A stretch of 64,000 nt of DNA, from NCBI GenBank assembly GCA_964016885.1, contig OZ024746.1, positions 48,360,001-48,424,000 on the forward strand, read 5' to 3'. Position numbers and translations under genes: made by a program. The stretch comes from Eledone cirrhosa. Its lineage: Eukaryota. The notes below the pieces were generated by a model, which was not told the origin of the DNA, did no database searches, and saw nothing but the letters and a program-made list of their open reading frames with translations. Positions 1 to 64,000 of the stretch are shown piece by piece (within the stretch, counting starts at the first letter, position 1; each line of letters begins with the position of its first letter).

Positions 1-570
1 TGGAAGAGTAGTATTCGTCTATGTCAAATTGTATAAACTTAGATTTATTCTTATTCTTAACATTATTAAACCAGCGAATTGCTTCGCTAGTGTTGCCCCA
101 TAATTTAATTCCAATTTTCTTTTTCACTTGAGTTATTACTCTGTCAAGTATATGTTTACTAATTTTCCCTATGTCTGATTTAGAAGGGCATATAAGTCTA
201 ATCTTAGGGTTAGAGTCAAAATTTACCTTATGGTCCTTCAGGTTAAAGGTGGGGGTAGCGGGTATAATCGGCTCGGTTCTATCGTCTATCTTGAGATTCT
301 TTACCACTTTGTATGCATCGTTGTTAATATTTGCTAGCGTAGTTTCATTTGTTTTTCTATATTTTTTGTGTAGTTCGTTGCGTATGAAGTTATTATACGT
401 ATCGATATCCATGGTATACACGTTAGAAGTCTTGTCAGCTTTCACAACAATTCCATTGGTATTTTGCAATCTTCGGAGTAGTGCTTTCATGTTGTTCTGC
501 AGCTCATTATTTCTATGTCTGTTGAACTTAATGTTCATGGTAGTTTTCAATAAGTCCTGTTCGAAAACTT
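1..570 (-). mobile_element. Penelope-like element reverse transcriptase fragment (open frame runs off the left edge)
   Basis: Manual minus-strand translation gives FEQDLLKTTMNIKF...VVKADKTSNVY...FNLKDHKVNFDSNPKIRLICPSKSDIGKISKHILD...LWGNTSEAIRWF...KFIQFDIDEYYSS, with PLE RT motifs (KADK, KDHK, FDI..YY.S). Not listed in the ORF track. Confidence 0.8.
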
Positions 571-776
571 CGTTTCTGAATTTGTTTAGCAAGATTCTTT
601 ATCTGAAAAGGTGTGTTGAAACCGATATTGTTATACTTTGGGAGGGTCATGTTGCCACTAAGTAACACACACACCACTTGCTTTCACTTCAATTTATTAT
701 AAATTAAATTTATAGATTTAGGGATTTATAAATTTCCGGTTGGTTGGTTCCACAACCAGACGATTATTCATATATT

Positions 777-819
777 GTCAAAGTTCTTTCGTCACACATT
801 CTGTGACCTCATCAGTGAC
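777..819 (-). ncRNA. Minimal type I hammerhead ribozyme motif in pLTR
   Basis: Minus strand: GUCA CUGAUGA G GUCACA gaaug UGUGAC GAAA G aa C UU UGAC. Stem I 4 bp, stem II 6 bp, minimal stem III. Confidence 0.75.
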
Positions 820-1020
820 TGGGGGTTCTTTTCTTTGTTTTTGTGCCTCTCCTTTGTTCTGTCCTACGCCATCTTGTTTTTGTGTGTGTTGTGTGCTTAG
901 TTTGCGCATGTGTTACATCCGGGTGTCTGTGTGTGTTTATATTTGTTTATTTATTTGTTTATTTACATGTTACTGGTTGGTTGTTTGTTCTATGTGTGTG
1001 TGTGTGTTTTCATTTTGTCC

Positions 1021-1452
1021 CTAATTGTAAGTTGTGATGTTGCTATTCCACTCATGTTTTCTATTTAATTTTGGTTGGAGTTCATTTATGTTTATTGCCT
1101 CTGTGATTTGTCTAAACATTGCGTATTTTCTGTGTGTAGATTCTATTTTTATTTCTATGTTCTCTAATTTACCCTTATGTTCTATTTTAGCATGTTGGTG
1201 GAGTACAGATGATTCTTTACTATCTTGAAGCTCTCTCCAGTGTTCATTTATCTGTTCCCCTATACTACAAGCTGTCTCACCTATGTACACTATATTCTTA
1301 TCTCTACATTGTCCTTCAGTACATCTTATTCTATATACTACATTTCTAGTTTTACAGTTAATATGGGGGCTTAATTTACAGATTATACATTTCTTATCTA
1401 TACAGGGAGGTGTTTGAAAAGGGTATGTATTGCTATCATATTCTATTAACAT
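1021..1452 (-). CDS. PLE GIY-YIG endonuclease domain (truncated copy)
   Basis: CIIC...CKTRNVVYRIRCTEGQC...VYIGETACSIGEQINEH...RQITEAINI..PKLN: VVY/YIG motifs with conserved H, E and N residues. Confidence 0.8.
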   Translation of the reverse strand: MLIEYDSNTYPFQTPPCIDKKCIICKLSPHINCKTRNVVYRIRCTEGQCRDKNIVYIGETACSIGEQINEHWRELQDSKESSVLHQHAKIEHKGKLENIEIKIESTHRKYAMFRQITEAININELQPKLNRKHEWNSNITTYN

Positions 1453-1686
1453 TATTCCTAGTTCTTTCTATTCTATTCCAAAATGTTCTCCTATGCAAGG
1501 GGCAGGTCCCATTTGTATCAAACAACCAACCAGTAACATGTAAATAAACAAATAAATAAACAAATATAAACACACACAGACACCCGGATGTAACACATGC
1601 GCAAACTAAGCACACAACACACACAAAAACAAGATGGCGTAGGACAGAACAAAGGAGAGGCACAAAGACAAAGAAAAGAACCCCCA

Positions 1687-1729
1687 GTCACTGATGAAGT
1701 CACAAAATGTGTGACGAAAGAACTATGAC
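1687..1729 (+). ncRNA. Minimal type I hammerhead ribozyme motif in inverted pLTR
   Basis: GUCA CUGAUGA A GUCACA aaaug UGUGAC GAAA G aa C UA UGAC. Confidence 0.75.
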
Positions 1730-1804
1730 AATATATGAACAATCGTCTTATTGGCAACATCACCCTCCCAAAGTATAACAATATATATATGCAGAGGTTA
1801 TATT

Positions 1805-2229
1805 TAATTTGTTGGGATTCAACAAGCTTAAACATTTTTTATAACTGATATAAAGCACTCAACAGTTTAGTGGAGTAATTATAAAATATATTAACAAATG
1901 GAAACTATATTTATAAAACCATATTTATTTTATTATACATATTTCAAGGGCCACCAAGGCAAATTATGGTGCGCTTTCATTAGATAAAATACAATACAGA
2001 ATTATTTTTATAAATAAATATTGACAACCCTGAAAAAAGACAACCTTAACGGACTATCCAGGAAGCTCCAACCGTTAAGGTTGTCTTTTTTCAGGGTATG
2101 TCAATATTTATTTATAAAACTAATTCTGTATTGTATTTTATCTGATGAAAGCGTACCATAATTTGCCTTGGTGGCCCTTGAATTATGTATAATAAATAAA
2201 TATGGTTTTATGAAGATAGTTTCCATTTG

Positions 2230-2237
<8 letters not shown>
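1805..2237. repeat. Palindromic element (arms about 1886-2052 and 2072-2237) abutting (TA)n; same family as 4813-5220
   Basis: The arms are imperfect reverse complements. The extension 1805-1885 matches the reverse complement of about 5145-5220. Contains a CTGATGA...hairpin...GAA HHR-like segment near 2142. Confidence 0.8.
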
Positions 2238-2294
<57 letters not shown>

Positions 2295-2472
2295 GCAAAC
2301 ATCACGGGCGCTCTATCTCAAAATTATTTTTGAAAAGTATTAGAAATGCGCAACCGGTAAAAACTTAAAACCAAAACTGAATACTAACCAATACTTATTA
2401 CTAATTTTTACTTATTCCTAATTAAACTGTTTTTCACTGGGAACAATTTGTCACCATTTTCTTTTCCTTTTA

Positions 2473-2552
<80 letters not shown>

Positions 2553-2693
2553 CAGTATATATGCATAGGCTTATGTGCACGTTCACAAACATATTGACTC
2601 GCACATACACATTCATAACTGTAATCGCATGTGCAGGCACACTCTTACTGACATATTCTGAGGCACATACATTTACAGTCTCCCTGTCACACA

Positions 2694-2750
<57 letters not shown>

Positions 2751-2844
2751 TATATATGTTTGTTTTGTAAGGTCTTTGATATGAAATCGTGTGTTGAAAC
2801 AAATATTTGGGAAGAGTCATATTGTTATGATATTGCCAGAAATA

Positions 2845-3030
2845 ATAATTGTTTCTACTTTAGGCACAAGGCCAGCAATTACCCAGTGCATTACTGGTAC
2901 TTTATTTTATCGACCCCGTAAGGATGAAAGGCAAAGTCAACCTCGGCGGGATTTGAACTCAGATCGTAAAGGGACGTAACTATGCTGGAAAGCATGGCGT
3001 CCGACCCTCCACCGATACTGCCAATCCACA
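2845..3030 (-). mobile_element. SINE inserted into a family-A pLTR remnant, with a ~13-bp target-site duplication
   Basis: Core gtactttattttatcgaccccgtaaggatgaaaggcaaagtcaacctcggcgggatttgaactcaga recurs at 4.2-4.6, 60.1 and 62.5 kb. cagaaataataat flanks both sides. 2760-2830 is homologous to the reverse complement of 22086-22155. Confidence 0.8.
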
Positions 3031-4238
3031 GAAATAATAATAAAACAAAATCACTGTTTAGTTTACTAGTTCGTTAATTTCACAAGCAGGCTGTTCCACT
3101 GATCGAATCAGCTGGAACGTAACATTCGTCGTCGTAACCGATGGAGTCCCAGTACATTATACATATATTATGTATGTAATGAAACATATTTTCCCCACGG
3201 TAGGTTTCTTGGTCTGCCACGCACGACCACTAAATGACTCACATGACCTCAGAACCTCAAACTTATATAATGCTCTCTTGTAGGAGGCTTACGGTGCCAG
3301 ATTGTCCGAAAAGAGGACAGTTCTAAAGGCCATCTGTTTAATGTTTCTGGGCAACCTAATCCTTACATACACAAGAGATTTCGACCCTCAAAGATAATTT
3401 GCTTTTCGACTCTGCAAACAGACCGACAGCTACTTTAGTGACCCTCGCATTGCAGGCATACACACTCGCTAGCCACCCTTACTAGGATCGGCACTAGTTG
3501 AACGTGCTACCAACACAGGTTGGGAAATTTACTGCTTCGGAATTCTACTTTCACTCACTTAACACACTATAACTATACGTGCGTCCTTTCCTTTTCATTA
3601 CTGCACATGATTTCGAAGTAAATCATAATACAAAAAAAAAGCTTTAAAATTATTTGTGAATTCTTATCCATGTGATATGGGAAAATTACCTTCCTCACGA
3701 TAGTATCTCTCTACACCCCAACAAGAGAGTACAAATACTGGTTTCCTCGAACAAGGTAAAACTTCTCTCGACTCACTGAAACACACTTCACTTACTTGCT
3801 ATTATTCGACCAACAAGCTACTCGCTCTTCAACTTCGCACTTCATCACTACCACTGCAAATGAACAAACCCGCCAGGCAAACAATCCATTACCAAACTAA
3901 CATTTATCAAAGGTCTGCTAAATATATGTATTCGGTAAAATCTCAACGAGGAGCAAACCTGCAGACCAGTCGAAACGGAGAAGGCCCTCAGGTGATGTTT
4001 GACCCGATATTTATACCAACTATATACTTAAATATGCATCGCGTTATACTTTGCTTTAAGGTCTTCACAGTCGCAGCTCATTGGAGATTTCTTGAGAGTT
4101 TTGAGAATAGGGACCCAAGTCCTATCATGAAAAGAAGTGCAAAATGAAGTGTTAGAACACGCGTTGTTTGGTCCAGGAATTGAACCCCTCGAAGCTGTCG
4201 ACACTTAATTCCATTTAAGAATTCTATAAGCCCTGTCA

Positions 4239-4628
4239 CTAATAATTGTTTCTACTATTGGCACAAGGCCAGCAATTATCCAATGCATTACTGGTACTTT
4301 ATTTTATCGACCCTGTAGATGAAAGGCAACGTTAACCTCGGCGGGATTTGAACTCAGAATGGCAAGGGACGTAACTCTATGCGTCAAAGCATGGCGTCCG
4401 ACCCTCTACCGATACTGCCAATCTACCGCCCTGCCACTAATAATTGTTTCTACTTTTGGCACAAGGCCAGCAATTACCCAGTACATTACAGGTACTTTAT
4501 TTTATCGACCCCGTAAGGATGAAAAGCAAAGTCAACCTCGGCGGAGTTTGAACTCAGAATGGCAAGGGCCGTAACTCTATGCACCAAAGCATGGCGTCCG
4601 ACCCTCTACCGATACTGCCACTAATAAT
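4239..4628 (-). mobile_element. Two tandem copies of the same SINE
   Basis: Two ~195-bp copies separated and flanked by cactaataat. Confidence 0.8.
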
Positions 4629-4730
4629 GTATTCTAGATATGCGGATTTCGATTCCTAGCAAGCGCTTCTGTCCACTTTTTTCTTTTTCCAAATGTTTTA
4701 TTTTACCTGATTATCTTAGCTGTCGAATAT

Positions 4731-4812
<82 letters not shown>

Positions 4813-4816
<4 letters not shown>

Positions 4817-5220
4817 GATATTAACAAATGGAAACTATATTTATAAAACCATATTTATTTCATTATACATATTTCAAGGACACCAAGTTAAATTATGGTG
4901 TGCTTTCATCAGATAAAATATAATATAGACCAGTTTTATAGATAAATATTGACATACCCTTAAAGGAGCTTCCAACAGTAATGGTTGAATTCTTTAAAGG
5001 TATGTCAATATTTATCTATAAAACTGCTCTATATTATATTTTATCTGATGAAAGCACACCATAATTTAACTTGGTGTCCTTGAAATATGTATAATGAAAT
5101 AAATATGGTTTTATAAATATAGTTTCCATTTGTTAATATCGTATTTTTACTCCAATTAATTGTTGAGTGCTTTATATCAGTTATAAAAATATTTGCTTGT
5201 TGCATCCCAACAATTTAAAT
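4813..5220. repeat. Palindromic element (near-perfect ~150-bp arms, 4813-5144) next to (TA)n, with HHR-like motif at 5041-5094
   Basis: The arms are reverse complements. Motif reads CTGATGA aagcacacca-loop-tggtgtcctt GAAA tatg TA; stem I is weak. Confidence 0.8.
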
Positions 5221-5765
5221 AGAACTTTTACATATATCATAATCTATAAAGCTCAGTGTGTGGTCATGCTCCTTTCTTATAGAAATCTACGATATAGAAT
5301 TTCTTCAATTGAAACTTACAAATCAGTATTCGAAATAGTTTCGATTGCGTCTTGGCACATCTCATTTTTTCAATTTCACCCACAATTACGCAAAAAATAG
5401 ATAAAACTCAATATTTTACGATTTTTCTCTGTCATTTAAACTGCTAAACTCTTTCCACTACCATTCAAAATCTATACAACTTCATACTTTCTGCTACTTT
5501 ATCTTTCCAAGCTTGATGTTGATACTGTCCGTTTTACTCTGTCATATCATCTGCTTTTCTCTATCTACAACCCACACTTTCTCTTTTATACTTCAAATTA
5601 TTACATTTCATACGAAACGACAATTATTCAAAAGCAACAGATACATTTATTCAACAACAAGCGATAAATCTTTTTTAAAACCTCTTTTCCAAACGCATAC
5701 GAACACACACTCACTTCAACAACAACAACAACAATCTGCCTTTTATAGATAATGATAAACAATAA

Positions 5766-6130
5766 TATCCTCTATGAGGTCACTAAACCTGCTAGAAACA
5801 GCAGCTAACTCCCCCCCATACCACACCCCTCCCTACTGTCTTAAATTTAGAAAACATATCTTCTATGAGGTCACTAAGCCTGCTAGAAACAGCAGCTAAC
5901 TCTCCCCCATATCACACCCATCCCTACTGTCTTAAATTTAGAAAACATATCTTCTATGAGGTCACTAAACCTGCTAGAAACAGCAGCTAACTCTCCTCCA
6001 TATCACACCACTCCCTACTGTCTTAAATTTAGAAAACACATATCCTCTATGAGGTCACTAAACCTGTTAGAAACAACAGCTAACTCTCCCTCATATCACA
6101 ACCCTCCCTCTTGTCTTAAATTTAGAAAAC
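5766..6130 (+). repeat. Tandem repeat, 4 x ~92 bp (probably an amplified SINE/LINE tail)
   Basis: atgaggtcactaa recurs at about 5774, 5865, 5956 and 6049. Confidence 0.85.
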
Positions 6131-6389
6131 ACACAGACAACCATGCAGAACAACTCCATCGCAGCTCTGTTGTTCGGCTGGCATCGTCTACGCGCGTGTT
6201 GCGCAAGTACTGTGAAACAATAAATTTCAACACTTTTTTGCACAGAGATAATATCCATAGGCGAAACTACAATTGTCACTGCTGGCGCAGCTCCTGCTTC
6301 CAGGTCTGCAATTCATTCACCCAGTGCCTGGCAGACAAAAAAGTGCTGCCATAAAATGGGTGGTGCAACCTAACTTTGGTAACTTAATG

Positions 6390-6419
6390 ACCCCGAGCAA
6401 CGCCGGGCTTTAATGCTAG
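6390..6419 (+). mobile_element. Helitron-type 3' terminus (hairpin + CTAG followed by T)
   Basis: cccg-agcaacgc-cggg hairpin about 8 nt upstream of CTAG|T. 5' end not defined. Confidence 0.55.
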
Positions 6420-6427
6420 TATATATA

Positions 6428-6557
6428 TATAAGGAAAACAGATGAAATCGAAAATGCAACTGGAGTCTTTTTAAGAATATTTATTTGGTTCCTTTACCAA
6501 ATAAATATTCTTAAAAAGACTTCAGTTGCATTTTCGATTTCATCTTTTTTCCTTATA
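6428..6557. repeat. ~130-bp near-perfect palindrome next to (TA)n
   Basis: ...ttaagaatatttatttggt tccttt accaaataaatattcttaa... Confidence 0.85.
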
Positions 6558-6670
6558 CTTTCACTCGTGTAGGGCGTCTTTTTTTTCATTTTGTAAAAAA
6601 AAAACTTCATTTTCTAATATATATCTATATATTTGCGATGGGACGCTTACATTTTCACGCACGCACGCAC

Positions 6671-6727
<57 letters not shown>

Positions 6728-6728
<1 letters not shown>

Positions 6729-7505
6729 CGTATATACTTGTGCAAAATTTGAATTTTTGGGGCCATTTTATAAGGATAAATTTATGGGATCGACTGTTAC
6801 ATGGATTCTACTTGGGGGGTGGGGGGGGGGGGGCTTGAAATAGAAGCTAAAATCCAAAGTACCATTATTAGAATCTGAAGTCCAACTCATTTCTAAGCGA
6901 ATAAAAAAAAAATACAATGAATTACAGTAATATTACCGATTCTATGCACCAAGACACACGTCCTAATAAATAACAAAATCCGTAAGCTAGGCTGCGGAGC
7001 TCTTATAGATATTTACAGTTATTCTTTCACTCGTATTCATCAAACTTAACAGACTAGATAGTGCAATCAATTTATATCCCATAATTACTATATATTACCA
7101 TGGGTAATATATCTACCGGTATGCCACTACATACCACAATACTGCGTACATGGCTGATAACAATCACATTATTTTCATATTCGTGGTTACGATCATTACA
7201 GGTGTGTTATGGTAAAGTATGTTAGTGCTGCATTTTTATTTATAGTTAATTCAGTGCAATTTAACATAAATTGATAAAAGAGGTAGAAACACAACTCCAC
7301 TCTCCATCACTAACAATGGTGACGATTTTGTGACCGTGTTATTTCTATGTGCAGGATGATACCTTGACCAACAAATGTTGACATGTTATCTGTGAAATAC
7401 AAGGATCGACTTTTATACAAGGTCTATGGAAAATTACAGATTTTTTAAACCAAAAATAGGGGGTGGACTTTTACATGAGATCGACTATTCCTCGAGTATA
7501 TACAG
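6728..7505. mobile_element. Non-autonomous Tc1/mariner-pogo-like element (MITE) with TA target duplication
   Basis: Ends are TA|ccgtatatact and agtatatacag|TA. Subterminal gatcgact repeats occur near both ends. Confidence 0.55.
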
Positions 7506-8069
7506 TATATATGTGTATATGTGTGTTTAGTGGTGGTACGAGAGAGTTGGTTAGTCTGTCAGTTAATTTTTTGTGGTATAGTAGATGAAGTTGCGATATG
7601 AATGGTTTATTGACTTGTCCATGGCAAGTGAGGGAAGAGTGTCTCAGTGAGTCGAGAGAATTGTTACTGTGAAGTCTTGCTATGGGCAACGAAACCAATA
7701 GTTGTTGGATATTCCCCAATCACAACGGTAACAAATAAACAAAACACCGATAGCTTTCAGGTTTTTATTGGTTGTATGATTTACTTCGAAATTATGTAGG
7801 AACATCGGGAAAAAGGTACACTTATAATTGTAGTGTGTTGATTGTGTGTGAATGTAGAATCTCAAAGTAGTGAATTTATTAACTCGTATGTTGACGTTGG
7901 TAGTCAGCCCTGCAGTCGCTGAGCCAGCAGAGCTGACTAGCGAGTCTTTACGTTTGTCTGTTCGGATAGGGGATGGTCCTGTTTGATGAAGAGGACTAAG
8001 GCATTCGCCCCCACCGTTCCCGATGAATCAGCCTTTTATATATATACTAGCTTCCAAGATCCATATTCT

Positions 8070-8527
8070 GTTACACTATCTCCCCATTGTAATAGGATGA
8101 CATCCTAGCTCCAGTGCCATAGTGCGGAACACTAGCTCGGAAGTGCCGTATTTTCTACTCTATCTCCTCATTGCGATATCCTAGTGCCATATTTCCATAA
8201 TATGTCACCTTAGCCCCCCAATTTCATAGTGTCCACCCTAATTCCGCAGTGCCATAGTGCGGAACACTAGCTCCGAAGTGCCGTATTTTCCACTCTATCT
8301 CCCCATTGCGATATCCTAGTTCCATATTTCCATAATGCGCCACCCTAGCCCCCCAATTTCATAGTGTGCCACCCTAGCTCCGCAGTGCCATAGTGCGGCA
8401 CCCTAGCTTCAAAGTGCTATATTTTGCTACACTATCTCCCCATTGCAATAGAGTGTCACTCTAGCTCCATATTTCCATGGTGTGTAACTGTAGCGCCCAG
8501 ATTCCAGTCTGCACCCTAGCTCCGCAG
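8070..8527 (+). repeat. Degenerate tandem repeat (~135-bp period with internal sub-repeats)
   Basis: Recurring ctatctccccattg, ccctagctcc and agtgccatagtgcgg blocks. Confidence 0.75.
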
Positions 8528-8898
8528 AATTCCTCTAATTTTTTTGCTGGGTCGGGGAGATGGATTCTGTTGTTCTTGTTTAGCGCAAGTCAACCCTGCT
8601 TGAGCAGACATATGATCAATGATAAACACTCCACCATGACAATCTCATCTTATTTTCAGTAACAGTATATGGTGGTTATTTGGCAGAGTCGTTATGGTAT
8701 TTATTCCGGTTCACATCGCTCAAAAGTTGAAATTCTCACCGAGGTCAAATTCGCGGTTGATAGTTCTAGTTTAGTGCTGCAGTCGTTGTTTCCTCTATAT
8801 CTTTTTCTTACTCCTTTCTCGCCGATCGCCGACTCTCTCTCTCTCTCTCTGTCTCTCTCTGCTCCCCTCTCTGCCCCCCCCCCCTCTCTCTCTCTCTC

Positions 8899-8948
<50 letters not shown>

Positions 8949-9454
8949 CCTCTCTCTAACTCTCTCTGTTTCGCTATAAGATATCGGTTGTTTTCCAACT
9001 TGGAGATGATGGGCTCCACCAGGTTTAAATGCCCCAGAAATGTCATATATAAAGATGGTGACCCCTACAAATTCATTTGCGTCTGTCTGTCTATGCATTT
9101 TATTGCTTAATCAGGAAGGACAGTAATGCCCTTTTCAAAACCTCCGAGATAGGTGAGAAAAAGAGAGGGGGGCCGGAAGGTGTCCTTAACCCAGAAGGAG
9201 AGCTGACCTGAATTCTTGTAAGGGCAAGGCCAGCAGGTAGTGAGGGTGTTAAACCGGGTGACGACCGATTAAGTTTACTCTGCAGGTGTAATTAATGGTA
9301 GAACAAAGTATACTATGATTAAAGTAATTTTTTTCTTAAGATTAAATTTATAAAAAAGAAAGAGGGAAAAAAGAATAATGAAAAAAACGGGGAGAAGAAG
9401 GGAGGGGCAAACTCTACACCCCTGGGTAGGCGGTATATCTCAGCAATGTTCTTC

Positions 9455-9680
9455 GGAAAAGATGACGAAAGCATTGCGGTGGAGGACAGCAGCGGCACTC
9501 GCTGCATCAGCCATTCAACTTCATGGACCTCTTTTCTCAGGCGATTTTGTCCTCCCGATTTTGCGCAGGAAAGGGGAGGTTTCGACATCAACTGGCATGA
9601 AAAGGAAACAATCGGTTATATCCTGGTATTTGGTGATCCTCTTCTTCTCTGCAATACGGGTGGCAATATCCGGGCAATAG
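9455..9680 (-). pseudogene. Decayed restriction-like endonuclease C-terminus of a CRE/R2-group non-LTR retrotransposon
   Basis: Frameshifted pieces PDIATRIAEKKRITKYQDITDCFLFMPVDVET..FLRKIG / EVEWLMQRV / AAVLHRNAFVI resemble the AE..K..KY...F.P.AVET...LQR...GNA pattern. Confidence 0.6.
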
Positions 9681-9821
9681 AAAGAACCACAAAGCCTATT
9701 TCCTTTGTTTGTGTGATTGTTATTCATTTTATTAATTCCGGATAAACTATTGAAAATTAGAACAATTTTAGCATTGTGGTGGAGGTGATGGCTTTTTTTT
9801 GTAAGATGGTATGGATTATAA

Positions 9822-11600
9822 TAGTAGTAGTGGTGGCTGGCTTTTAGAAGTGGTATTAGCCGTGGTGGTGAGTGTAATGGTAGTGGTGGTGATTGTAGTA
9901 GTGGAGGTGGTGGTTGGCTGTTAGAAGTGGTATTAGCCGTGGTGGTGAGTGTAATGGTAGTGGTGGTGATTGTAGTAGTAGTAGTAGTGGTGCCTGGCTG
10001 TTAGAAGTGGTATTAGCCGTGGTGGTGAGTGTAATGGTGGTGGTGGTGATTGTAGTAGTGGAGGTGGTGATTGTAGTAGTGGTGGTGGTGGTGGCTGGCT
10101 GTTAGAAGTGGTATTAGCCGTGGTGGTGAGTGTAATGGTAGTGGTGGTGATTGTAGTAGTAGTAGTAGTGGTAGCTGGCTGTTAGAAGTGGTATTAGCCG
10201 TGGTGGTGAGTGTAATGGTAGTGGTGGTGATTGTAGTAGTGGAGGTGGCTGGCTGTTAGAAGTGGTATTAGCCGTGGTGGTGAGTGTAATGGTGGTGGTG
10301 GTGATTGTAGTAGTAGTAGTGGTGGTGGCTGGCTGTTAGAAGTGGTATTAGCCGTGGTGGTGAGTGTAATGGTGGTGGTGGTGATTGTAGTAGTAGTAGT
10401 AGTGGTGGCTGGCTGTTAGAAGTGGTATTAGCCGTGGTGGTGAGTGTAATGGTAGTGGTGGTGATTGTAGTAGTGGAGGTGGCTGGCTGTTAGAAGTGGT
10501 ATTAGCCGTGGTGGTGAGTGTAATGGTAGTGGTGGTGATTGTAGTAGTAGTAGTAGTGGTGGCTGGCTGTTAGAAGTGGTATTAGCCGTGGTGGTGAGTG
10601 TAATGGTAGTGGTGGTGATTGTAGTAGTGGAGGTGGCTGGCTGTTAGAAGTGGTATTAGCCGTGGTGGTGAGTGTAATGGTAGTGGTGGTGATTGTAGTA
10701 GTAGTAGTAGTGGTGGCTGGCTGTTAGAAGTGGTATTAGCCGTGGTGGTGAGTGTAATGGTAGTGGTGGTGATTGTAGTAGTGGAGGTGGCTGGCTGTTA
10801 GAAGTGGTATTAGCCGTGGTGGTGAGTGTAATGGTGGTGGTGGTGATTGTAGTAGTAGTAGTGGTGGTGGCTGGCTGTTAGAAGTGGTATTAGCCGTGGT
10901 GGTGAGTGTAATGGTGGTGGTGGTGATTGTAGTAGTAGTAGTGGTGGCTGGCTGTTAGAAGTGGTATTGGTTGTGGTGGTGAGTGTAATGGTGGTGGTGG
11001 TGATTGTAGTAGTAGTAGTAGTGGTGGTTGGCTGTTAGAAGTGGTATTAGCCGTGGTGGTGAGTGTAATGGTGGTGGTGGTGATTGTAGTAGTAGTAGTA
11101 GTGGTGGCTGGCTGTTAGAAGTGGTATTAGCCGTGGTGGTGAGTGTAATGGTGGTGGTGGTGATTGTAGTAGTAGTAGTAGTGGTGGCTGGCTGTTAGAA
11201 GTGGTATTAGCCGTGGTGGTGAGTGTAATGGTGGTGGTGGTGATTGTAGTAGTAGTAGTAGTGGTGGCTGGCTGTTAGAAGTGGTATTGGTTGTGGTGGT
11301 GAGTGTAATGGTAGTGGTGGCTAGTTGTTGGAGGTGGTGTTGGCGGTGGTGAGTGTAATGGTGGTGGCTGGTTGTTGGAGGTGGTGTTGGCAGTGGTGTT
11401 GGCGGTGGGGGTAGTCTGGTGGCTGGTTGTTGGAGATGGTGTTGGCAGTGGTGGCTGTGAGAAGTGGTATTGGCCGTGGTGATGAGTGTAATGGTAGTGG
11501 TGGCTACTTGTTGGAGGTGGTGTTGCGGTGGTGTTGGAAATGGTGGCAGTTGTAATAACTGTTAGTTGGTGACAGTTGTGTTAATGGTGGCAGTTGTGGT
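9822..11600 (+). repeat. G/T-rich minisatellite (~70-80-bp unit, about 20 copies, degenerating at the right end)
   Basis: Unit ggctggctgttagaagtggtattagccgtggtggtgagtgtaatggt(a/g)gtggtggtgattgtagt(agt)n. Confidence 0.95.
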
Positions 11601-12054
11601 GGCTGATATGGAAAAACTGAATGAAATATATAAGATATATAAATACACACAATTCAGGCGAAATATTCCGCTTATAGATATTTTATTCCTATTTATTCAT
11701 TCATTCATTCATTCATTCATTCATTCATTCATTCATCTTTTCTTTCTTTCTTTCCATCTTTATTTCTTTCTTCATCTCTTTATTTATTTATTCTTTGTTT
11801 TTGTGGTTTTCTTTCTCTCTGTCTTTCAAGTGAATCCTTCCTCTCCGTTCGTTTTTCGCTGTCTTCTCTCTCTCCATGTTTGCTTCTGTCCTTTTGTGTC
11901 ACTCTCTTTATCACTCTCACTCACACACTCTTCTTTCTCTACCCCCCCCCCCTCTGTCTGCATGGGTGTGTCTATGTGTGTGTATGTGTGTTTCACAGGC
12001 ATTCACGCATGCACAAGCACACATATACACACACATACAGATACACACACACAC

Positions 12055-12097
<43 letters not shown>

Positions 12098-12304
12098 TGC
12101 ATGAATGACTGAATATTTCAATGATGGAAGAGATGAAGGGAAGAAACTGAAGTAATCGAACCGAATATAATATTTCAAGTGACAAACCTGGTAGACGTCT
12201 TTCGTGCACTTTTGGATCTATGTATCTACTGGCTAATATGTGTATGGTGCTTACCTACCCATATACATAATGTGTGTATGATTATATGTATGTATAGCTA
12301 TGCA

Positions 12305-12450
12305 TAGGCGGCGAATAGGCAGAGTCGTTAGAACGTTGGATAGAATGCTTTATGGTATTTGTTGCGGCTCTCTGCTGTCTGAGTTCCTGCCGTGTTCAAC
12401 TTTGCCTTTCATCCTTTCGAGAAAAAAGTACCAGTCTAGTATTGGGGTCG
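12305..12450 (+). mobile_element. Diverged SINE of the same family as 2845-3030 (sense orientation)
   Basis: ggcggcgaataggcagagtcgttag...ctgagttc...actttgcctttcatcctttcg...agtaccagt. Confidence 0.65.
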
Positions 12451-12594
12451 ATTCTTCCTCTACATCTCTTTCTCATTTCCTCTTTCTCACTTTCTATCTT
12501 TCTCTGGAAGAAATCTGCTGACTGAGAATTATGTTAAGATTAAAAAATGTCTGCCGAATACTCCAGCACTTACACTGTAATACAATGAGTGGAT

Positions 12595-12745
12595 GCAAGC
12601 ATAACTGAGTGGATAAAAAGTTCGCTTCCCAATAAGGAGATCCCAGATTTGATCCCACTGCGTAACATCTTCGGCAACTGTCTTTACCACAGCCTCGTTT
12701 TTCCCAAGCCTTGTGGTAGACGAAAACCGCGTGGAAGCCCATCAG
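12595..12745 (+). mobile_element. Diverged tRNA-derived SINE (second family)
   Basis: tRNA-like head (gagtggataaaaagttcgcttcccaa...gatcccactgcg) followed by cttcggcaactgtc...gccttgtg...cgtggaagccc. Confidence 0.5.
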
Positions 12746-13352
12746 ATAGATTATATTTTGTGGTTCAAAAGTTCAGTCTTGTTATACGTTAAGGGCATAC
12801 GTAGATACTCAACAACTTAAACGTTAATTCTTGAGTCGGATGTTCGAGTGATCGAACGACAAATACTCATCGTCGACACTGACGGAGAATCCATCATAAT
12901 CATCATGAATACTCAATTTAATGAGTAAATAGTTCCGTCGATCAAAAATCTGGGATATTCGTCCTTGAAACCGACGGAGATCCATTCGTTGATTATTCCC
13001 CGAAGTCACGCCACTTATAATAGTGACCTAATTAGTTCTTTAAGAATAGTTTACCCCGATCTATATTATCCAGTGTATCCCCTTTTTTAAAGATCGTAAT
13101 GTGTGTTTTGACGAAAATTTACAATCTCAACTTTAGATGCTATTTCTAGCAGATCCAACGAATACATACGGTCAGCCCCTTAGGCTCGTATATTGAATGT
13201 TTAGTTCAGTTGTTAAGGGTCTGAAATAATCAAAGTATCCAAGTCAACAAGAAAACTAAGTGCAGTTGATTATAATGAACTCAGATAATTATTAGAGTAC
13301 CAGATAATTATTAGATTATACATATATATTACATACTTTTACATATATATAT

Positions 13353-14733
<1,381 letters not shown>

Positions 14734-14740
14734 TATATAC

Positions 14741-14824
<84 letters not shown>

Positions 14825-14940
14825 GTTATCACATACATAAAATTAAATTAAATTAAATCAAGGATACATATATGTGTTGCAACTGTTCACTTTTAAGCTC
14901 AATGAAGAATTAATAAGTTAAAATCAAAAAATCAGAGCAT

Positions 14941-16014
14941 TATATCATAAAACTTGTCTATAGAATCAATCAGATATTAAAATATATACTATTTCTTCCT
15001 CTAATCAGCATAATTAACCATATACATAATCAAATCCAGCAAGCTTTAAGAGTAAATTTTCTAACGGGGAAATCTCCGACAAACAATTGATCGCAGCTAG
15101 TTCGCGTTAACTCCGTTCCATTATTTATCAAACACTTCGGCAGCATGCAGAATCCGATCAAACATATCGTCAACCGCACGTAATTAGTAGTAAAATTAAA
15201 CTTAGAAGAAATGCGCACATACCGTAATTATATCTCTACCATGGTTTCTTCCTTATTTAAGACATCCAAATAATATGGACTTGCCCAGAGTCAGGTTATC
15301 ATCAGGAGATAAACTCAGAAATAGACATTTAATTTCTCAGACCGACCCCGCCAAATTTAGATTCAAAAATGGCTAAGATCGCTATGTAGCTGTGTACCAG
15401 CCAGAGAGAAAGCGTGTGATTGGTCGCTTACGGCGGGTAGGCATGCTGCTAGAAAGCGCAGCCATATATCGCCAAATTTAATCTCAACCGATAGGGAGAT
15501 CTGCGCTTTCTAGCAGCATGCCTACCCGCCGTAAGCGACCAATCACACGCTTTCTCTCTGGCTGGTACACAGCTACATAGCGATCTTAGCCATTTTTGAA
15601 TCTAAATTTGGCGGGGTCGGTCTGAGAAATTAAATGTCTATTTCTGAGTTTATCTCCTGATGATAACCTGACTCTGGGCAAGTCCATATTATTTGGATGT
15701 CTTAAATAAGGAAGAAACCATGGTAGAGATATAATTACGGTATGTGCGCATTTCTTCTAAGTTTAATTTTACTACTAATTACGTGCGGTTGACGATATGT
15801 TTGATCGGATTCTGCATGCTGCCGAAGTGTTTGATAAATAATGGAACGGAGTTAACGCGAACTAGCTGCGATCAATTGTTTGTCGGAGATTTCCCCGTTA
15901 GAAAATTTACTCTTAAAGCTTGCTGGATTTGATTATGTATATGGTTAATTATGCTGATTAGAGGAAGAAATAGTATATATTTTAATATCTGATTGATTCT
16001 ATAGACAAGTTTTA

Positions 16015-16021
<7 letters not shown>
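14941..16021. repeat. ~1.08-kb near-perfect palindrome (arms ~520 bp, ~40-bp spacer) between (TA)n tracts
   Basis: ORFs 15030-15218(-) and 15744-15932(+) have identical translations. Centre reads gaaagcgcag...ctgcgctttc. Confidence 0.95.
15651..15731 (+). ncRNA. Hammerhead motif in palindrome arm (mirror copy 15231-15311, minus strand)
   Basis: UAUCUC CUGAUGA ...50 nt... GAAA CCAUGG UA GAGAUA. Stem I is 6 bp and stem III is palindromic; the base of stem II is weak. Confidence 0.65.
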
Positions 16022-16078
<57 letters not shown>

Positions 16079-16717
16079 TATATATATCTTCATTAGTTAA
16101 GCAAAGCAAGACCACAAATTTCACAAGGAAGATATTATTAAAAGATTGTCAACATATTTTAGTTTGATGTAAGGAATGTAGAGAATAATAATAATAATAT
16201 TAATAATAATAATGTCCGTTTACAATTGTTTCGCTACTCCATATAATATTTCTGGATCAGATGACTATATATCATAATTGATCTGGTTCAGTTGAAAATA
16301 ATTAAGATATTTAAAAGACAGAGCGGCTCATCGGAACTTCAAAGGAATCTAAGTTAAAATAATGAGAGAATGTTACATAGTATAATGTTCCATAAATTGG
16401 TTTTTACTATGGTGTTTTGGTTGCATCAGTTGTCAGCCATAATCGAGCAGTATTCATCTGTCGAGGCGTCATCGTGTGAGATCTGCCTATGGGTAACAAG
16501 ATGGCTGCCAAAGGGCATATTTACCTTACTACATATCTAAATGCCATAACACAGCAATTCACCATAATAAACTTAACACTAGAACTAGAAATACCTTAGC
16601 ATATAGCCAGATTCGCCGGAATTTTAGCAGTAACAGCACCTATACAGGGAACTGTAATGGTGGCAGCGGCCTGCTCCCCACTCCAAGTAGCAAACTAAAA
16701 ATAACCCTAGAATAGGA

Positions 16718-17608
16718 ATGAGAAATGGGATGACAAATAACAATTCCCCAGGTAATAATAACCATAGGAAGGCCTCTACCAACTCCACTAGAACCCCTAG
16801 AAGGAATAGACCTAGAAATATCACCTGGCTTAACCCCCCATTCTCATCTAATCTAGCCACTAATATCCCCAAACGCTTCTTCTCTATCCTATCTAAATAT
16901 TTCCCCGCCAACCATAGATATTACAAACTCTTTAATAAAAATAATATTAAAATCTCATTTTCCACAACACCTAACCTAGCTAGCCACATCGCGTTCAGTA
17001 ACCACCATAAGCTAAGACAATATAACTCCCACACCTGGGTACCACCAGCCCTATCAAATACACCACGCCACTACACCAACAATTACTCTAGTAGCACACC
17101 TCCCCCATCTAATCCTTCTAGCACGGACCTACCGCTTAGGTTAAACTACCCTACTCTCACTAACCGCAGAAGCAACTGCAACTGCCGTTACCCCAATGAA
17201 TGCCCATTAAATGGACACTGCCTGACACCCAACATAGTCTATAGGTGCACGGTTAAAACTGCTTCGAATACCAGCTCTTATATCGGGTCTACCTCTAACC
17301 CTTTTAAGGTACGCTATAACGCGCACTCTTTTTCCTTCCGAGACCCTAGCAACAGATGTTCGACATCGCTAGCTAGGCTCATTAAAAACCTTAAATTAAA
17401 CAACGTTCAACACTCACTAAAATGGGATATCGTGGCTAGGGCCCAACCGTTCAATGGACGAAGAAAATCTTGTGATCTCTGTATTACGGAAGCATATTAC
17501 ATAACTCTATCACGACCTCTACCGATTAACGATAGAACGGAGGTAACTATTAGCTGTCAACATCGAAGGGCCAATTCCTTCGCCAATAGAATATTTGACC
17601 CAACTTAG
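16718..17608 (+). CDS. PLE C-terminal region: RT-thumb/linker + Cys-rich GIY-YIG endonuclease
   Basis: WLNPPFS...KYFP..H...FNKNNIKISFS...CNCR....CPLNGHCL...IVY...YIGST...FKVRY..H...CDLCITE...N.R.E...C.H. Confidence 0.85.
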   Translation: MRNGMTNNNSPGNNNHRKASTNSTRTPRRNRPRNITWLNPPFSSNLATNIPKRFFSILSKYFPANHRYYKLFNKNNIKISFSTTPNLASHIAFSNHHKLRQYNSHTWVPPALSNTPRHYTNNYSSSTPPPSNPSSTDLPLRLNYPTLTNRRSNCNCRYPNECPLNGHCLTPNIVYRCTVKTASNTSSYIGSTSNPFKVRYNAHSFSFRDPSNRCSTSLARLIKNLKLNNVQHSLKWDIVARAQPFNGRRKSCDLCITEAYYITLSRPLPINDRTEVTISCQHRRANSFANRIFDPT

Positions 17609-17985
17609 TCATGTAGCCCCATTTTTACTTGTAGCTAATAAGTTAAATTGCTATGAACAACTTAGATAATTATAAGTTACCTCCCCTACATTGTCTCTCA
17701 ATTAAAAAAATTTAAAAATTAGCACTTAACTATAAACACCCACAATTTCTAATCTCTCGAGGAGTTACTTACCCTGAAACCACCCTCTAATTAGTAAGGT
17801 AAATATGCTCTTTGGCAGCCATCTTGTTACCCATAAGCAGATCTCACACAATGCAGCCTCCACAGATGAATACTGCTGGATTATGGCTGACAACTGATGC
17901 AACCAAGACACCATAGTAAAAACCAATATATGGAACATTATATTATGTAACATTCTCTCATTATTTTAACTTATATTCCTTTGAA

Positions 17986-18105
17986 GTTCCGATGAGCCGC
18001 TCTTTCTTTTAAATATGTTAATTATTTTCAAGTGAACCTGATCAATTATGATATATAGTCATCTGATCCAGAAATATTATATGGAGTAGCGAAACAATTG
18101 TAAAC
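17986..18105 (+). ncRNA. Hammerhead variant (CCGAUGA core, long loop II) in pLTR; mirror copy 16218-16337 on minus strand
   Basis: GUU CCGAUGA gccgcuc...~80 nt...gaguagc GAAA CAAUUG UA AAC. Confidence 0.55.
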
Positions 18106-18418
18106 GGACATTATTATTATTAATATTATTATTATTATTATTATTCTCTACATTACTTACATCAAATTAAAATATGTTGACAATCTTTTAATAATATCTT
18201 CCTTGTGAAATTTGTGGTCTTGCTTTGCTTAACTAATAAATATTTCCAGCTCTGCGCACCTAACTTCTGCATGAACCCAGCCACCTATCTGCTTTCTACT
18301 GCATATTGCACATTGAGCACATGCCTTTACGCTTTGGCTTCTAATTAATTCACCAATCTCTCCTCGCATATCTCCTCTCCTATCTCCATCTCTCTCTTTA
18401 AGATTGGTTACTCTTGAA

Positions 18419-18496
<78 letters not shown>

Positions 18497-18575
18497 AATG
18501 ATTCTTTGAATATACTTTATAGTATATATATATATATATATTGTTATACTTGGGGAGGGTCATATTTGTGTAATA

Positions 18576-21500
18576 TTGCCAGAATTAATAACAGAACACA
18601 CACACCACCAAAATTTGCCATCTACAAAAAGATTAACCCTATGGAAAACGGAGCTGGAAAAGTGTTTCACAAAAATACGTTGGAATGCAAAGGTAAACAA
18701 CAACAACAATGATAACGGTAGTAGTAATATAAACAATAACTCTGGGTATAGAAATAACAGCCATAACCATAACAATGGCAGGAAAGTGAGAAATAGTGAT
18801 AATGGTAATAATACTAGCGATAGACAGAACAACAACAACCACAATAATAATAATAATAATAATAATAGAAACATTAACCACAGACACAGCAACAGCGACC
18901 ACAGTAGTAATAACGGTAACAATACGAACAACAACAACAATAACCACAGTGGTAATAATGGAAATAGTACATGTAGCAACATCAACAAAAACAAGAAACA
19001 TAATAATAGTAACAACCACAATGGTAGAAATAACAGTAACAACAACAACAATAACGGTGAAGTAAACAACAATACATCTAGCAATCATAACAATAATAAT
19101 AATGCTAATGATAGAAACAACAACAACCACCCTGATAACAACAATAGCAACACACACAACTATGACGATAGATATAATGACAACCCCTTAGAGAAACTAT
19201 TTTTCAACCCAGCTGACAAAACATATAAGATGGGTAATATCTATCCTACGAGGTTACCCTTTAATAAAATAGTTTGCATACCACAGCAAATAGATGACGA
19301 GACAGAGGCACAGTTCACCATAGCTAGAAATAAGATTAGACAAGTAGTAGACAGGTATACTAAGAGACAGAGCAGACCAGAGGCCCAACAACTTGGGAGG
19401 AAACCTGTAGAAGGCTTGGTTAGCCTCAAGCAGCGCACAAGGGATGGTGAGGTAGTGTGTCTACCCACAGATAAGTCTGGTAGGATGTCAATAGATAGCC
19501 TGCCGAACTACATCGAGGCTATGCAACCCCACATCACCAACAGGAGCGAAGTTGCACAACAAACACACGATGGGAGAGAAAAAATCCTCAACGCTCACAT
19601 GATGATGTGGACTGACATCCTAAAGCCAAGCAGACGCACTGCCAACAACTTCCAGGCGTCTAACAATGGCATACCACCCTTGTATGGGCTCCGCAAAGAC
19701 CACAAGACAGTCGACGACCCGACAACAGGACCACCAACAAGACCCGTATGCGGAGCTAATATAGCTAGCAACTACAGGATCTCCTACTTCCTCTCAATGG
19801 TTATACGCCCCATAATCAAGATGTCCCCAGATGTATGTGAAAGTACAGAGGACCTCCTCAGCAGAATCAGTGAGTGCAACAAAAACAGGAGCCTATCCAA
19901 CTGCATAATAGGCAGCATGGATGTGGTGTCACTGTACTCATCCATTAACATTGATTTTGCTGTGAAAAGATGTGTGGAGATGATCATTGAGAGTGAGGTG
20001 GAGTTCTGCGACGTCGACACAGACGAACTGGGCCTCCTACTTAGACTTACCTACGACACTGACTACCTAGACAGCCATGACCTTAGATGTTTCTGCCCTA
20101 GTAGACCTATAAGAGGTAGACCCCTCACCATAACCTCAATGGCAAAAAAGACTCCCATGGGAAGGTGGATTGGGTGGACCAAAGCTATACGGACCCCCCA
20201 AAACAATGATCAGGTAAGAAAAATGGTCGCACATGCAATAGGGGCTAGTATCAAAACTACCCCAAAGGGCCACATATTTAAGTTCAATGAGAAAATCTAC
20301 ACCCAAAATGAGGGAGCAGCCATCGGCGTCAGCATAGCTGGTGATGTTGCCAAACTTTTCATGGTATGGTGGGAAAGGAGACTTAAAGATCTCCTTAATG
20401 AAAGCTCCATAGACCTCATCATGTACTCTCGTTATGTAGACGATATCAATATAGTTATAAGAACACCCCCATTAGAGAGCACTAACAAGTTTGATTTAGA
20501 ACGTAGCACGATGGAAAGCATCCAGCAGATAGCTAATTCCATACACCAGAGTATAACTGTAACTATCGACTTCCCTTCCAAACACCCTAACAATAGACTA
20601 CCTGTATTAGACACAGAACTCTGGATTAACACTATAGACGAGAGAGCCCAAATTCTCCACTCACACTATGCTAAACCCATGGCCTCCAAATACCTGATAC
20701 TCAAAAACTCAGCAATGTCCAGTAGTGCTAAGTTTAATATTCTGATCACAGATTTGGTACGAGTGATGAAGAATGTGTCCCGCATGTGCGACCCAACAGA
20801 AATGGAAAGACACATCCAACACTTCATCAACCGCATGAAATTCTCTGGCTACAACCAAAGAGACAGAGTCAGAGTATACGAACGAGCTATGGAAAAGTAT
20901 AAGACCCTCATAGAACTGGACATGAAAGGAATTTGCCCATTATACAGGAGCAAATCATGGAATAGCTTAGATAGGGCTAGACATAAGATAGGGAAAGCCA
21001 CCTCATAGTACGACAACCAGAGATACCAGAGTGTCATGTTTGTGGACGCCACCCCTGGAGGGAAATTAGCTAACCAGTATAGAAAGGCCCTGAGAAAGAC
21101 CCACTTAAAAATAAAGGTGGTAGAAAAGCCAGGAACCACCATAAAATCCCTGATCAACAAAACCTACGCCTTTAAGAAAACTCACAATACCAATAGGAAA
21201 TGTATCATATGTAAGGTGAACCCCCGGATAAACTGTAAAACTAGAAACGTAGTCTATAGCATAAGATGTACAGAGGGTACTTGCAGAAACATGACAACAA
21301 CATACATAGGCGAAACAGCTCGTAGCATAGGTGAAAGGATAGACCAACACTGGGGGGAACTAAAAGGACGAAAAAACGGGTCAGTACTATACGAACATGC
21401 TAGACAACAACATAACGGTAACATAGACAACATAGAAATTAGAATAATATCTAAACATAGGAATGACCCAGCAGATAGGCAGATCAGAGAGGCCAGTGAA

Positions 21501-21590
21501 ATAGAAATTAGAAGACCAAAGCTAAACAGAAAGAATGAATGGAACAACAACAACACCCAAACAAACAACACTGACCTAAGAGAAGTATAA
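18576..21590 (+). pseudogene. PLE polyprotein (Asn-rich N-terminus, reverse transcriptase, GIY-YIG) interrupted by one in-frame TAG at 21006-21008
   Basis: Motifs PTDKSGR, LYGLRKDHK, PTRPV, GSMDVVSLY, QNEGAAIG, RYVDD, LPVLD, then FVDATPGG..KVVE, NVVY..C...C...YIGET.R...R...H. ORF 21036 is in the same frame, 27 nt after the stop. Confidence 0.9.
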
Positions 21591-21861
21591 ATAAGTAAAT
21601 AAAATAAAATAAAATAAGATAAGTAGATACATACACAAGCACAATAACAACAAGCACATAAACACACACTAGTCACCCAGCAGACACAACGCTATACACA
21701 CTAGTCCCACAGCAAACATAACACTATACACACACGCAAACGCATGCGCAAAGAAGACAAAATAAAATAAACAAACAAGCAAATAAATAAATAAATATAT
21801 AGACAGACTGAATAAAAAATGGCGTAGACATACAACACAACAGGAGGAAAAAATATAACAC

Positions 21862-21899
21862 CACTGACGATGTTGCAGATGTGCAACGAAAGATTTATG
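21862..21899 (+). ncRNA. Minimal hammerhead motif in 3' pLTR (weak stem I)
   Basis: CA CUGACGA U GUUGCA gaug UGCAAC GAAA GAUU UA UG. Positionally equivalent to the HHR at 777-819. Confidence 0.55.
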
Positions 21900-22167
21900 T
21901 AAATTATGTAAACTATATATATGTGTTTGTGTCTATATTGTATCTGTATTATTTTAGACTGTCGGTCAGTCAATGGCAACATTGAGGACCGATTAAGTTA
22001 GATCGCAGATATAAAAGACAGCGATAAGCGAAAACCAACCAAACAGTGAGTGTGTTCTGTTATTAATTCTGGCAATATTACACAAATATGACCCTCCCCA
22101 AGTATAACAATATTTGTTTCGACGCACGATTTCATATAAAAAACCTCGCAAAACTAATTCATCGCCG

Positions 22168-22243
<76 letters not shown>

Positions 22244-22299
22244 TAAAATAATCCTCTTTGGATTTTAGTCTTCAAATTTATTATTATTACTATACATAT

Positions 22300-23143
<844 letters not shown>

Positions 23144-23144
<1 letters not shown>

Positions 23145-26100
23145 GAGAATTAACGTGCTGCGTGGGACACGTAAATAAAGGGGACAGCGAGAGTGTAAAC
23201 AAACAAAGATGGTGAAGCAACGAAAAGTAAATAAGAATAGTCAAGTCCCAAATTTCCATGAATATAAGTTCGGTGAAATCGTGAACAAGAGAGAATAAAG
23301 ACCATCAAACCTAGTTGGAATGTGAACAAGGAAGGAATTCCGTACAGGTCTAACGGGAGGAAGAAGGAATCTAGTCTGTGAATTCGGTGAACTTAAGTTC
23401 TGTTAAATCGTAGGCGAGAGAGAGAATAAAGGCGAACCAGCCTGACCATGCGTGCGAAAGGAAAGAATTACGCACATGTCCAACGGGAAGAAGGAGGAGG
23501 AGAGGTTGTAACAGAGAGTAAAGTGAGTGAAGGGTGAGGAAGAGGCTAACAGAGAGAGTGACTGTTAGAGAGGGTAAAGTTACAGAGAAAGAGGAAGCAG
23601 TAAGAACGAAATAGACGGGTCACAGCGGGGGAAAAATATGTGTAAATATGAGAATAAAGGTGCTGCGTGGTTGCAAATAGGTTACATATGAATAAAGTGG
23701 TCCTCATCAGTGATCTTCCAACCATCACAGGTATTTTTTCGCTTTAAAGACCATATACCTTCGGTTGGTGCGAGCAACGGCTAAAAAAAGTCGTTGGGAC
23801 ACGTAAATAAAGGGGACAGCGAGAGTGTAAACAAACAAAGTTTGTGAAGCAATGAAAAGTGAGTAGAACGAGTCAAGTCCCAAATTACCATGAATATAAG
23901 TTCGGTGAGATCGGGAACGAAACAGAATAAAGACCATCAAACCTGGTTGGAATGTGAGTAAGGAAGGAATTCCGTACAGGTCTAACGGGAGGAAGAAGGA
24001 ATCTAGTCTGTGAATTGGGTGAACATAAGTACTGTGAAATCGTAGACGAGAGAGAGAATAAAGGCGAACCAGCCTGACCAAGCGTGCGAAAGAAAATAAT
24101 TACGCACAGGTCAAACGGGAAGAAGGAGGATGAGGAGAGGTAGTAACAGAGAGTGAGTGACTGAAGGGTGAGGAAGAGGCTAACAGAGAGATTGACTGTT
24201 AGAGAGGGTAAAGATACAGAGAAAGAGGAAACAGTAAGTACGAAATAGACAGGTCACAGCGGTGGAAAAGATATGTGTAAATATGAGAATAAACGTGCTG
24301 CGTGGTTGCAAATAGGTTACATATGAATAGAGTGGTCCTCATCAGTGATCTTCCAACCACCAAAGGTATTTATTCGCTTTAAAGACCATATACCTCCGGT
24401 TGGTGCGAGCAACGGCTAAAAAAAATCGTTGGGACACGTAAATAAAGGGGACAGCGAGAGTGTAAAGAAACAACGATGGTGACGCAATGAAAAGTGAGGA
24501 GAACGAGTCAAGTCCCAAATTACCTTGAATATAAGTTCGGTGAAATCGTGAACCAGAGAGAATAAAGACCATCAAACCTGGTTGGAATGTGAGCAAGGAA
24601 GGAATTCCGTATAGGTCTAACGGGAGGAAGAAGGAATCTAGTCTGTGAATTCGGTGAACATAAGTACTGTGAAATCGTAAACGAGAGAGAGAAAAAAAAA
24701 GAAACAGCCTGACCAAGCGTGCGAAAGAAAAGAATTACGCACAGGTCAAACGAGAAGAAGGAGGAAGAGGAGATGTAGTAACAGAGAGTGAGTGACTGAA
24801 GGGTGAGGAAGAGGCTAACAAAGAGAGTGACTGTTAGAGAGGGTAAAGATACAGAGAAAGAGGAAGCAGTAAGAACGAAATCATTGCGGGGGAAAAATAT
24901 GTGTAAATATGAGAATAAAGGTGATGCATGGTTACAATGGGTTACATATGAATAAAATGGTCCTCATCAGTGATCTTCCAACCATCACAGGTATTTTTTC
25001 GCTTTAGAGACCATATACCTCCGGTTGGTGCGTGCAACGGCTAAAAAAATCGTTGGGACATGTAAATAAAGGGGACAGCGAGAGTGTAAACACAACAAAG
25101 ATGGAGAAGCAACGAAAAGTGAGGAAGGACGAGCCGAGTCCCAAATTTCCATGAATATAAGTTCGGTGAAATCCTGAAACAGAGAGAATAAAGACCATCA
25201 AACCTGGTTGAAATGTGAGCAAGGAAGGAATTCCGTACAGGTCTAACGGGAGGAAGAAGGAATCTAGTCTGTGAATTCGGTGAACATAAGTTCTGTGAAA
25301 TCATAGACGAGAGAGAGAAAAAAGGCGAACCAGCCTGACCAAGCGTGCGAAAGAAAAGAATTACGCACAGGTCAAACGGGAAGAAGGAGGAGAAGGAGAG
25401 GTAGTAACAGAGAGTGAGAGAGTGAAGTGTGAGGAAGAGGCTAACAGAGAGAGTGACTGTTAGAGAGGGTAAAGATACAGAGAAAGAGGAAGAAGTAAGA
25501 ACGAAATAGACGGGTCACAGCGGGGGAAAAAATATGTGTAAATATGAGAATAAAGGTGCTGCGTGGTTGCATATGGGTTACATATGAATAAAGTGGTCCT
25601 CATCAGTGATCTTCCAACCATCACAGGTATTTCTTCGCTTTAAAGTCCATATACCTCCGGTTGGTAGCGAGCAACGGCTAAAAAAAGTCGTTGGTACACG
25701 TAAATAAAGGGGACAGCAAGAATGTAAACAAACAAAAATGGTGAAGCAACGAAAAGTGAGAAAGAACGAGTCAAGTCCCAAATTTCCATGAATATAAGCT
25801 CGGTGAAATCATGAACGAGAGAGAATAAAGACCATCAAACCTGGTTGGAATGTGAGCAAGGAAGGAATTCCGTACAGGTCTAACGGGAGGAAGAAGGAAT
25901 CTAGTCTGTGAATTGGGTGAACATAAGCACTGTGAAATCGTAGACGAGAGAGAGAGAAAAGTCGAACCAGCCTGACCAAGTGTGCGAAAGAAAAGAATTA
26001 CGCACAGGTCAAACGGGAAGAAGGAGGATGAGGAGAGGTAGTAACAGAGAGTGAGTGAGTGAAGGGTGAGGAAGAGGCTAACAAAGAGAGTGACTGTTAG

Positions 26101-29100
26101 AGAGGGTAAAGATACAGAGAAAGAAGAAGCAGTAAGAACGAAATAGAAGTGTCACAGAGGGGAAAAATATGAATAAATATGAGAATAAACGTGCTGCGTG
26201 GTTGCACATGGGTTACATATGAATAAAGTGGTCCTCATCAGTGATCTTGCAACCACCACAGGTATTTCTTCGCTTTAAAGACCATATACCACCGGTTGGT
26301 GCGAGAAACGGCTAAAAAAGTCGTTGGGACACGTAAAGAAAGGGGACAGCGAGAGTGTATACAAACAAAGATGGTGAAGCAACGAAAAGTGAGGAAGAAC
26401 GAGTCAAGTTCCAAATTTCCATGAATATAAGTTCGGTGAAAACGTGAATGAGAGAGAATAAAAACCATCAAAACTGGTTGAAATGTAAGGAAGGAATTCT
26501 GTACAGGTCTAACGGAAGGAAGAAGGAATCTAGTCTGTGAATTCGGTGAACATAAGTACTGTGAAATTGTAGACGAGAGAGAGAAAAAAGGCAAACCAGC
26601 CTGACCAAGCGTGCGAAATGAAAGAATTACGCACATGTCAAACGGGAAGAAGTAGGAGGAGGATAGGTTGTAACAGAGAGTGAGTGAGTGAAGGGCGAGG
26701 AAGCGGCTAACAAAGAGAGTGACTGTTAGAGAGGGTAAAGATACAGAGAAAGAAGAAGCAGTAAGAACGAAATAGACGGGTCATTGCGGGGGAAAAATAT
26801 GTGTAAATATGAGAATAAAGGTGATGCATGGTTGCAAAGGGTTACTTATGAATAAAATGGTCCTTATCAGTGATCTTCCAACCATCACAGGTATTTTTTC
26901 GCTTTAGAGACCATATACCTCCGGTTGGTGCGTGCAACGGCTAAAAAAAAATCGTTGGGACATGTAAATAAAGGGGACAACGAGAGTGTAAACACAACAA
27001 AGATGGAGAAGCAACGAAAAGTGAGGAAGAACGAGCCAAATCCCAAATTTCCATGAATATATGTTCGGTGAAATCCTGAAATAGAGAGAATAAAGACCAT
27101 CAAACCTGGTTGAAATGTGAGCAAGGAAGGAATTCCGTACAGGTCTAACGGGAGGAAGAAGGGATATAGTCTGTGAATTCGGTGAACATAAGTTCTGTGA
27201 AATCATAGACGAGAGAGAGAAAAAAGTCGAACCAGCCTGACCAAGTGTGCGAAAGAAAAGAATTACGCACAGGTCAAACGGGAAGAAGGAGGATGAGGAG
27301 AGGTAGTTACAGAGAGTGATTGAGTGAAGGGTGAGGAAGGGGCTAACAAAGAGAGTGACTGTTAGAGAGGGTAAAGATACAGAGAAAGAAGAAGCAGTAA
27401 GAACGAAATAGAAGTGTCACAGAGGGGAAAAATATGAATAAATATGAGAATAAACGTGCTGCGTGGTTGCATATGTGTTACATATGAATAAAGTGGTCCT
27501 CATCAGTGATCTTGCAACCACCACAGGTATTTCTTCGGTTTAAAGACCATATACCACCGGTTGGTGCGAGAAACGGCTAAAAAAAGTCGTTGGGACACGT
27601 AAATAAAGGGGACAGCGAGAGTGTATACAAACAAAGATGGTGAAGCAACGAAAAGTGAGGAAGAACGAGTCAAGTTCCAAATTTCCATGAATATAAGTTC
27701 GGTGAAAACGTGAATGAGAGAGAATAAAAAACCATCAAAACTGGTTGAAATGTAAGGAAGGAATTCTGTACAGGTCTAACGGAAGGAAGAAGGAATCTAG
27801 TCTGTGAATTCGGTGAACATAAGTACTGTGAAATGGTAGACGAGAGAGAGAAAAAAGGCAAACCAGCCTGACCAAGCGTGCGAAATGAAAGAATTACGCA
27901 CATGTCAAACGGGAAGAAGGAGGAGGAGGAGAGGTAGTAACAGAGAGTGAGTGAATGAAGGGTGAGGAAGAGGCTAACAGAGAGAGAGTGACTGTTAGAG
28001 AGGGTAAAGATACAAAGAAAGAGGAAACAGTAAGAATGAAATAGACGGGTCACAGCGGGGGTAAAAATATTTGTAAATATAAGCATAAAGGTGCAGCGTG
28101 GTTGCAAATGGGTTACATATGAATAAAGTGGTCGTCATCAGTCATCTTCCAGCCACCAAAGGTATTTCTTCGCTTTAAAGACCATATACCTCCGGTTGGT
28201 GCGAGCAACGGCTAAATAAAGTTGTTGGGACACGTAAATAAAGGGGACAGCGAGAGTGTAAACAAACAAAGATGGTGAAGCAATGAAAAGTGAGGTAGAA
28301 CGAGTCAAGTCCCAAATTTCCATGAATATAAGTTCGGTGAAATCGTGAACGAAAGAGAATAAAGACCATCAAACCCTGCTGGAATGTGAGCAAGGAAGGA
28401 ATTCCGTACAGGTGTAACGGGAGGAAGAAGGAATCTAGTCTGTGAATTCGTTGAACATAAGTACTGTGAACTGGTAGACGAGAGAGAGAAAAAAGGCGAA
28501 CCAGCCTGACCAAGCGTGCGAAAGAAAAGAATTACGCACAGGTCAAACGGAAAGAAGGAGGAGGAGGAGAGGAAGTAACAGAGAGTGAGTGAGTGAAGGG
28601 TGAGGAAGAGGCTAACAGAGAGAGTGACTGTTAGAGAGGGTAAAGATACAGAGAAAGAGGAAGCAGTAAGAACGAAATAGACGGGTCATAGCGGGGGAAA
28701 AAATATGTGTAAATATGAGAATAAAGGTGATGCATGGTTGCAATGTGTTACATATGAATAAAATGGTCCTCATCAGTGATATTCCAACCATCACAGGTAT
28801 TTCTTCGCTTTAGAGACCATATACCTCCGGTTGGTGCGTGCAACGGCTAAAAAAAATTCGTTGGGACACGTAAATAAAGGGGACAGCGAGAGTGTAAACA
28901 AACAAAGATGGTGAAGCAATGAAAAGTCAGGTAGAACGAGTCAAGTCCCAAATTTCCATGAATATATGTTCGGTGAAATCGTGAAACAGAGAGAATAAAG
29001 ACCATCAAATCTGGTTGAAATGTGAGCAAGGAAGGAACTCCGTACAGGTCTATCGGGAGGAAGAAGGAATCTAGTCTGTGAATTCGGTGAACATAATTAC

Positions 29101-32100
29101 TGAGAAATCGTAGACGAGAGAGTGAAAAAAGGCGAACCAGCCTGACCAAGCGTGCAAAAGAAAAGAATTACGCACAGGTCAAACGGGAAAAAGTAGGATG
29201 AGGAGAGGTAGTAGCAGAGAGTGAGTGAGTGAAGGGTGAGGAAGCGGCTAACAGAGAAATTGACTGTTAGAGAGGGTAAAGTTACAGAGAAAGAGGAAAC
29301 AGTACGTACGAAATAGACGGGTCACAGCGGGGTAAAGAATATGTGTAAATATGAGAATAAGGGTGCTGCATGGTTGCAAATGGGTTACATATGAATAAAG
29401 TGGTCCTCATCAGTGATCTTCCAACCACCAAGGGTATTTCTTCGCTTTAAAGACCATATACCTCCGGTTGGTGCGAGCAACGGCTAAAAAAAGTCTTGGG
29501 ACACGTAAATAAAGGGGACAGCGAGAGTGTAAACAAACAAAGATGGTGAAGCAACGAAAAGTGAGGAAGAACGTGTCAAGTCCCAAATTTCCATGAATAT
29601 ATGTTCGGTGAAATCGTGAACGAGAGAGAAGAAAGACCATCAAACCTGGTTGGAATGTGAGCAAGGAAGGAATTCCGTACAGGTCTAACGGGAGGAAGAT
29701 GGAATCCAGTCTGTGAATTCGGTGAACATAAGTTCTGTGAAATCGTAGACGAGAGAGAGAAAAAAGGCGAACGAGCCTGACCAAGCGTTCGAAAGAAAAG
29801 AATTACGCACAGGTCAAACGGGAAAAAGTAGGATGAGGAGAGGTAGTAACAGAGAGTGAGTGAGTGAAGGGTGAGGAAGCGGCTAACAGAGAAATTGACT
29901 GTTAGAGAGGGTAAAGTTACAGAGAAAGAGGAAACAGTAAGTACGAAATAGACGGGTCACAGCGGGGGAAAAAATATGTGTAAATATGAGAATAAAGGTG
30001 ATGCATTGTTGCAAATGGGTTACATATGAATAAAGTGGTCCTCATCAGTGATCTTCCAACCACCAAGGGTATTTCTTCGCTTTAAAGACCACATACCTCC
30101 GGTTGGTAGAGAGCAACGGCTAAAAAAATTCGTTGGGACACGTAACTAAAGGGGACAGCGAGAATGAAAACAAACAATAATGGTGAAGCAACGAAAAGTG
30201 AGAAAGAACGAGTCAAGTCCCAAATTTCCATGAATATATGTTCGGTGAAATCGTGAGACAGAGAGAATAAAGTCCATCAAACCTCATTGAAATGTGAGCA
30301 AGGAAGGAAATCCGTGCAGGTCTAATGGGAGGAAGAAGGAATCTAGTCTGTGAATTCGGTGCGCATAAGTTCTGTGAAATTGTAGACGAGAGAGAGAAAA
30401 AAGACGAACCAGCCTGACCAAGCGTGCGAAAGAAAAGAATTACGCACAGGTCAAACGGGAAGAAGGAGGCGGAGGAGAGGAAGTAACAGAGAGTGAGTGA
30501 GTGAAGGGTGAGGAAGAGGCTAACAGAGAGAGTGACTGTTAGAGAGGGTAAAGATACAGAGAAAGAGGAAGCAGTAAGAACGAAATAGACGGGTCATAGC
30601 GGGGTAAAAAATATGTGTAAATATGAGAATAAAGGTGATGCATGGTTGCAATGTGTTACATATGAATAAAATGGTCCTCATCAGAGATCTTCCAACCATC
30701 ACAGGTATTTCTTCGCTTTAGAGACCATATACCTCCGGTTGGTGCGTGCAACGGCTAAAAAAAATTCGTTGGGACACGTAAATAAAGGGGACAGCGAGAG
30801 TGTAAACAAACAAAGATGGTGAAGCAATGAAAAGTGAGGTAGAACGAGTCAAGTCCCAAATTTCCATGAATATATGTTCGGTGAAATCGTGAAACAGAGA
30901 GAATAAAGACCATCAAATCTGGTTGAAATGTGAGCAAGGAAGGAACTCCGTACAGGTCTATCGGGAGGAAGAAGGAATCTAGTCTGTGAATTCGGTGAAC
31001 ATAATTACTGTGAAATCGTAGACGAGAGAGTGAAAAAAGGCGAACCAGCCTGACCAAGCGTGCAAAAGAAAAGAATTACGCACAGGTCAAACGGGAAAAA
31101 GTAGGATGAGGAGAGGTAGTAGCAGAGAGTGAGTGAGTGAAGGGTGAGGAAGCGGCTAACAGAGAAATTGACTGTTAGAGAGGGTAAAGTTACAGAGAAA
31201 GAGGAAACAGTACGTACGAAATAGACGGGTCACAGCGGGGTAAAGAATATGTGTAAATATGAGAATAAGGGTGCTGCATGGTTGCAAATGGGTTACATAT
31301 GAATAAAGTGGTCCTCATCAGTGATCTTCCAACCACCAAGGGTATTTCTTCGCTTTAAAGACCATATACTCCGGTTGGTGCGAGCAACGGCTAAAAAAAG
31401 TCGTTGGGACACGTAAATAAAGGGGACAGCGAGAGTGTAAACAAACAAAGATGGTGAAGCAACTAAAAGTGAGGAAGAACGAGTTAAGTCCAAAATTTCC
31501 ATGAATATATGTTCGGTGAAATCGTGAAACAGAGAGAATAAAGACCATCAAATCTGGTTGAAATGTGAGCAAGGAAGGAACTCCGTACAGGTCTATCGGG
31601 AGGAAGAAGGAATCTAGTCTGTGAATTCGGTGAACATAATTACTGTGAAATCGTAGACGAGAGAGTGAAAAAAGGCGAACCAGCCTGACCAAGCGTGCAA
31701 AAGAAAAGAATTACGCACAGGTCAAACGGGAAAAAGTAGGATGAGGAGAGGTAGTAACAGAGAGTGAGTGAGTGAAGGGTGAGGAAGCGGCTAACAGAGA
31801 AATTGACTGTTAGAGAGGGTAAAGTTACAGAGAAAGAGGAAACAGTAAGTACGAAATAGACGGGTCACAGCGGGGGAAAAAATATATGTAAATATGAGAA
31901 TAAAGGTGATGCATGGTTGCAAATGGGTTACATATGAATAAAGTGGTCCTCATCAGTGATCTTCCAACCACCAAGGGTATTTCTTCGCTTTAAAGACCAT
32001 ATACCTCCGGTTGGTAGAGAGCAATGGCTAAAAAAAGTCGTTGGGACACGTAAATAAAGGGGACAGCGAGAGTGTAAACAAACAAAGATGGTGAAGCAAC

Positions 32101-35100
32101 GAAAACTGAGGAAGAACGAGTCAAGTCCCAAATTTCCATGAATATATGTTCGGTGAAATCGTGAACGAGAGAGAAGAAAGACCATCAAACCTGGCTGGAA
32201 TGTGAGCAAGGAAGGAATTCCGTACAGGTCTAACGGGAGGAAGATGGAATCCAGTCTGTGAATTCGGTGAACATAAGTTCTGTGAAATCGTAGACGAGAG
32301 AGAGAAAAAAGGCGAACCAGACTGACCAAGCGTTCGAAAGAAAAGAATTACGCACAGGTCAAACGGGAAGAAGGAGGAGAAGGAGAGGTAGTAACAGAGA
32401 GTGAGTGAGTGAAGGGTGAGGAAGAGGCTAACAGAGAGATTGACTGTTAGAGAGGGTAAAGATACAGAGAAAGAGGAAACAGTAAGAACGAAATAGACGG
32501 GTCACAGACGGGAAAAATATCTGTAAATATGAGAATAAAGGTGCTGCGTGGTTGCAAATGGGTTACATATGAATAAAGTGGTCCTCATCAGTGATCTTCC
32601 AACCATCACAGGTATTTCTTCGCTTGAAAGACCATATACCTCCGGTTGGTGCGAGCAACGGCTAAAAAAAGTCGTTGGGACACGTAAATAAAGGGGACAG
32701 CCAGAGTGTAAACAAACCAAAATGGTGAAGCAACGAAAAGTGAGGAAGAACGAGTCAAGTCCCAAATATCCATGAATAAAAGTTCGGTGAAATCGTGAAC
32801 GAGAGAGAATAAAGACCATCAAACTTGGTTGGAATGTGAGCAAGGAAGGAATTCCGTATAGGTCTAACGGGAGGAAGAAGGAATCTAGTCTGTGAATTGG
32901 GTGAACATAAGTTCTGTGAAATCGTAGACGAGAGAGAGAAAAAAAAGGCGAACCAGCCGGACCAAGCGTGCGAAAGAAAAGAATTACGCACAGGTCAAAC
33001 GGGAAGAAGGAGGATGAGGAGAGGTAGTAACAGAGAGTGAGTGAGTGAAGGGTGAGGAAGAGGCTAACAGAGAGATCGACTGTTAGAGAGGGTAAAGATA
33101 CAGAGAAAGAGGAAGCAGTAAGAACGAAATAGACGGGTCACAGCGGGTGAAAATATAAGTGTAAATATGAGAATAAACGTGCTGCGTGCTTGCAAATGGG
33201 TTACATATGAATAAAGTGGTCCTCATCAGTGATCTTCCAACCATCACAGGTATTTCTTCGCTTTAAAGACCATATACCTCCGGTTGGTGCGAGCAACGGC
33301 TAAAAAAGGTCGTTGGGACACGTAAATAAAGGGGACAGCCAGAGTGTAAACAAACCAAAATGGTGAAGCAACGAAAAGTGAGGAGAACGAATCAAGTCCC
33401 AAATTTCCATGAATATAAGTTCGGTGAAATCGTGAACGAGAGAGAATAAAGACCATCAAACCTGGTTGGAATATGATCAAGAAATGAATTCCGTACAGGT
33501 CTAACGGGAGGAAGAAGGAATCTAGTCTGTGAATTCAGTGAACATAAGTACTGTGAAATGGTAGACGAGAGAGAAAAAAAAGGCGAACCAGCCTGACCAA
33601 GCGTGCGAAAGAAAAGAATTACGCACAGGTCAAACGGGAAGAAGGAGGATGAGGAGAGGTAGTAACAGAGAGTGAGTGACTGATGGGTGAGGAAGAGGCT
33701 AACAGAGAGATTGACTGTTAGAGAGGGTAAAGATACAGAGAAAGAGGAAACAGTAAGTACGAAATAGACAGGTCACAGCGGTGGAAAAGATATGTGTTAA
33801 TATGAGAATAAACGTGCTGCGTGGTTGCAAATAGGTTACATATGAATAGAGTGGTCCTCATCAGTGATCTTCCAACCCCCAAAGGTATTTATTCGCTTTA
33901 AAGACCATATACCTCCGGTTGGTGCGAGCAACGGCTAAAAAAATTCGTTGGGACACGTAAATAAAGGGGACAGCGAGAGTGTAAAGAAACAACGATGGTG
34001 ACGCAATGAAAAGTGAGGAGAACGAGTCAAGTCCCAAATTACCTTGAATATAAGTTCGGTGAAATCGTGAACGAGAGAGAATAAAGACCATCAAACCTGG
34101 TTGGAATGTGAGCAAGGAAGGAATTCCGTATAGGTCTAACGGGAGGAAGAAGGAATCTAGTCTGTGAATTCGGTGCACATAAGTACTGTGAAATCGTAAA
34201 CGAGAGAGAGAAAAAATGCGAACCAGACTGACCAAGCGTGCGAAAGAAAAGAATTACGCACAGGTCAAACGAGAAGAAGGAGGAGGAGGAGATGTAGTAA
34301 CAGAGAGTGAGTGAATGAAGGGTGAGGAAGAGGCTAACAAAGAGAGTGACTGTTAGAGAGGGTAAAGATACAGAGAAAGAGGAAGCAGTAAGAACGAAAT
34401 AGACGGGTCATTGCGGGAGAAAAATATGTGTAAATATGAGAATAAAGGTGATGCATGGTTGCAATGGGTTACATATGAATAAAATGGTCCTCATCAGTGA
34501 TCTTCCAACCACCACAGGTATTTTTTCGCTTTATAGACCATATACCTCCGGTTGGTGCGAGCAACGGCTAAATAAAATCGTTGGGACATGTAAATAAAGG
34601 GGACAGCGAGAGTGTAAACACAACAAAGATGGAGAAGCAACGAAATGTGAGGAAGAACGAGCCAAGTCCCAAATTTCCATGAATATATGTTCGGTGAAAT
34701 CCTGAAACAGAGAGAATAAAGACCATCAAACCTGGTTGAAATGTGAGCAAGGAAGGAATTCCGTACAGGTCTAACGGGAGGAAGAAGGAATCTAGTCTGT
34801 GAATTCGGGGAACATACGTTCTGTGAAATAGTAGACGAGAGAGAGAAAAAAGGCGAACCAGCCTGACCAAGCGTGCGAAAGAAAAGAATTACGCACAGGT
34901 CAAACGGGAGGAAGGAGGAGAAGGAGAGGTAGTAACAGAGAGTGAGAGAGTGAAGGGTGAGGAAGAGGCTAACAGAGAGAGTGACTGTTAGAGAGGGTAA
35001 AGATACAGAGAAAGAGGAAGAAGTAAGAACGAAATAGACGGGTCACAGAGGGGAAAAAATATGTGTAAATATGAGAATAAAGGTGCTGCGTGGTTGCATA

Positions 35101-38100
35101 TGGGTTACATATGAATAAAGTGGTCCTCATCAGTGATCTTCCAACCATCACAGGTATTTCTTCGCTTTAAAGTCCATATACCTCCGGTTGGTAGCGAGCA
35201 ACGGCTAAAAAAAGTCGTTGGTACACGTAAATAAAGGGGACAGCAAGAATGTAAACAAACAAAAATGGTGAAGCAACGAAAAGTGAGAGAGAACGAGTCA
35301 AGTCCCAAATTTCCATGAATATAAGCTCGGTGAAATCATGAACGAGAGAGAATAAAGACCATCAAACCTGGTTGGAATGTGAGCAAGGAAGGAATTCCGT
35401 ACAGGTCTAACGGGAGGAAGAAGGAATCTAGTCTGTGAATTGGGTGAACATAAGCACTGTGAAATCGTAGACGAGAGAGAGAAAAAAGTCGAACCAGCCT
35501 GACCAAGTGTGCGAAAGAAAAGAATTACGCACAGGTCAAACGGGAAGAAGGAGGATGAGGAGAGGTAGTAACAGAGAGTGAGTGAGTGAAGGGTGAGGAA
35601 GGGGCTAACAAAGAGAGTGACTGTTAGAGAGGGTAAAGATACAGAGAAAGAAGAAGCAGTAAGAACGAAATAGAAGTGTCACAGAGGGAAAAAATATGAA
35701 TAAATATGAGAATAAACGTGCTGCGTGGTTGCACATGGGTTACATATGAATAAAGTGGTCCTCATCAGTGATCTTGCAACCACCACAGGTATTTCTTCGC
35801 TTTAAAGACCATATACCACCGGTTGGTGCGAGAAACGGCTAAAAAAAGTCGTTGGGACACGTAAATAAAGGGGACAGCGAGAGTGTATACAAACAAAGAT
35901 GGTGAAGCAACGAAAAGTGAGGAAGAACGAGTCAAGTTCCAATTTCCATGAATATAAGTTCGGTGAAAACGTGAATGAGAGAGAATAAAAACCATCAAAA
36001 CTGGTTGAAATGTAAGGAAGGAATTCTGTACAGGTCTAACGGGAGGAAGAAGGAATCTAGTCTGTGAATTCGGTGAACATAAGTACTGTGAAATGGTAGA
36101 CGAGAGAGAGAAAAAAGGCAAACCAGCCTGACCAAGCGTCCGAAATGAAAGAATTACGCACATGTCAAACGGGAAGAAGTAGGAGGAGGATAGGTTGTAA
36201 CAGAGAGTGAGTGAGTGAAGGGCGAGGAAGAGGCTAACAAAGAGAGTGACTGTTAGAGAGGGTAAAGATACAGAGAAAGAAGAAGCAGTAAGAACGAAAT
36301 AGACGGGTCACAGAGAGGAAAAATATGTGTAAATATGAGAATAAAGGTGCTGCGTGGTTGCAAATGGGTTACATATGAATAAAGTGGTTCTCATCAGTGA
36401 TCTTCCAACCATCAGAGGTATTTCTTCGCTTGAAAGACCATATACCTCCGGTTGGTGCGAGCAACTGCTAAAAAAAGTCGTTGGGACACGTAAATAAAGG
36501 GGACAGCCAGAGTGTAAACAAACAAAGATGGTGAAGCAACGAAAAGTGAGGAAGAACGAGTCAAGTCCCAAATTTCCATTAATATAAGTTCGGTGACATC
36601 GTGAATGAGAGAGAATAAAGACCATCAAACCTGGTTGGAATGTGAGTAAGGAAGGAATTCCGTACAGGTCTAACGGGAGGAAGAAGGAATCTAGTCTGTG
36701 AATTCGGTGAACATACGTTCTGTGAAATCGTAGACGAGAGAGAGAGAAAAAAGGCGAACCAGCCTGACCATGCGTGCGAAAGGAAAGAGATACGCACATG
36801 TCAAACGGGAAGAAGGAGGAGGAGGAGAGGTAGTAACAGAGAGTGAGTGAATGAAGGGTGAGGAATAGGCTAACAGAGATAGAGTGACTGTTAGAGTTAG
36901 AGAGGGTAAAGATACAGAGAAAGAGGAAGCAGTAAGAACGAAATAGACGGGTCATAGCGGGGGAAAAAATATGTGTAAATATGAGAATAAAGGTGATGCA
37001 TGGTTGCAAATGGGTTACATATGAATAAAATGGTCCTCATCAGTGATCTTCCAACCATCACAGGTATTTCTTCGCTTTAGAGACCATCTACCTCCGGTTG
37101 GTGCGTTCAACGGCTAAAAAAAATTCGTTGTGACATGTAAATAAAGGGGACAGCGAGAGTGTAAACACAACAAAGCTGGTGAAGCAACTAAAAGTGAGGA
37201 AGAACGAGTCAAGTCTCAAATTTCCATGTATATATGTTCGGTGAAATCGTGAAACAGAGAAAATAAAGACCATCAAACCTGGTTGGAATGTGAGCAAGGA
37301 AGGAATTCCGTACAGGTCTAACGGGAGGAAGAAGGAATCTAGTCTGTGAATTCGGTGAACATACGTTCTGTGAAATAGTAGACGAGAGAGAGATAAAAGG
37401 CGAACCAGCCTGACCAAGCGTGCGAAAGAAAAGAATTACGCACAGGTCAAACGGGAAGAAGGAGGAGGAGGAGAGGTAGTAACAGAGATTGAGTGAGTGA
37501 AGGGTGAGGAAGAGGCTAACAGAGAGAGTGGCTGTTAGAGAGGGTAAAGATAAAGAGAAAGAGGAAGAAGTAAGAACGAAATAGACGGGTCACAGAGGGG
37601 AAAAAATATGTGTAAATATGAGAATAAAGGTGCTGCGTGGTTGCAAATGGGTTACATATGAATAATGTAGTCCTCATCAGTAATCTTCCAACCATCACAC
37701 GTATTTCTTCGCTTTAAAGACCATATACCTCCGGCTGGTGCGAGCAACGGCTAAAAAAAGTCGTTGGGACACGTAAATAAAGGGGACAGCGAGAGTGTAA
37801 ACAAACAAAGATGGTGAAGCAACGAAAAGTGAGGAAGAACGTGTCAAATCCAAAATTTCCATGAATATATGTTCGGTGAAATCGTGAAATAGAGAGAATA
37901 AAGACCACCAAACCTGGTTGAAATGTGAGCAAGGAAGGAATTCCGTACAGGTCTAACGGGAGGAAGTAGGAATATCGTCTGTGAATTCGGTGAACATAAG
38001 TTCTGTGAAATCGTAGACGACAGAGAGAAAAAAGGCTAACCAGCCTGACCAAGCGTACGAAAGAAAAGAATTACGCACAGGTAAAACGGGAAGAAGGAGG

Positions 38101-39930
38101 AGGAGGAGAGGTAGTAACAGAGAGTGAGTGAATGAAGGGTGAGTAAGAGGCTAACAGAGAGAGTGACTGTTAGAGAGGGTAAAGATACAGAGGAAGAGGA
38201 AGCAGTAAGAACGAAATAGACGGGTCTCAGCTGGGGAAAAAATATGTGTAAATATGAGAATAAACGTGCTGCGTGGTTACAAATGGGTTACATATGAATA
38301 ATGTGGTCCTCATCAGTGATCTTCCAACCATGAAAGGTATTTCTTCGCTTTAAAGACCATATACCTCCGGTTGGTGCGAGCAACGGCTAAAAAAATCGTT
38401 GGGACACGTAAATAAAGGGGACAGCGAGAGTGTAAACAAACAAAGATGGTGAAGCAACGGAAAGTGAGGAAGAACGAGTCAAGTCCCAAATTTCCATGAA
38501 TATATGTTCGGTGAAATCGTGAACGAGTGAGAATAAAGACCATCAAACCTGGTTGGAATGTGAGCAAGGAAGGAATTCCGTACAGGACTAACGGGAGGAA
38601 AAAGGAATCTACTCTGTGAATTCGGTGAACATAAGTTCTGTGAAATCGTAGACGAGAGAGAAAAAAAACGCGAACCAGCCTGACCAAGCGTGCGAAAGAA
38701 AAGAATTACGCACAGGTCAAACGCGAAGAAGGAGCAGGAGGAGAAGTAGTAACAGAGAGTGAGTGAGTGAAGGGTGAGGAAGTGGCTAACAGAGAGAGTG
38801 ACTGTTAGAGAGGGTAAAGATACAGAGAAAGAGGAAGCAGTAAGAACGAAATAGACGGGTCACAGCTGGGGAAAAATATGTGTAAATATGAGAATAAACG
38901 TGCGGCGTGGTTACAAATGGGTTACATATGAATAATGTGGTCCTCATCAGTGATATTCCAACCATCACAGGTATTTCTTTGCTTTAAAGACCATATACCT
39001 CCGGTTGGTCGGAGCAACGGCTAAAAAAAGTCGTTGGGACACGTAAATATAGGGGACAGCGAGTGTGTAAACAAACAAAGATGGTGAAGCAACGAAAAGT
39101 GAGGAAGAACGTGTCAAATCCAAAATTTCCATGAATATATGTTCGGTGAAATCGTGAAATAGAGAGAATAAAGACCATCAAACCTGGTTGAAATGTGAGC
39201 AAGGAAGGAATTCCGTACAGGACTAACGGGAGGAAGAAGGAATCTCGTCTGTGAATTCGGTGAACATAAGTTCTGTGAAATCGTAGACGAGAGAGAGAAA
39301 AAAAGGCGAACCAGCCGGACCAAGCGTGCGAAAGAAAAGAATTACGCACAGGTCAAACGGGAAGAAGGAGGATGAGGAGAGGTAGTAACAGAGAGTGAGT
39401 GAGTGAAGGGTGAGGAAGAGGCTAACAGAGAGATTGACTGTTAGAGAGGGTAAAGATACAGAGAAAGAGGAAGCAGTAAGAACGAAATAGACGGGTCACA
39501 GCGGGGGAAAAAATATGTGTAAATATGAGAATAAACGTGCTGCGTGGTTGCAAATGGGTTACATATGAATAAAGTGGTCCTCATCAGTAATCTTCCAACC
39601 ATCACAGGTATTTCTCCGCTTTAAAGACCATATACCACTGGTTGGTGCAAGCAACGGCTAAAAAAAGTCGTTGGGACATTTACATAAAGGGGACAGCGAG
39701 AGTGTAAACAAACAAAGATGGTGAAGCAACGAAAAGTGAGGAAGAACGAGTCAAGTCCCAAATTTCCATGCATATAAGTTCGGTGAAATCGTGAACGAGA
39801 GAGAATAAAGACCATCAAACCTGGTTGGAATGTGAGCAAGGAAGGAATTCCGCACAGGTCTAACGGGAGGAAGTCTGTGAATTCGGTGAACATAAGTTCT
39901 GAGAAATCGTAAACGAGAGAGAGAAAAAAG
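23144..39930 (+). repeat. ~635-bp satellite, about 26.5 tandem units, purine-rich on the + strand
   Basis: The landmark ggtcctcatcagtgatc and close variants recur 26 times from about 23700 to 39580 at ~635-bp spacing. Both ends abut (TA)n-type tracts. Confidence 0.97.
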
Positions 39931-39958
39931 ATACATACATATATATATATGTATATAA

Positions 39959-39990
<32 letters not shown>

Positions 39991-40253
39991 CCATGTAGGA
40001 GAACTCCCACCGATGCGCTGAACGAGCGTGACTTTTTAGTCCAGCCTGCGACTTGAAAACTCTGGTACAAACACTACACTTGTGACAATTAATGACACAT
40101 AGTACTGGGCCCATGGTACCATGTGATGACAATATATATATATATATATACATATATACATAAATATATATATACATACATATATATACATATACATACA
40201 TATATATACATATACATACATACATACTTACATATATATACATATATACACGC

Positions 40254-40376
<123 letters not shown>

Positions 40377-40428
40377 CATGTATGTTTGTATATATACATA
40401 TTTATGTATGCATATGTCTATATGTAGG

Positions 40429-40497
<69 letters not shown>

Positions 40498-41980
40498 TGC
40501 ATTAGTCTTAGAAGCCTTGTGGTGCTGTGCTGGTTGGAGATAATAATGATGATTATTGGCTGTTAAGATGGTGATAGTAATAATGGTGTGGTGGCGGTGA
40601 TGTTGATGGTGGTCGTAGCAGTGTTGTTATATTGAAGGTGGTTAGAACTTTGATATTGGTTGTTATGGTATTAATATAGATGTGGAGGTGTTGGTGGTGG
40701 TGATGGCGGTGGTGATGGTTTTGGTGGTGGTGATGGTTTTGGTAGTAGTGATGGCGTTTGTGGTGGGAGTTAAAATTATGATGATAGTTATTAGCTACGG
40801 TGTCGGTGATGTGATGGTGGATGGTGATGTTGTTTAATTCTGGTCAGCTCTGGCCCAGCAGAGCTATGGTCAAATATATTCCAGCACGGAAAATCTCCGC
40901 CCTTTTCACGGATATTGCCTACCTAGGGCAACACTATTCAATGTGTATTGGGTCATCAAGTATGAAATTTTTACAAATTCCATATTTGAGGACCCAATAT
41001 CTCCTTTTTAAAGACAGTAGAGTGTAATTTAAGGGATGTTAGACTGCTATCGTTTCCCACAGATACACCCCCCCCCCTGTTTATTTTTTCCCACATATAA
41101 AATCCTCCTTTCTTCCTACATATACAATCCCTGTATCTATCTCTTCCCACATATTTAGTCCTCTATCTCTACCTATATATATGGTCCCCCCTCTCTTTCT
41201 CTTTTTCAGCCCTTAATTTTACAGACTCATACAAACACATACACATATGAACACATACATAGCCATACACATACATACAGCCATATTATATATACACGCA
41301 GGAACAAACCATTCGTACGTACACATACTCACACATACTCACACATGCACATATATGCAGGAGTTTTATTAAAATAAACCCTTCAAATACACATGCACAC
41401 TCACAGACACACACACTCACACACACCACATACATACACACGTCCTCTCTCTCTCTTTCTCTCTCTCTCTCACACATACATACATATATATCCATAATTT
41501 TCATAACCACACATAGACACATATAACGTCCTCAAACCCACCTTCATATTACCCCACTATCATCTAGACACACAGACACACAGACACACAGACACACAGA
41601 CACACAGTTACATGCAAACGCATACATATTCCTCGCCATACATACTCACACATACTCATACAGTACATACTAACACATACTCATATTGTACATACTAACA
41701 CATACTCATATAGTACATACTCACACAGTACATGCTCACACATATTCACACATGCTCACACATGCACACATATGTAGTAGTCGTTTCATTCAGTGTATCA
41801 CTCGTCATCATATACTGTATATGTGAGTTAAGATCATATTTTGGATGAAGCAGTCGATCTGACTGAATTCAGCTTAGAATAGGTCAGTGATAAACCACCA
41901 GGCACTTATTTAGTTATTTATCTTACTCGTGTGAATCAATCTCTTCACAGGCTTGCAGGCTTGAAAAGTGGTCAGTTTAT

Positions 41981-42020
<40 letters not shown>

Positions 42021-42146
42021 TGTTGAGACAATATGGGTCAGGTGAATGTAGTGGTTCACTAAAGATGTTGAGAGAATGATGATAGCGTTTCTATAATAGT
42101 AGTAGTACTCTTGTGTGTTCATATGTATGTGTGTATGTATGTGGAT

Positions 42147-42530
<384 letters not shown>

Positions 42531-42798
42531 ATATTGATGTTGTGGACAACAGTTTCATGTTTACACGGTGGATTAGATGCGACATATATTATACGATAAT
42601 TGTACAATAATTAAAATTAAAATTAAAATTAAAAACTAAAAATTAAAATTAAAATTAAAATTAAAAGCACAGGGTGGAATACATGCGACAGATAATACAA
42701 GAGAATAGTCTAATAATTAAAGAGATAGTACATGCGTTAGTCATATATTAAATGATTTAAACATAACTTTGGTACTTATGTAATCTATATATATATAT

Positions 42799-42894
<96 letters not shown>

Positions 42895-43775
42895 GTCGCT
42901 CGTACGTTCGTATTTGGTATGGTTTCGTCGGCTGGATACCCTTTCTAACGCCAACACCTTTGTAGAGTGCACTGAGTGCTTCTGATCCAGCATTGGAGAA
43001 TGCTTCATGCTCTTGGTAAAAATTAACGAGTCCTCTCGATATCACGTTGTCTCCGTTTGTCCCCCAAATAAACGTGAGTGAAATTGTGAAAGAAGGAAGA
43101 GTATGAGTATAACGGGAAAAGCAGGGTGGTTAAATGAGAGAGATAGAGAGCAAATTGTCGGAGGGGTAATGTAAGATGTATAGTGATGAACAGCTACATA
43201 CTGGTTGTTGGACAGGAGATTGGATAATAAAAACACAATAATTTGTATGATTAGTAATGTGTGGGTGATAGGAGAGATATCGTGCTTCAAGGGGCTCTAC
43301 AAGATGTGAAGGAGAGTGATGTATGTCAACAATGAGTGATAGAGGTCGGAGTAATATAAATGCGCATGAGTGTATGTATGAGAAAAGGCGAGAGTGAGGG
43401 AGAGGTGAGACAAAGATATAATTATATTGAAATATAATCAATATACACATACATATAGTAATCTTGTAAGACCATCTTAGATTGTTTTTATACGAAATCG
43501 TATGTTGAAACAATTATTGTTATATTTGCGGAGAGTCATGTATTATAATTTTGCTAGCAATATATAATAAAACACACTCATCGTTTGGTTTAGGTTGGTT
43601 TTCTCTTCAATGCATTTTATATCCTATAGTTAATTTAGCTGGCAATCAATATTTATCATTGATTGACCAACAGTTAAATATATATATATTTAACTCCGTT
43701 TATATATATATATATTTATATGTAATTTAATTTATATATATTTATATGTAATTTAATTTATATATATACCTATAT

Positions 43776-44567
43776 AGACGTAAAATAAGAAAATTATAAA
43801 AATTAACTTACTTACTAAAATTTCACTCCAACTAATTAGTTTCTGAAAGGGAATAAACATGGTTTCCGAATGGAACATGGAGAATACCTTTCGTCATCAG
43901 GAAATCAATTCTCAGCTAGGTTCCCAGGCGATGTGTGGACACAGGGAACTTATACAAAAATAATTCAGTGGATGGAAAAAAGCAAGCGAGGACTAAATTC
44001 CAGGACATTGAAAAAATCACTGCCTACTTGGTCGGTGGCAAATTCAAAAGAATCAATCACGTGACATCGAGGTTAATCAGTGAGGAGTGGGGTGTTAATA
44101 AGACAGTAGCCGGACTATTACTATGAACTATAGTAGTAGTTTTGGCAAATTTTTGCTCAACAAAATAATTTGGAGATAATTATAAAGAATTAGTATATCT
44201 ACCAACATATATATACAGATGCATACCTATGCTAGCAAATATATAGGTTTTGCCTTAGTAACTTTGTGGTTCAATGCAAGGGGATGCAGAACAATTATAT
44301 GAAAGACGTAAAATAAGAAAATTATAAAAATTAACTTACTTACTAAAATTTCAGAAACCATGTTTATTCCCTTTCAGAAACTAATTAGTTGGAGTGAAAT
44401 TTTAGTAAGTAAGTTAATTTTTATAATTTTCTTATTTTACGTCTTTCATATAATTGTTCTGCATCCCCTTGCATTGAACCACAAAGTTACTAAGACAAAA
44501 CCTATATATTTGCTAGCATAGGTATGCATCTGTATATATATGTTGGTAGATATACTAATTCTTTATA
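43776..44567. repeat. Direct-plus-inverted repeat element: palindrome 44181-44567 whose centre reuses 43776-43867
   Basis: agacgtaaaataagaaaattataaaaattaacttacttactaaaatttca occurs at 43776 and 44303, with its reverse complement at about 44395-44444. Confidence 0.8.
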
Positions 44568-44574
44568 TATATAT

Positions 44575-45172
44575 AGTATTAAGGATACTATTTATGGTTA
44601 TGTATATACTAAAACCTTTTATAGTTATATATATTTTAAACCCTAAATAGTGAAAGACAGTAATTTATTACTATCTTATTACCAGTAAGATAAATAGCTC
44701 AATGTAATAACATCATTTGTTCTACAGAGCAGTTATATAGAAATTACATGAATCAAAGTTCTGTTTAAAACATTTATTCGCTTACAATTATTTCTTCCAA
44801 ACCGAGGTTTGGAGTCTTCGGAGCAAGTTTTCAATCATTGTTTACATACATGACCTCCTTTCCAACACAAGAGACATACAGAAACATATGTATATATTGA
44901 TGCACAGTGGGGTGACATCTATTATAATATTTTAGCATGGCAATTTACATCTTTGAATGTAAATTGCCATGCTAAAATATTATAATAGATGTCACCCCAC
45001 TGTGCATCAATATATACATATGTTTCTGTATGTCTCTTGTGTTGGAAAGGAGGTCATGTATGTAAACAATCATTGAAAACTTGCTCCGAAGACTCCAAAC
45101 CTCGGTTTGGAAGAAACAATTGTAAGCTCATAAATGGTTTAAACAGTACTTTAATTCTGTAATTTCTATATA
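44575..45172. repeat. Palindromic element (arms ~215 bp, centre about 44953) with an HHR variant in each arm (45083-45127 +, 44780-44824 -)
   Basis: GCU CCGAAGA c UCCAAACC uc GGUUUGGA a GAAA CAAUUG UA AGC. Confidence 0.8.
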
Positions 45173-45193
45173 TATATATATACATATATGTAT

Positions 45194-45230
<37 letters not shown>

Positions 45231-45399
45231 GATATATATATATGTATACATACATACATACATACATACATGCATATATATATAGTCTCTCAGAGAGGAT
45301 TTGTTATCTAAATACAAGTTAGATGTGAAAGTTAAAAGTATTATAAATTTTAATTTTATCTAGAATATAATAGAACATGCCAAACCATATGCGTAATCT

Positions 45400-45680
45400 T
45401 TGCATCTCTGAAAAAATATGTTGGCAGAATCGAACCACGCCTTGCGATAGTGAAAAAGGTGGAATCTTGCCTGGTATGGTCATATATCCCCCAACATCTC
45501 CTTGTTCAAAGCCATCTTTCAGGGCATAGTCGAGGGAGGGCGAATAATAGGCAGACAAAGAAATCTTGGTGCGACAACATCAAAGATTGGACAACACCGA
45601 GACTCTTCTAAGCATGGCGAAGAATAGAGACCAATGATGACGACTGACTACAAAAGTGTCTAGAGTGGCACCGCAATGAC
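45400..45680 (+). pseudogene. RTE-like LINE 3' fragment
   Basis: Frameshifted LAWYGH...KAIFQGIVEGGR..GRQ / WCDNIKDWT. Confidence 0.6.
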
Positions 45681-46069
45681 TGTCTGCGCCAGTGGCACAT
45701 CTCGAGTGGTACCCCAACGACTGGCTGCATAAGTTGCAGGAACATGATAATAATGATGTACCTCAGAAAAAATGGATTCTATATATGTTCCACCCTCAAT
45801 GTCCATTCATAATCAAACTCTTTTTAGCAACATTAATTGAAGACAGTATCGGTAGATGCTTAAGATGTGTTTCTTAATATTATTTGAAGGCAGTAACGGT
45901 AGATGCTTAAGATGTGTTTCTTAACTGGAGAAATCACTTTTTATTTATACTGGCAAAGGCCCAAACGTTTATGCAGTTGGTTGAAGAAAAGGATACTACA
46001 AAATCGATGTTTCTCTCTCTCACATTTCCCTCTCCTCTCTCTCCCCCATCAATGCCCCATCCTCTGCCA

Positions 46070-46172
<103 letters not shown>

Positions 46173-46389
46173 TTTACGTATCGAGAAAGAGAGAAAAAAA
46201 GGAGGGATAGGTGATACATATAGTTATTTGCCAAGTAGCGTATGCCAAAGGTGCTCGATACTAGTGCCGGCAGTATTAAATATTCGAAGTGTTAATATTT
46301 AGTGGGCTAGAGAGTTAGCAGAGTGTAAGCACGTGGGAAAGTGAAAAATCGGAGAATAGACCGTTAAAACATGTTTATTTAAAATATCA

Positions 46390-46425
46390 CCTACGTACGT
46401 TTCGCCCAGTTGGGCTTCTCAAGGG
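46390..46425 (-). ncRNA. Minimal hammerhead variant (CUUGAGAA core)
   Basis: CC CUUGAGAA GCCC aacu GGGC GAAA CGUACG UA GG, with a palindromic stem III. Confidence 0.55.
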
Positions 46426-46677
46426 CATAAACAATCACAAGTGTTCCTTATATAGTTCAGAAAGAGTTTTGGGGGTTAAATCCACATCAAGATTCATTGC
46501 TCGCAAAAATATCTTGTTTTGATTTTGCAGCAGGTCAAGGGAGGTAACTTTGGCCGGTGTTAGGGCAGTCTTTCCCGGATAATTTTTGGTATGCAGGTAT
46601 AGTTTTCTGGGTGTTATTTTGCTGCGCCTGCCCGCCGGGGTGTTAAGACTTGTTGCAGGGAGATCCAGTGTGCTATT

Positions 46678-47646
46678 TCACTCTTCATTCTTAACCCATC
46701 TAAAGAAGGATATTTTTAAGCGATGTGTACAACTTATCGCTGTTTCAGCTCTGCTGTTGATGAGCTCGTGGGGTGCAGTTATGATGTGGTAGAGCTCCAT
46801 GAGGCAAAGATCGCATTTCCTCTTGAAGTTGTACGGTGCAGCCCTGTCGAGAATCTCCCAGTGCGTGGAGAAGCTAATGTTTAAGTCCTTTAGTGATGTG
46901 ATGTAGTCCGCGAGCGAGGTGGAGTGCCTTAGTTTTCTATTTGTGAAAGAGTGGAGATGTGTTCGAAACCTAATTTTGAACGGGCCGGAGGTGGCCCCTA
47001 TATAATATTTAACGCTATTGTGGCTAGTAATAGTGCATCTATATATAACCCTATCGGTCAAGCAGTATCCTCTAAGGGGGCACCGTCCTCTGTCGCGGCA
47101 GTTGCAATTTCTGTCGCTGTTCCGTCTATTTCCCACGATAAGGCTATCATTGTTGCTGCCTACGTTGCTAGCTGCGCTACCGCAGCTGTCGTTAGCACAA
47201 TTACAACCCACAGCACGCGGGATGGTGCGATTGTTATTCCGCACGCCATGTTTTGCATGCTCTCCAGTCACTTCGCGGTCATTCTGGTTGCGTCTGCGGA
47301 TGCCGTTGCCAACACTATTGGATGCTGTCAGGGAGTTGTTAAGGCCGATACAGTTATTGTCAGGTGTAGGTGCGTCTGCGTCGAGGTGCTGTGTCTTGGT
47401 GATCTTACTGTGGTTCGTTGTTCCTATGATGTCTGTTAGGTTAGGAGTAGTAGAGAAGGATATTTTTATATTGTTCCTATTAAGAATTTTTCTATACCTA
47501 TGGTTGGGTGGGAAGTTCTTCTCTAAGGCTTCGAAGAATATCCGGGGTATGTTGGAGGCCACACTTCGAGAGTAGGGGGGGGTGGAGCCATAGGACGTTA
47601 CGGTGGCGATTACGTGTCCTTGTACTTTTGCTACGGGTGGTTCCAT
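46678..47646 (-). CDS. PLE C-terminal region with Cys-rich GIY-YIG endonuclease
   Basis: PPYS..VASNI...KNFP..H...LNRNNIKISFS...CNCR....CPLRGYCL...VIY...YIGAT...FKIRF..H...CDLCLME...NSR.E...C.H. Probably frameshifted just upstream of PPYS, since LWLHPP lies in the neighbouring frame. Confidence 0.82.
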   Translation of the reverse strand: MEPPVAKVQGHVIATVTSYGSTPPYSRSVASNIPRIFFEALEKNFPPNHRYRKILNRNNIKISFSTTPNLTDIIGTTNHSKITKTQHLDADAPTPDNNCIGLNNSLTASNSVGNGIRRRNQNDREVTGEHAKHGVRNNNRTIPRAVGCNCANDSCGSAASNVGSNNDSLIVGNRRNSDRNCNCRDRGRCPLRGYCLTDRVIYRCTITSHNSVKYYIGATSGPFKIRFRTHLHSFTNRKLRHSTSLADYITSLKDLNISFSTHWEILDRAAPYNFKRKCDLCLMELYHIITAPHELINSRAETAISCTHRLKISFFRWVKNEE

Positions 47647-47794
47647 CTAAGTGATCGCTCTTATGTGTGTTAATGCGCTGTCGCCCGTTCGGTGCCCCTT
47701 TCACTTTATGCTCGGGTGCACTCTTTCTACCACTTCCATGTTTATGTACACGAAGATGTTGGTTGGAAGGCGTTGGTAGTAGGCCGTCGCCTAT

Positions 47795-48264
47795 AAGTAT
47801 GTATACGTACATATGTATGTACGTATACATACTTATATTTAAGTAACAGCCGTACTAAGAGTGAGAAATGAAATTTCGTTTCATTTTTTCCATTTATCGT
47901 TTTCGGTACCCTGGCCGATTAACTCACTCGATATGCAAATTAGGCTGCTCAGTCGTTAATATGCATAAGGAAAGTATATACTTTCAGACGTTCAATCAAC
48001 TGGCAGGAAGATATACGTTGCTGACGATAGCTAATAAGCTTGAAACTAGTACAGCGTTCCTTTGTCAGTGTTGAACAAATGAGCAACGATGGTTGCTAGA
48101 CACTGTACGGCTTAATTCGGGATGTTTGTTTACAAACACACCGGGCATTATAATAAATGTTCGGTGAATCCATACGTACATATATATATATGTGTGCATG
48201 TATGTATATATATATATACATACTACTGTACATCTGTATACATATATGTATGTACGTATACATA

Positions 48265-48265
<1 letters not shown>
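47795..48265 (+). repeat. Inverted, more diverged copy of the HHR satellite unit (HHR at 48015-48057, + strand)
   Basis: Reverse complement of the array unit: ACGUUG CUGACGA U AGCU aaua AGCU U GAAA CUAG UA CAGCGU. Confidence 0.85.
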
Positions 48266-48312
<47 letters not shown>

Positions 48313-48317
<5 letters not shown>

Positions 48318-51300
48318 GGAATAGAATGAAACGAAATTTCATTTCTAACTCTTTGTACGGCACTTACATAAATGTAAGTATGTATGTATACGTACATACA
48401 TATATGTATACAGACGTAAGTAGTATGTATATATATACATACATGCACACATAGATATATGCATGTATCGGTTTACCGAACATTTATTATAATGTAAACA
48501 AACAAACAGCCCGAATTACGCCGTACAGTGTTTAGGCAACCACGACACCTTTTTGTTCAACACTGACAAAAGAACAATGTACTAGTTTCAAGCTTATTAG
48601 CTATCGTCAGCATCGTATAATTCCTACCAGATGGTTGAACGTCTGAAAGTATATACTTTCCTTATGCATATTAACGGCTGAGCAGCCTAATTTTCATATC
48701 GAGTGAGTTCAGTCGGCCGGGCACACCGAAAACGATAAATGGAATAGAATGAAACGAAATTTCATTTCTCACTCTTTGTACGGCACTTACTTAAATGTAT
48801 GTATGTATGTATACGTACATACATATATGTATACAGACATACAGTAGTATGTATATATATACAAACATGCACACATAGATATATGCAGGTATCGGTTTAC
48901 CAAACATTTATTATAATGTTCGGTTTGTTTGTGTGTAAACAAACAAACAGCCCGAACTACGCCGTACAGTGTTTAGGCAACCACGTCATCTTTTTGTTCA
49001 ACACTGACAAAAGAACAATGTACTAGTTTCAAGCTTATTAGCTATCGTCAGCATCGTATACCTTCCTGCCAGATGGTTGAACGTCTGAAAGTATATACTT
49101 TCCTTATGCATATTAACGGCTGAGCAGCCTAATTTGCATATCGAGTGAGTTCAGTCGGCCGGGCACACCGAAAACGATAAATGGAATAGAATGAAACGAA
49201 ATTTCATTTCTCACTCTTTGTACGGCACTTAATTAAATGTATGTATGTATGTATACGTACATACATATATGTATACAGACGTACAGTAGTATGTTTTTTA
49301 CATGCACACATATATATATGCACGTATCGGTTTACCAAACATTTATTATAATTTTTGGTTTGTTTGTTTGTAAACAAACAGCCCGAATTACGCCGTACAG
49401 TATTTAGGCAACCACGTCACCTTTTTGTTCAACACTGACACAGGAACCATGTACTAGTTTCAAGCTTATTAGCTATCGTCAGCATCGTATACCTTCCTGC
49501 CAGATGGTTGAACGTCTGAAAGTATATACTTTCCTTATGCATATTAACGGCTGAGCAGCCTAATTTACATATCGAGTGATTTCAGTCGGCCGGGCACACC
49601 GAAAACGATAAATGAAATAGAATGAAACGAAATTTAATTTCTCACTCTTTGTACGGCACTTACTTAAATGTAAGTATGTATGTATGTATACGTACATACA
49701 TATATGTTTATAGACGTACAGTAGTATGTATATATATACATACATATATATATATGCACGTATCGGTTTACCGAACATTTATTACAATGTTCAGTTTGTT
49801 TGTTTGTAAACAAACAAACAGCCCGAATTACGCCGTACAGTGTTTAGGCAACCACGACACCTTTTTGTTCAACACTTACACAGGAACGATGTACTAGTTT
49901 CAAGCTTATTAGCTATCGTCAGCATCGTATACCTTCCTGCCAGATGGTTGAACGTCTGAAAGTATATACTTTCCTTATGCATATTAACGGCTGAGCAGCC
50001 TAATTTGCATATCGAGTGAGTTCAGTCGGCCGGGCACACCGAAAACGATAAATGGAATAGAATGAAACGAAATTTCATTTCTCACTCTTTGTACGGCACT
50101 TAATTAAATGTATGTATGTATGTATACGTACATACATATATGTATACAGACGTACAGTAGTATGTTTTTTACATGCACACATATATATATGCACGTATCG
50201 GTTTACCAAACATTTATTATAATTTTTGGTTTGTTTGTTTGTAAACAAACAGCCCGAATTACGCCGTACAGTATTTAGGCAACCACGTCACCTTTTTGTT
50301 CAACACTGACACAGGAACCATGTACTAGTTTCAAGCTTATTAGCTATCGTCAGCATCGTATACCTTCCTGCCAGATGGTTGAACGTCTGAAAGTATATAC
50401 TTTCCTTATGCATATTAACGGCTGAGCAGCCTAATTTACATATCGAGTGATTTCAGTCGGCCGGGCACACCGAAAACGATAAATGAAATAGAATGAAACG
50501 AAATTTAATTTCTCACTCTTTGTACGGCACTTACTTAAATGTAAGTATGTATGTATGTATACGTACATACATATATGTTTACAGACGTACAGTAGTATGT
50601 ATATATATACATACATATATATATATGCACGTATCGGTTTACCGAACATTTATTACAATGTTCAGTTTGTTTGTTTGTAAACAAACAAACAGCCCGAATT
50701 ACGCCGTAGTGTTTAGGCAACCACGACACCTTTTTGTTCAACACTGACACAGGAACGATGTACTAGTTTCAAGCTTATTAGCTATCGTCAGCATCGTATA
50801 CCTTCCTGCCAGATGGTTGAACGTCTGAAAGTATATACTTTCCTTATGCATATTAACGGCTGAGCAGCCCAATTTGCATATCGAGTGAGTTCAGTCGGCC
50901 GGGCACACCGAAAACGATAAATCGAATAGAATGAAACGAAATTTCATTTCTCACTCTTTGTACGGCCCTTACTTAAATTAAGTATGTATGTATACGTACA
51001 TACATATATGTATACAGACATACAGTAGTATGTATATATATACATACATGCACACATAGATATATGCAGGTATCGGTTTACCAAACATTTATTATAATGT
51101 TCGGCTTGTTTGTTTGTAAACAAACAAACAGCCCGAATTACGCCGTACAGTGTTTAGGCAACCACGTCATCTTTTTGTTCAACAGTGACAAAAGAACAAT
51201 GAACTAGTTTCAAGCTTATTAGCTATCGTCAGCATCGTATACCTTCCTGCCAGATGGTTGAACGTCTGAAAGTATATACTTTCCTTATGCATATTAACGG

Positions 51301-54300
51301 CTGAGCAGCCTAATTTGCATATCAAGTGAGTTCAGTCGGCCGCGCACACCGAAAACGATAAATGGAATAGAATGAAACGAAATTTCATTTCTCATTCATT
51401 GTACGGCACTTAATTAAATGTATGTATGTATACGTACATACATATATGTATACAGACGTACAGTAGTATGTTTTTTACATGCACACATATATATATATGC
51501 ACGTATCGGTTTACCGAACATTTATTATAATGTTCGGTTTGTTTGTTTGTAAACAAACAAACAGCCCGAATTACGCCGTACAATGTTTAGGTAACAACGT
51601 CACCTTTTTGTTTAACACTGACACAGGAACGATGTACTAGTTTCAAGCTTATTAGCTATCGTCAGCATCGTATACCTTCCTGCCAGATGGTTGAACGTCT
51701 TAAAGTATATACTTTCCTTATGCATATTAACGGCTGAGCAGCCTAATACATATATGTATACAGACGTACAATAGTATGTATATATATACATACATGCACA
51801 CATATATATATATATGCACGTATCGGTTTACCAAACATTTATTATAATTTTCGGTTTGTTTGTTTGTAAACAAACAGCCCGAATTACGCCGTACAGTATT
51901 TAGGCAACCACGTCACCTTTTTGTTCAACACTGACACAGGAACCATGTACTAGTTTCAAGCTTATTAGCTATCGTCAGCATCGTATACCTTCCTGCCAGA
52001 TGGTTGAACGTCTGAAAGTATATACTTTCCTTATGCATATTAACGGCTGAGCAGCCTAATTTACATATCGAGTGATTTCAGTCGGCCGGGCACACCGAAA
52101 ACGATAAATGAAATAGAATGAAACGAAATTTAATTTCTCACTCTTTGTACGGCACTTACTTAAATGTAAGTATGTATGTATGTATACGTACATACATATA
52201 TGTTTACAGACGTAAATATATATACATACATATATATATGCACGTATCGGTTTACCGAACATTTATTACAATGTTCAGTTTGTTTGTTTGTAAACACACA
52301 AACAGCCCGAATTACGCCGTACAGTGTTTAGGCAACCACGACACCTTTTTGTTCAACACTGACACTGGAACGATGTACTAGTTTCAAGCTTATTAGCTAT
52401 CGTCAGCATCGTATACCTTCCTGCCAGATGGTTGAACGTCTGAAAGTATATACTTTCCTTATGCATATTAACGGCTGAGCAGCCTAATTTGCATATCGAG
52501 TGAGTTCAGTCGGCCGGGCACACCGAAAACGATAAATGGAATAGAATGAAACGAAATTTCATTTCTCACTCATTTTTACGGCACTTAATTAAATGTATCT
52601 ATGTATGTATACGTACATACATATATGTATACAGACGTACAGTAGTATGTTTTTTACAGGCACACATATATATATGCACGTATCGGTTTACCGAACATTT
52701 ATTATAATGTTCGGTTTGTTTGTTTGTAAACAAACAGCCCGAATTACGCCGTACAGTATTTAGGCAACCACGTCACCTTTTTGTTCAACACTGACACAGG
52801 AACCATGTACTAGTTTCAAGCTTATTAGCTATCGTCAGCATCGTATACCTTCCTGCCAGATGGTTGAACGTCTAAAAGTATATACTTTCCTTATGCATAT
52901 TAACGGCTGAGCAGCCTAATTTACATATCGAGTGATTTCAGTCGGCCGGGCACACCGAAAACGATAAATGAAATAGAATGAAACGAAATTTAATTTCTCA
53001 CTCTTTGTACGGCACTTACTTAAATGTAAGTATGTATGTATGTATACGTACATACATATATGTTTACAGACGTACAGTAGTATGTATATATATACATATA
53101 TGCACAAATAGATATATGCAGGTATCGGTTTACCAAACATTTATTATAATGTTCGGTTTGTTTGTTTGTAAACAAACAAACAGCCCGAATTACGCCGTAC
53201 AGTGTTTAGGCAACCACGTCATCTTTTTGTTCAACAGTGACAAAAGAACAATGAACTAGTTTCAAGCTTATTAGCTATCGTCAGCATCGTATACCTTCCT
53301 GCCAGATGGTTGAACGTCTGAAAGTATATACTTTCCTTATGCATATTAACGGCTGAGCAGCCTAATTTGCATATCAAGTGAGTTCAGTCGGCCGCGCACA
53401 CCGAAAACGATAAATGGAATAGAATGAAACGAAATTTCATTTCTCACTCATTGTACGGCACTTAATTAAATGTATGTATGTATACGTACATACATATATG
53501 TATACAGACGTACAGTAGTATGTTTTTTACATGCACACATATATATATGCACGTATCGGTTTACCGAACATCTATTATAATGTTCGGTTTGTTTGTTTGT
53601 AAACAAACAAACAGCCCGAATTACGCCGTACAATGTTTAGGTAACAACGTCACCTTTTTGTTTAACACTGACACAGGAACGATGTACTAGTTTCAAGCTT
53701 ATTAGCTATCGTCAGCATCGTATACCTTCCTGCCAGATGGTTGAACGTCTGAAAGAATATTCTTTCCTTATGCATATTAACGGCTGAGCAGCCTAATACA
53801 TATATGTATACAGACGTACAGTAGTATGTATATATATACATACATGCACACATATATATATATATGCACGTATCGGTTTACCAAACATTTTTCATAATTT
53901 TCGGTTTGTTTGTTTGTAAACAAACAGCCCGAATTACGCCGTACAGTATTTAGGCAACCACGTCACCTTTTTGTTCAACACTGACACAGGAACCATGTAC
54001 TAGTTTCAAGCTTATTAGCTATCGCCAGCATCGTATACCTTCCTGCCAGATGGTTGAACGTCTGAAAGTATATACTTTCCTTATGCATATTAACGGCTGA
54101 GCAGCCTAATTTACATATCGAGTGATTTCAGTCGGCCGGGCACACCGAAAACGATAAATGAAATAGAATGAAACGAAATTTAATTTCTCACGCTTTGTAC
54201 AGCACTTACTTAAATGTAAGTATGTATGTATGTATACGTACATACATATATGTTTACAGACGTAAATATATATACATACATATATATATGCACGTATCGG

Positions 54301-57300
54301 TTTACCGAACATTTATTACAATGTTCAGTTTGTTTGTTTGTAAACAAACAAACAGCCCGAATTACGCCGTACAGTGTTTAGGCAACCACGACACCTTTTT
54401 GTTCAACACTGACACAGGAACGATGTACTAGTTTCAAGCTTATTAGCTATCGTCAGCATCGTATACCTTCTGCCAGATGGTTGAACGTCTGAAAGTATAT
54501 ACTTTCCTTATGCATATTAACGGCTGAGCAGCCTAATTTGCATATTGAGTGAGTTCAGTCGGCCGGGCACACCGAAAACGATAAATGGAATAGAATGAAA
54601 CGAAATTTCATTTCTCACTCATTGTACGGCACTTAATTAAATGTAAGTATGTATGTATACGTACATACATATATGTATACAGACGTACAGTAGTATGTAT
54701 ATATATACATACATGCACACATATATATATGCACGTATCGGTTTACAGAACATTTATTATAATGTTCGGTTTGTTTGTTTGTAAACAAACAAACAGCCCG
54801 AATTACGCCGTACAGTGTTTAGGCAACCACGTCATCTTTTTGTTCAACACTGACAAAAGAACAATGTACTAGTTTCAAGCTTATTAGCTATCGTCAGCAT
54901 CGTATACCTTCCTGCCAGATGGTTGAACGTCTGAAAGAATATACTTTCCTTATGCATATTAACGGCTGAGCAGCCTAATTTGCATATCGAGTGAGTTCAG
55001 TCGGCCGGGCACACCGAAAACGATAAATGGAATAGAATGAAACGAAATTTCATTTCTCACTCTTTGTACGGCACTTACTTAAATTAAGTATGTATGTATA
55101 CGTACATACATATATGTATACAGACATACAGTAGTATGTATATATATACATACATGCACACATAGATATATGCAGGTATCGGTTTACCAAACATTTATTA
55201 TAATGTTCGGTTTGTTTATTTGTAAACAAACAAACAGCCCGAATTACGCCGTACAGTGTTTAGGCAACCACGTCATCTTTTTGTTCAACAGTGACAAAAG
55301 AACAATGAACTAGTTTCAAGCTTATTAGCTATCGTCAGCATCGTATACCTTCCTGCCAGATGGTTGAACGTCTGAAAGTATATACTTTCCTTATGCATAT
55401 TAACGGCTGAGCAGCCTAATTTGCATATCAAGTGAGTTCAGTCGGCCGCGCACACCGAAAACGATAAATGGAATAGAATGAAACGAAATTTCATTTCTCA
55501 CTCATTGTACGGCACTTAATTAAATGTATGTATGTATACGTACATACATATATGTATACAGACGTACAGTAGTATGTTTTTTACATGCACACATATATAT
55601 ATGCACGTATCGGTTTACCGAACATTTATTATAATGTTCGGTTTGTTTGTTTGTAAACAAACAAACAGCCCGAATTACGCCGTACAATGTTTAGGTAACA
55701 ACGTCACCTTTTTGTTTAACACTGACACAGGAACGATGTACTAGTTTCAAGCTTATTAGCTATCGTCAGCATCGTATACCTTCCTGCCAGATGGTTGAAC
55801 GTCTTAAAGTATATACTTTCCTTATGCATATTAACGGCTGAGCAGCCTAATACATATATGTGTACAGACGTACAGTAGTATGTATATATATACATACATG
55901 CACATATATATATATATATGCACGTATCGGTTTACCAAACATTTATTATAATTTTCGGTTTGTTTGTTTGTAAACAAACAGCCCGAATTACGCCGTACAG
56001 TATTTAGGCAACCACCTCACCTTTTTGTTCAGCACTGACACAGGAACCATGTACTAGTTTCAAGCTTATTAGCTATCGTCAGCATCGTATACCTTCCTGC
56101 CAGATGGTTGAACGTCTGAAAGTATATACTTTCCTTATGCATATTAACGGTTGAGCAGCCTAATTTGCATATTGAGTGGGTTCAGTCGGCCGGGCACACC
56201 GAAAACGATAAATGGAATAGAATGAAACGAAATTTCATTTCTCACTCATTGTACGGCACTTAATTAAATGTAAGTATGTATGTATACGTACATACATATA
56301 TGTATACAGACGTACAGTAGTATGTATATATATACATACATGCACACATATATATATGCACGTATCGGTTTACAGAACATTTATTATAATGTTCGGTTTG
56401 TTTGTTTGTAAACAAACAAACAGCCCGAATTACGCCGTACAGTGTTTAGGCAACCACGTCATCTTTTTGTTCAACACTGACAAAAGAACAATGTACTAGT
56501 TTCAAGCTTATTAGCTATCGTCAGCATCGTATACCTTCCTGCCAGATGGTTGAACGTCTGAAAGAATATACTTTCCTTATGCATATTAACGGCTGAGCAG
56601 CCTAATTTGCATATCGAGTGAGTTCAGTCGGCCGGGCACACCGAAAACGATAAATGGAATAGAATGAAACGAAATTTCATTTCTCACTCTTTGTACGGCA
56701 CTTACTTAAATTAAGTATGTATGTATACGTACATACATATATGTATACAGACATACAGTAGTATGTATATATATACATACATGCACACATAGATATATGC
56801 AGGTATCGGTTTACCAAACATTTATTATAATGTTCGGTTTGTTTGTTTGTAAACAAACAAACAGCCCGAATTACGCCGTACAGTGTTTAGGCAACCACGT
56901 CATCTTTTTGTTCAACAGTGACAAAAGAACAATGTACTAGTTTCAAGCTTATTAGCTATCGTCAGCATCGTATACCTTCCTGCCAGATGGTTGAACGTCT
57001 GAAAGTATATACTTTCCTTATGCATATTAACGGTTGAGCAGCCTAATTTGCATATCGAGTGAGTTCAGTCGGCCGGGCACACCGAAAACGATAAATGGAA
57101 TAGAATGAAACGAAATTTCATTTCTCACTCATTTTTACGGCACTTAATTAAATGTATCTATGTATGTATACGTACATACATATATGTATACAGACGTACA
57201 GTAGTATGTTTTTTACATGCACACATATATATATGCACGTATCGGTTTACCGAACATTTATTATAATGTTCGGTTTGTTTGTTTGTAAACAAACAAACAG

Positions 57301-58525
57301 CCCGAATTACGCCGTACAATGTTTAGGTAACAACGTCACCTTTTTGTTTAACACTGATACAGGAACGATGAACTAGTTTCAAGCTTATTAGCTATCGTCA
57401 GCATCGTATACCTTCCTGCCAGATGGTTGAACGTCTGAAAGTATATACTTTCCTTATGCATATTAACGGCTGAGCAGCCTAATACATATATGTATACAGA
57501 CGTACAGTAGTATGTATATATATACATACATGCACACATATATATATATATATGCACGTATCGGTTTACCAAACATTTATTATAATTTTCGGTTTGTTTG
57601 TTTGTAAACAAACAGCCCGAATTACGCCGTACAGTATTTAGGTAACCACGTCACCTTTTTGTTCAACACTGACACAGGAACCATGTACTAGTTTCAAGCT
57701 TATTAGCTATCGTCAGCATCGTATACCTTCCTGCCAGATGGTTGAACGTCTGAAAGTATATACTTTCCTTATGCATATTAACGGCTGAGCAGCCTAATTT
57801 ACATATCGAGTGATTTCAGTCGGCCGGGCACACCGAAAACGATAAATGAAATAGAATGAAACGAAATTTAATTTCTCACTCTTTGTACGGCACTTACTTA
57901 AATGTAAGTATGTATGTATGTATACGTACATACATATATGTTTACAGACGTAAATATATATACATACATATATATATGCACGCATCGGTTTACCGAACAT
58001 TTATTACAATGTTCAGTTTGTTTGTTTGTAAACAAACAAACAGCCCGAATTACGCCGTACAGTGTTTAGGCAACCACGACACCTTTTTGTTCAACACTGA
58101 CACAGGAACGATGTACTAGTTTCAAGCTTATTAGCTATCGTCAGCATCGTATACCTTCCTGCCAGATGGTTGAACGTCTGAAAGTATATACTTTCCTTAT
58201 GCATATTAACGGCTGAGCAGCCTAATTTGCATATTGAGTGAGTTCAGTCGGCCGGGCACACCGAAAACGATAAATGGAATAGAATGAAACGAAATTTCAT
58301 TTCTCACTCATTGTACGGCACTTAATTAAATGTAAGTATGTATGTATACGTACATACATATATGTATACAGACGTACAGTAGTATGTATATATATACATA
58401 CATGCACACATATATATATGCACGTATCGGTTTACAGAACATTTATTATAATGTTCGGTTTGTTTGTTTGTAAACAAACAAACAGCCCGAATTACGCCCT
58501 ACAGTGTTTAGGCAACCACGTCACC
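48313..58525 (-). repeat. ~430-445-bp satellite, 24 tandem units, each with a hammerhead ribozyme motif (retrozyme-like array)
   Basis: actagtttcaagcttattagctatcg(t/c)cagcatcgt occurs 24 times from about 48580 to 58114. Four units are ~313-bp deletion variants. Confidence 0.95.
49886..49928 (-). ncRNA. Representative minimal type I hammerhead of the satellite
   Basis: ACGAUG CUGACGA U AGCU aaua AGCU U GAAA C UA G UA CAUCGU: 6-bp stem I, intact core, GUA cleavage triplet. Confidence 0.8.
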
Positions 58526-58795
58526 ACGTATACGATGCTGACGATAGCTAATAACGTTGAAACTAGCACATCGTTCCTGTGTCAGTGTTGAACAAAAAGG
58601 TGACGTTGTTGCCTAAACACTGTACGGTGTAATTCGGGCTGTTTGTATGTTTACAAACAAACAAACCGAACATTATAATAAATGTTCGGTAAACCGATAC
58701 GTGCATATATATATATGTGTGCATGTATGTATATATTTACATACTACTGTACGTCTGTATACATATATGTATGTACGTATACATACATACATACT
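58526..58795 (+). repeat. Inverted partial satellite unit closing the array (degenerate HHR)
   Basis: acgatgctgacgatagctaataacgttgaaactagcacatcg: stem II is broken and the triplet is GCA. Confidence 0.85.
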
Positions 58796-58866
<71 letters not shown>

Positions 58867-59115
58867 GAAAGGTATAGAAAACACTGCAGCGAAAAGCGAA
58901 CAGCATTGCATAGTATATAAGTGACTATAGCGTCAAAATGGGGAAAATAGTTAACGTAAGATGTGGGAAAAATAATTTAAACTCATCTTAAAGAGAATCA
59001 GGATATAAATTCATCCACAGAATTTAGTGAAATCCAGGGAAAAATCAATAGAGCCTTAACTCATGATAAAATAAAGTTCAAGATTCCTATCCTTCAATTT
59101 GGAAAAACTTCAAAT

Positions 59116-59193
59116 GCTCTGTATAGTCGTAAGACTATTTCATGAAAACTTTCAGCGGAGATGGTCACGGTTGGAGTTCATCATCAGCAGAGC
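59116..59193 (-). ncRNA. Type I hammerhead with full stem III
   Basis: GCUCUG CUGAUGA UGAA...UUCA u GAA AUAGUC uuac GACUAU A CAGAGC: stem I 6 bp, stem III 6 bp, AUA triplet, one extra U before G12. Confidence 0.75.
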
Positions 59194-59741
59194 TCAACTC
59201 GATAACCAGGATTCTCGCAGATTAATATACCAAAAAGGAAATTCTAAAGCTGGCCAGTCCAACATCATGCGTGATCACGAAAAACGCATACGAGGAAAAA
59301 TGGCTATTGACGTCAGAATGAGACGAAAGTTTGTTTACAAGAAACAACAGTCAAAAACATTCCGAAAAAAAACCTCTACAGTAAGGAGTTCAGCAAAATG
59401 CAATATTATCGCAGTTTTTTTATAAAAAAACCGGGATTAGTCACAAATAATTTAAGCACTCGAGGAAAAATCCGAGTATAAATATATAAATGAAAGGTAT
59501 AGAAAACACTGCAGCGAAAAGCGAACAGCATTCCATAGTATATAAGTGACTATAGCGTCAAAATGGGAAAAATAGTTAACGTAAGATGTGGGAAAAATAA
59601 TTTAAACTCATCTTAAAGAGAATCAGGATATAAATTCATCCACAGAATTTAGTAAAATCCAGGGAAAAATCAATAGAGCCTTAACTCATGATAAAATAAA
59701 GTTCAAGATACCTATCCTTCAATTTGGAAAAAACTTCAAAT

Positions 59742-59819
59742 GCTCTGTATAGTCGTAAGACTATTTCATGAAAACTTTCAGCGGAGATGGTCACGGTTGG
59801 AGTTCATCATCAGTAGAGC
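59742..59819 (-). ncRNA. Second hammerhead copy (A.C mismatch at the first stem I pair)
   Basis: Same as 59116-59193 except GCUCUA upstream of the core. Confidence 0.65.
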
Positions 59820-59889
59820 TCAACTCGATAACCAGGATTCTCGCAGATTAATATACCAATATATATATATATTTATATATACCTCAGGG

Positions 59890-60065
59890 TCTCCTGCCTG
59901 TTGTTTTTGTCTGTAAAATCTGTCCAGACATTCTAAACTCATGACTGTAATATCGAACCTGTGATCTTTCAATTCGGAGATGTAGCCGCTCTACCTGGAG
60001 CGACTTTCTGATCTCCGAGCTACGCACTCTATCGTGTAACGTTACTCCAAAGACCATTCGGGGCG
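59890..60065 (-). mobile_element. Decayed LINE fragment homologous to 63085-63245
   Basis: Shared blocks gtaaaatctgtccag, ctgtgatct, tctgatctc, agctacgcactctatcg and aaagacc. Confidence 0.55.
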
Positions 60066-60101
60066 AAGACTAATCTCTCGGATGCTGAGGTCACAAAAGC
60101 A

Positions 60102-60275
60102 ATTAATTGTTTCTACTTTAGGCACAAGGCCAGCAATTATCCCAGTGCATTACTGGTACTTTATTTTATCGACCCCGTAAGGATGAAAGGCAAAGTTAAC
60201 CTCGGCGGGATTTGAACTCAGATCATAAAGGGACGTAACTATGCTGGAAAGCATGGCGTCCGACCCTCTACCGAA
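60102..60275 (-). mobile_element. SINE (same family as 2845-3030)
   Basis: Near-identical to the 2845-3015 copy. Confidence 0.8.
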
Positions 60276-61853
60276 ATATGGCAAGGCCACTGGGAAAAAT
60301 AAATTTGACCTGAGATGTTAAAAAACTTTAACAAGAGAAGGTATTCTCTGGCTGACTCGTGTGTGCCGGGTGACCTGCACTTAAGCAATTGATAAAGACT
60401 CTTATTTTTAAATTTGGTTTCTTTCTTTTTATTTTTATATCATCAGCTGTTTGTTTTATATTTACTATTTTTTGTCAGGAAGAATTTTACATTCAAACAG
60501 CTGTATTCTCAATTAACATGAAATGTTATACATTTCAGTTTTTACGTATTAAACATTCAAACCGTTTCAAAATTCTTTATACATATTTCAATATTCAGAA
60601 TTTATCATCCAGTAGTGTAAATTTGACAAATAATGTTATGAGAATAAAATATGCAATATATTGTAAGACGTATGGATTAATTAATTTGGTGTAAAAATAT
60701 ATTTATAGCCTTGCTCTACAATAATGATTTTGTAGTGGATGACGACCAATTGGCAAAGTCATCAAAACATCAGATAAAATTCCTTGCTGCATATCTTCTG
60801 ACTCACTACGTTTTGGGATCAAAACAAAATTAAGTAATGAGAAAAAGGGGAAGGGATAAAGAAGGGCAGATCTAACTGTATGTGAAAGTAGAAGAAAGGA
60901 CTATAAATGCCATGGATGGGAGGAAAAGAAGGGAAAAAGCAAGGTCCAAGCCAGACTTGATCTGCCTGAAAGAAGACCTGTACTTGATGTCGTCCCAGTT
61001 AAGCTGGTCATTTGTATACTGGGAGACAGAGAGGCTTTCGCCTGTCCAGTCGACCAGTTTCTGCTCAGGTACTGGGGCCACCATGCTCCGGCTACCTTTC
61101 GAGGTAAAATTTATTTTTCTAATGTATTTGAAAACTTTTAAATGAAGCTGGCTTTCAAAACCAACGGAAATTATTCATTTTAAGTTAACCCTCCTGTCAG
61201 TTGCCAGTTGGATATTCCCCTGACGGGTTTGAAGTTGCGATTCGTTGAAAACACACGAAAAACCACACGAGAAACATTAATATCACCTCCAAAAAGAAAC
61301 ATAAATAATGATGAAAATTTACCAAAAATCTTTTCAGTTATTATCATTATTATTCTTATTGTTGAAACCACATCAGAATCCACCCAACTTCAATTCAGAG
61401 GCAGACCAAACTATTCCAATTCGTTTTCCTCGTTAACACAGGATTCATAAATCATCTACCTTACTATGCCTAACTTCAAACACTTTGTCTGATTTATTTC
61501 GTAGTATTAACTAAATACCCCACCCCCACCCATCACTCGTATCCCTCAGTTTCCCGCTACACGGTCTTGCACTGTGTCACTAGACAACATTGCATGTTCT
61601 GTTGGGACATTTAACTCACATTTTCTTATATCTATCAACCTAGCATAAATAATTAGTGTATCAACTCACAGAGGACGAAAGGTAAAGTTGAGCCAGAAAG
61701 GATTAGAAGTCGGAACGTTATGAGCAGGAAAATTACTGGTAACACATTTGTCCGAGCTCTAACGGTGTTGCCAAGCCACTGCCTGCTACCATAATAAACT
61801 AATTGATAAAACAATACAATTGAAAACGATAGTTTCACGGAGAGATTTCACCA

Positions 61854-61926
61854 GCCGAAATATCTCAGTTGAGAGAGCGTTAGACTGAAGATCTAAAGAC
61901 CCCTGGTTCAAGCCCGGGTTTCGGCA
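61854..61926 (+). tRNA. tRNA-Phe(GAA), diverged, probable pseudogene
   Basis: gccgaaa...ttaga ctGAAga tctaa...tttcggca. D-stem and A-box changes (tatctc, gagaga). Confidence 0.75.
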
Positions 61927-62419
61927 TCCGATGTTAGGTTTGAAAATTTTGCTCTATTTTTTTCTATCACATCAGAATACATTCAGCTTCAATTCGAAGG
62001 TTCACTTTTTCGGTCCCATTAAGGGCAGTGGGTGACACAGCCCCTCCCACTAATTGTTGCAGTTTTTTTTTTAAAGTAATATCCTGAAATACTTTCTTCA
62101 CTTTGCTAACTATACTTCTCAAAACTAGAATATAAAACAGAAAAATATTTTAAAACATATAAACCAAAGGTTAACGAAAGAAATTGATAAACAAATTCTC
62201 TAGGGAATCAGTGTCCAACCAGAATATTGTGAGGTCCCACTGAACACCAAAGCCTGGTGACTGACGAGACTGGATTGAGAAATCTTCAAACTTACTATGA
62301 ACTAATTACAAACTCTTTCTCTGCGGTTTGACTCATACCACGTCACTTTTCTCTTTGTAACACTAAACTGACGATTAATTATATCTTTCAAGCTAGCATA
62401 AAGAACCAAACCGACCACA

Positions 62420-62625
62420 GTATTTGACTGGTACTTTATTTTATCAACCAGAAAAGGATGAGAAGCAAAGTTGAGCACGGTGGTTTTTAACTCAGAAAAT
62501 AATTTTTTTCTACTTCTAGCACGCGGCCAGCAATTACCTCAGTGCTTTACTAGTGCATAATTTTATCAACCTCGTAAGGATGAAAGGCAAAGTTAACATC
62601 GGCGGTATTTGAACTCGGAAAGTAA
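62420..62625 (-). mobile_element. Two diverged SINE copies in the tRNA spacer
   Basis: actggtactttattttatc...aaggatga...gcaaagtt...aactc blocks occur twice. Confidence 0.65.
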
Positions 62626-62783
62626 AGCGCCACCCCTCCATGCTGCAAAACAGCAGGAAAAATTATACTAAGCATTTGTACGGGGCACTAATGTTTCTGC
62701 CAATAAACCGTCTGCTCGTGTAAAAAATCTAATTGATAAAACTATACGATTTACAAGGTTAGTTTGATAATACGCTAATGCAA

Positions 62784-62856
62784 GCCGAAATAGCTCAGTT
62801 GGGAGAGCGTTAGACTGAAGATCTAAAGGTCCCTTGTTCAATCCCGGATTTCGGCA
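62784..62856 (+). tRNA. tRNA-Phe(GAA), with two T-stem mismatches
   Basis: gccgaaatagctcagttgggagagcgttagactgaagatctaaaggtcccttgttcaatcccggatttcggca, followed by T runs. Confidence 0.85.
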
Positions 62857-62939
62857 TCCGATGGCTGGCCCGAATCTTTTATTTTACTTTTTTTCTCTAT
62901 AGAAAAATATAGTTTTCAATTTTTAATATTAATGTTTTT

Positions 62940-63245
62940 TTAGTCCCCAAAAACTCCTTCCAACGTGTTGTGTCAGAGGCAAACGTCTCCAACTGACCGG
63001 CTGGATACCCAAGCAAAACCAGCCAAGCTCATGGATGTTATCTAACCATCTTGCTCGGGGTCTACATCTCGCTCTCTTTGCCCGTAAAATCTGTCCAGCG
63101 GTTCTTTCTTTTGACATTTTAACCACATGTCTGTAATATGGGAGCTGTGATCTCTCAATACGGAGAAGTAGCGGGTCTACTGGAGTGACTGTCTGATCTC
63201 ATAGCTACGCACTCTATCGAGTAACATTACACGAAAGACCCTTCG
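62940..63245 (-). pseudogene. LINE (RTE/L2-like) RT C-terminal fragment
   Basis: HVVKMSKERTAGQIL..KRARCRPRARWLDNI resembles the H..RM...R..GRPR.RW.D motif. Confidence 0.55.
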
Positions 63246-63890
63246 AAGGAACCACATTTCGGCCGTTTGTTTTTTTTACTATTCTTTTGGCGATACGCCT
63301 ATTAAACTATTGCTATCAATGTTTTTTTTTTGTTCAACTTACATCAGAATCAACCCAGCTTCAATGCATAGGTCCACCTATTCCATCTCGTTAACACTGG
63401 ATTCGGGCCCATCACCAAGAAAAGGCGCTGGGTAGCATTGTTCTCACCCGCCTAACCTTTTAATGGTTCACTCTGAGAATTAGAAAATAGAGTTAAAAAA
63501 CAACAACGTCTTCAATACATTCCTTGAATACTTGACTTTACCAACTATTATTCTCAAAACTAGAACATTGAAAATATTCAAAAAATACACAAATAAAAAG
63601 TTAACGAAAGAAGCGAGTGAAAAAAATCCCTTTGTGGATCAGTGTACACCCAGAATATTCTTAAACCCTTTTCCTTATATATCTGTTTAAAATATCTTCC
63701 TGTTCTATCTTCTAGTTTTGAGAAGAATAGTTAGTAAAGTGAGCTATTAAGGCTGAATGTAAAGTTGATGAAAAGATCCCAAAAATACTGCACCCATTTA
63801 ACTTTGTTAATCCAGCGCCTGCTACTGTAAATAAAACAATTGATAAAACAAATTAACTGACAAGGATAGTTTCATGAAAAAATTCTATCA

Positions 63891-63963
63891 GCCGAAATAG
63901 CTCAGTTGGGAGAGCGTAAGACTGAAAATCTAAAGGTCCCTGTTTCAATCCCGGGTTTCGGCA
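63891..63963 (+). tRNA. tRNA-Phe(GAA), diverged (anticodon-stem and T-stem/B-box changes)
   Basis: gccgaaatagctcagttgggagagcgtaagactgaaaatctaaaggtccctgtttcaatcccgggtttcggca. Confidence 0.78.
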
Positions 63964-64000
63964 TCCGATGGCTGATCTGAATCTTTTGCTTTACTTTTTT

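What the first reader, a model, noticed from the sequence alone, without database searches (positions are those of the whole stretch)
47500..48320. HHR satellite is fused to the truncated 5' end of a PLE, where an inverted pLTR normally sits
Seen: the other three PLE copies have an inverted piece of their own pLTR at the 5' truncation (about 1519, 16531, 18601). This minus-strand PLE instead runs at about 47795 into a small hairpin and an inverted satellite unit, whose HHR differs from the PLE's own (46390). Inference: the PLE RT switched template onto satellite RNA/cDNA, which would link the array to its mobilising enzyme. A later chance insertion is the alternative.
Basis: inference. Interest (0 to 1): 0.72.

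Follow-up and report, generated by a model that had tools for sequence, protein, structure and literature searches.

The report
Retrozyme copy abutting a truncated Penelope
A small repeat carrying a predicted self-cutting RNA motif sits flush, back to back, against the broken end of a Penelope-type jumping gene, likely because both landed one after the other in the same TA-repeat hotspot, so this junction alone does not show which enzyme spreads the repeat.

Summary
The junction is real in the assembly. A young Hydra-type Penelope-like element (PLE, 46170-47792, minus) is 5'-truncated and joined, with no TA spacer, to a 22-nt inverted repeat and a hammerhead unit in opposite orientation. That unit is not part of the neighbouring array (85-87% alike). 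It is a copy of a dispersed retrozyme subfamily (96-98%) and not part of longer PLE copies. The retrozyme inserts with PLE marks: two fixed 3' ends in (TA)n and back-to-back arms; this scan noted that footprint before on other DNA. Best reading (0.6): two successive insertions in one TA tract with target deletion. Live rival (0.28): one break filled from both sides by two different RNAs. PLE long end plus retrozyme short end fits the pairing rule, ages match, and a second clean PLE-retrozyme chimera exists (L208). But two other mixed junctions break that rule, and 0 of 149 retrozyme loci had this PLE as partner. Reads did not test the junction.

The parts
46072..46169 (.). (TC)28(TA)21 tract at the PLE's 3' end
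46170..47792 (-). 5'-truncated single-armed PLE (family PLE1, Hydra-type motifs); long 3' end at 46170, short-end site at 46331; about 99% to genomic relatives
46385..46436 (-). PLE's predicted type I hammerhead, U3-A8 core variant
   Evidence: variant described in PMC4209133
46678..47646 (-). Open frame with linker CxCx5C and GIY-YIG-type endonuclease (YIG, CxxC, CxH); frameshifted against relatives near 47575
47792..47813 (-). 22-nt inverted piece of the retrozyme's short-end region; shares one T with the PLE; left half of the hairpin
47811..48266 (+). Dispersed retrozyme arm, just over one 430-nt unit, ending at the short 3' end (end A)
48014..48058 (+). Predicted type I hammerhead of the retrozyme arm (6-bp stem I, 4-bp stem II, palindromic stem III)
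48267..48314 (.). (TA)24 shared by the retrozyme arm and the array's end
48314..58525 (-). Long arm of a separate retrozyme array (about 430-445-nt units, 23 hammerhead motifs), long 3' end (end B) at 48314
58526..58790 (+). The array's own inverted arm, ending at the short end before (CA)n(TA)n

Best explanation
Three PLE-type insertions lie side by side in TA repeats (a truncated Hydra-type PLE, a young dispersed retrozyme copy and a two-armed retrozyme array), and the PLE-retrozyme junction likely formed when the later of the first two inserted beside the earlier one, deleted the TA spacer and joined through a one-base overlap. Shown: the anatomy, the family memberships, the fixed 3' ends and the frequency of flush joins. 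Inferred: target-primed reverse transcription by a PLE enzyme at TA for each insertion, followed by end joining. Two orders fit. (a) PLE later: the retrozyme was an ordinary long+short two-armed copy, and the PLE's 5' end removed the TA run and the 63-nt tail of its left arm, leaving 22 nt. (b) Retrozyme later: its cDNA end folded back at the palindrome and joined into the existing PLE. The order is not resolved.
For: Flush 5' joins are routine: 6 of 41 single-armed PLE1 copies in an unbiased sample of 91 (L208 re-sorted by eye), and many single-armed retrozymes joined to LINE-like, SINE-like or unique DNA. The host does not resume in 17 of 21 such cases. The window's shape (foreign DNA, cut inverted piece, forward arm ending at end A) recurs with non-PLE1 DNA in 5 of 90 loci: L293, L296, L327, L338, L361. 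Arm junctions just past end A are common (8 of 90 by eye). TA tracts are crowded with element ends: 409 of 914 non-anchor TA boundaries fall in recurrent terminus clusters. Same-family insertions pair long with short ends (PLE1: 46 of 47 two-armed copies with visible ends, none long+long), yet of three other mixed junctions with assignable ends only L208 does; L211 is long+long and L382 short+short. None of 149 fetched retrozyme loci (about 140 distinct insertions) has PLE1 at its 5' junction. The two arms of one PLE1 insertion differ by 1.4% against 3.5% between loci (n=30), which suggests one source per event.
Against: PLE long end plus retrozyme short end is exactly the pairing expected of one two-armed event. 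The two parts are equally young: 7 of 1621 against 0 of 338 private changes, p=0.61; this slightly disfavours order (a). Head-to-head joins to another TA-anchored element make up 3 of 6 flush PLE1 junctions (L208, L211, L230), somewhat more than my rough expectation of 1-2. Fold-back caps of the same kind occur inside ordinary two-armed retrozymes (L042, L058, L148). No empty or half-filled allele was seen.
Confidence: 0.6

Rival explanations
1. Mixed two-armed insertion. A PLE enzyme pair cut both strands of one TA tract, copied PLE RNA from its long start site on one side and retrozyme RNA from its short start site on the other, and the two cDNA ends were joined with a short fold-back. The retrozyme arm would then replace the usual inverted pLTR.
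For: Long+short pairing, no spacer, head-to-head orientation and equal youth. L208 is a second clean case: (TA)23, short end of tandem hammerhead family X, 2-nt overlap, PLE1 long arm. Two short ends never pair in the retrozyme (0 of 90), so the 22-nt piece is not a complete second arm. A PLE protein extends both strands, starts at two internal RNA sites and is predicted to be a dimer (PMC11167929). An unchecked scan note reports a retrozyme piece between two PLE arms (e1-10324047).
Against: L211 and L382 break the pairing rule. 0 of 149 retrozyme loci have a PLE1 partner. Arms of one insertion share a source. The retrozyme unit shows no similarity to the PLE1 3' region (score 25 against 24.7 for shuffles). 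A rough count allows one to a few such junctions genome-wide by chance.
Confidence: 0.28
2. A single reverse transcriptase jumped from PLE RNA onto retrozyme RNA and carried on.
For: The 22-nt piece is in PLE sense and begins at the retrozyme's short start site. L202 and L365 show PLE1 flush behind another element in the same sense. Template jumps are proposed for PLEs in PMC3846280.
Against: It explains only 22 nt; the 455-nt unit is antisense and has its own TA-anchored end. The overlap is only one base.
Confidence: 0.07
3. Assembly chimera or collapse between two repeats at a palindrome.
For: The junction is unique, includes a palindrome and was not tested in reads.
Against: Both outer ends are canonical and TA-anchored. 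Similar flush junctions recur across the assembly. The contig is 102 Mb long.
Confidence: 0.05

Closest known systems
Metazoan non-LTR retrozymes (Cervera and de la Pena 2020, PMC7229834, passages read; Li, Clavereau and Pollet 2026, bioRxiv 10.64898/2026.07.22.740005, parts 1-3 of 5 read, supplements not seen)
   Same: Non-coding tandem units of a few hundred bases, one type I hammerhead motif per unit, monomers to multimers, coexisting with PLEs; PLE mobilisation is proposed in both papers.
   Different: Here copies show PLE insertion marks directly (two fixed 3' ends 63 nt apart, back-to-back arms, TA targets). No homology to the neighbouring PLE's pLTR was found. Cleavage and circular RNA were not tested.
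Hydra-clade C-terminal-endonuclease PLEs (Craig et al. 2021, PMC8557442, passages read)
   Same: RWK, DKT, CxCx5C, CxxC and CxH motifs; single ORF with RT then GIY-YIG; hammerhead in the 3' repeat; (TA)n insertion; inverted 5'-truncated arm; tail on one end only.
   Different: Tail of 161 nt rather than 30-40 nt; element about 3.3 kb. No tree was built.
Two-start-site priming by the anole PLE PAc (Frangieh et al. 2024, PMC11167929, parts 1-2 of 4 read)
   Same: Two RT start sites whose spacing is the tail; both strands extended; AT-rich targets.
   Different: That work uses one RNA species in vitro; insertions with two different RNAs are not described in the parts read.
Penelope insertions in Adineta vaga (Arkhipova et al. 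2013, PMC3846280, passages read)
   Same: Palindromes at inverted junctions, microhomology-joined 5' ends, a secondary insertion of one PLE into another.
   Different: They report no cross-mobilisation between the two PLE types there and no retrozyme partner in the passages read.

Membership tests
Non-LTR retrozyme | Type I hammerhead motif in each unit | tested here: met
   Core, GAAA, UH and stems I-II in the fused unit and in 23 array units. Not an Rfam hit; the fold is not the minimum-energy one (z -0.2).
Non-LTR retrozyme | Short non-coding unit in tandem, dispersed at many loci | tested here: met
   About 430-nt unit, no ORF of 120 aa or more over it; 2632 exact short ends and 3931 exact long ends next to TA.
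Non-LTR retrozyme | Self-cleavage and circular RNA | not testable with these tools
   Needs RNA data or an assay.
Non-LTR retrozyme | Derived from a PLE pLTR (Li et al. 2026, shown for part of the Xenopus families) | tested here: inconclusive
   No similarity to the PLE1 3' region; at most weak scores to the other window PLEs; clear similarity only to another tandem hammerhead family (score 91 against 30). Other PLE families in the genome were not screened.
Hydra-clade PLE | RWK and DKT motifs, RT before GIY-YIG in one ORF | tested here: met
   910-aa ORF of relative L101; the window copy lacks this part.
Hydra-clade PLE | CxCx5C linker; CxxC and CxH around the catalytic E and N | tested here: met
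   All three in the window frame; L101 has lost CxH.
Hydra-clade PLE | Placement in the Hydra clade of the RT tree | not tested
   No reference set in hand; Pfam gave no hit for the window fragment.
Single two-armed PLE-type insertion (mixed template) | Head-to-head arms, no spacer, one long and one short end in TA | tested here: met
Single two-armed PLE-type insertion (mixed template) | Mixed junctions enriched over chance and obeying the end-pairing rule | tested here: inconclusive
   1 of 3 other assignable cases obeys; numbers are very small.
Single two-armed PLE-type insertion (mixed template) | Both parts present or absent together among alleles | not testable with these tools
   No spanning reads were obtained.

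The most novel reading that the evidence does not exclude
PLE enzymes can load two different RNAs and fill one double-strand cut from both sides. The window (PLE1 plus this retrozyme) and L208 (PLE1 plus hammerhead family X) would be fossils of retrozyme RNAs caught in the same complex as a Hydra-type PLE RNA: direct genomic evidence that PLEs mobilise retrozymes in trans and that the inverted pLTR is a second, separately templated arm.
Probability: 0.28. Interest if true: 0.72.

Novelty: new member of a known kind. Interest (0 to 1): 0.36.

Why it matters
How animal retrozymes are copied into DNA is still only proposed (PMC7229834; bioRxiv 10.64898/2026.07.22.740005). The footprint counted here supports PLE machinery, though the scan has noted it at other loci. 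If mixed two-armed insertions are real, they would name enzyme-passenger pairs and show that PLE inversions use two templates. The long/short end rule gives a simple genome-wide test. If the junction is sequential, it is an ordinary product of crowding at TA tracts.

Tried and rejected
Satellite unit as part of the PLE: rejected; longer copies continue the ORF. PLE resuming beyond the array: no match to a 1.5-kb upstream stretch of a longer copy in the window plus 30 kb; not diagnostic. Junction as a multi-copy chimera: only the window holds both halves among 40 scored of 2505 candidates; one other partial hit (L094) was a PLE beside plain TA. Hairpin as a complete own second arm: rejected; short+short pairs were 0 of 90, and the one script call (L330) proved to be two neighbouring insertions. 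A pattern meant to count fold-back caps (44 matches, 30 examined) mostly caught a point variant; only L148/L149 were clear caps. A query to enrich PLE-retrozyme neighbours returned mainly PLE ends. A direct genome-wide search for composites with a long gap could not be run, so the census rests on samples. Sequencing runs: no RNA holder listed. Contigs laid on 47400-47795 show only other copies continuing as PLE, so the junction itself is untested. The automatic neighbour table had orientation errors and was used only after checking by eye. Family V junctions (L230 long+long, L418 long+short) were left out of the rule count because the window's own V copy has two long ends. Ages of the L208 and L211 partners could not be computed (one search stopped). 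Literature searches listed no report of a PLE-retrozyme mixed insertion; most hits were seen only as listings, and PMC13282606 (passages) has no mention of ribozymes.

Full report
Observation. The window is C6:48360001-48424000 of a 3.0-Gb genome. A minus-strand PLE runs from a (TC)n(TA)n tract at 46170 to 47792. It is followed directly by a 22-nt inverted repeat with a 2-nt centre (47792-47837), a plus-strand hammerhead unit ending at 48266, (TA)24, and the array. The PLE's hammerhead has a U3-A8 core and the unit's a C3-G8 core; U3-A8 is a known PLE variant (PMC4209133, passages). Both are motif predictions: Rfam reports none, and the folds are no more stable than shuffles.

The PLE. It belongs to a young family, PLE1: 96-99% relatives, 3025 first-look candidates and 690 exact long ends. 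Longer copies continue the ORF past the window's break, so the hammerhead unit is not part of the element. A relative encodes 910 aa with RWK, DKT, YRDD, CxCx5C and CxxC; the window fragment also has CxH. These are the features listed for the Hydra clade (PMC8557442, passages); no tree was built. Copies end at one of two points 161 nt apart. Of 91 long-end copies taken in genome order, 46 are two-armed long+short, none long+long, 1 has another outer end, 3 run out of range and 41 are single-armed. An earlier, selected sample held one short+short case.

The hammerhead unit. It is 85-87% identical to array units and 96-98% to dispersed copies. The family has two 3' ends 63 nt apart, both in TA (2632 and 3931 exact matches), variable 5' truncation and back-to-back arms. 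Two-armed copies paired short with long in 15 of 15 in the first sample. About 52 of 90 short-anchored loci had a long partner (46 by script, the rest by eye, one cut copy removed), and none had a second short end. By script 17 of 30 long-anchored loci had a short partner. The samples overlap by several loci. The array is itself a long+short insertion of another subfamily. So the window holds three insertions, and the array is not tied to this PLE. The lead to test end pairing came from earlier scan notes. The footprint matches the two RT start sites and both-strand extension shown for an anole PLE (PMC11167929), so PLE-type mobilisation of the family is a well-founded inference. Which PLE does it is open: the unit has no similarity to the PLE1 3' region.

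What the junction can and cannot show. The main unit is antisense to the PLE and has its own TA-anchored end, so a simple switch onto sense RNA explains only the 22-nt piece. The PLE does not resume in the window or 30 kb beyond. But among 29 retrozyme loci with a flush or nearly flush left end, 21 had a recognisable repeat touching the junction, and 17 of these showed no continuation within 400-500 nt of the far side; the other 4 were ambiguous. Target deletion therefore appears routine. The window's shape recurs with other foreign DNA in 5 of 90 loci. Arm junctions fall just past the short end in 8 of 90 (by eye), so the 22-nt piece can be the stump of a normal long-ended arm. Equally, fold-back caps occur inside ordinary two-armed copies (L042, L058, L148), and then the piece would be a joining scar.

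Mixed junctions elsewhere. Of 41 single-armed PLE1 copies, 6 are flush. Three face another TA-anchored element head to head: L208 with tandem hammerhead family X, L211 with PLE family a, L230 with family V. One follows PLE family c in the same sense (L202), and two abut LINE-like or unique DNA. A short-end sample of 30 loci added L382 (family W, head to head) and L365 (same sense). End pairing is long+short in the window and L208, long+long in L211 and short+short in L382; the V cases were left out because its rule is unclear. This is near chance, unlike same-family arms, but rests on four cases. None of 149 retrozyme loci has PLE1 at its 5' junction. TA tracts in the fetched loci are crowded: 409 of 914 non-anchor boundaries belong to recurrent termini, some of them SINE-like tails or simple repeats. 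My rough expectation under sequential insertion is 1-2 head-to-head cases among 6 flush joins; 3 were seen. Within PLE1 insertions the arms differ by 1.4%, against 3.5% between loci (n=30); this suggests one source per event but could reflect one active master at a time. The window's two parts are equally young (7 of 1621 and 0 of 338 private changes, p=0.61).

Verdict. Sequential insertion with deletion is the most economical reading (0.6). A single insertion with two different RNA templates is not excluded (0.28) and would be of real interest; L208 is a cleaner example than the window. A literal single jump (0.07) and an artefact (0.05) remain, since reads did not test the junction (one search covers only the PLE side). 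Both elements are new members of known kinds. Five literature searches listed no mixed PLE-retrozyme insertion; the library lacks most subscription journals, and the preprint's supplements were not seen.

Noticed in passing
L208 (G000:C1:200615390-200619830): Clean chimera: (TA)23, short end of tandem hammerhead family X, about 830 nt, 2-nt overlap, then a 2.3-kb PLE1 arm to its long end. A better candidate for a mixed two-armed insertion than the window.
   Followed up: partly
window 23160-39930: Second long tandem array of about 635-nt units starting at (TA)n, with a CUGAUGA box on the minus strand; missed by the tandem finder (period over 500). Hammerhead topology not resolved.
   Followed up: no
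window 43776-44567 and 44570-45165: Two further two-armed non-coding elements (families X and W), each long+short. X has a hammerhead-like core with almost no stem II; W has a CCGAAGA core variant (read by eye).
   Followed up: partly
window 22511-22914: Abundant inverted-repeat element (family V) between TA runs; this copy has the long end on both sides although both ends are equally common in the loci (33 and 32).
   Followed up: partly
L103, L213, L226, L243: Partial tandems of PLE1 in which the long end plus a few TA joins the same element start each time, consistent with jumps or read-through at a fixed 5' end.
   Followed up: no
L176, L252: A 466-nt tandem hammerhead family alignable to this retrozyme over most of the unit (score 91 against 30 for shuffles): a diverged sister family.
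   Followed up: partly
L290, L325: The same roughly 600-nt repeat inserted twice into the retrozyme's short-end hairpin, with an apparent target duplication.
   Followed up: no
window 18620-19190: Asparagine-rich (AAC/AAT) stretch in frame upstream of the RT of PLE family c, recalling the N-rich inserts described in PMC3846280.
   Followed up: no
window 61854-61926, 62784-62856, 63891-63963: Three similar tRNA genes about 1 kb apart.
   Followed up: no

What the first reader, a model, noticed from the sequence alone, without database searches (positions are those of the whole stretch)
58861..59859. Independent 626-bp HHR-to-HHR unit with a full-stem hammerhead
Seen: a 1.6-mer direct repeat unrelated to the satellite, bounded by (TA)n. 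It has two minus-strand HHRs 626 nt apart, with a 6-bp stem III, a 6-bp stem I (one mismatch in the second copy) and no credible ORF. Inference: this more-than-one-monomer structure is what reverse transcription around a circular RNA template would leave, so it may be a second retrozyme family able to cleave as a monomer.
Basis: partly seen in the sequence, partly recalled or inferred. Interest (0 to 1): 0.75.

Follow-up and report, generated by a model that had tools for sequence, protein, structure and literature searches.

The report
Hammerhead retrozyme with altered ribozyme core
This is one copy of a non-coding 626-base repeat found at thousands of TA-repeat sites in this animal genome; each unit carries a predicted self-cutting hammerhead RNA and is likely copied in by Penelope-type jumping-gene enzymes, and this copy's branch kept spreading after losing a base beside the ribozyme core, which would let one test whether cutting is needed at all.

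Summary
In detail: a 1.6-mer of a 625/626-bp non-coding unit, two minus-strand type I hammerhead (HHR) motifs 626 nt apart, inside (TA)n. It is an independent dispersed family (2,440 exact HHR-motif hits, control 0; subfamilies 72-98% identical), not the end of an ORF-bearing element in any locus examined. Copies are not permuted: 146 of 155 share one fixed 3' end, 261 nt past the cut site, with variable 5' truncation, the footprint of Penelope-like internal initiation. Copies run through the cut site without piling up there, and units within one insertion share variants, so the template was a circle or an uncut multimer. Stems I and II covary across subfamilies. Two things were missed. The window's subfamily has lost nucleotide 10.1 yet kept amplifying, so monomer cleavage of this copy is doubtful. 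A covarying helix of about 18 bp pairs the 30-nt loop II with the upstream leader. Cleavage, RNA circles and the mobilising enzyme are untested or unidentified. It works like a metazoan non-LTR retrozyme. The scan has reported the same kind of element on other DNA of this and related genomes; no note matched this sequence.

The parts
58861..59859 (-). whole insertion, 1.6 units of the 625/626-bp repeat; fixed 3' end at 58861, truncated 5' end at 59859
58807..58863 (.). (TA)n target at the fixed 3' end
58858..58870 (-). fixed 3' end, inferred reverse-transcription start; same end motif as the neighbouring satellite family
59116..59193 (-). downstream type I HHR motif: stem I 59193-59188/59121-59116, CUGAUGA 59187-59181, stem II 59180-59177/59146-59143 with unpaired U59142 (10.1 lost), GAAA 59141-59138, stem III 59138-59133/59128-59123, predicted cut 59122|59121
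59153..59220 (-). covarying long helix between the leader (59220-59195) and loop II (59174-59153); predicted pseudoknot or inhibitory lock
59122..59747 (-). cut-to-cut monomer, 626 nt (predicted RNA unit)
59436..59495 (-). internal copy of the start site plus the hairpin just 3' of it; unit positions 576-600 are the only 25-nt bin fully conserved across five identity bands; candidate RT recognition signal (inference)
59742..59819 (-). upstream type I HHR motif, same 10.1 loss plus A.C mismatch at 59814; predicted cut 59748|59747
59860..59881 (.). short imperfect TA run at the truncated 5' end

Best explanation
It is one insertion of a dispersed non-coding hammerhead repeat family that is likely copied into (TA)n by a Penelope-like RT-endonuclease, starting at one fixed internal site and probably running round a circular unit-length RNA. 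Shown: family, fixed 3' end, 5' truncation, TA targeting, read-through of the cut site, homogeneous units within an insertion, covarying stems. Inferred steps: (1) a locus of more than one unit is transcribed on the minus strand; (2) two HHRs cut out a 626-nt monomer, which a host ligase closes; (3) a PLE protein nicks (TA)n, binds the conserved hairpin 3' of the start site and primes cDNA 261 nt downstream of the cut site; (4) RT passes the ligated junction and drops off at random, often at TA-like microhomology, leaving 0.05-2.7 units; (5) some insertions later expand as DNA into arrays of 5-51 units. The leader-loop II helix would slow or gate cleavage. The window's subfamily, lacking nucleotide 10.1, is predicted to cut slowly, and this copy is a poor source because of its extra mismatch.
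For: 2,440 exact HHR-motif hits vs 0 control. 146 of 155 pieces >=150 nt start at the fixed end; 125 of 155 have (TA)4+ at the variable end. 0 of 64 3'-anchored insertions end at unit 256-268 and 11 of 64 exceed one unit; 163 units cross the cut site, 3 with a gap there. Adjacent units in one insertion share 33 of 217 variant sites vs 10.4+-2.8 for random partners, 0 of 2000 draws as high; no variant tied to first or second unit recurs among loci. The 51-unit array is not the source: its variants 404G (35 of 51), 271C (27 of 51), 411A (22 of 51) occur in 0 of 49, 0 of 84 and 0 of 49 dispersed units. Stem I has two and stem II two pairs changed on both sides, 93.6% of 330 cells paired. Two young PLE families in the same window also end at fixed sites in (TA)n. 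Internal initiation downstream of the HHR is shown for an anole PLE (PMC11167929); cleavage, RtcB ligation and circles are shown for coral, mussel and axolotl retrozymes (PMC7229834).
Against: No cleavage or RNA data. Window HHRs lack 10.1; predicted pairing probabilities in linear context are 0.27 for stem I and 0.01 for stem II (pseudoknot-free model). One insertion (L022) has a core G5C change in both units, hard to get from a self-excised circle. HHR mutants did not affect PLE insertion in vitro (PMC11167929), and 8 of 9 Xenopus dimers tested did not cleave (bioRxiv 10.64898/2026.07.22.740005). Stem III never covaries. Covariation cells count related copies, not events. One copy ends exactly at the cut site (L326) and two end at unit 265, ambiguous with TA. 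Neither PLE family tested shares DNA homology or the end motif with the unit. No A>G excess on the HHR strand (30 vs 60 T>C; rates 0.0031 vs 0.0035).
Confidence: 0.6

Rival explanations
1. Same PLE-driven mobilisation, but the template is an uncut linear multimer transcript; the HHR is slow or vestigial, at least in the window's subfamily, and no circle is needed.
For: [quoted passage not shown]
Against: No position-specific variants shared among multi-unit loci and no 5' pile-up that would mark a transcript start; the one large array examined is not the source; compensatory changes in stems I and II across 72-98% divergent subfamilies and a canonical A10.1-U11.1 pair in the clade with the shortest branches point to selection on cleavage. 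48 of 148 hits were not listed, so other arrays may exist.
Confidence: 0.28
2. The unit is only the pseudo-LTR end of an autonomous PLE, and the copies are its truncations.
For: Same anatomy as PLE ends: HHR some 260 nt before a fixed end in (TA)n. Xenopus retrozymes are often homologous to pLTRs (bioRxiv 10.64898/2026.07.22.740005).
Against: All subfamilies are colinear over the whole unit and loop back to its start; none of 155 pieces continues into a PLE ORF at its 5' junction (nearest hits in the sense of the HHR strand lie at least about 250 nt into the flank, in separate insertions); none of 71 end-motif junctions leads into a contiguous PLE ORF; no homology to two PLE families. Only a few hundred of some thousands of copies were seen.
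Confidence: 0.07
3. A DNA-level satellite or duplication product with a chance hammerhead-like motif.
For: Long arrays show higher-order DNA duplication patterns; Rfam has no hit.
Against: Dispersed polarised insertions with fixed 3' and variable 5' ends; compensatory stems; even the arrays keep the fixed end and a truncated 5' end.
Confidence: 0.02

Closest known systems
Metazoan non-LTR retrozymes (Cervera and de la Pena 2020, PMC7229834; Li, Clavereau and Pollet, bioRxiv 10.64898/2026.07.22.740005)
   Same: Non-coding, low-GC tandem units with one type I HHR each; monomers, dimers and long arrays; co-occur with PLEs; U10.1.U11.1 variants are known (axolotl HHR_Amex2).
   Different: 626 nt is above the 150-450 bp of the 2020 paper, though inside the 51-972 bp of the preprint; 6-bp stem III and 30-nt loop II paired to the leader; a mobile sublineage without nucleotide 10.1; one fixed internal 3' end and strict (TA)n targeting, not described in the parts read; no pLTR parent found; cleavage and circles untested.
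EN+ Penelope-like elements, incl. Poseidon PAc (PMC11167929) and (TA)n-targeting Hydra/Naiad/Neptune clades (PMC8557442)
   Same: Partial tandem structure, fixed internal start downstream of a sense HHR, 5' truncation, (TA)n preference.
   Different: No ORF; essentially one start site rather than two flanking a tail; no sequence homology to the two PLE families tested.
Pseudoknotted hammerheads (Perreault et al. 2011, PMC3088659)
   Same: Base pairing between the stem I and stem II regions in place of loop-loop contacts.
   Different: The helix here is about 18 bp with only 5-6 nt of linker back to stem II, probably too long to coexist in full with the active fold (inference); the block order is the ordinary type I order, not the SGC permutation of PMC10085705.

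Membership tests
Metazoan non-LTR retrozyme | type I HHR in each repeat unit | tested here: met
   window subfamily deviates at 10.1
Metazoan non-LTR retrozyme | short tandem units, non-coding, GC below 50% | tested here: met
Metazoan non-LTR retrozyme | dispersed multi-copy family co-occurring with PLEs | tested here: met
Metazoan non-LTR retrozyme | self-cleavage of the transcript | not testable with these tools
   needs an in vitro assay
Metazoan non-LTR retrozyme | accumulates as circular RNA | not testable with these tools
   no RNA run available; genomic footprints are indirect
Metazoan non-LTR retrozyme | homology to the pLTR of a resident PLE (reported for 21 PLEs in Xenopus; not universal) | tested here: inconclusive
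   no homology to 2 PLE families; other families not sampled
Autonomous EN+ Penelope-like element | ORF with RT and GIY-YIG endonuclease | tested here: not met
Autonomous EN+ Penelope-like element | partial tandem with fixed internal 3' end and 5' truncation | tested here: met
Autonomous EN+ Penelope-like element | two start sites flanking an optional tail | tested here: inconclusive
   only 1 of 6 hits truly starts at unit 54, but 15 of 38 pieces end at 57-62
Canonical hammerhead ribozyme | CUGANGA, GAAA, A15.1-U16.1, NUH, three stems | tested here: met
Canonical hammerhead ribozyme | 10.1-11.1 pair (or U.U) closing stem II | tested here: not met
   window subfamily lacks 10.1; met in sister subfamilies (987 hits)
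Canonical hammerhead ribozyme | match to an Rfam hammerhead model | tested here: not met

The most novel reading that the evidence does not exclude
A retrozyme whose hammerhead is held shut by a conserved leader-loop II helix until the PLE protein, or a second unit in trans, opens it, and in which a sublineage that lost nucleotide 10.1 still rolled off circles. It would be a natural new active core variant with a built-in switch, read by an RT that recognises a short start signal shared by unrelated retrozyme families at about 11,000 sites.
Probability: 0.2. Interest if true: 0.75.

Novelty: new variant of a known kind. Interest (0 to 1): 0.48.

Why it matters
That animal retrozymes are written into DNA by PLE enzymes from circles is proposed, not shown, in the papers read (PMC7229834; bioRxiv 10.64898/2026.07.22.740005), and HHR cutting was dispensable for one PLE in vitro (PMC11167929). 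This family supplies a defined start site, a candidate recognition hairpin and a natural series of ribozyme junctions (A-U, U.U, 10.1 lost), each with a record of amplification, so the role of cutting can be tested directly. The class itself is known, and the scan has many similar cases.

Tried and rejected
Rfam scans: no hammerhead hit. Permuted start points: rejected. 51-unit array as master: rejected. A-to-I editing signature: none seen. Second start site near unit 55-60: rare. Autonomous partner: not found among 155 5' flanks, 71 end-motif junctions, 30+30 loci of two PLE families, nor by four short motif look-ups in the supplement of PMC8557442 (line breaks can hide matches). No RNA holder listed; laying three contig sets of one sample gave only fragmented repeat contigs. 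Sequence look-up in earlier findings: nothing. Literature: 'octopus + hammerhead ribozyme + Penelope' gave only PMC8557442; searches for an 11.1/10.1 core variant and for type I pseudoknots in retrotransposons gave no description of this variant; two searches found the papers used. My scripts labelled two window ORFs 'Naiad'; by eye they resemble Hydra-1_Obim in the supplement, so that label is dropped. bioRxiv supplements were not seen, and Repbase-type libraries were not available, so the family may already be listed as an unclassified repeat.

Full report
Observation. The repeat, its spacing, both hammerhead (HHR) motifs, the AUA cut site at 59122, the mismatch in the 59813 copy, the TA flanks and the lack of a credible ORF are all as described. 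Rfam finds no hammerhead here. The genome is 3.0 Gb; 'octopus-like' comes from earlier scan notes, not from a test of mine.

Family. A DNA search scored 39 of 3,023 candidates and returned dispersed copies at 92-98% identity. A pattern for stem III, cut site and stem I gave 2,440 exact hits against 0 for the reversed control. Subfamilies down to about 72% identity are colinear over the whole unit. The junction (TA)n plus end motif occurs 11,120 times against 270 control hits. Of the first 30 such loci, 14 are this family, 10 the neighbouring satellite's family, 2 a third HHR family and 4 unassigned. That gives very roughly 5,000 insertions, extrapolated from 22 Mb of one contig.

Ends. All 30 best loci share one end, but that query was biased, so I re-anchored on the HHR. 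Of 155 pieces of at least 150 nt, 146 begin at the fixed end, and 125 have (TA)4+ at the variable end. On the HHR strand this is a fixed 3' end 261 nt downstream of the cut site, with variable 5' truncation. Start points are not permuted. This matches internal initiation by Penelope-like elements, shown in vitro for PAc (PMC11167929, parts 1-2 of 4 read), and the (TA)n preference of several PLE clades (PMC8557442, passages, section 11 and supplement look-ups read). Two young PLE families in the window also end at fixed sites in (TA)n, at three and at two main sites, in 30 loci each. Neither shares homology or the end motif with the unit, so the mobiliser is not identified. A second start near unit 55-60 is rare (1 true case among 6 hits), yet 15 of 38 pieces end at 57-62. 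TA microhomology is the simplest cause; a tail-like origin is not excluded.

Template. In 64 3'-anchored insertions from contigs C1 and C2, none ends at unit 256-268 and 11 exceed one unit (about a dozen loci fetched earlier were left out of this set, and none of them ends there either). In a second set of 38, one ends exactly at the cut site and one at 265. Of 163 units crossing the site, 3 have a gap there. So RT did not usually stop at the cut: the template was circular or uncut. Within the window's subfamily (100 units, 74 loci, five duplicated or rearranged pieces dropped; mean 1.8% from majority), adjacent units share 33 of 217 variant sites against 10.4+-2.8 at random. Several shared variants are private to one locus, and no variant tied to unit position recurs. 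That fits repeated copying of one monomer, but also later gene conversion or a homogeneous array source. One locus carries a core G5C change in both units, which argues against a self-excised circle there. Long arrays of 5.5 to 51 units keep the fixed end and a truncated 5' end where both ends were seen, and several show DNA-level higher-order duplication. The 51-unit array of this subfamily is not its master. There is no A>G excess. The cut-to-cut circle folds at -132 kcal/mol, z = -2.6 on 40 shuffles.

Ribozyme. Across 22 hand-picked copies, 93.6% of cells pair; two stem I pairs and two stem II pairs change on both sides; stem III is nearly invariant with a variable loop (related copies inflate the counts). 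Most subfamilies close stem II with A10.1-U11.1 or U.U (987 exact hits); U.U is a tolerated variant (PMC3088659, sections 7-8 read; PMC7229834, parts 2-4 of 6 read). The window's form has lost 10.1 (148 exact hits, including many in the 51-unit array). In a tree of 72 of 98 long copies, the loss marks a supported clade nested among U.U lineages, plus one array in a second place; the clade with the shortest branches has the A-U pair (midpoint root, recombination not tested). The loss therefore did not stop amplification, but whether it cuts is unknown; I found no account of this variant. A helix between the leader 5' of stem I and the 30-nt loop II also covaries. In 129 HHR regions the outer pair is U-A 64 and C-G 32 of 100 scored, and an inner pair is G-C 73, A-U 24 and G-U 7 of 108 scored. 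Its inner part could act as the stem I-II pseudoknot known from PMC3088659. The full helix of about 18 bp probably excludes the active fold and would act as a lock (inference). The block order is ordinary type I, not the SGC permutation (PMC10085705, abstract and section 13 read).

Mechanism and comparison. The best reading is a non-autonomous retrozyme: transcription, HHR excision and ligation (inferred from coral, mussel and axolotl), then PLE target-primed reverse transcription from a fixed internal site, round the circle, into (TA)n. The main rival keeps the PLE step but uses uncut multimers; it is strongest for the window's subfamily. A plain pLTR is unlikely: none of 155 5' junctions and none of 71 end-motif junctions leads into a contiguous PLE ORF, though only part of the family was seen. 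It works like a metazoan non-LTR retrozyme and meets every sequence-level feature tested; cleavage and circular RNA could not be tested. Unit size is within the range in bioRxiv 10.64898/2026.07.22.740005 (parts 1-3 of 5 read; supplements not seen).

Verdict. Real, and a variant of a known kind. The specific additions are the single start site shared with unrelated families, the leader-loop II helix and the mobile 10.1-loss lineage. Earlier scan notes describe similar families in this and related genomes; none matched this sequence. Interest 0.48.

Noticed in passing
window 48312-58525 and 58528-58794: 431-446-bp satellite with a minimal type I HHR motif per unit on the minus strand and an inverted terminal arm; it joins (TA)n with the same end motif as the 626-bp family.
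   Followed up: partly
window 18510-22175 (+): Young high-copy C-terminal-EN Penelope-like element (RT frame, stop, GIY-YIG-like frame), HHR-like motif at 21864, three main 3' ends (22113, 22156, 22175) in (TA)n; clade not tested.
   Followed up: partly
window 46170-47646 (-) and 16691-18420 (+): 3' ends of two Hydra-like PLE families (by eye); the first has two fixed ends about 160 nt apart, at 46331 and about 46170.
   Followed up: partly
G000:C3:161512232-161543854 (L247-L250): 51-unit, 31.6-kb array of the window's subfamily with higher-order repeats; a satellite apparently born from one insertion.
   Followed up: yes
L279:1511-2060: Third non-coding family with the same end motif and a large type I HHR with a long stem III, on the opposite strand.
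   Followed up: no
unit positions 316-317 (window 59176-59177): The GAATTC-like site in loop II is unusually variable, within loci and within the large array; unexplained.
   Followed up: no
L022: 1.7-unit insertion with core G5C in both HHRs.
   Followed up: partly
window 61854-61926, 62784-62856, 63891-63963: Three tRNA-like genes about 1 kb apart.
   Followed up: no
window about 23000-40000: 17-kb stretch with strong uniform GC and AT skew and recurring similar frames, probably a long-period tandem repeat.
   Followed up: no
window 1691(+)/815(-) and 5045(+)/4912(-): Further HHR-like motifs in inverted pairs.
   Followed up: no
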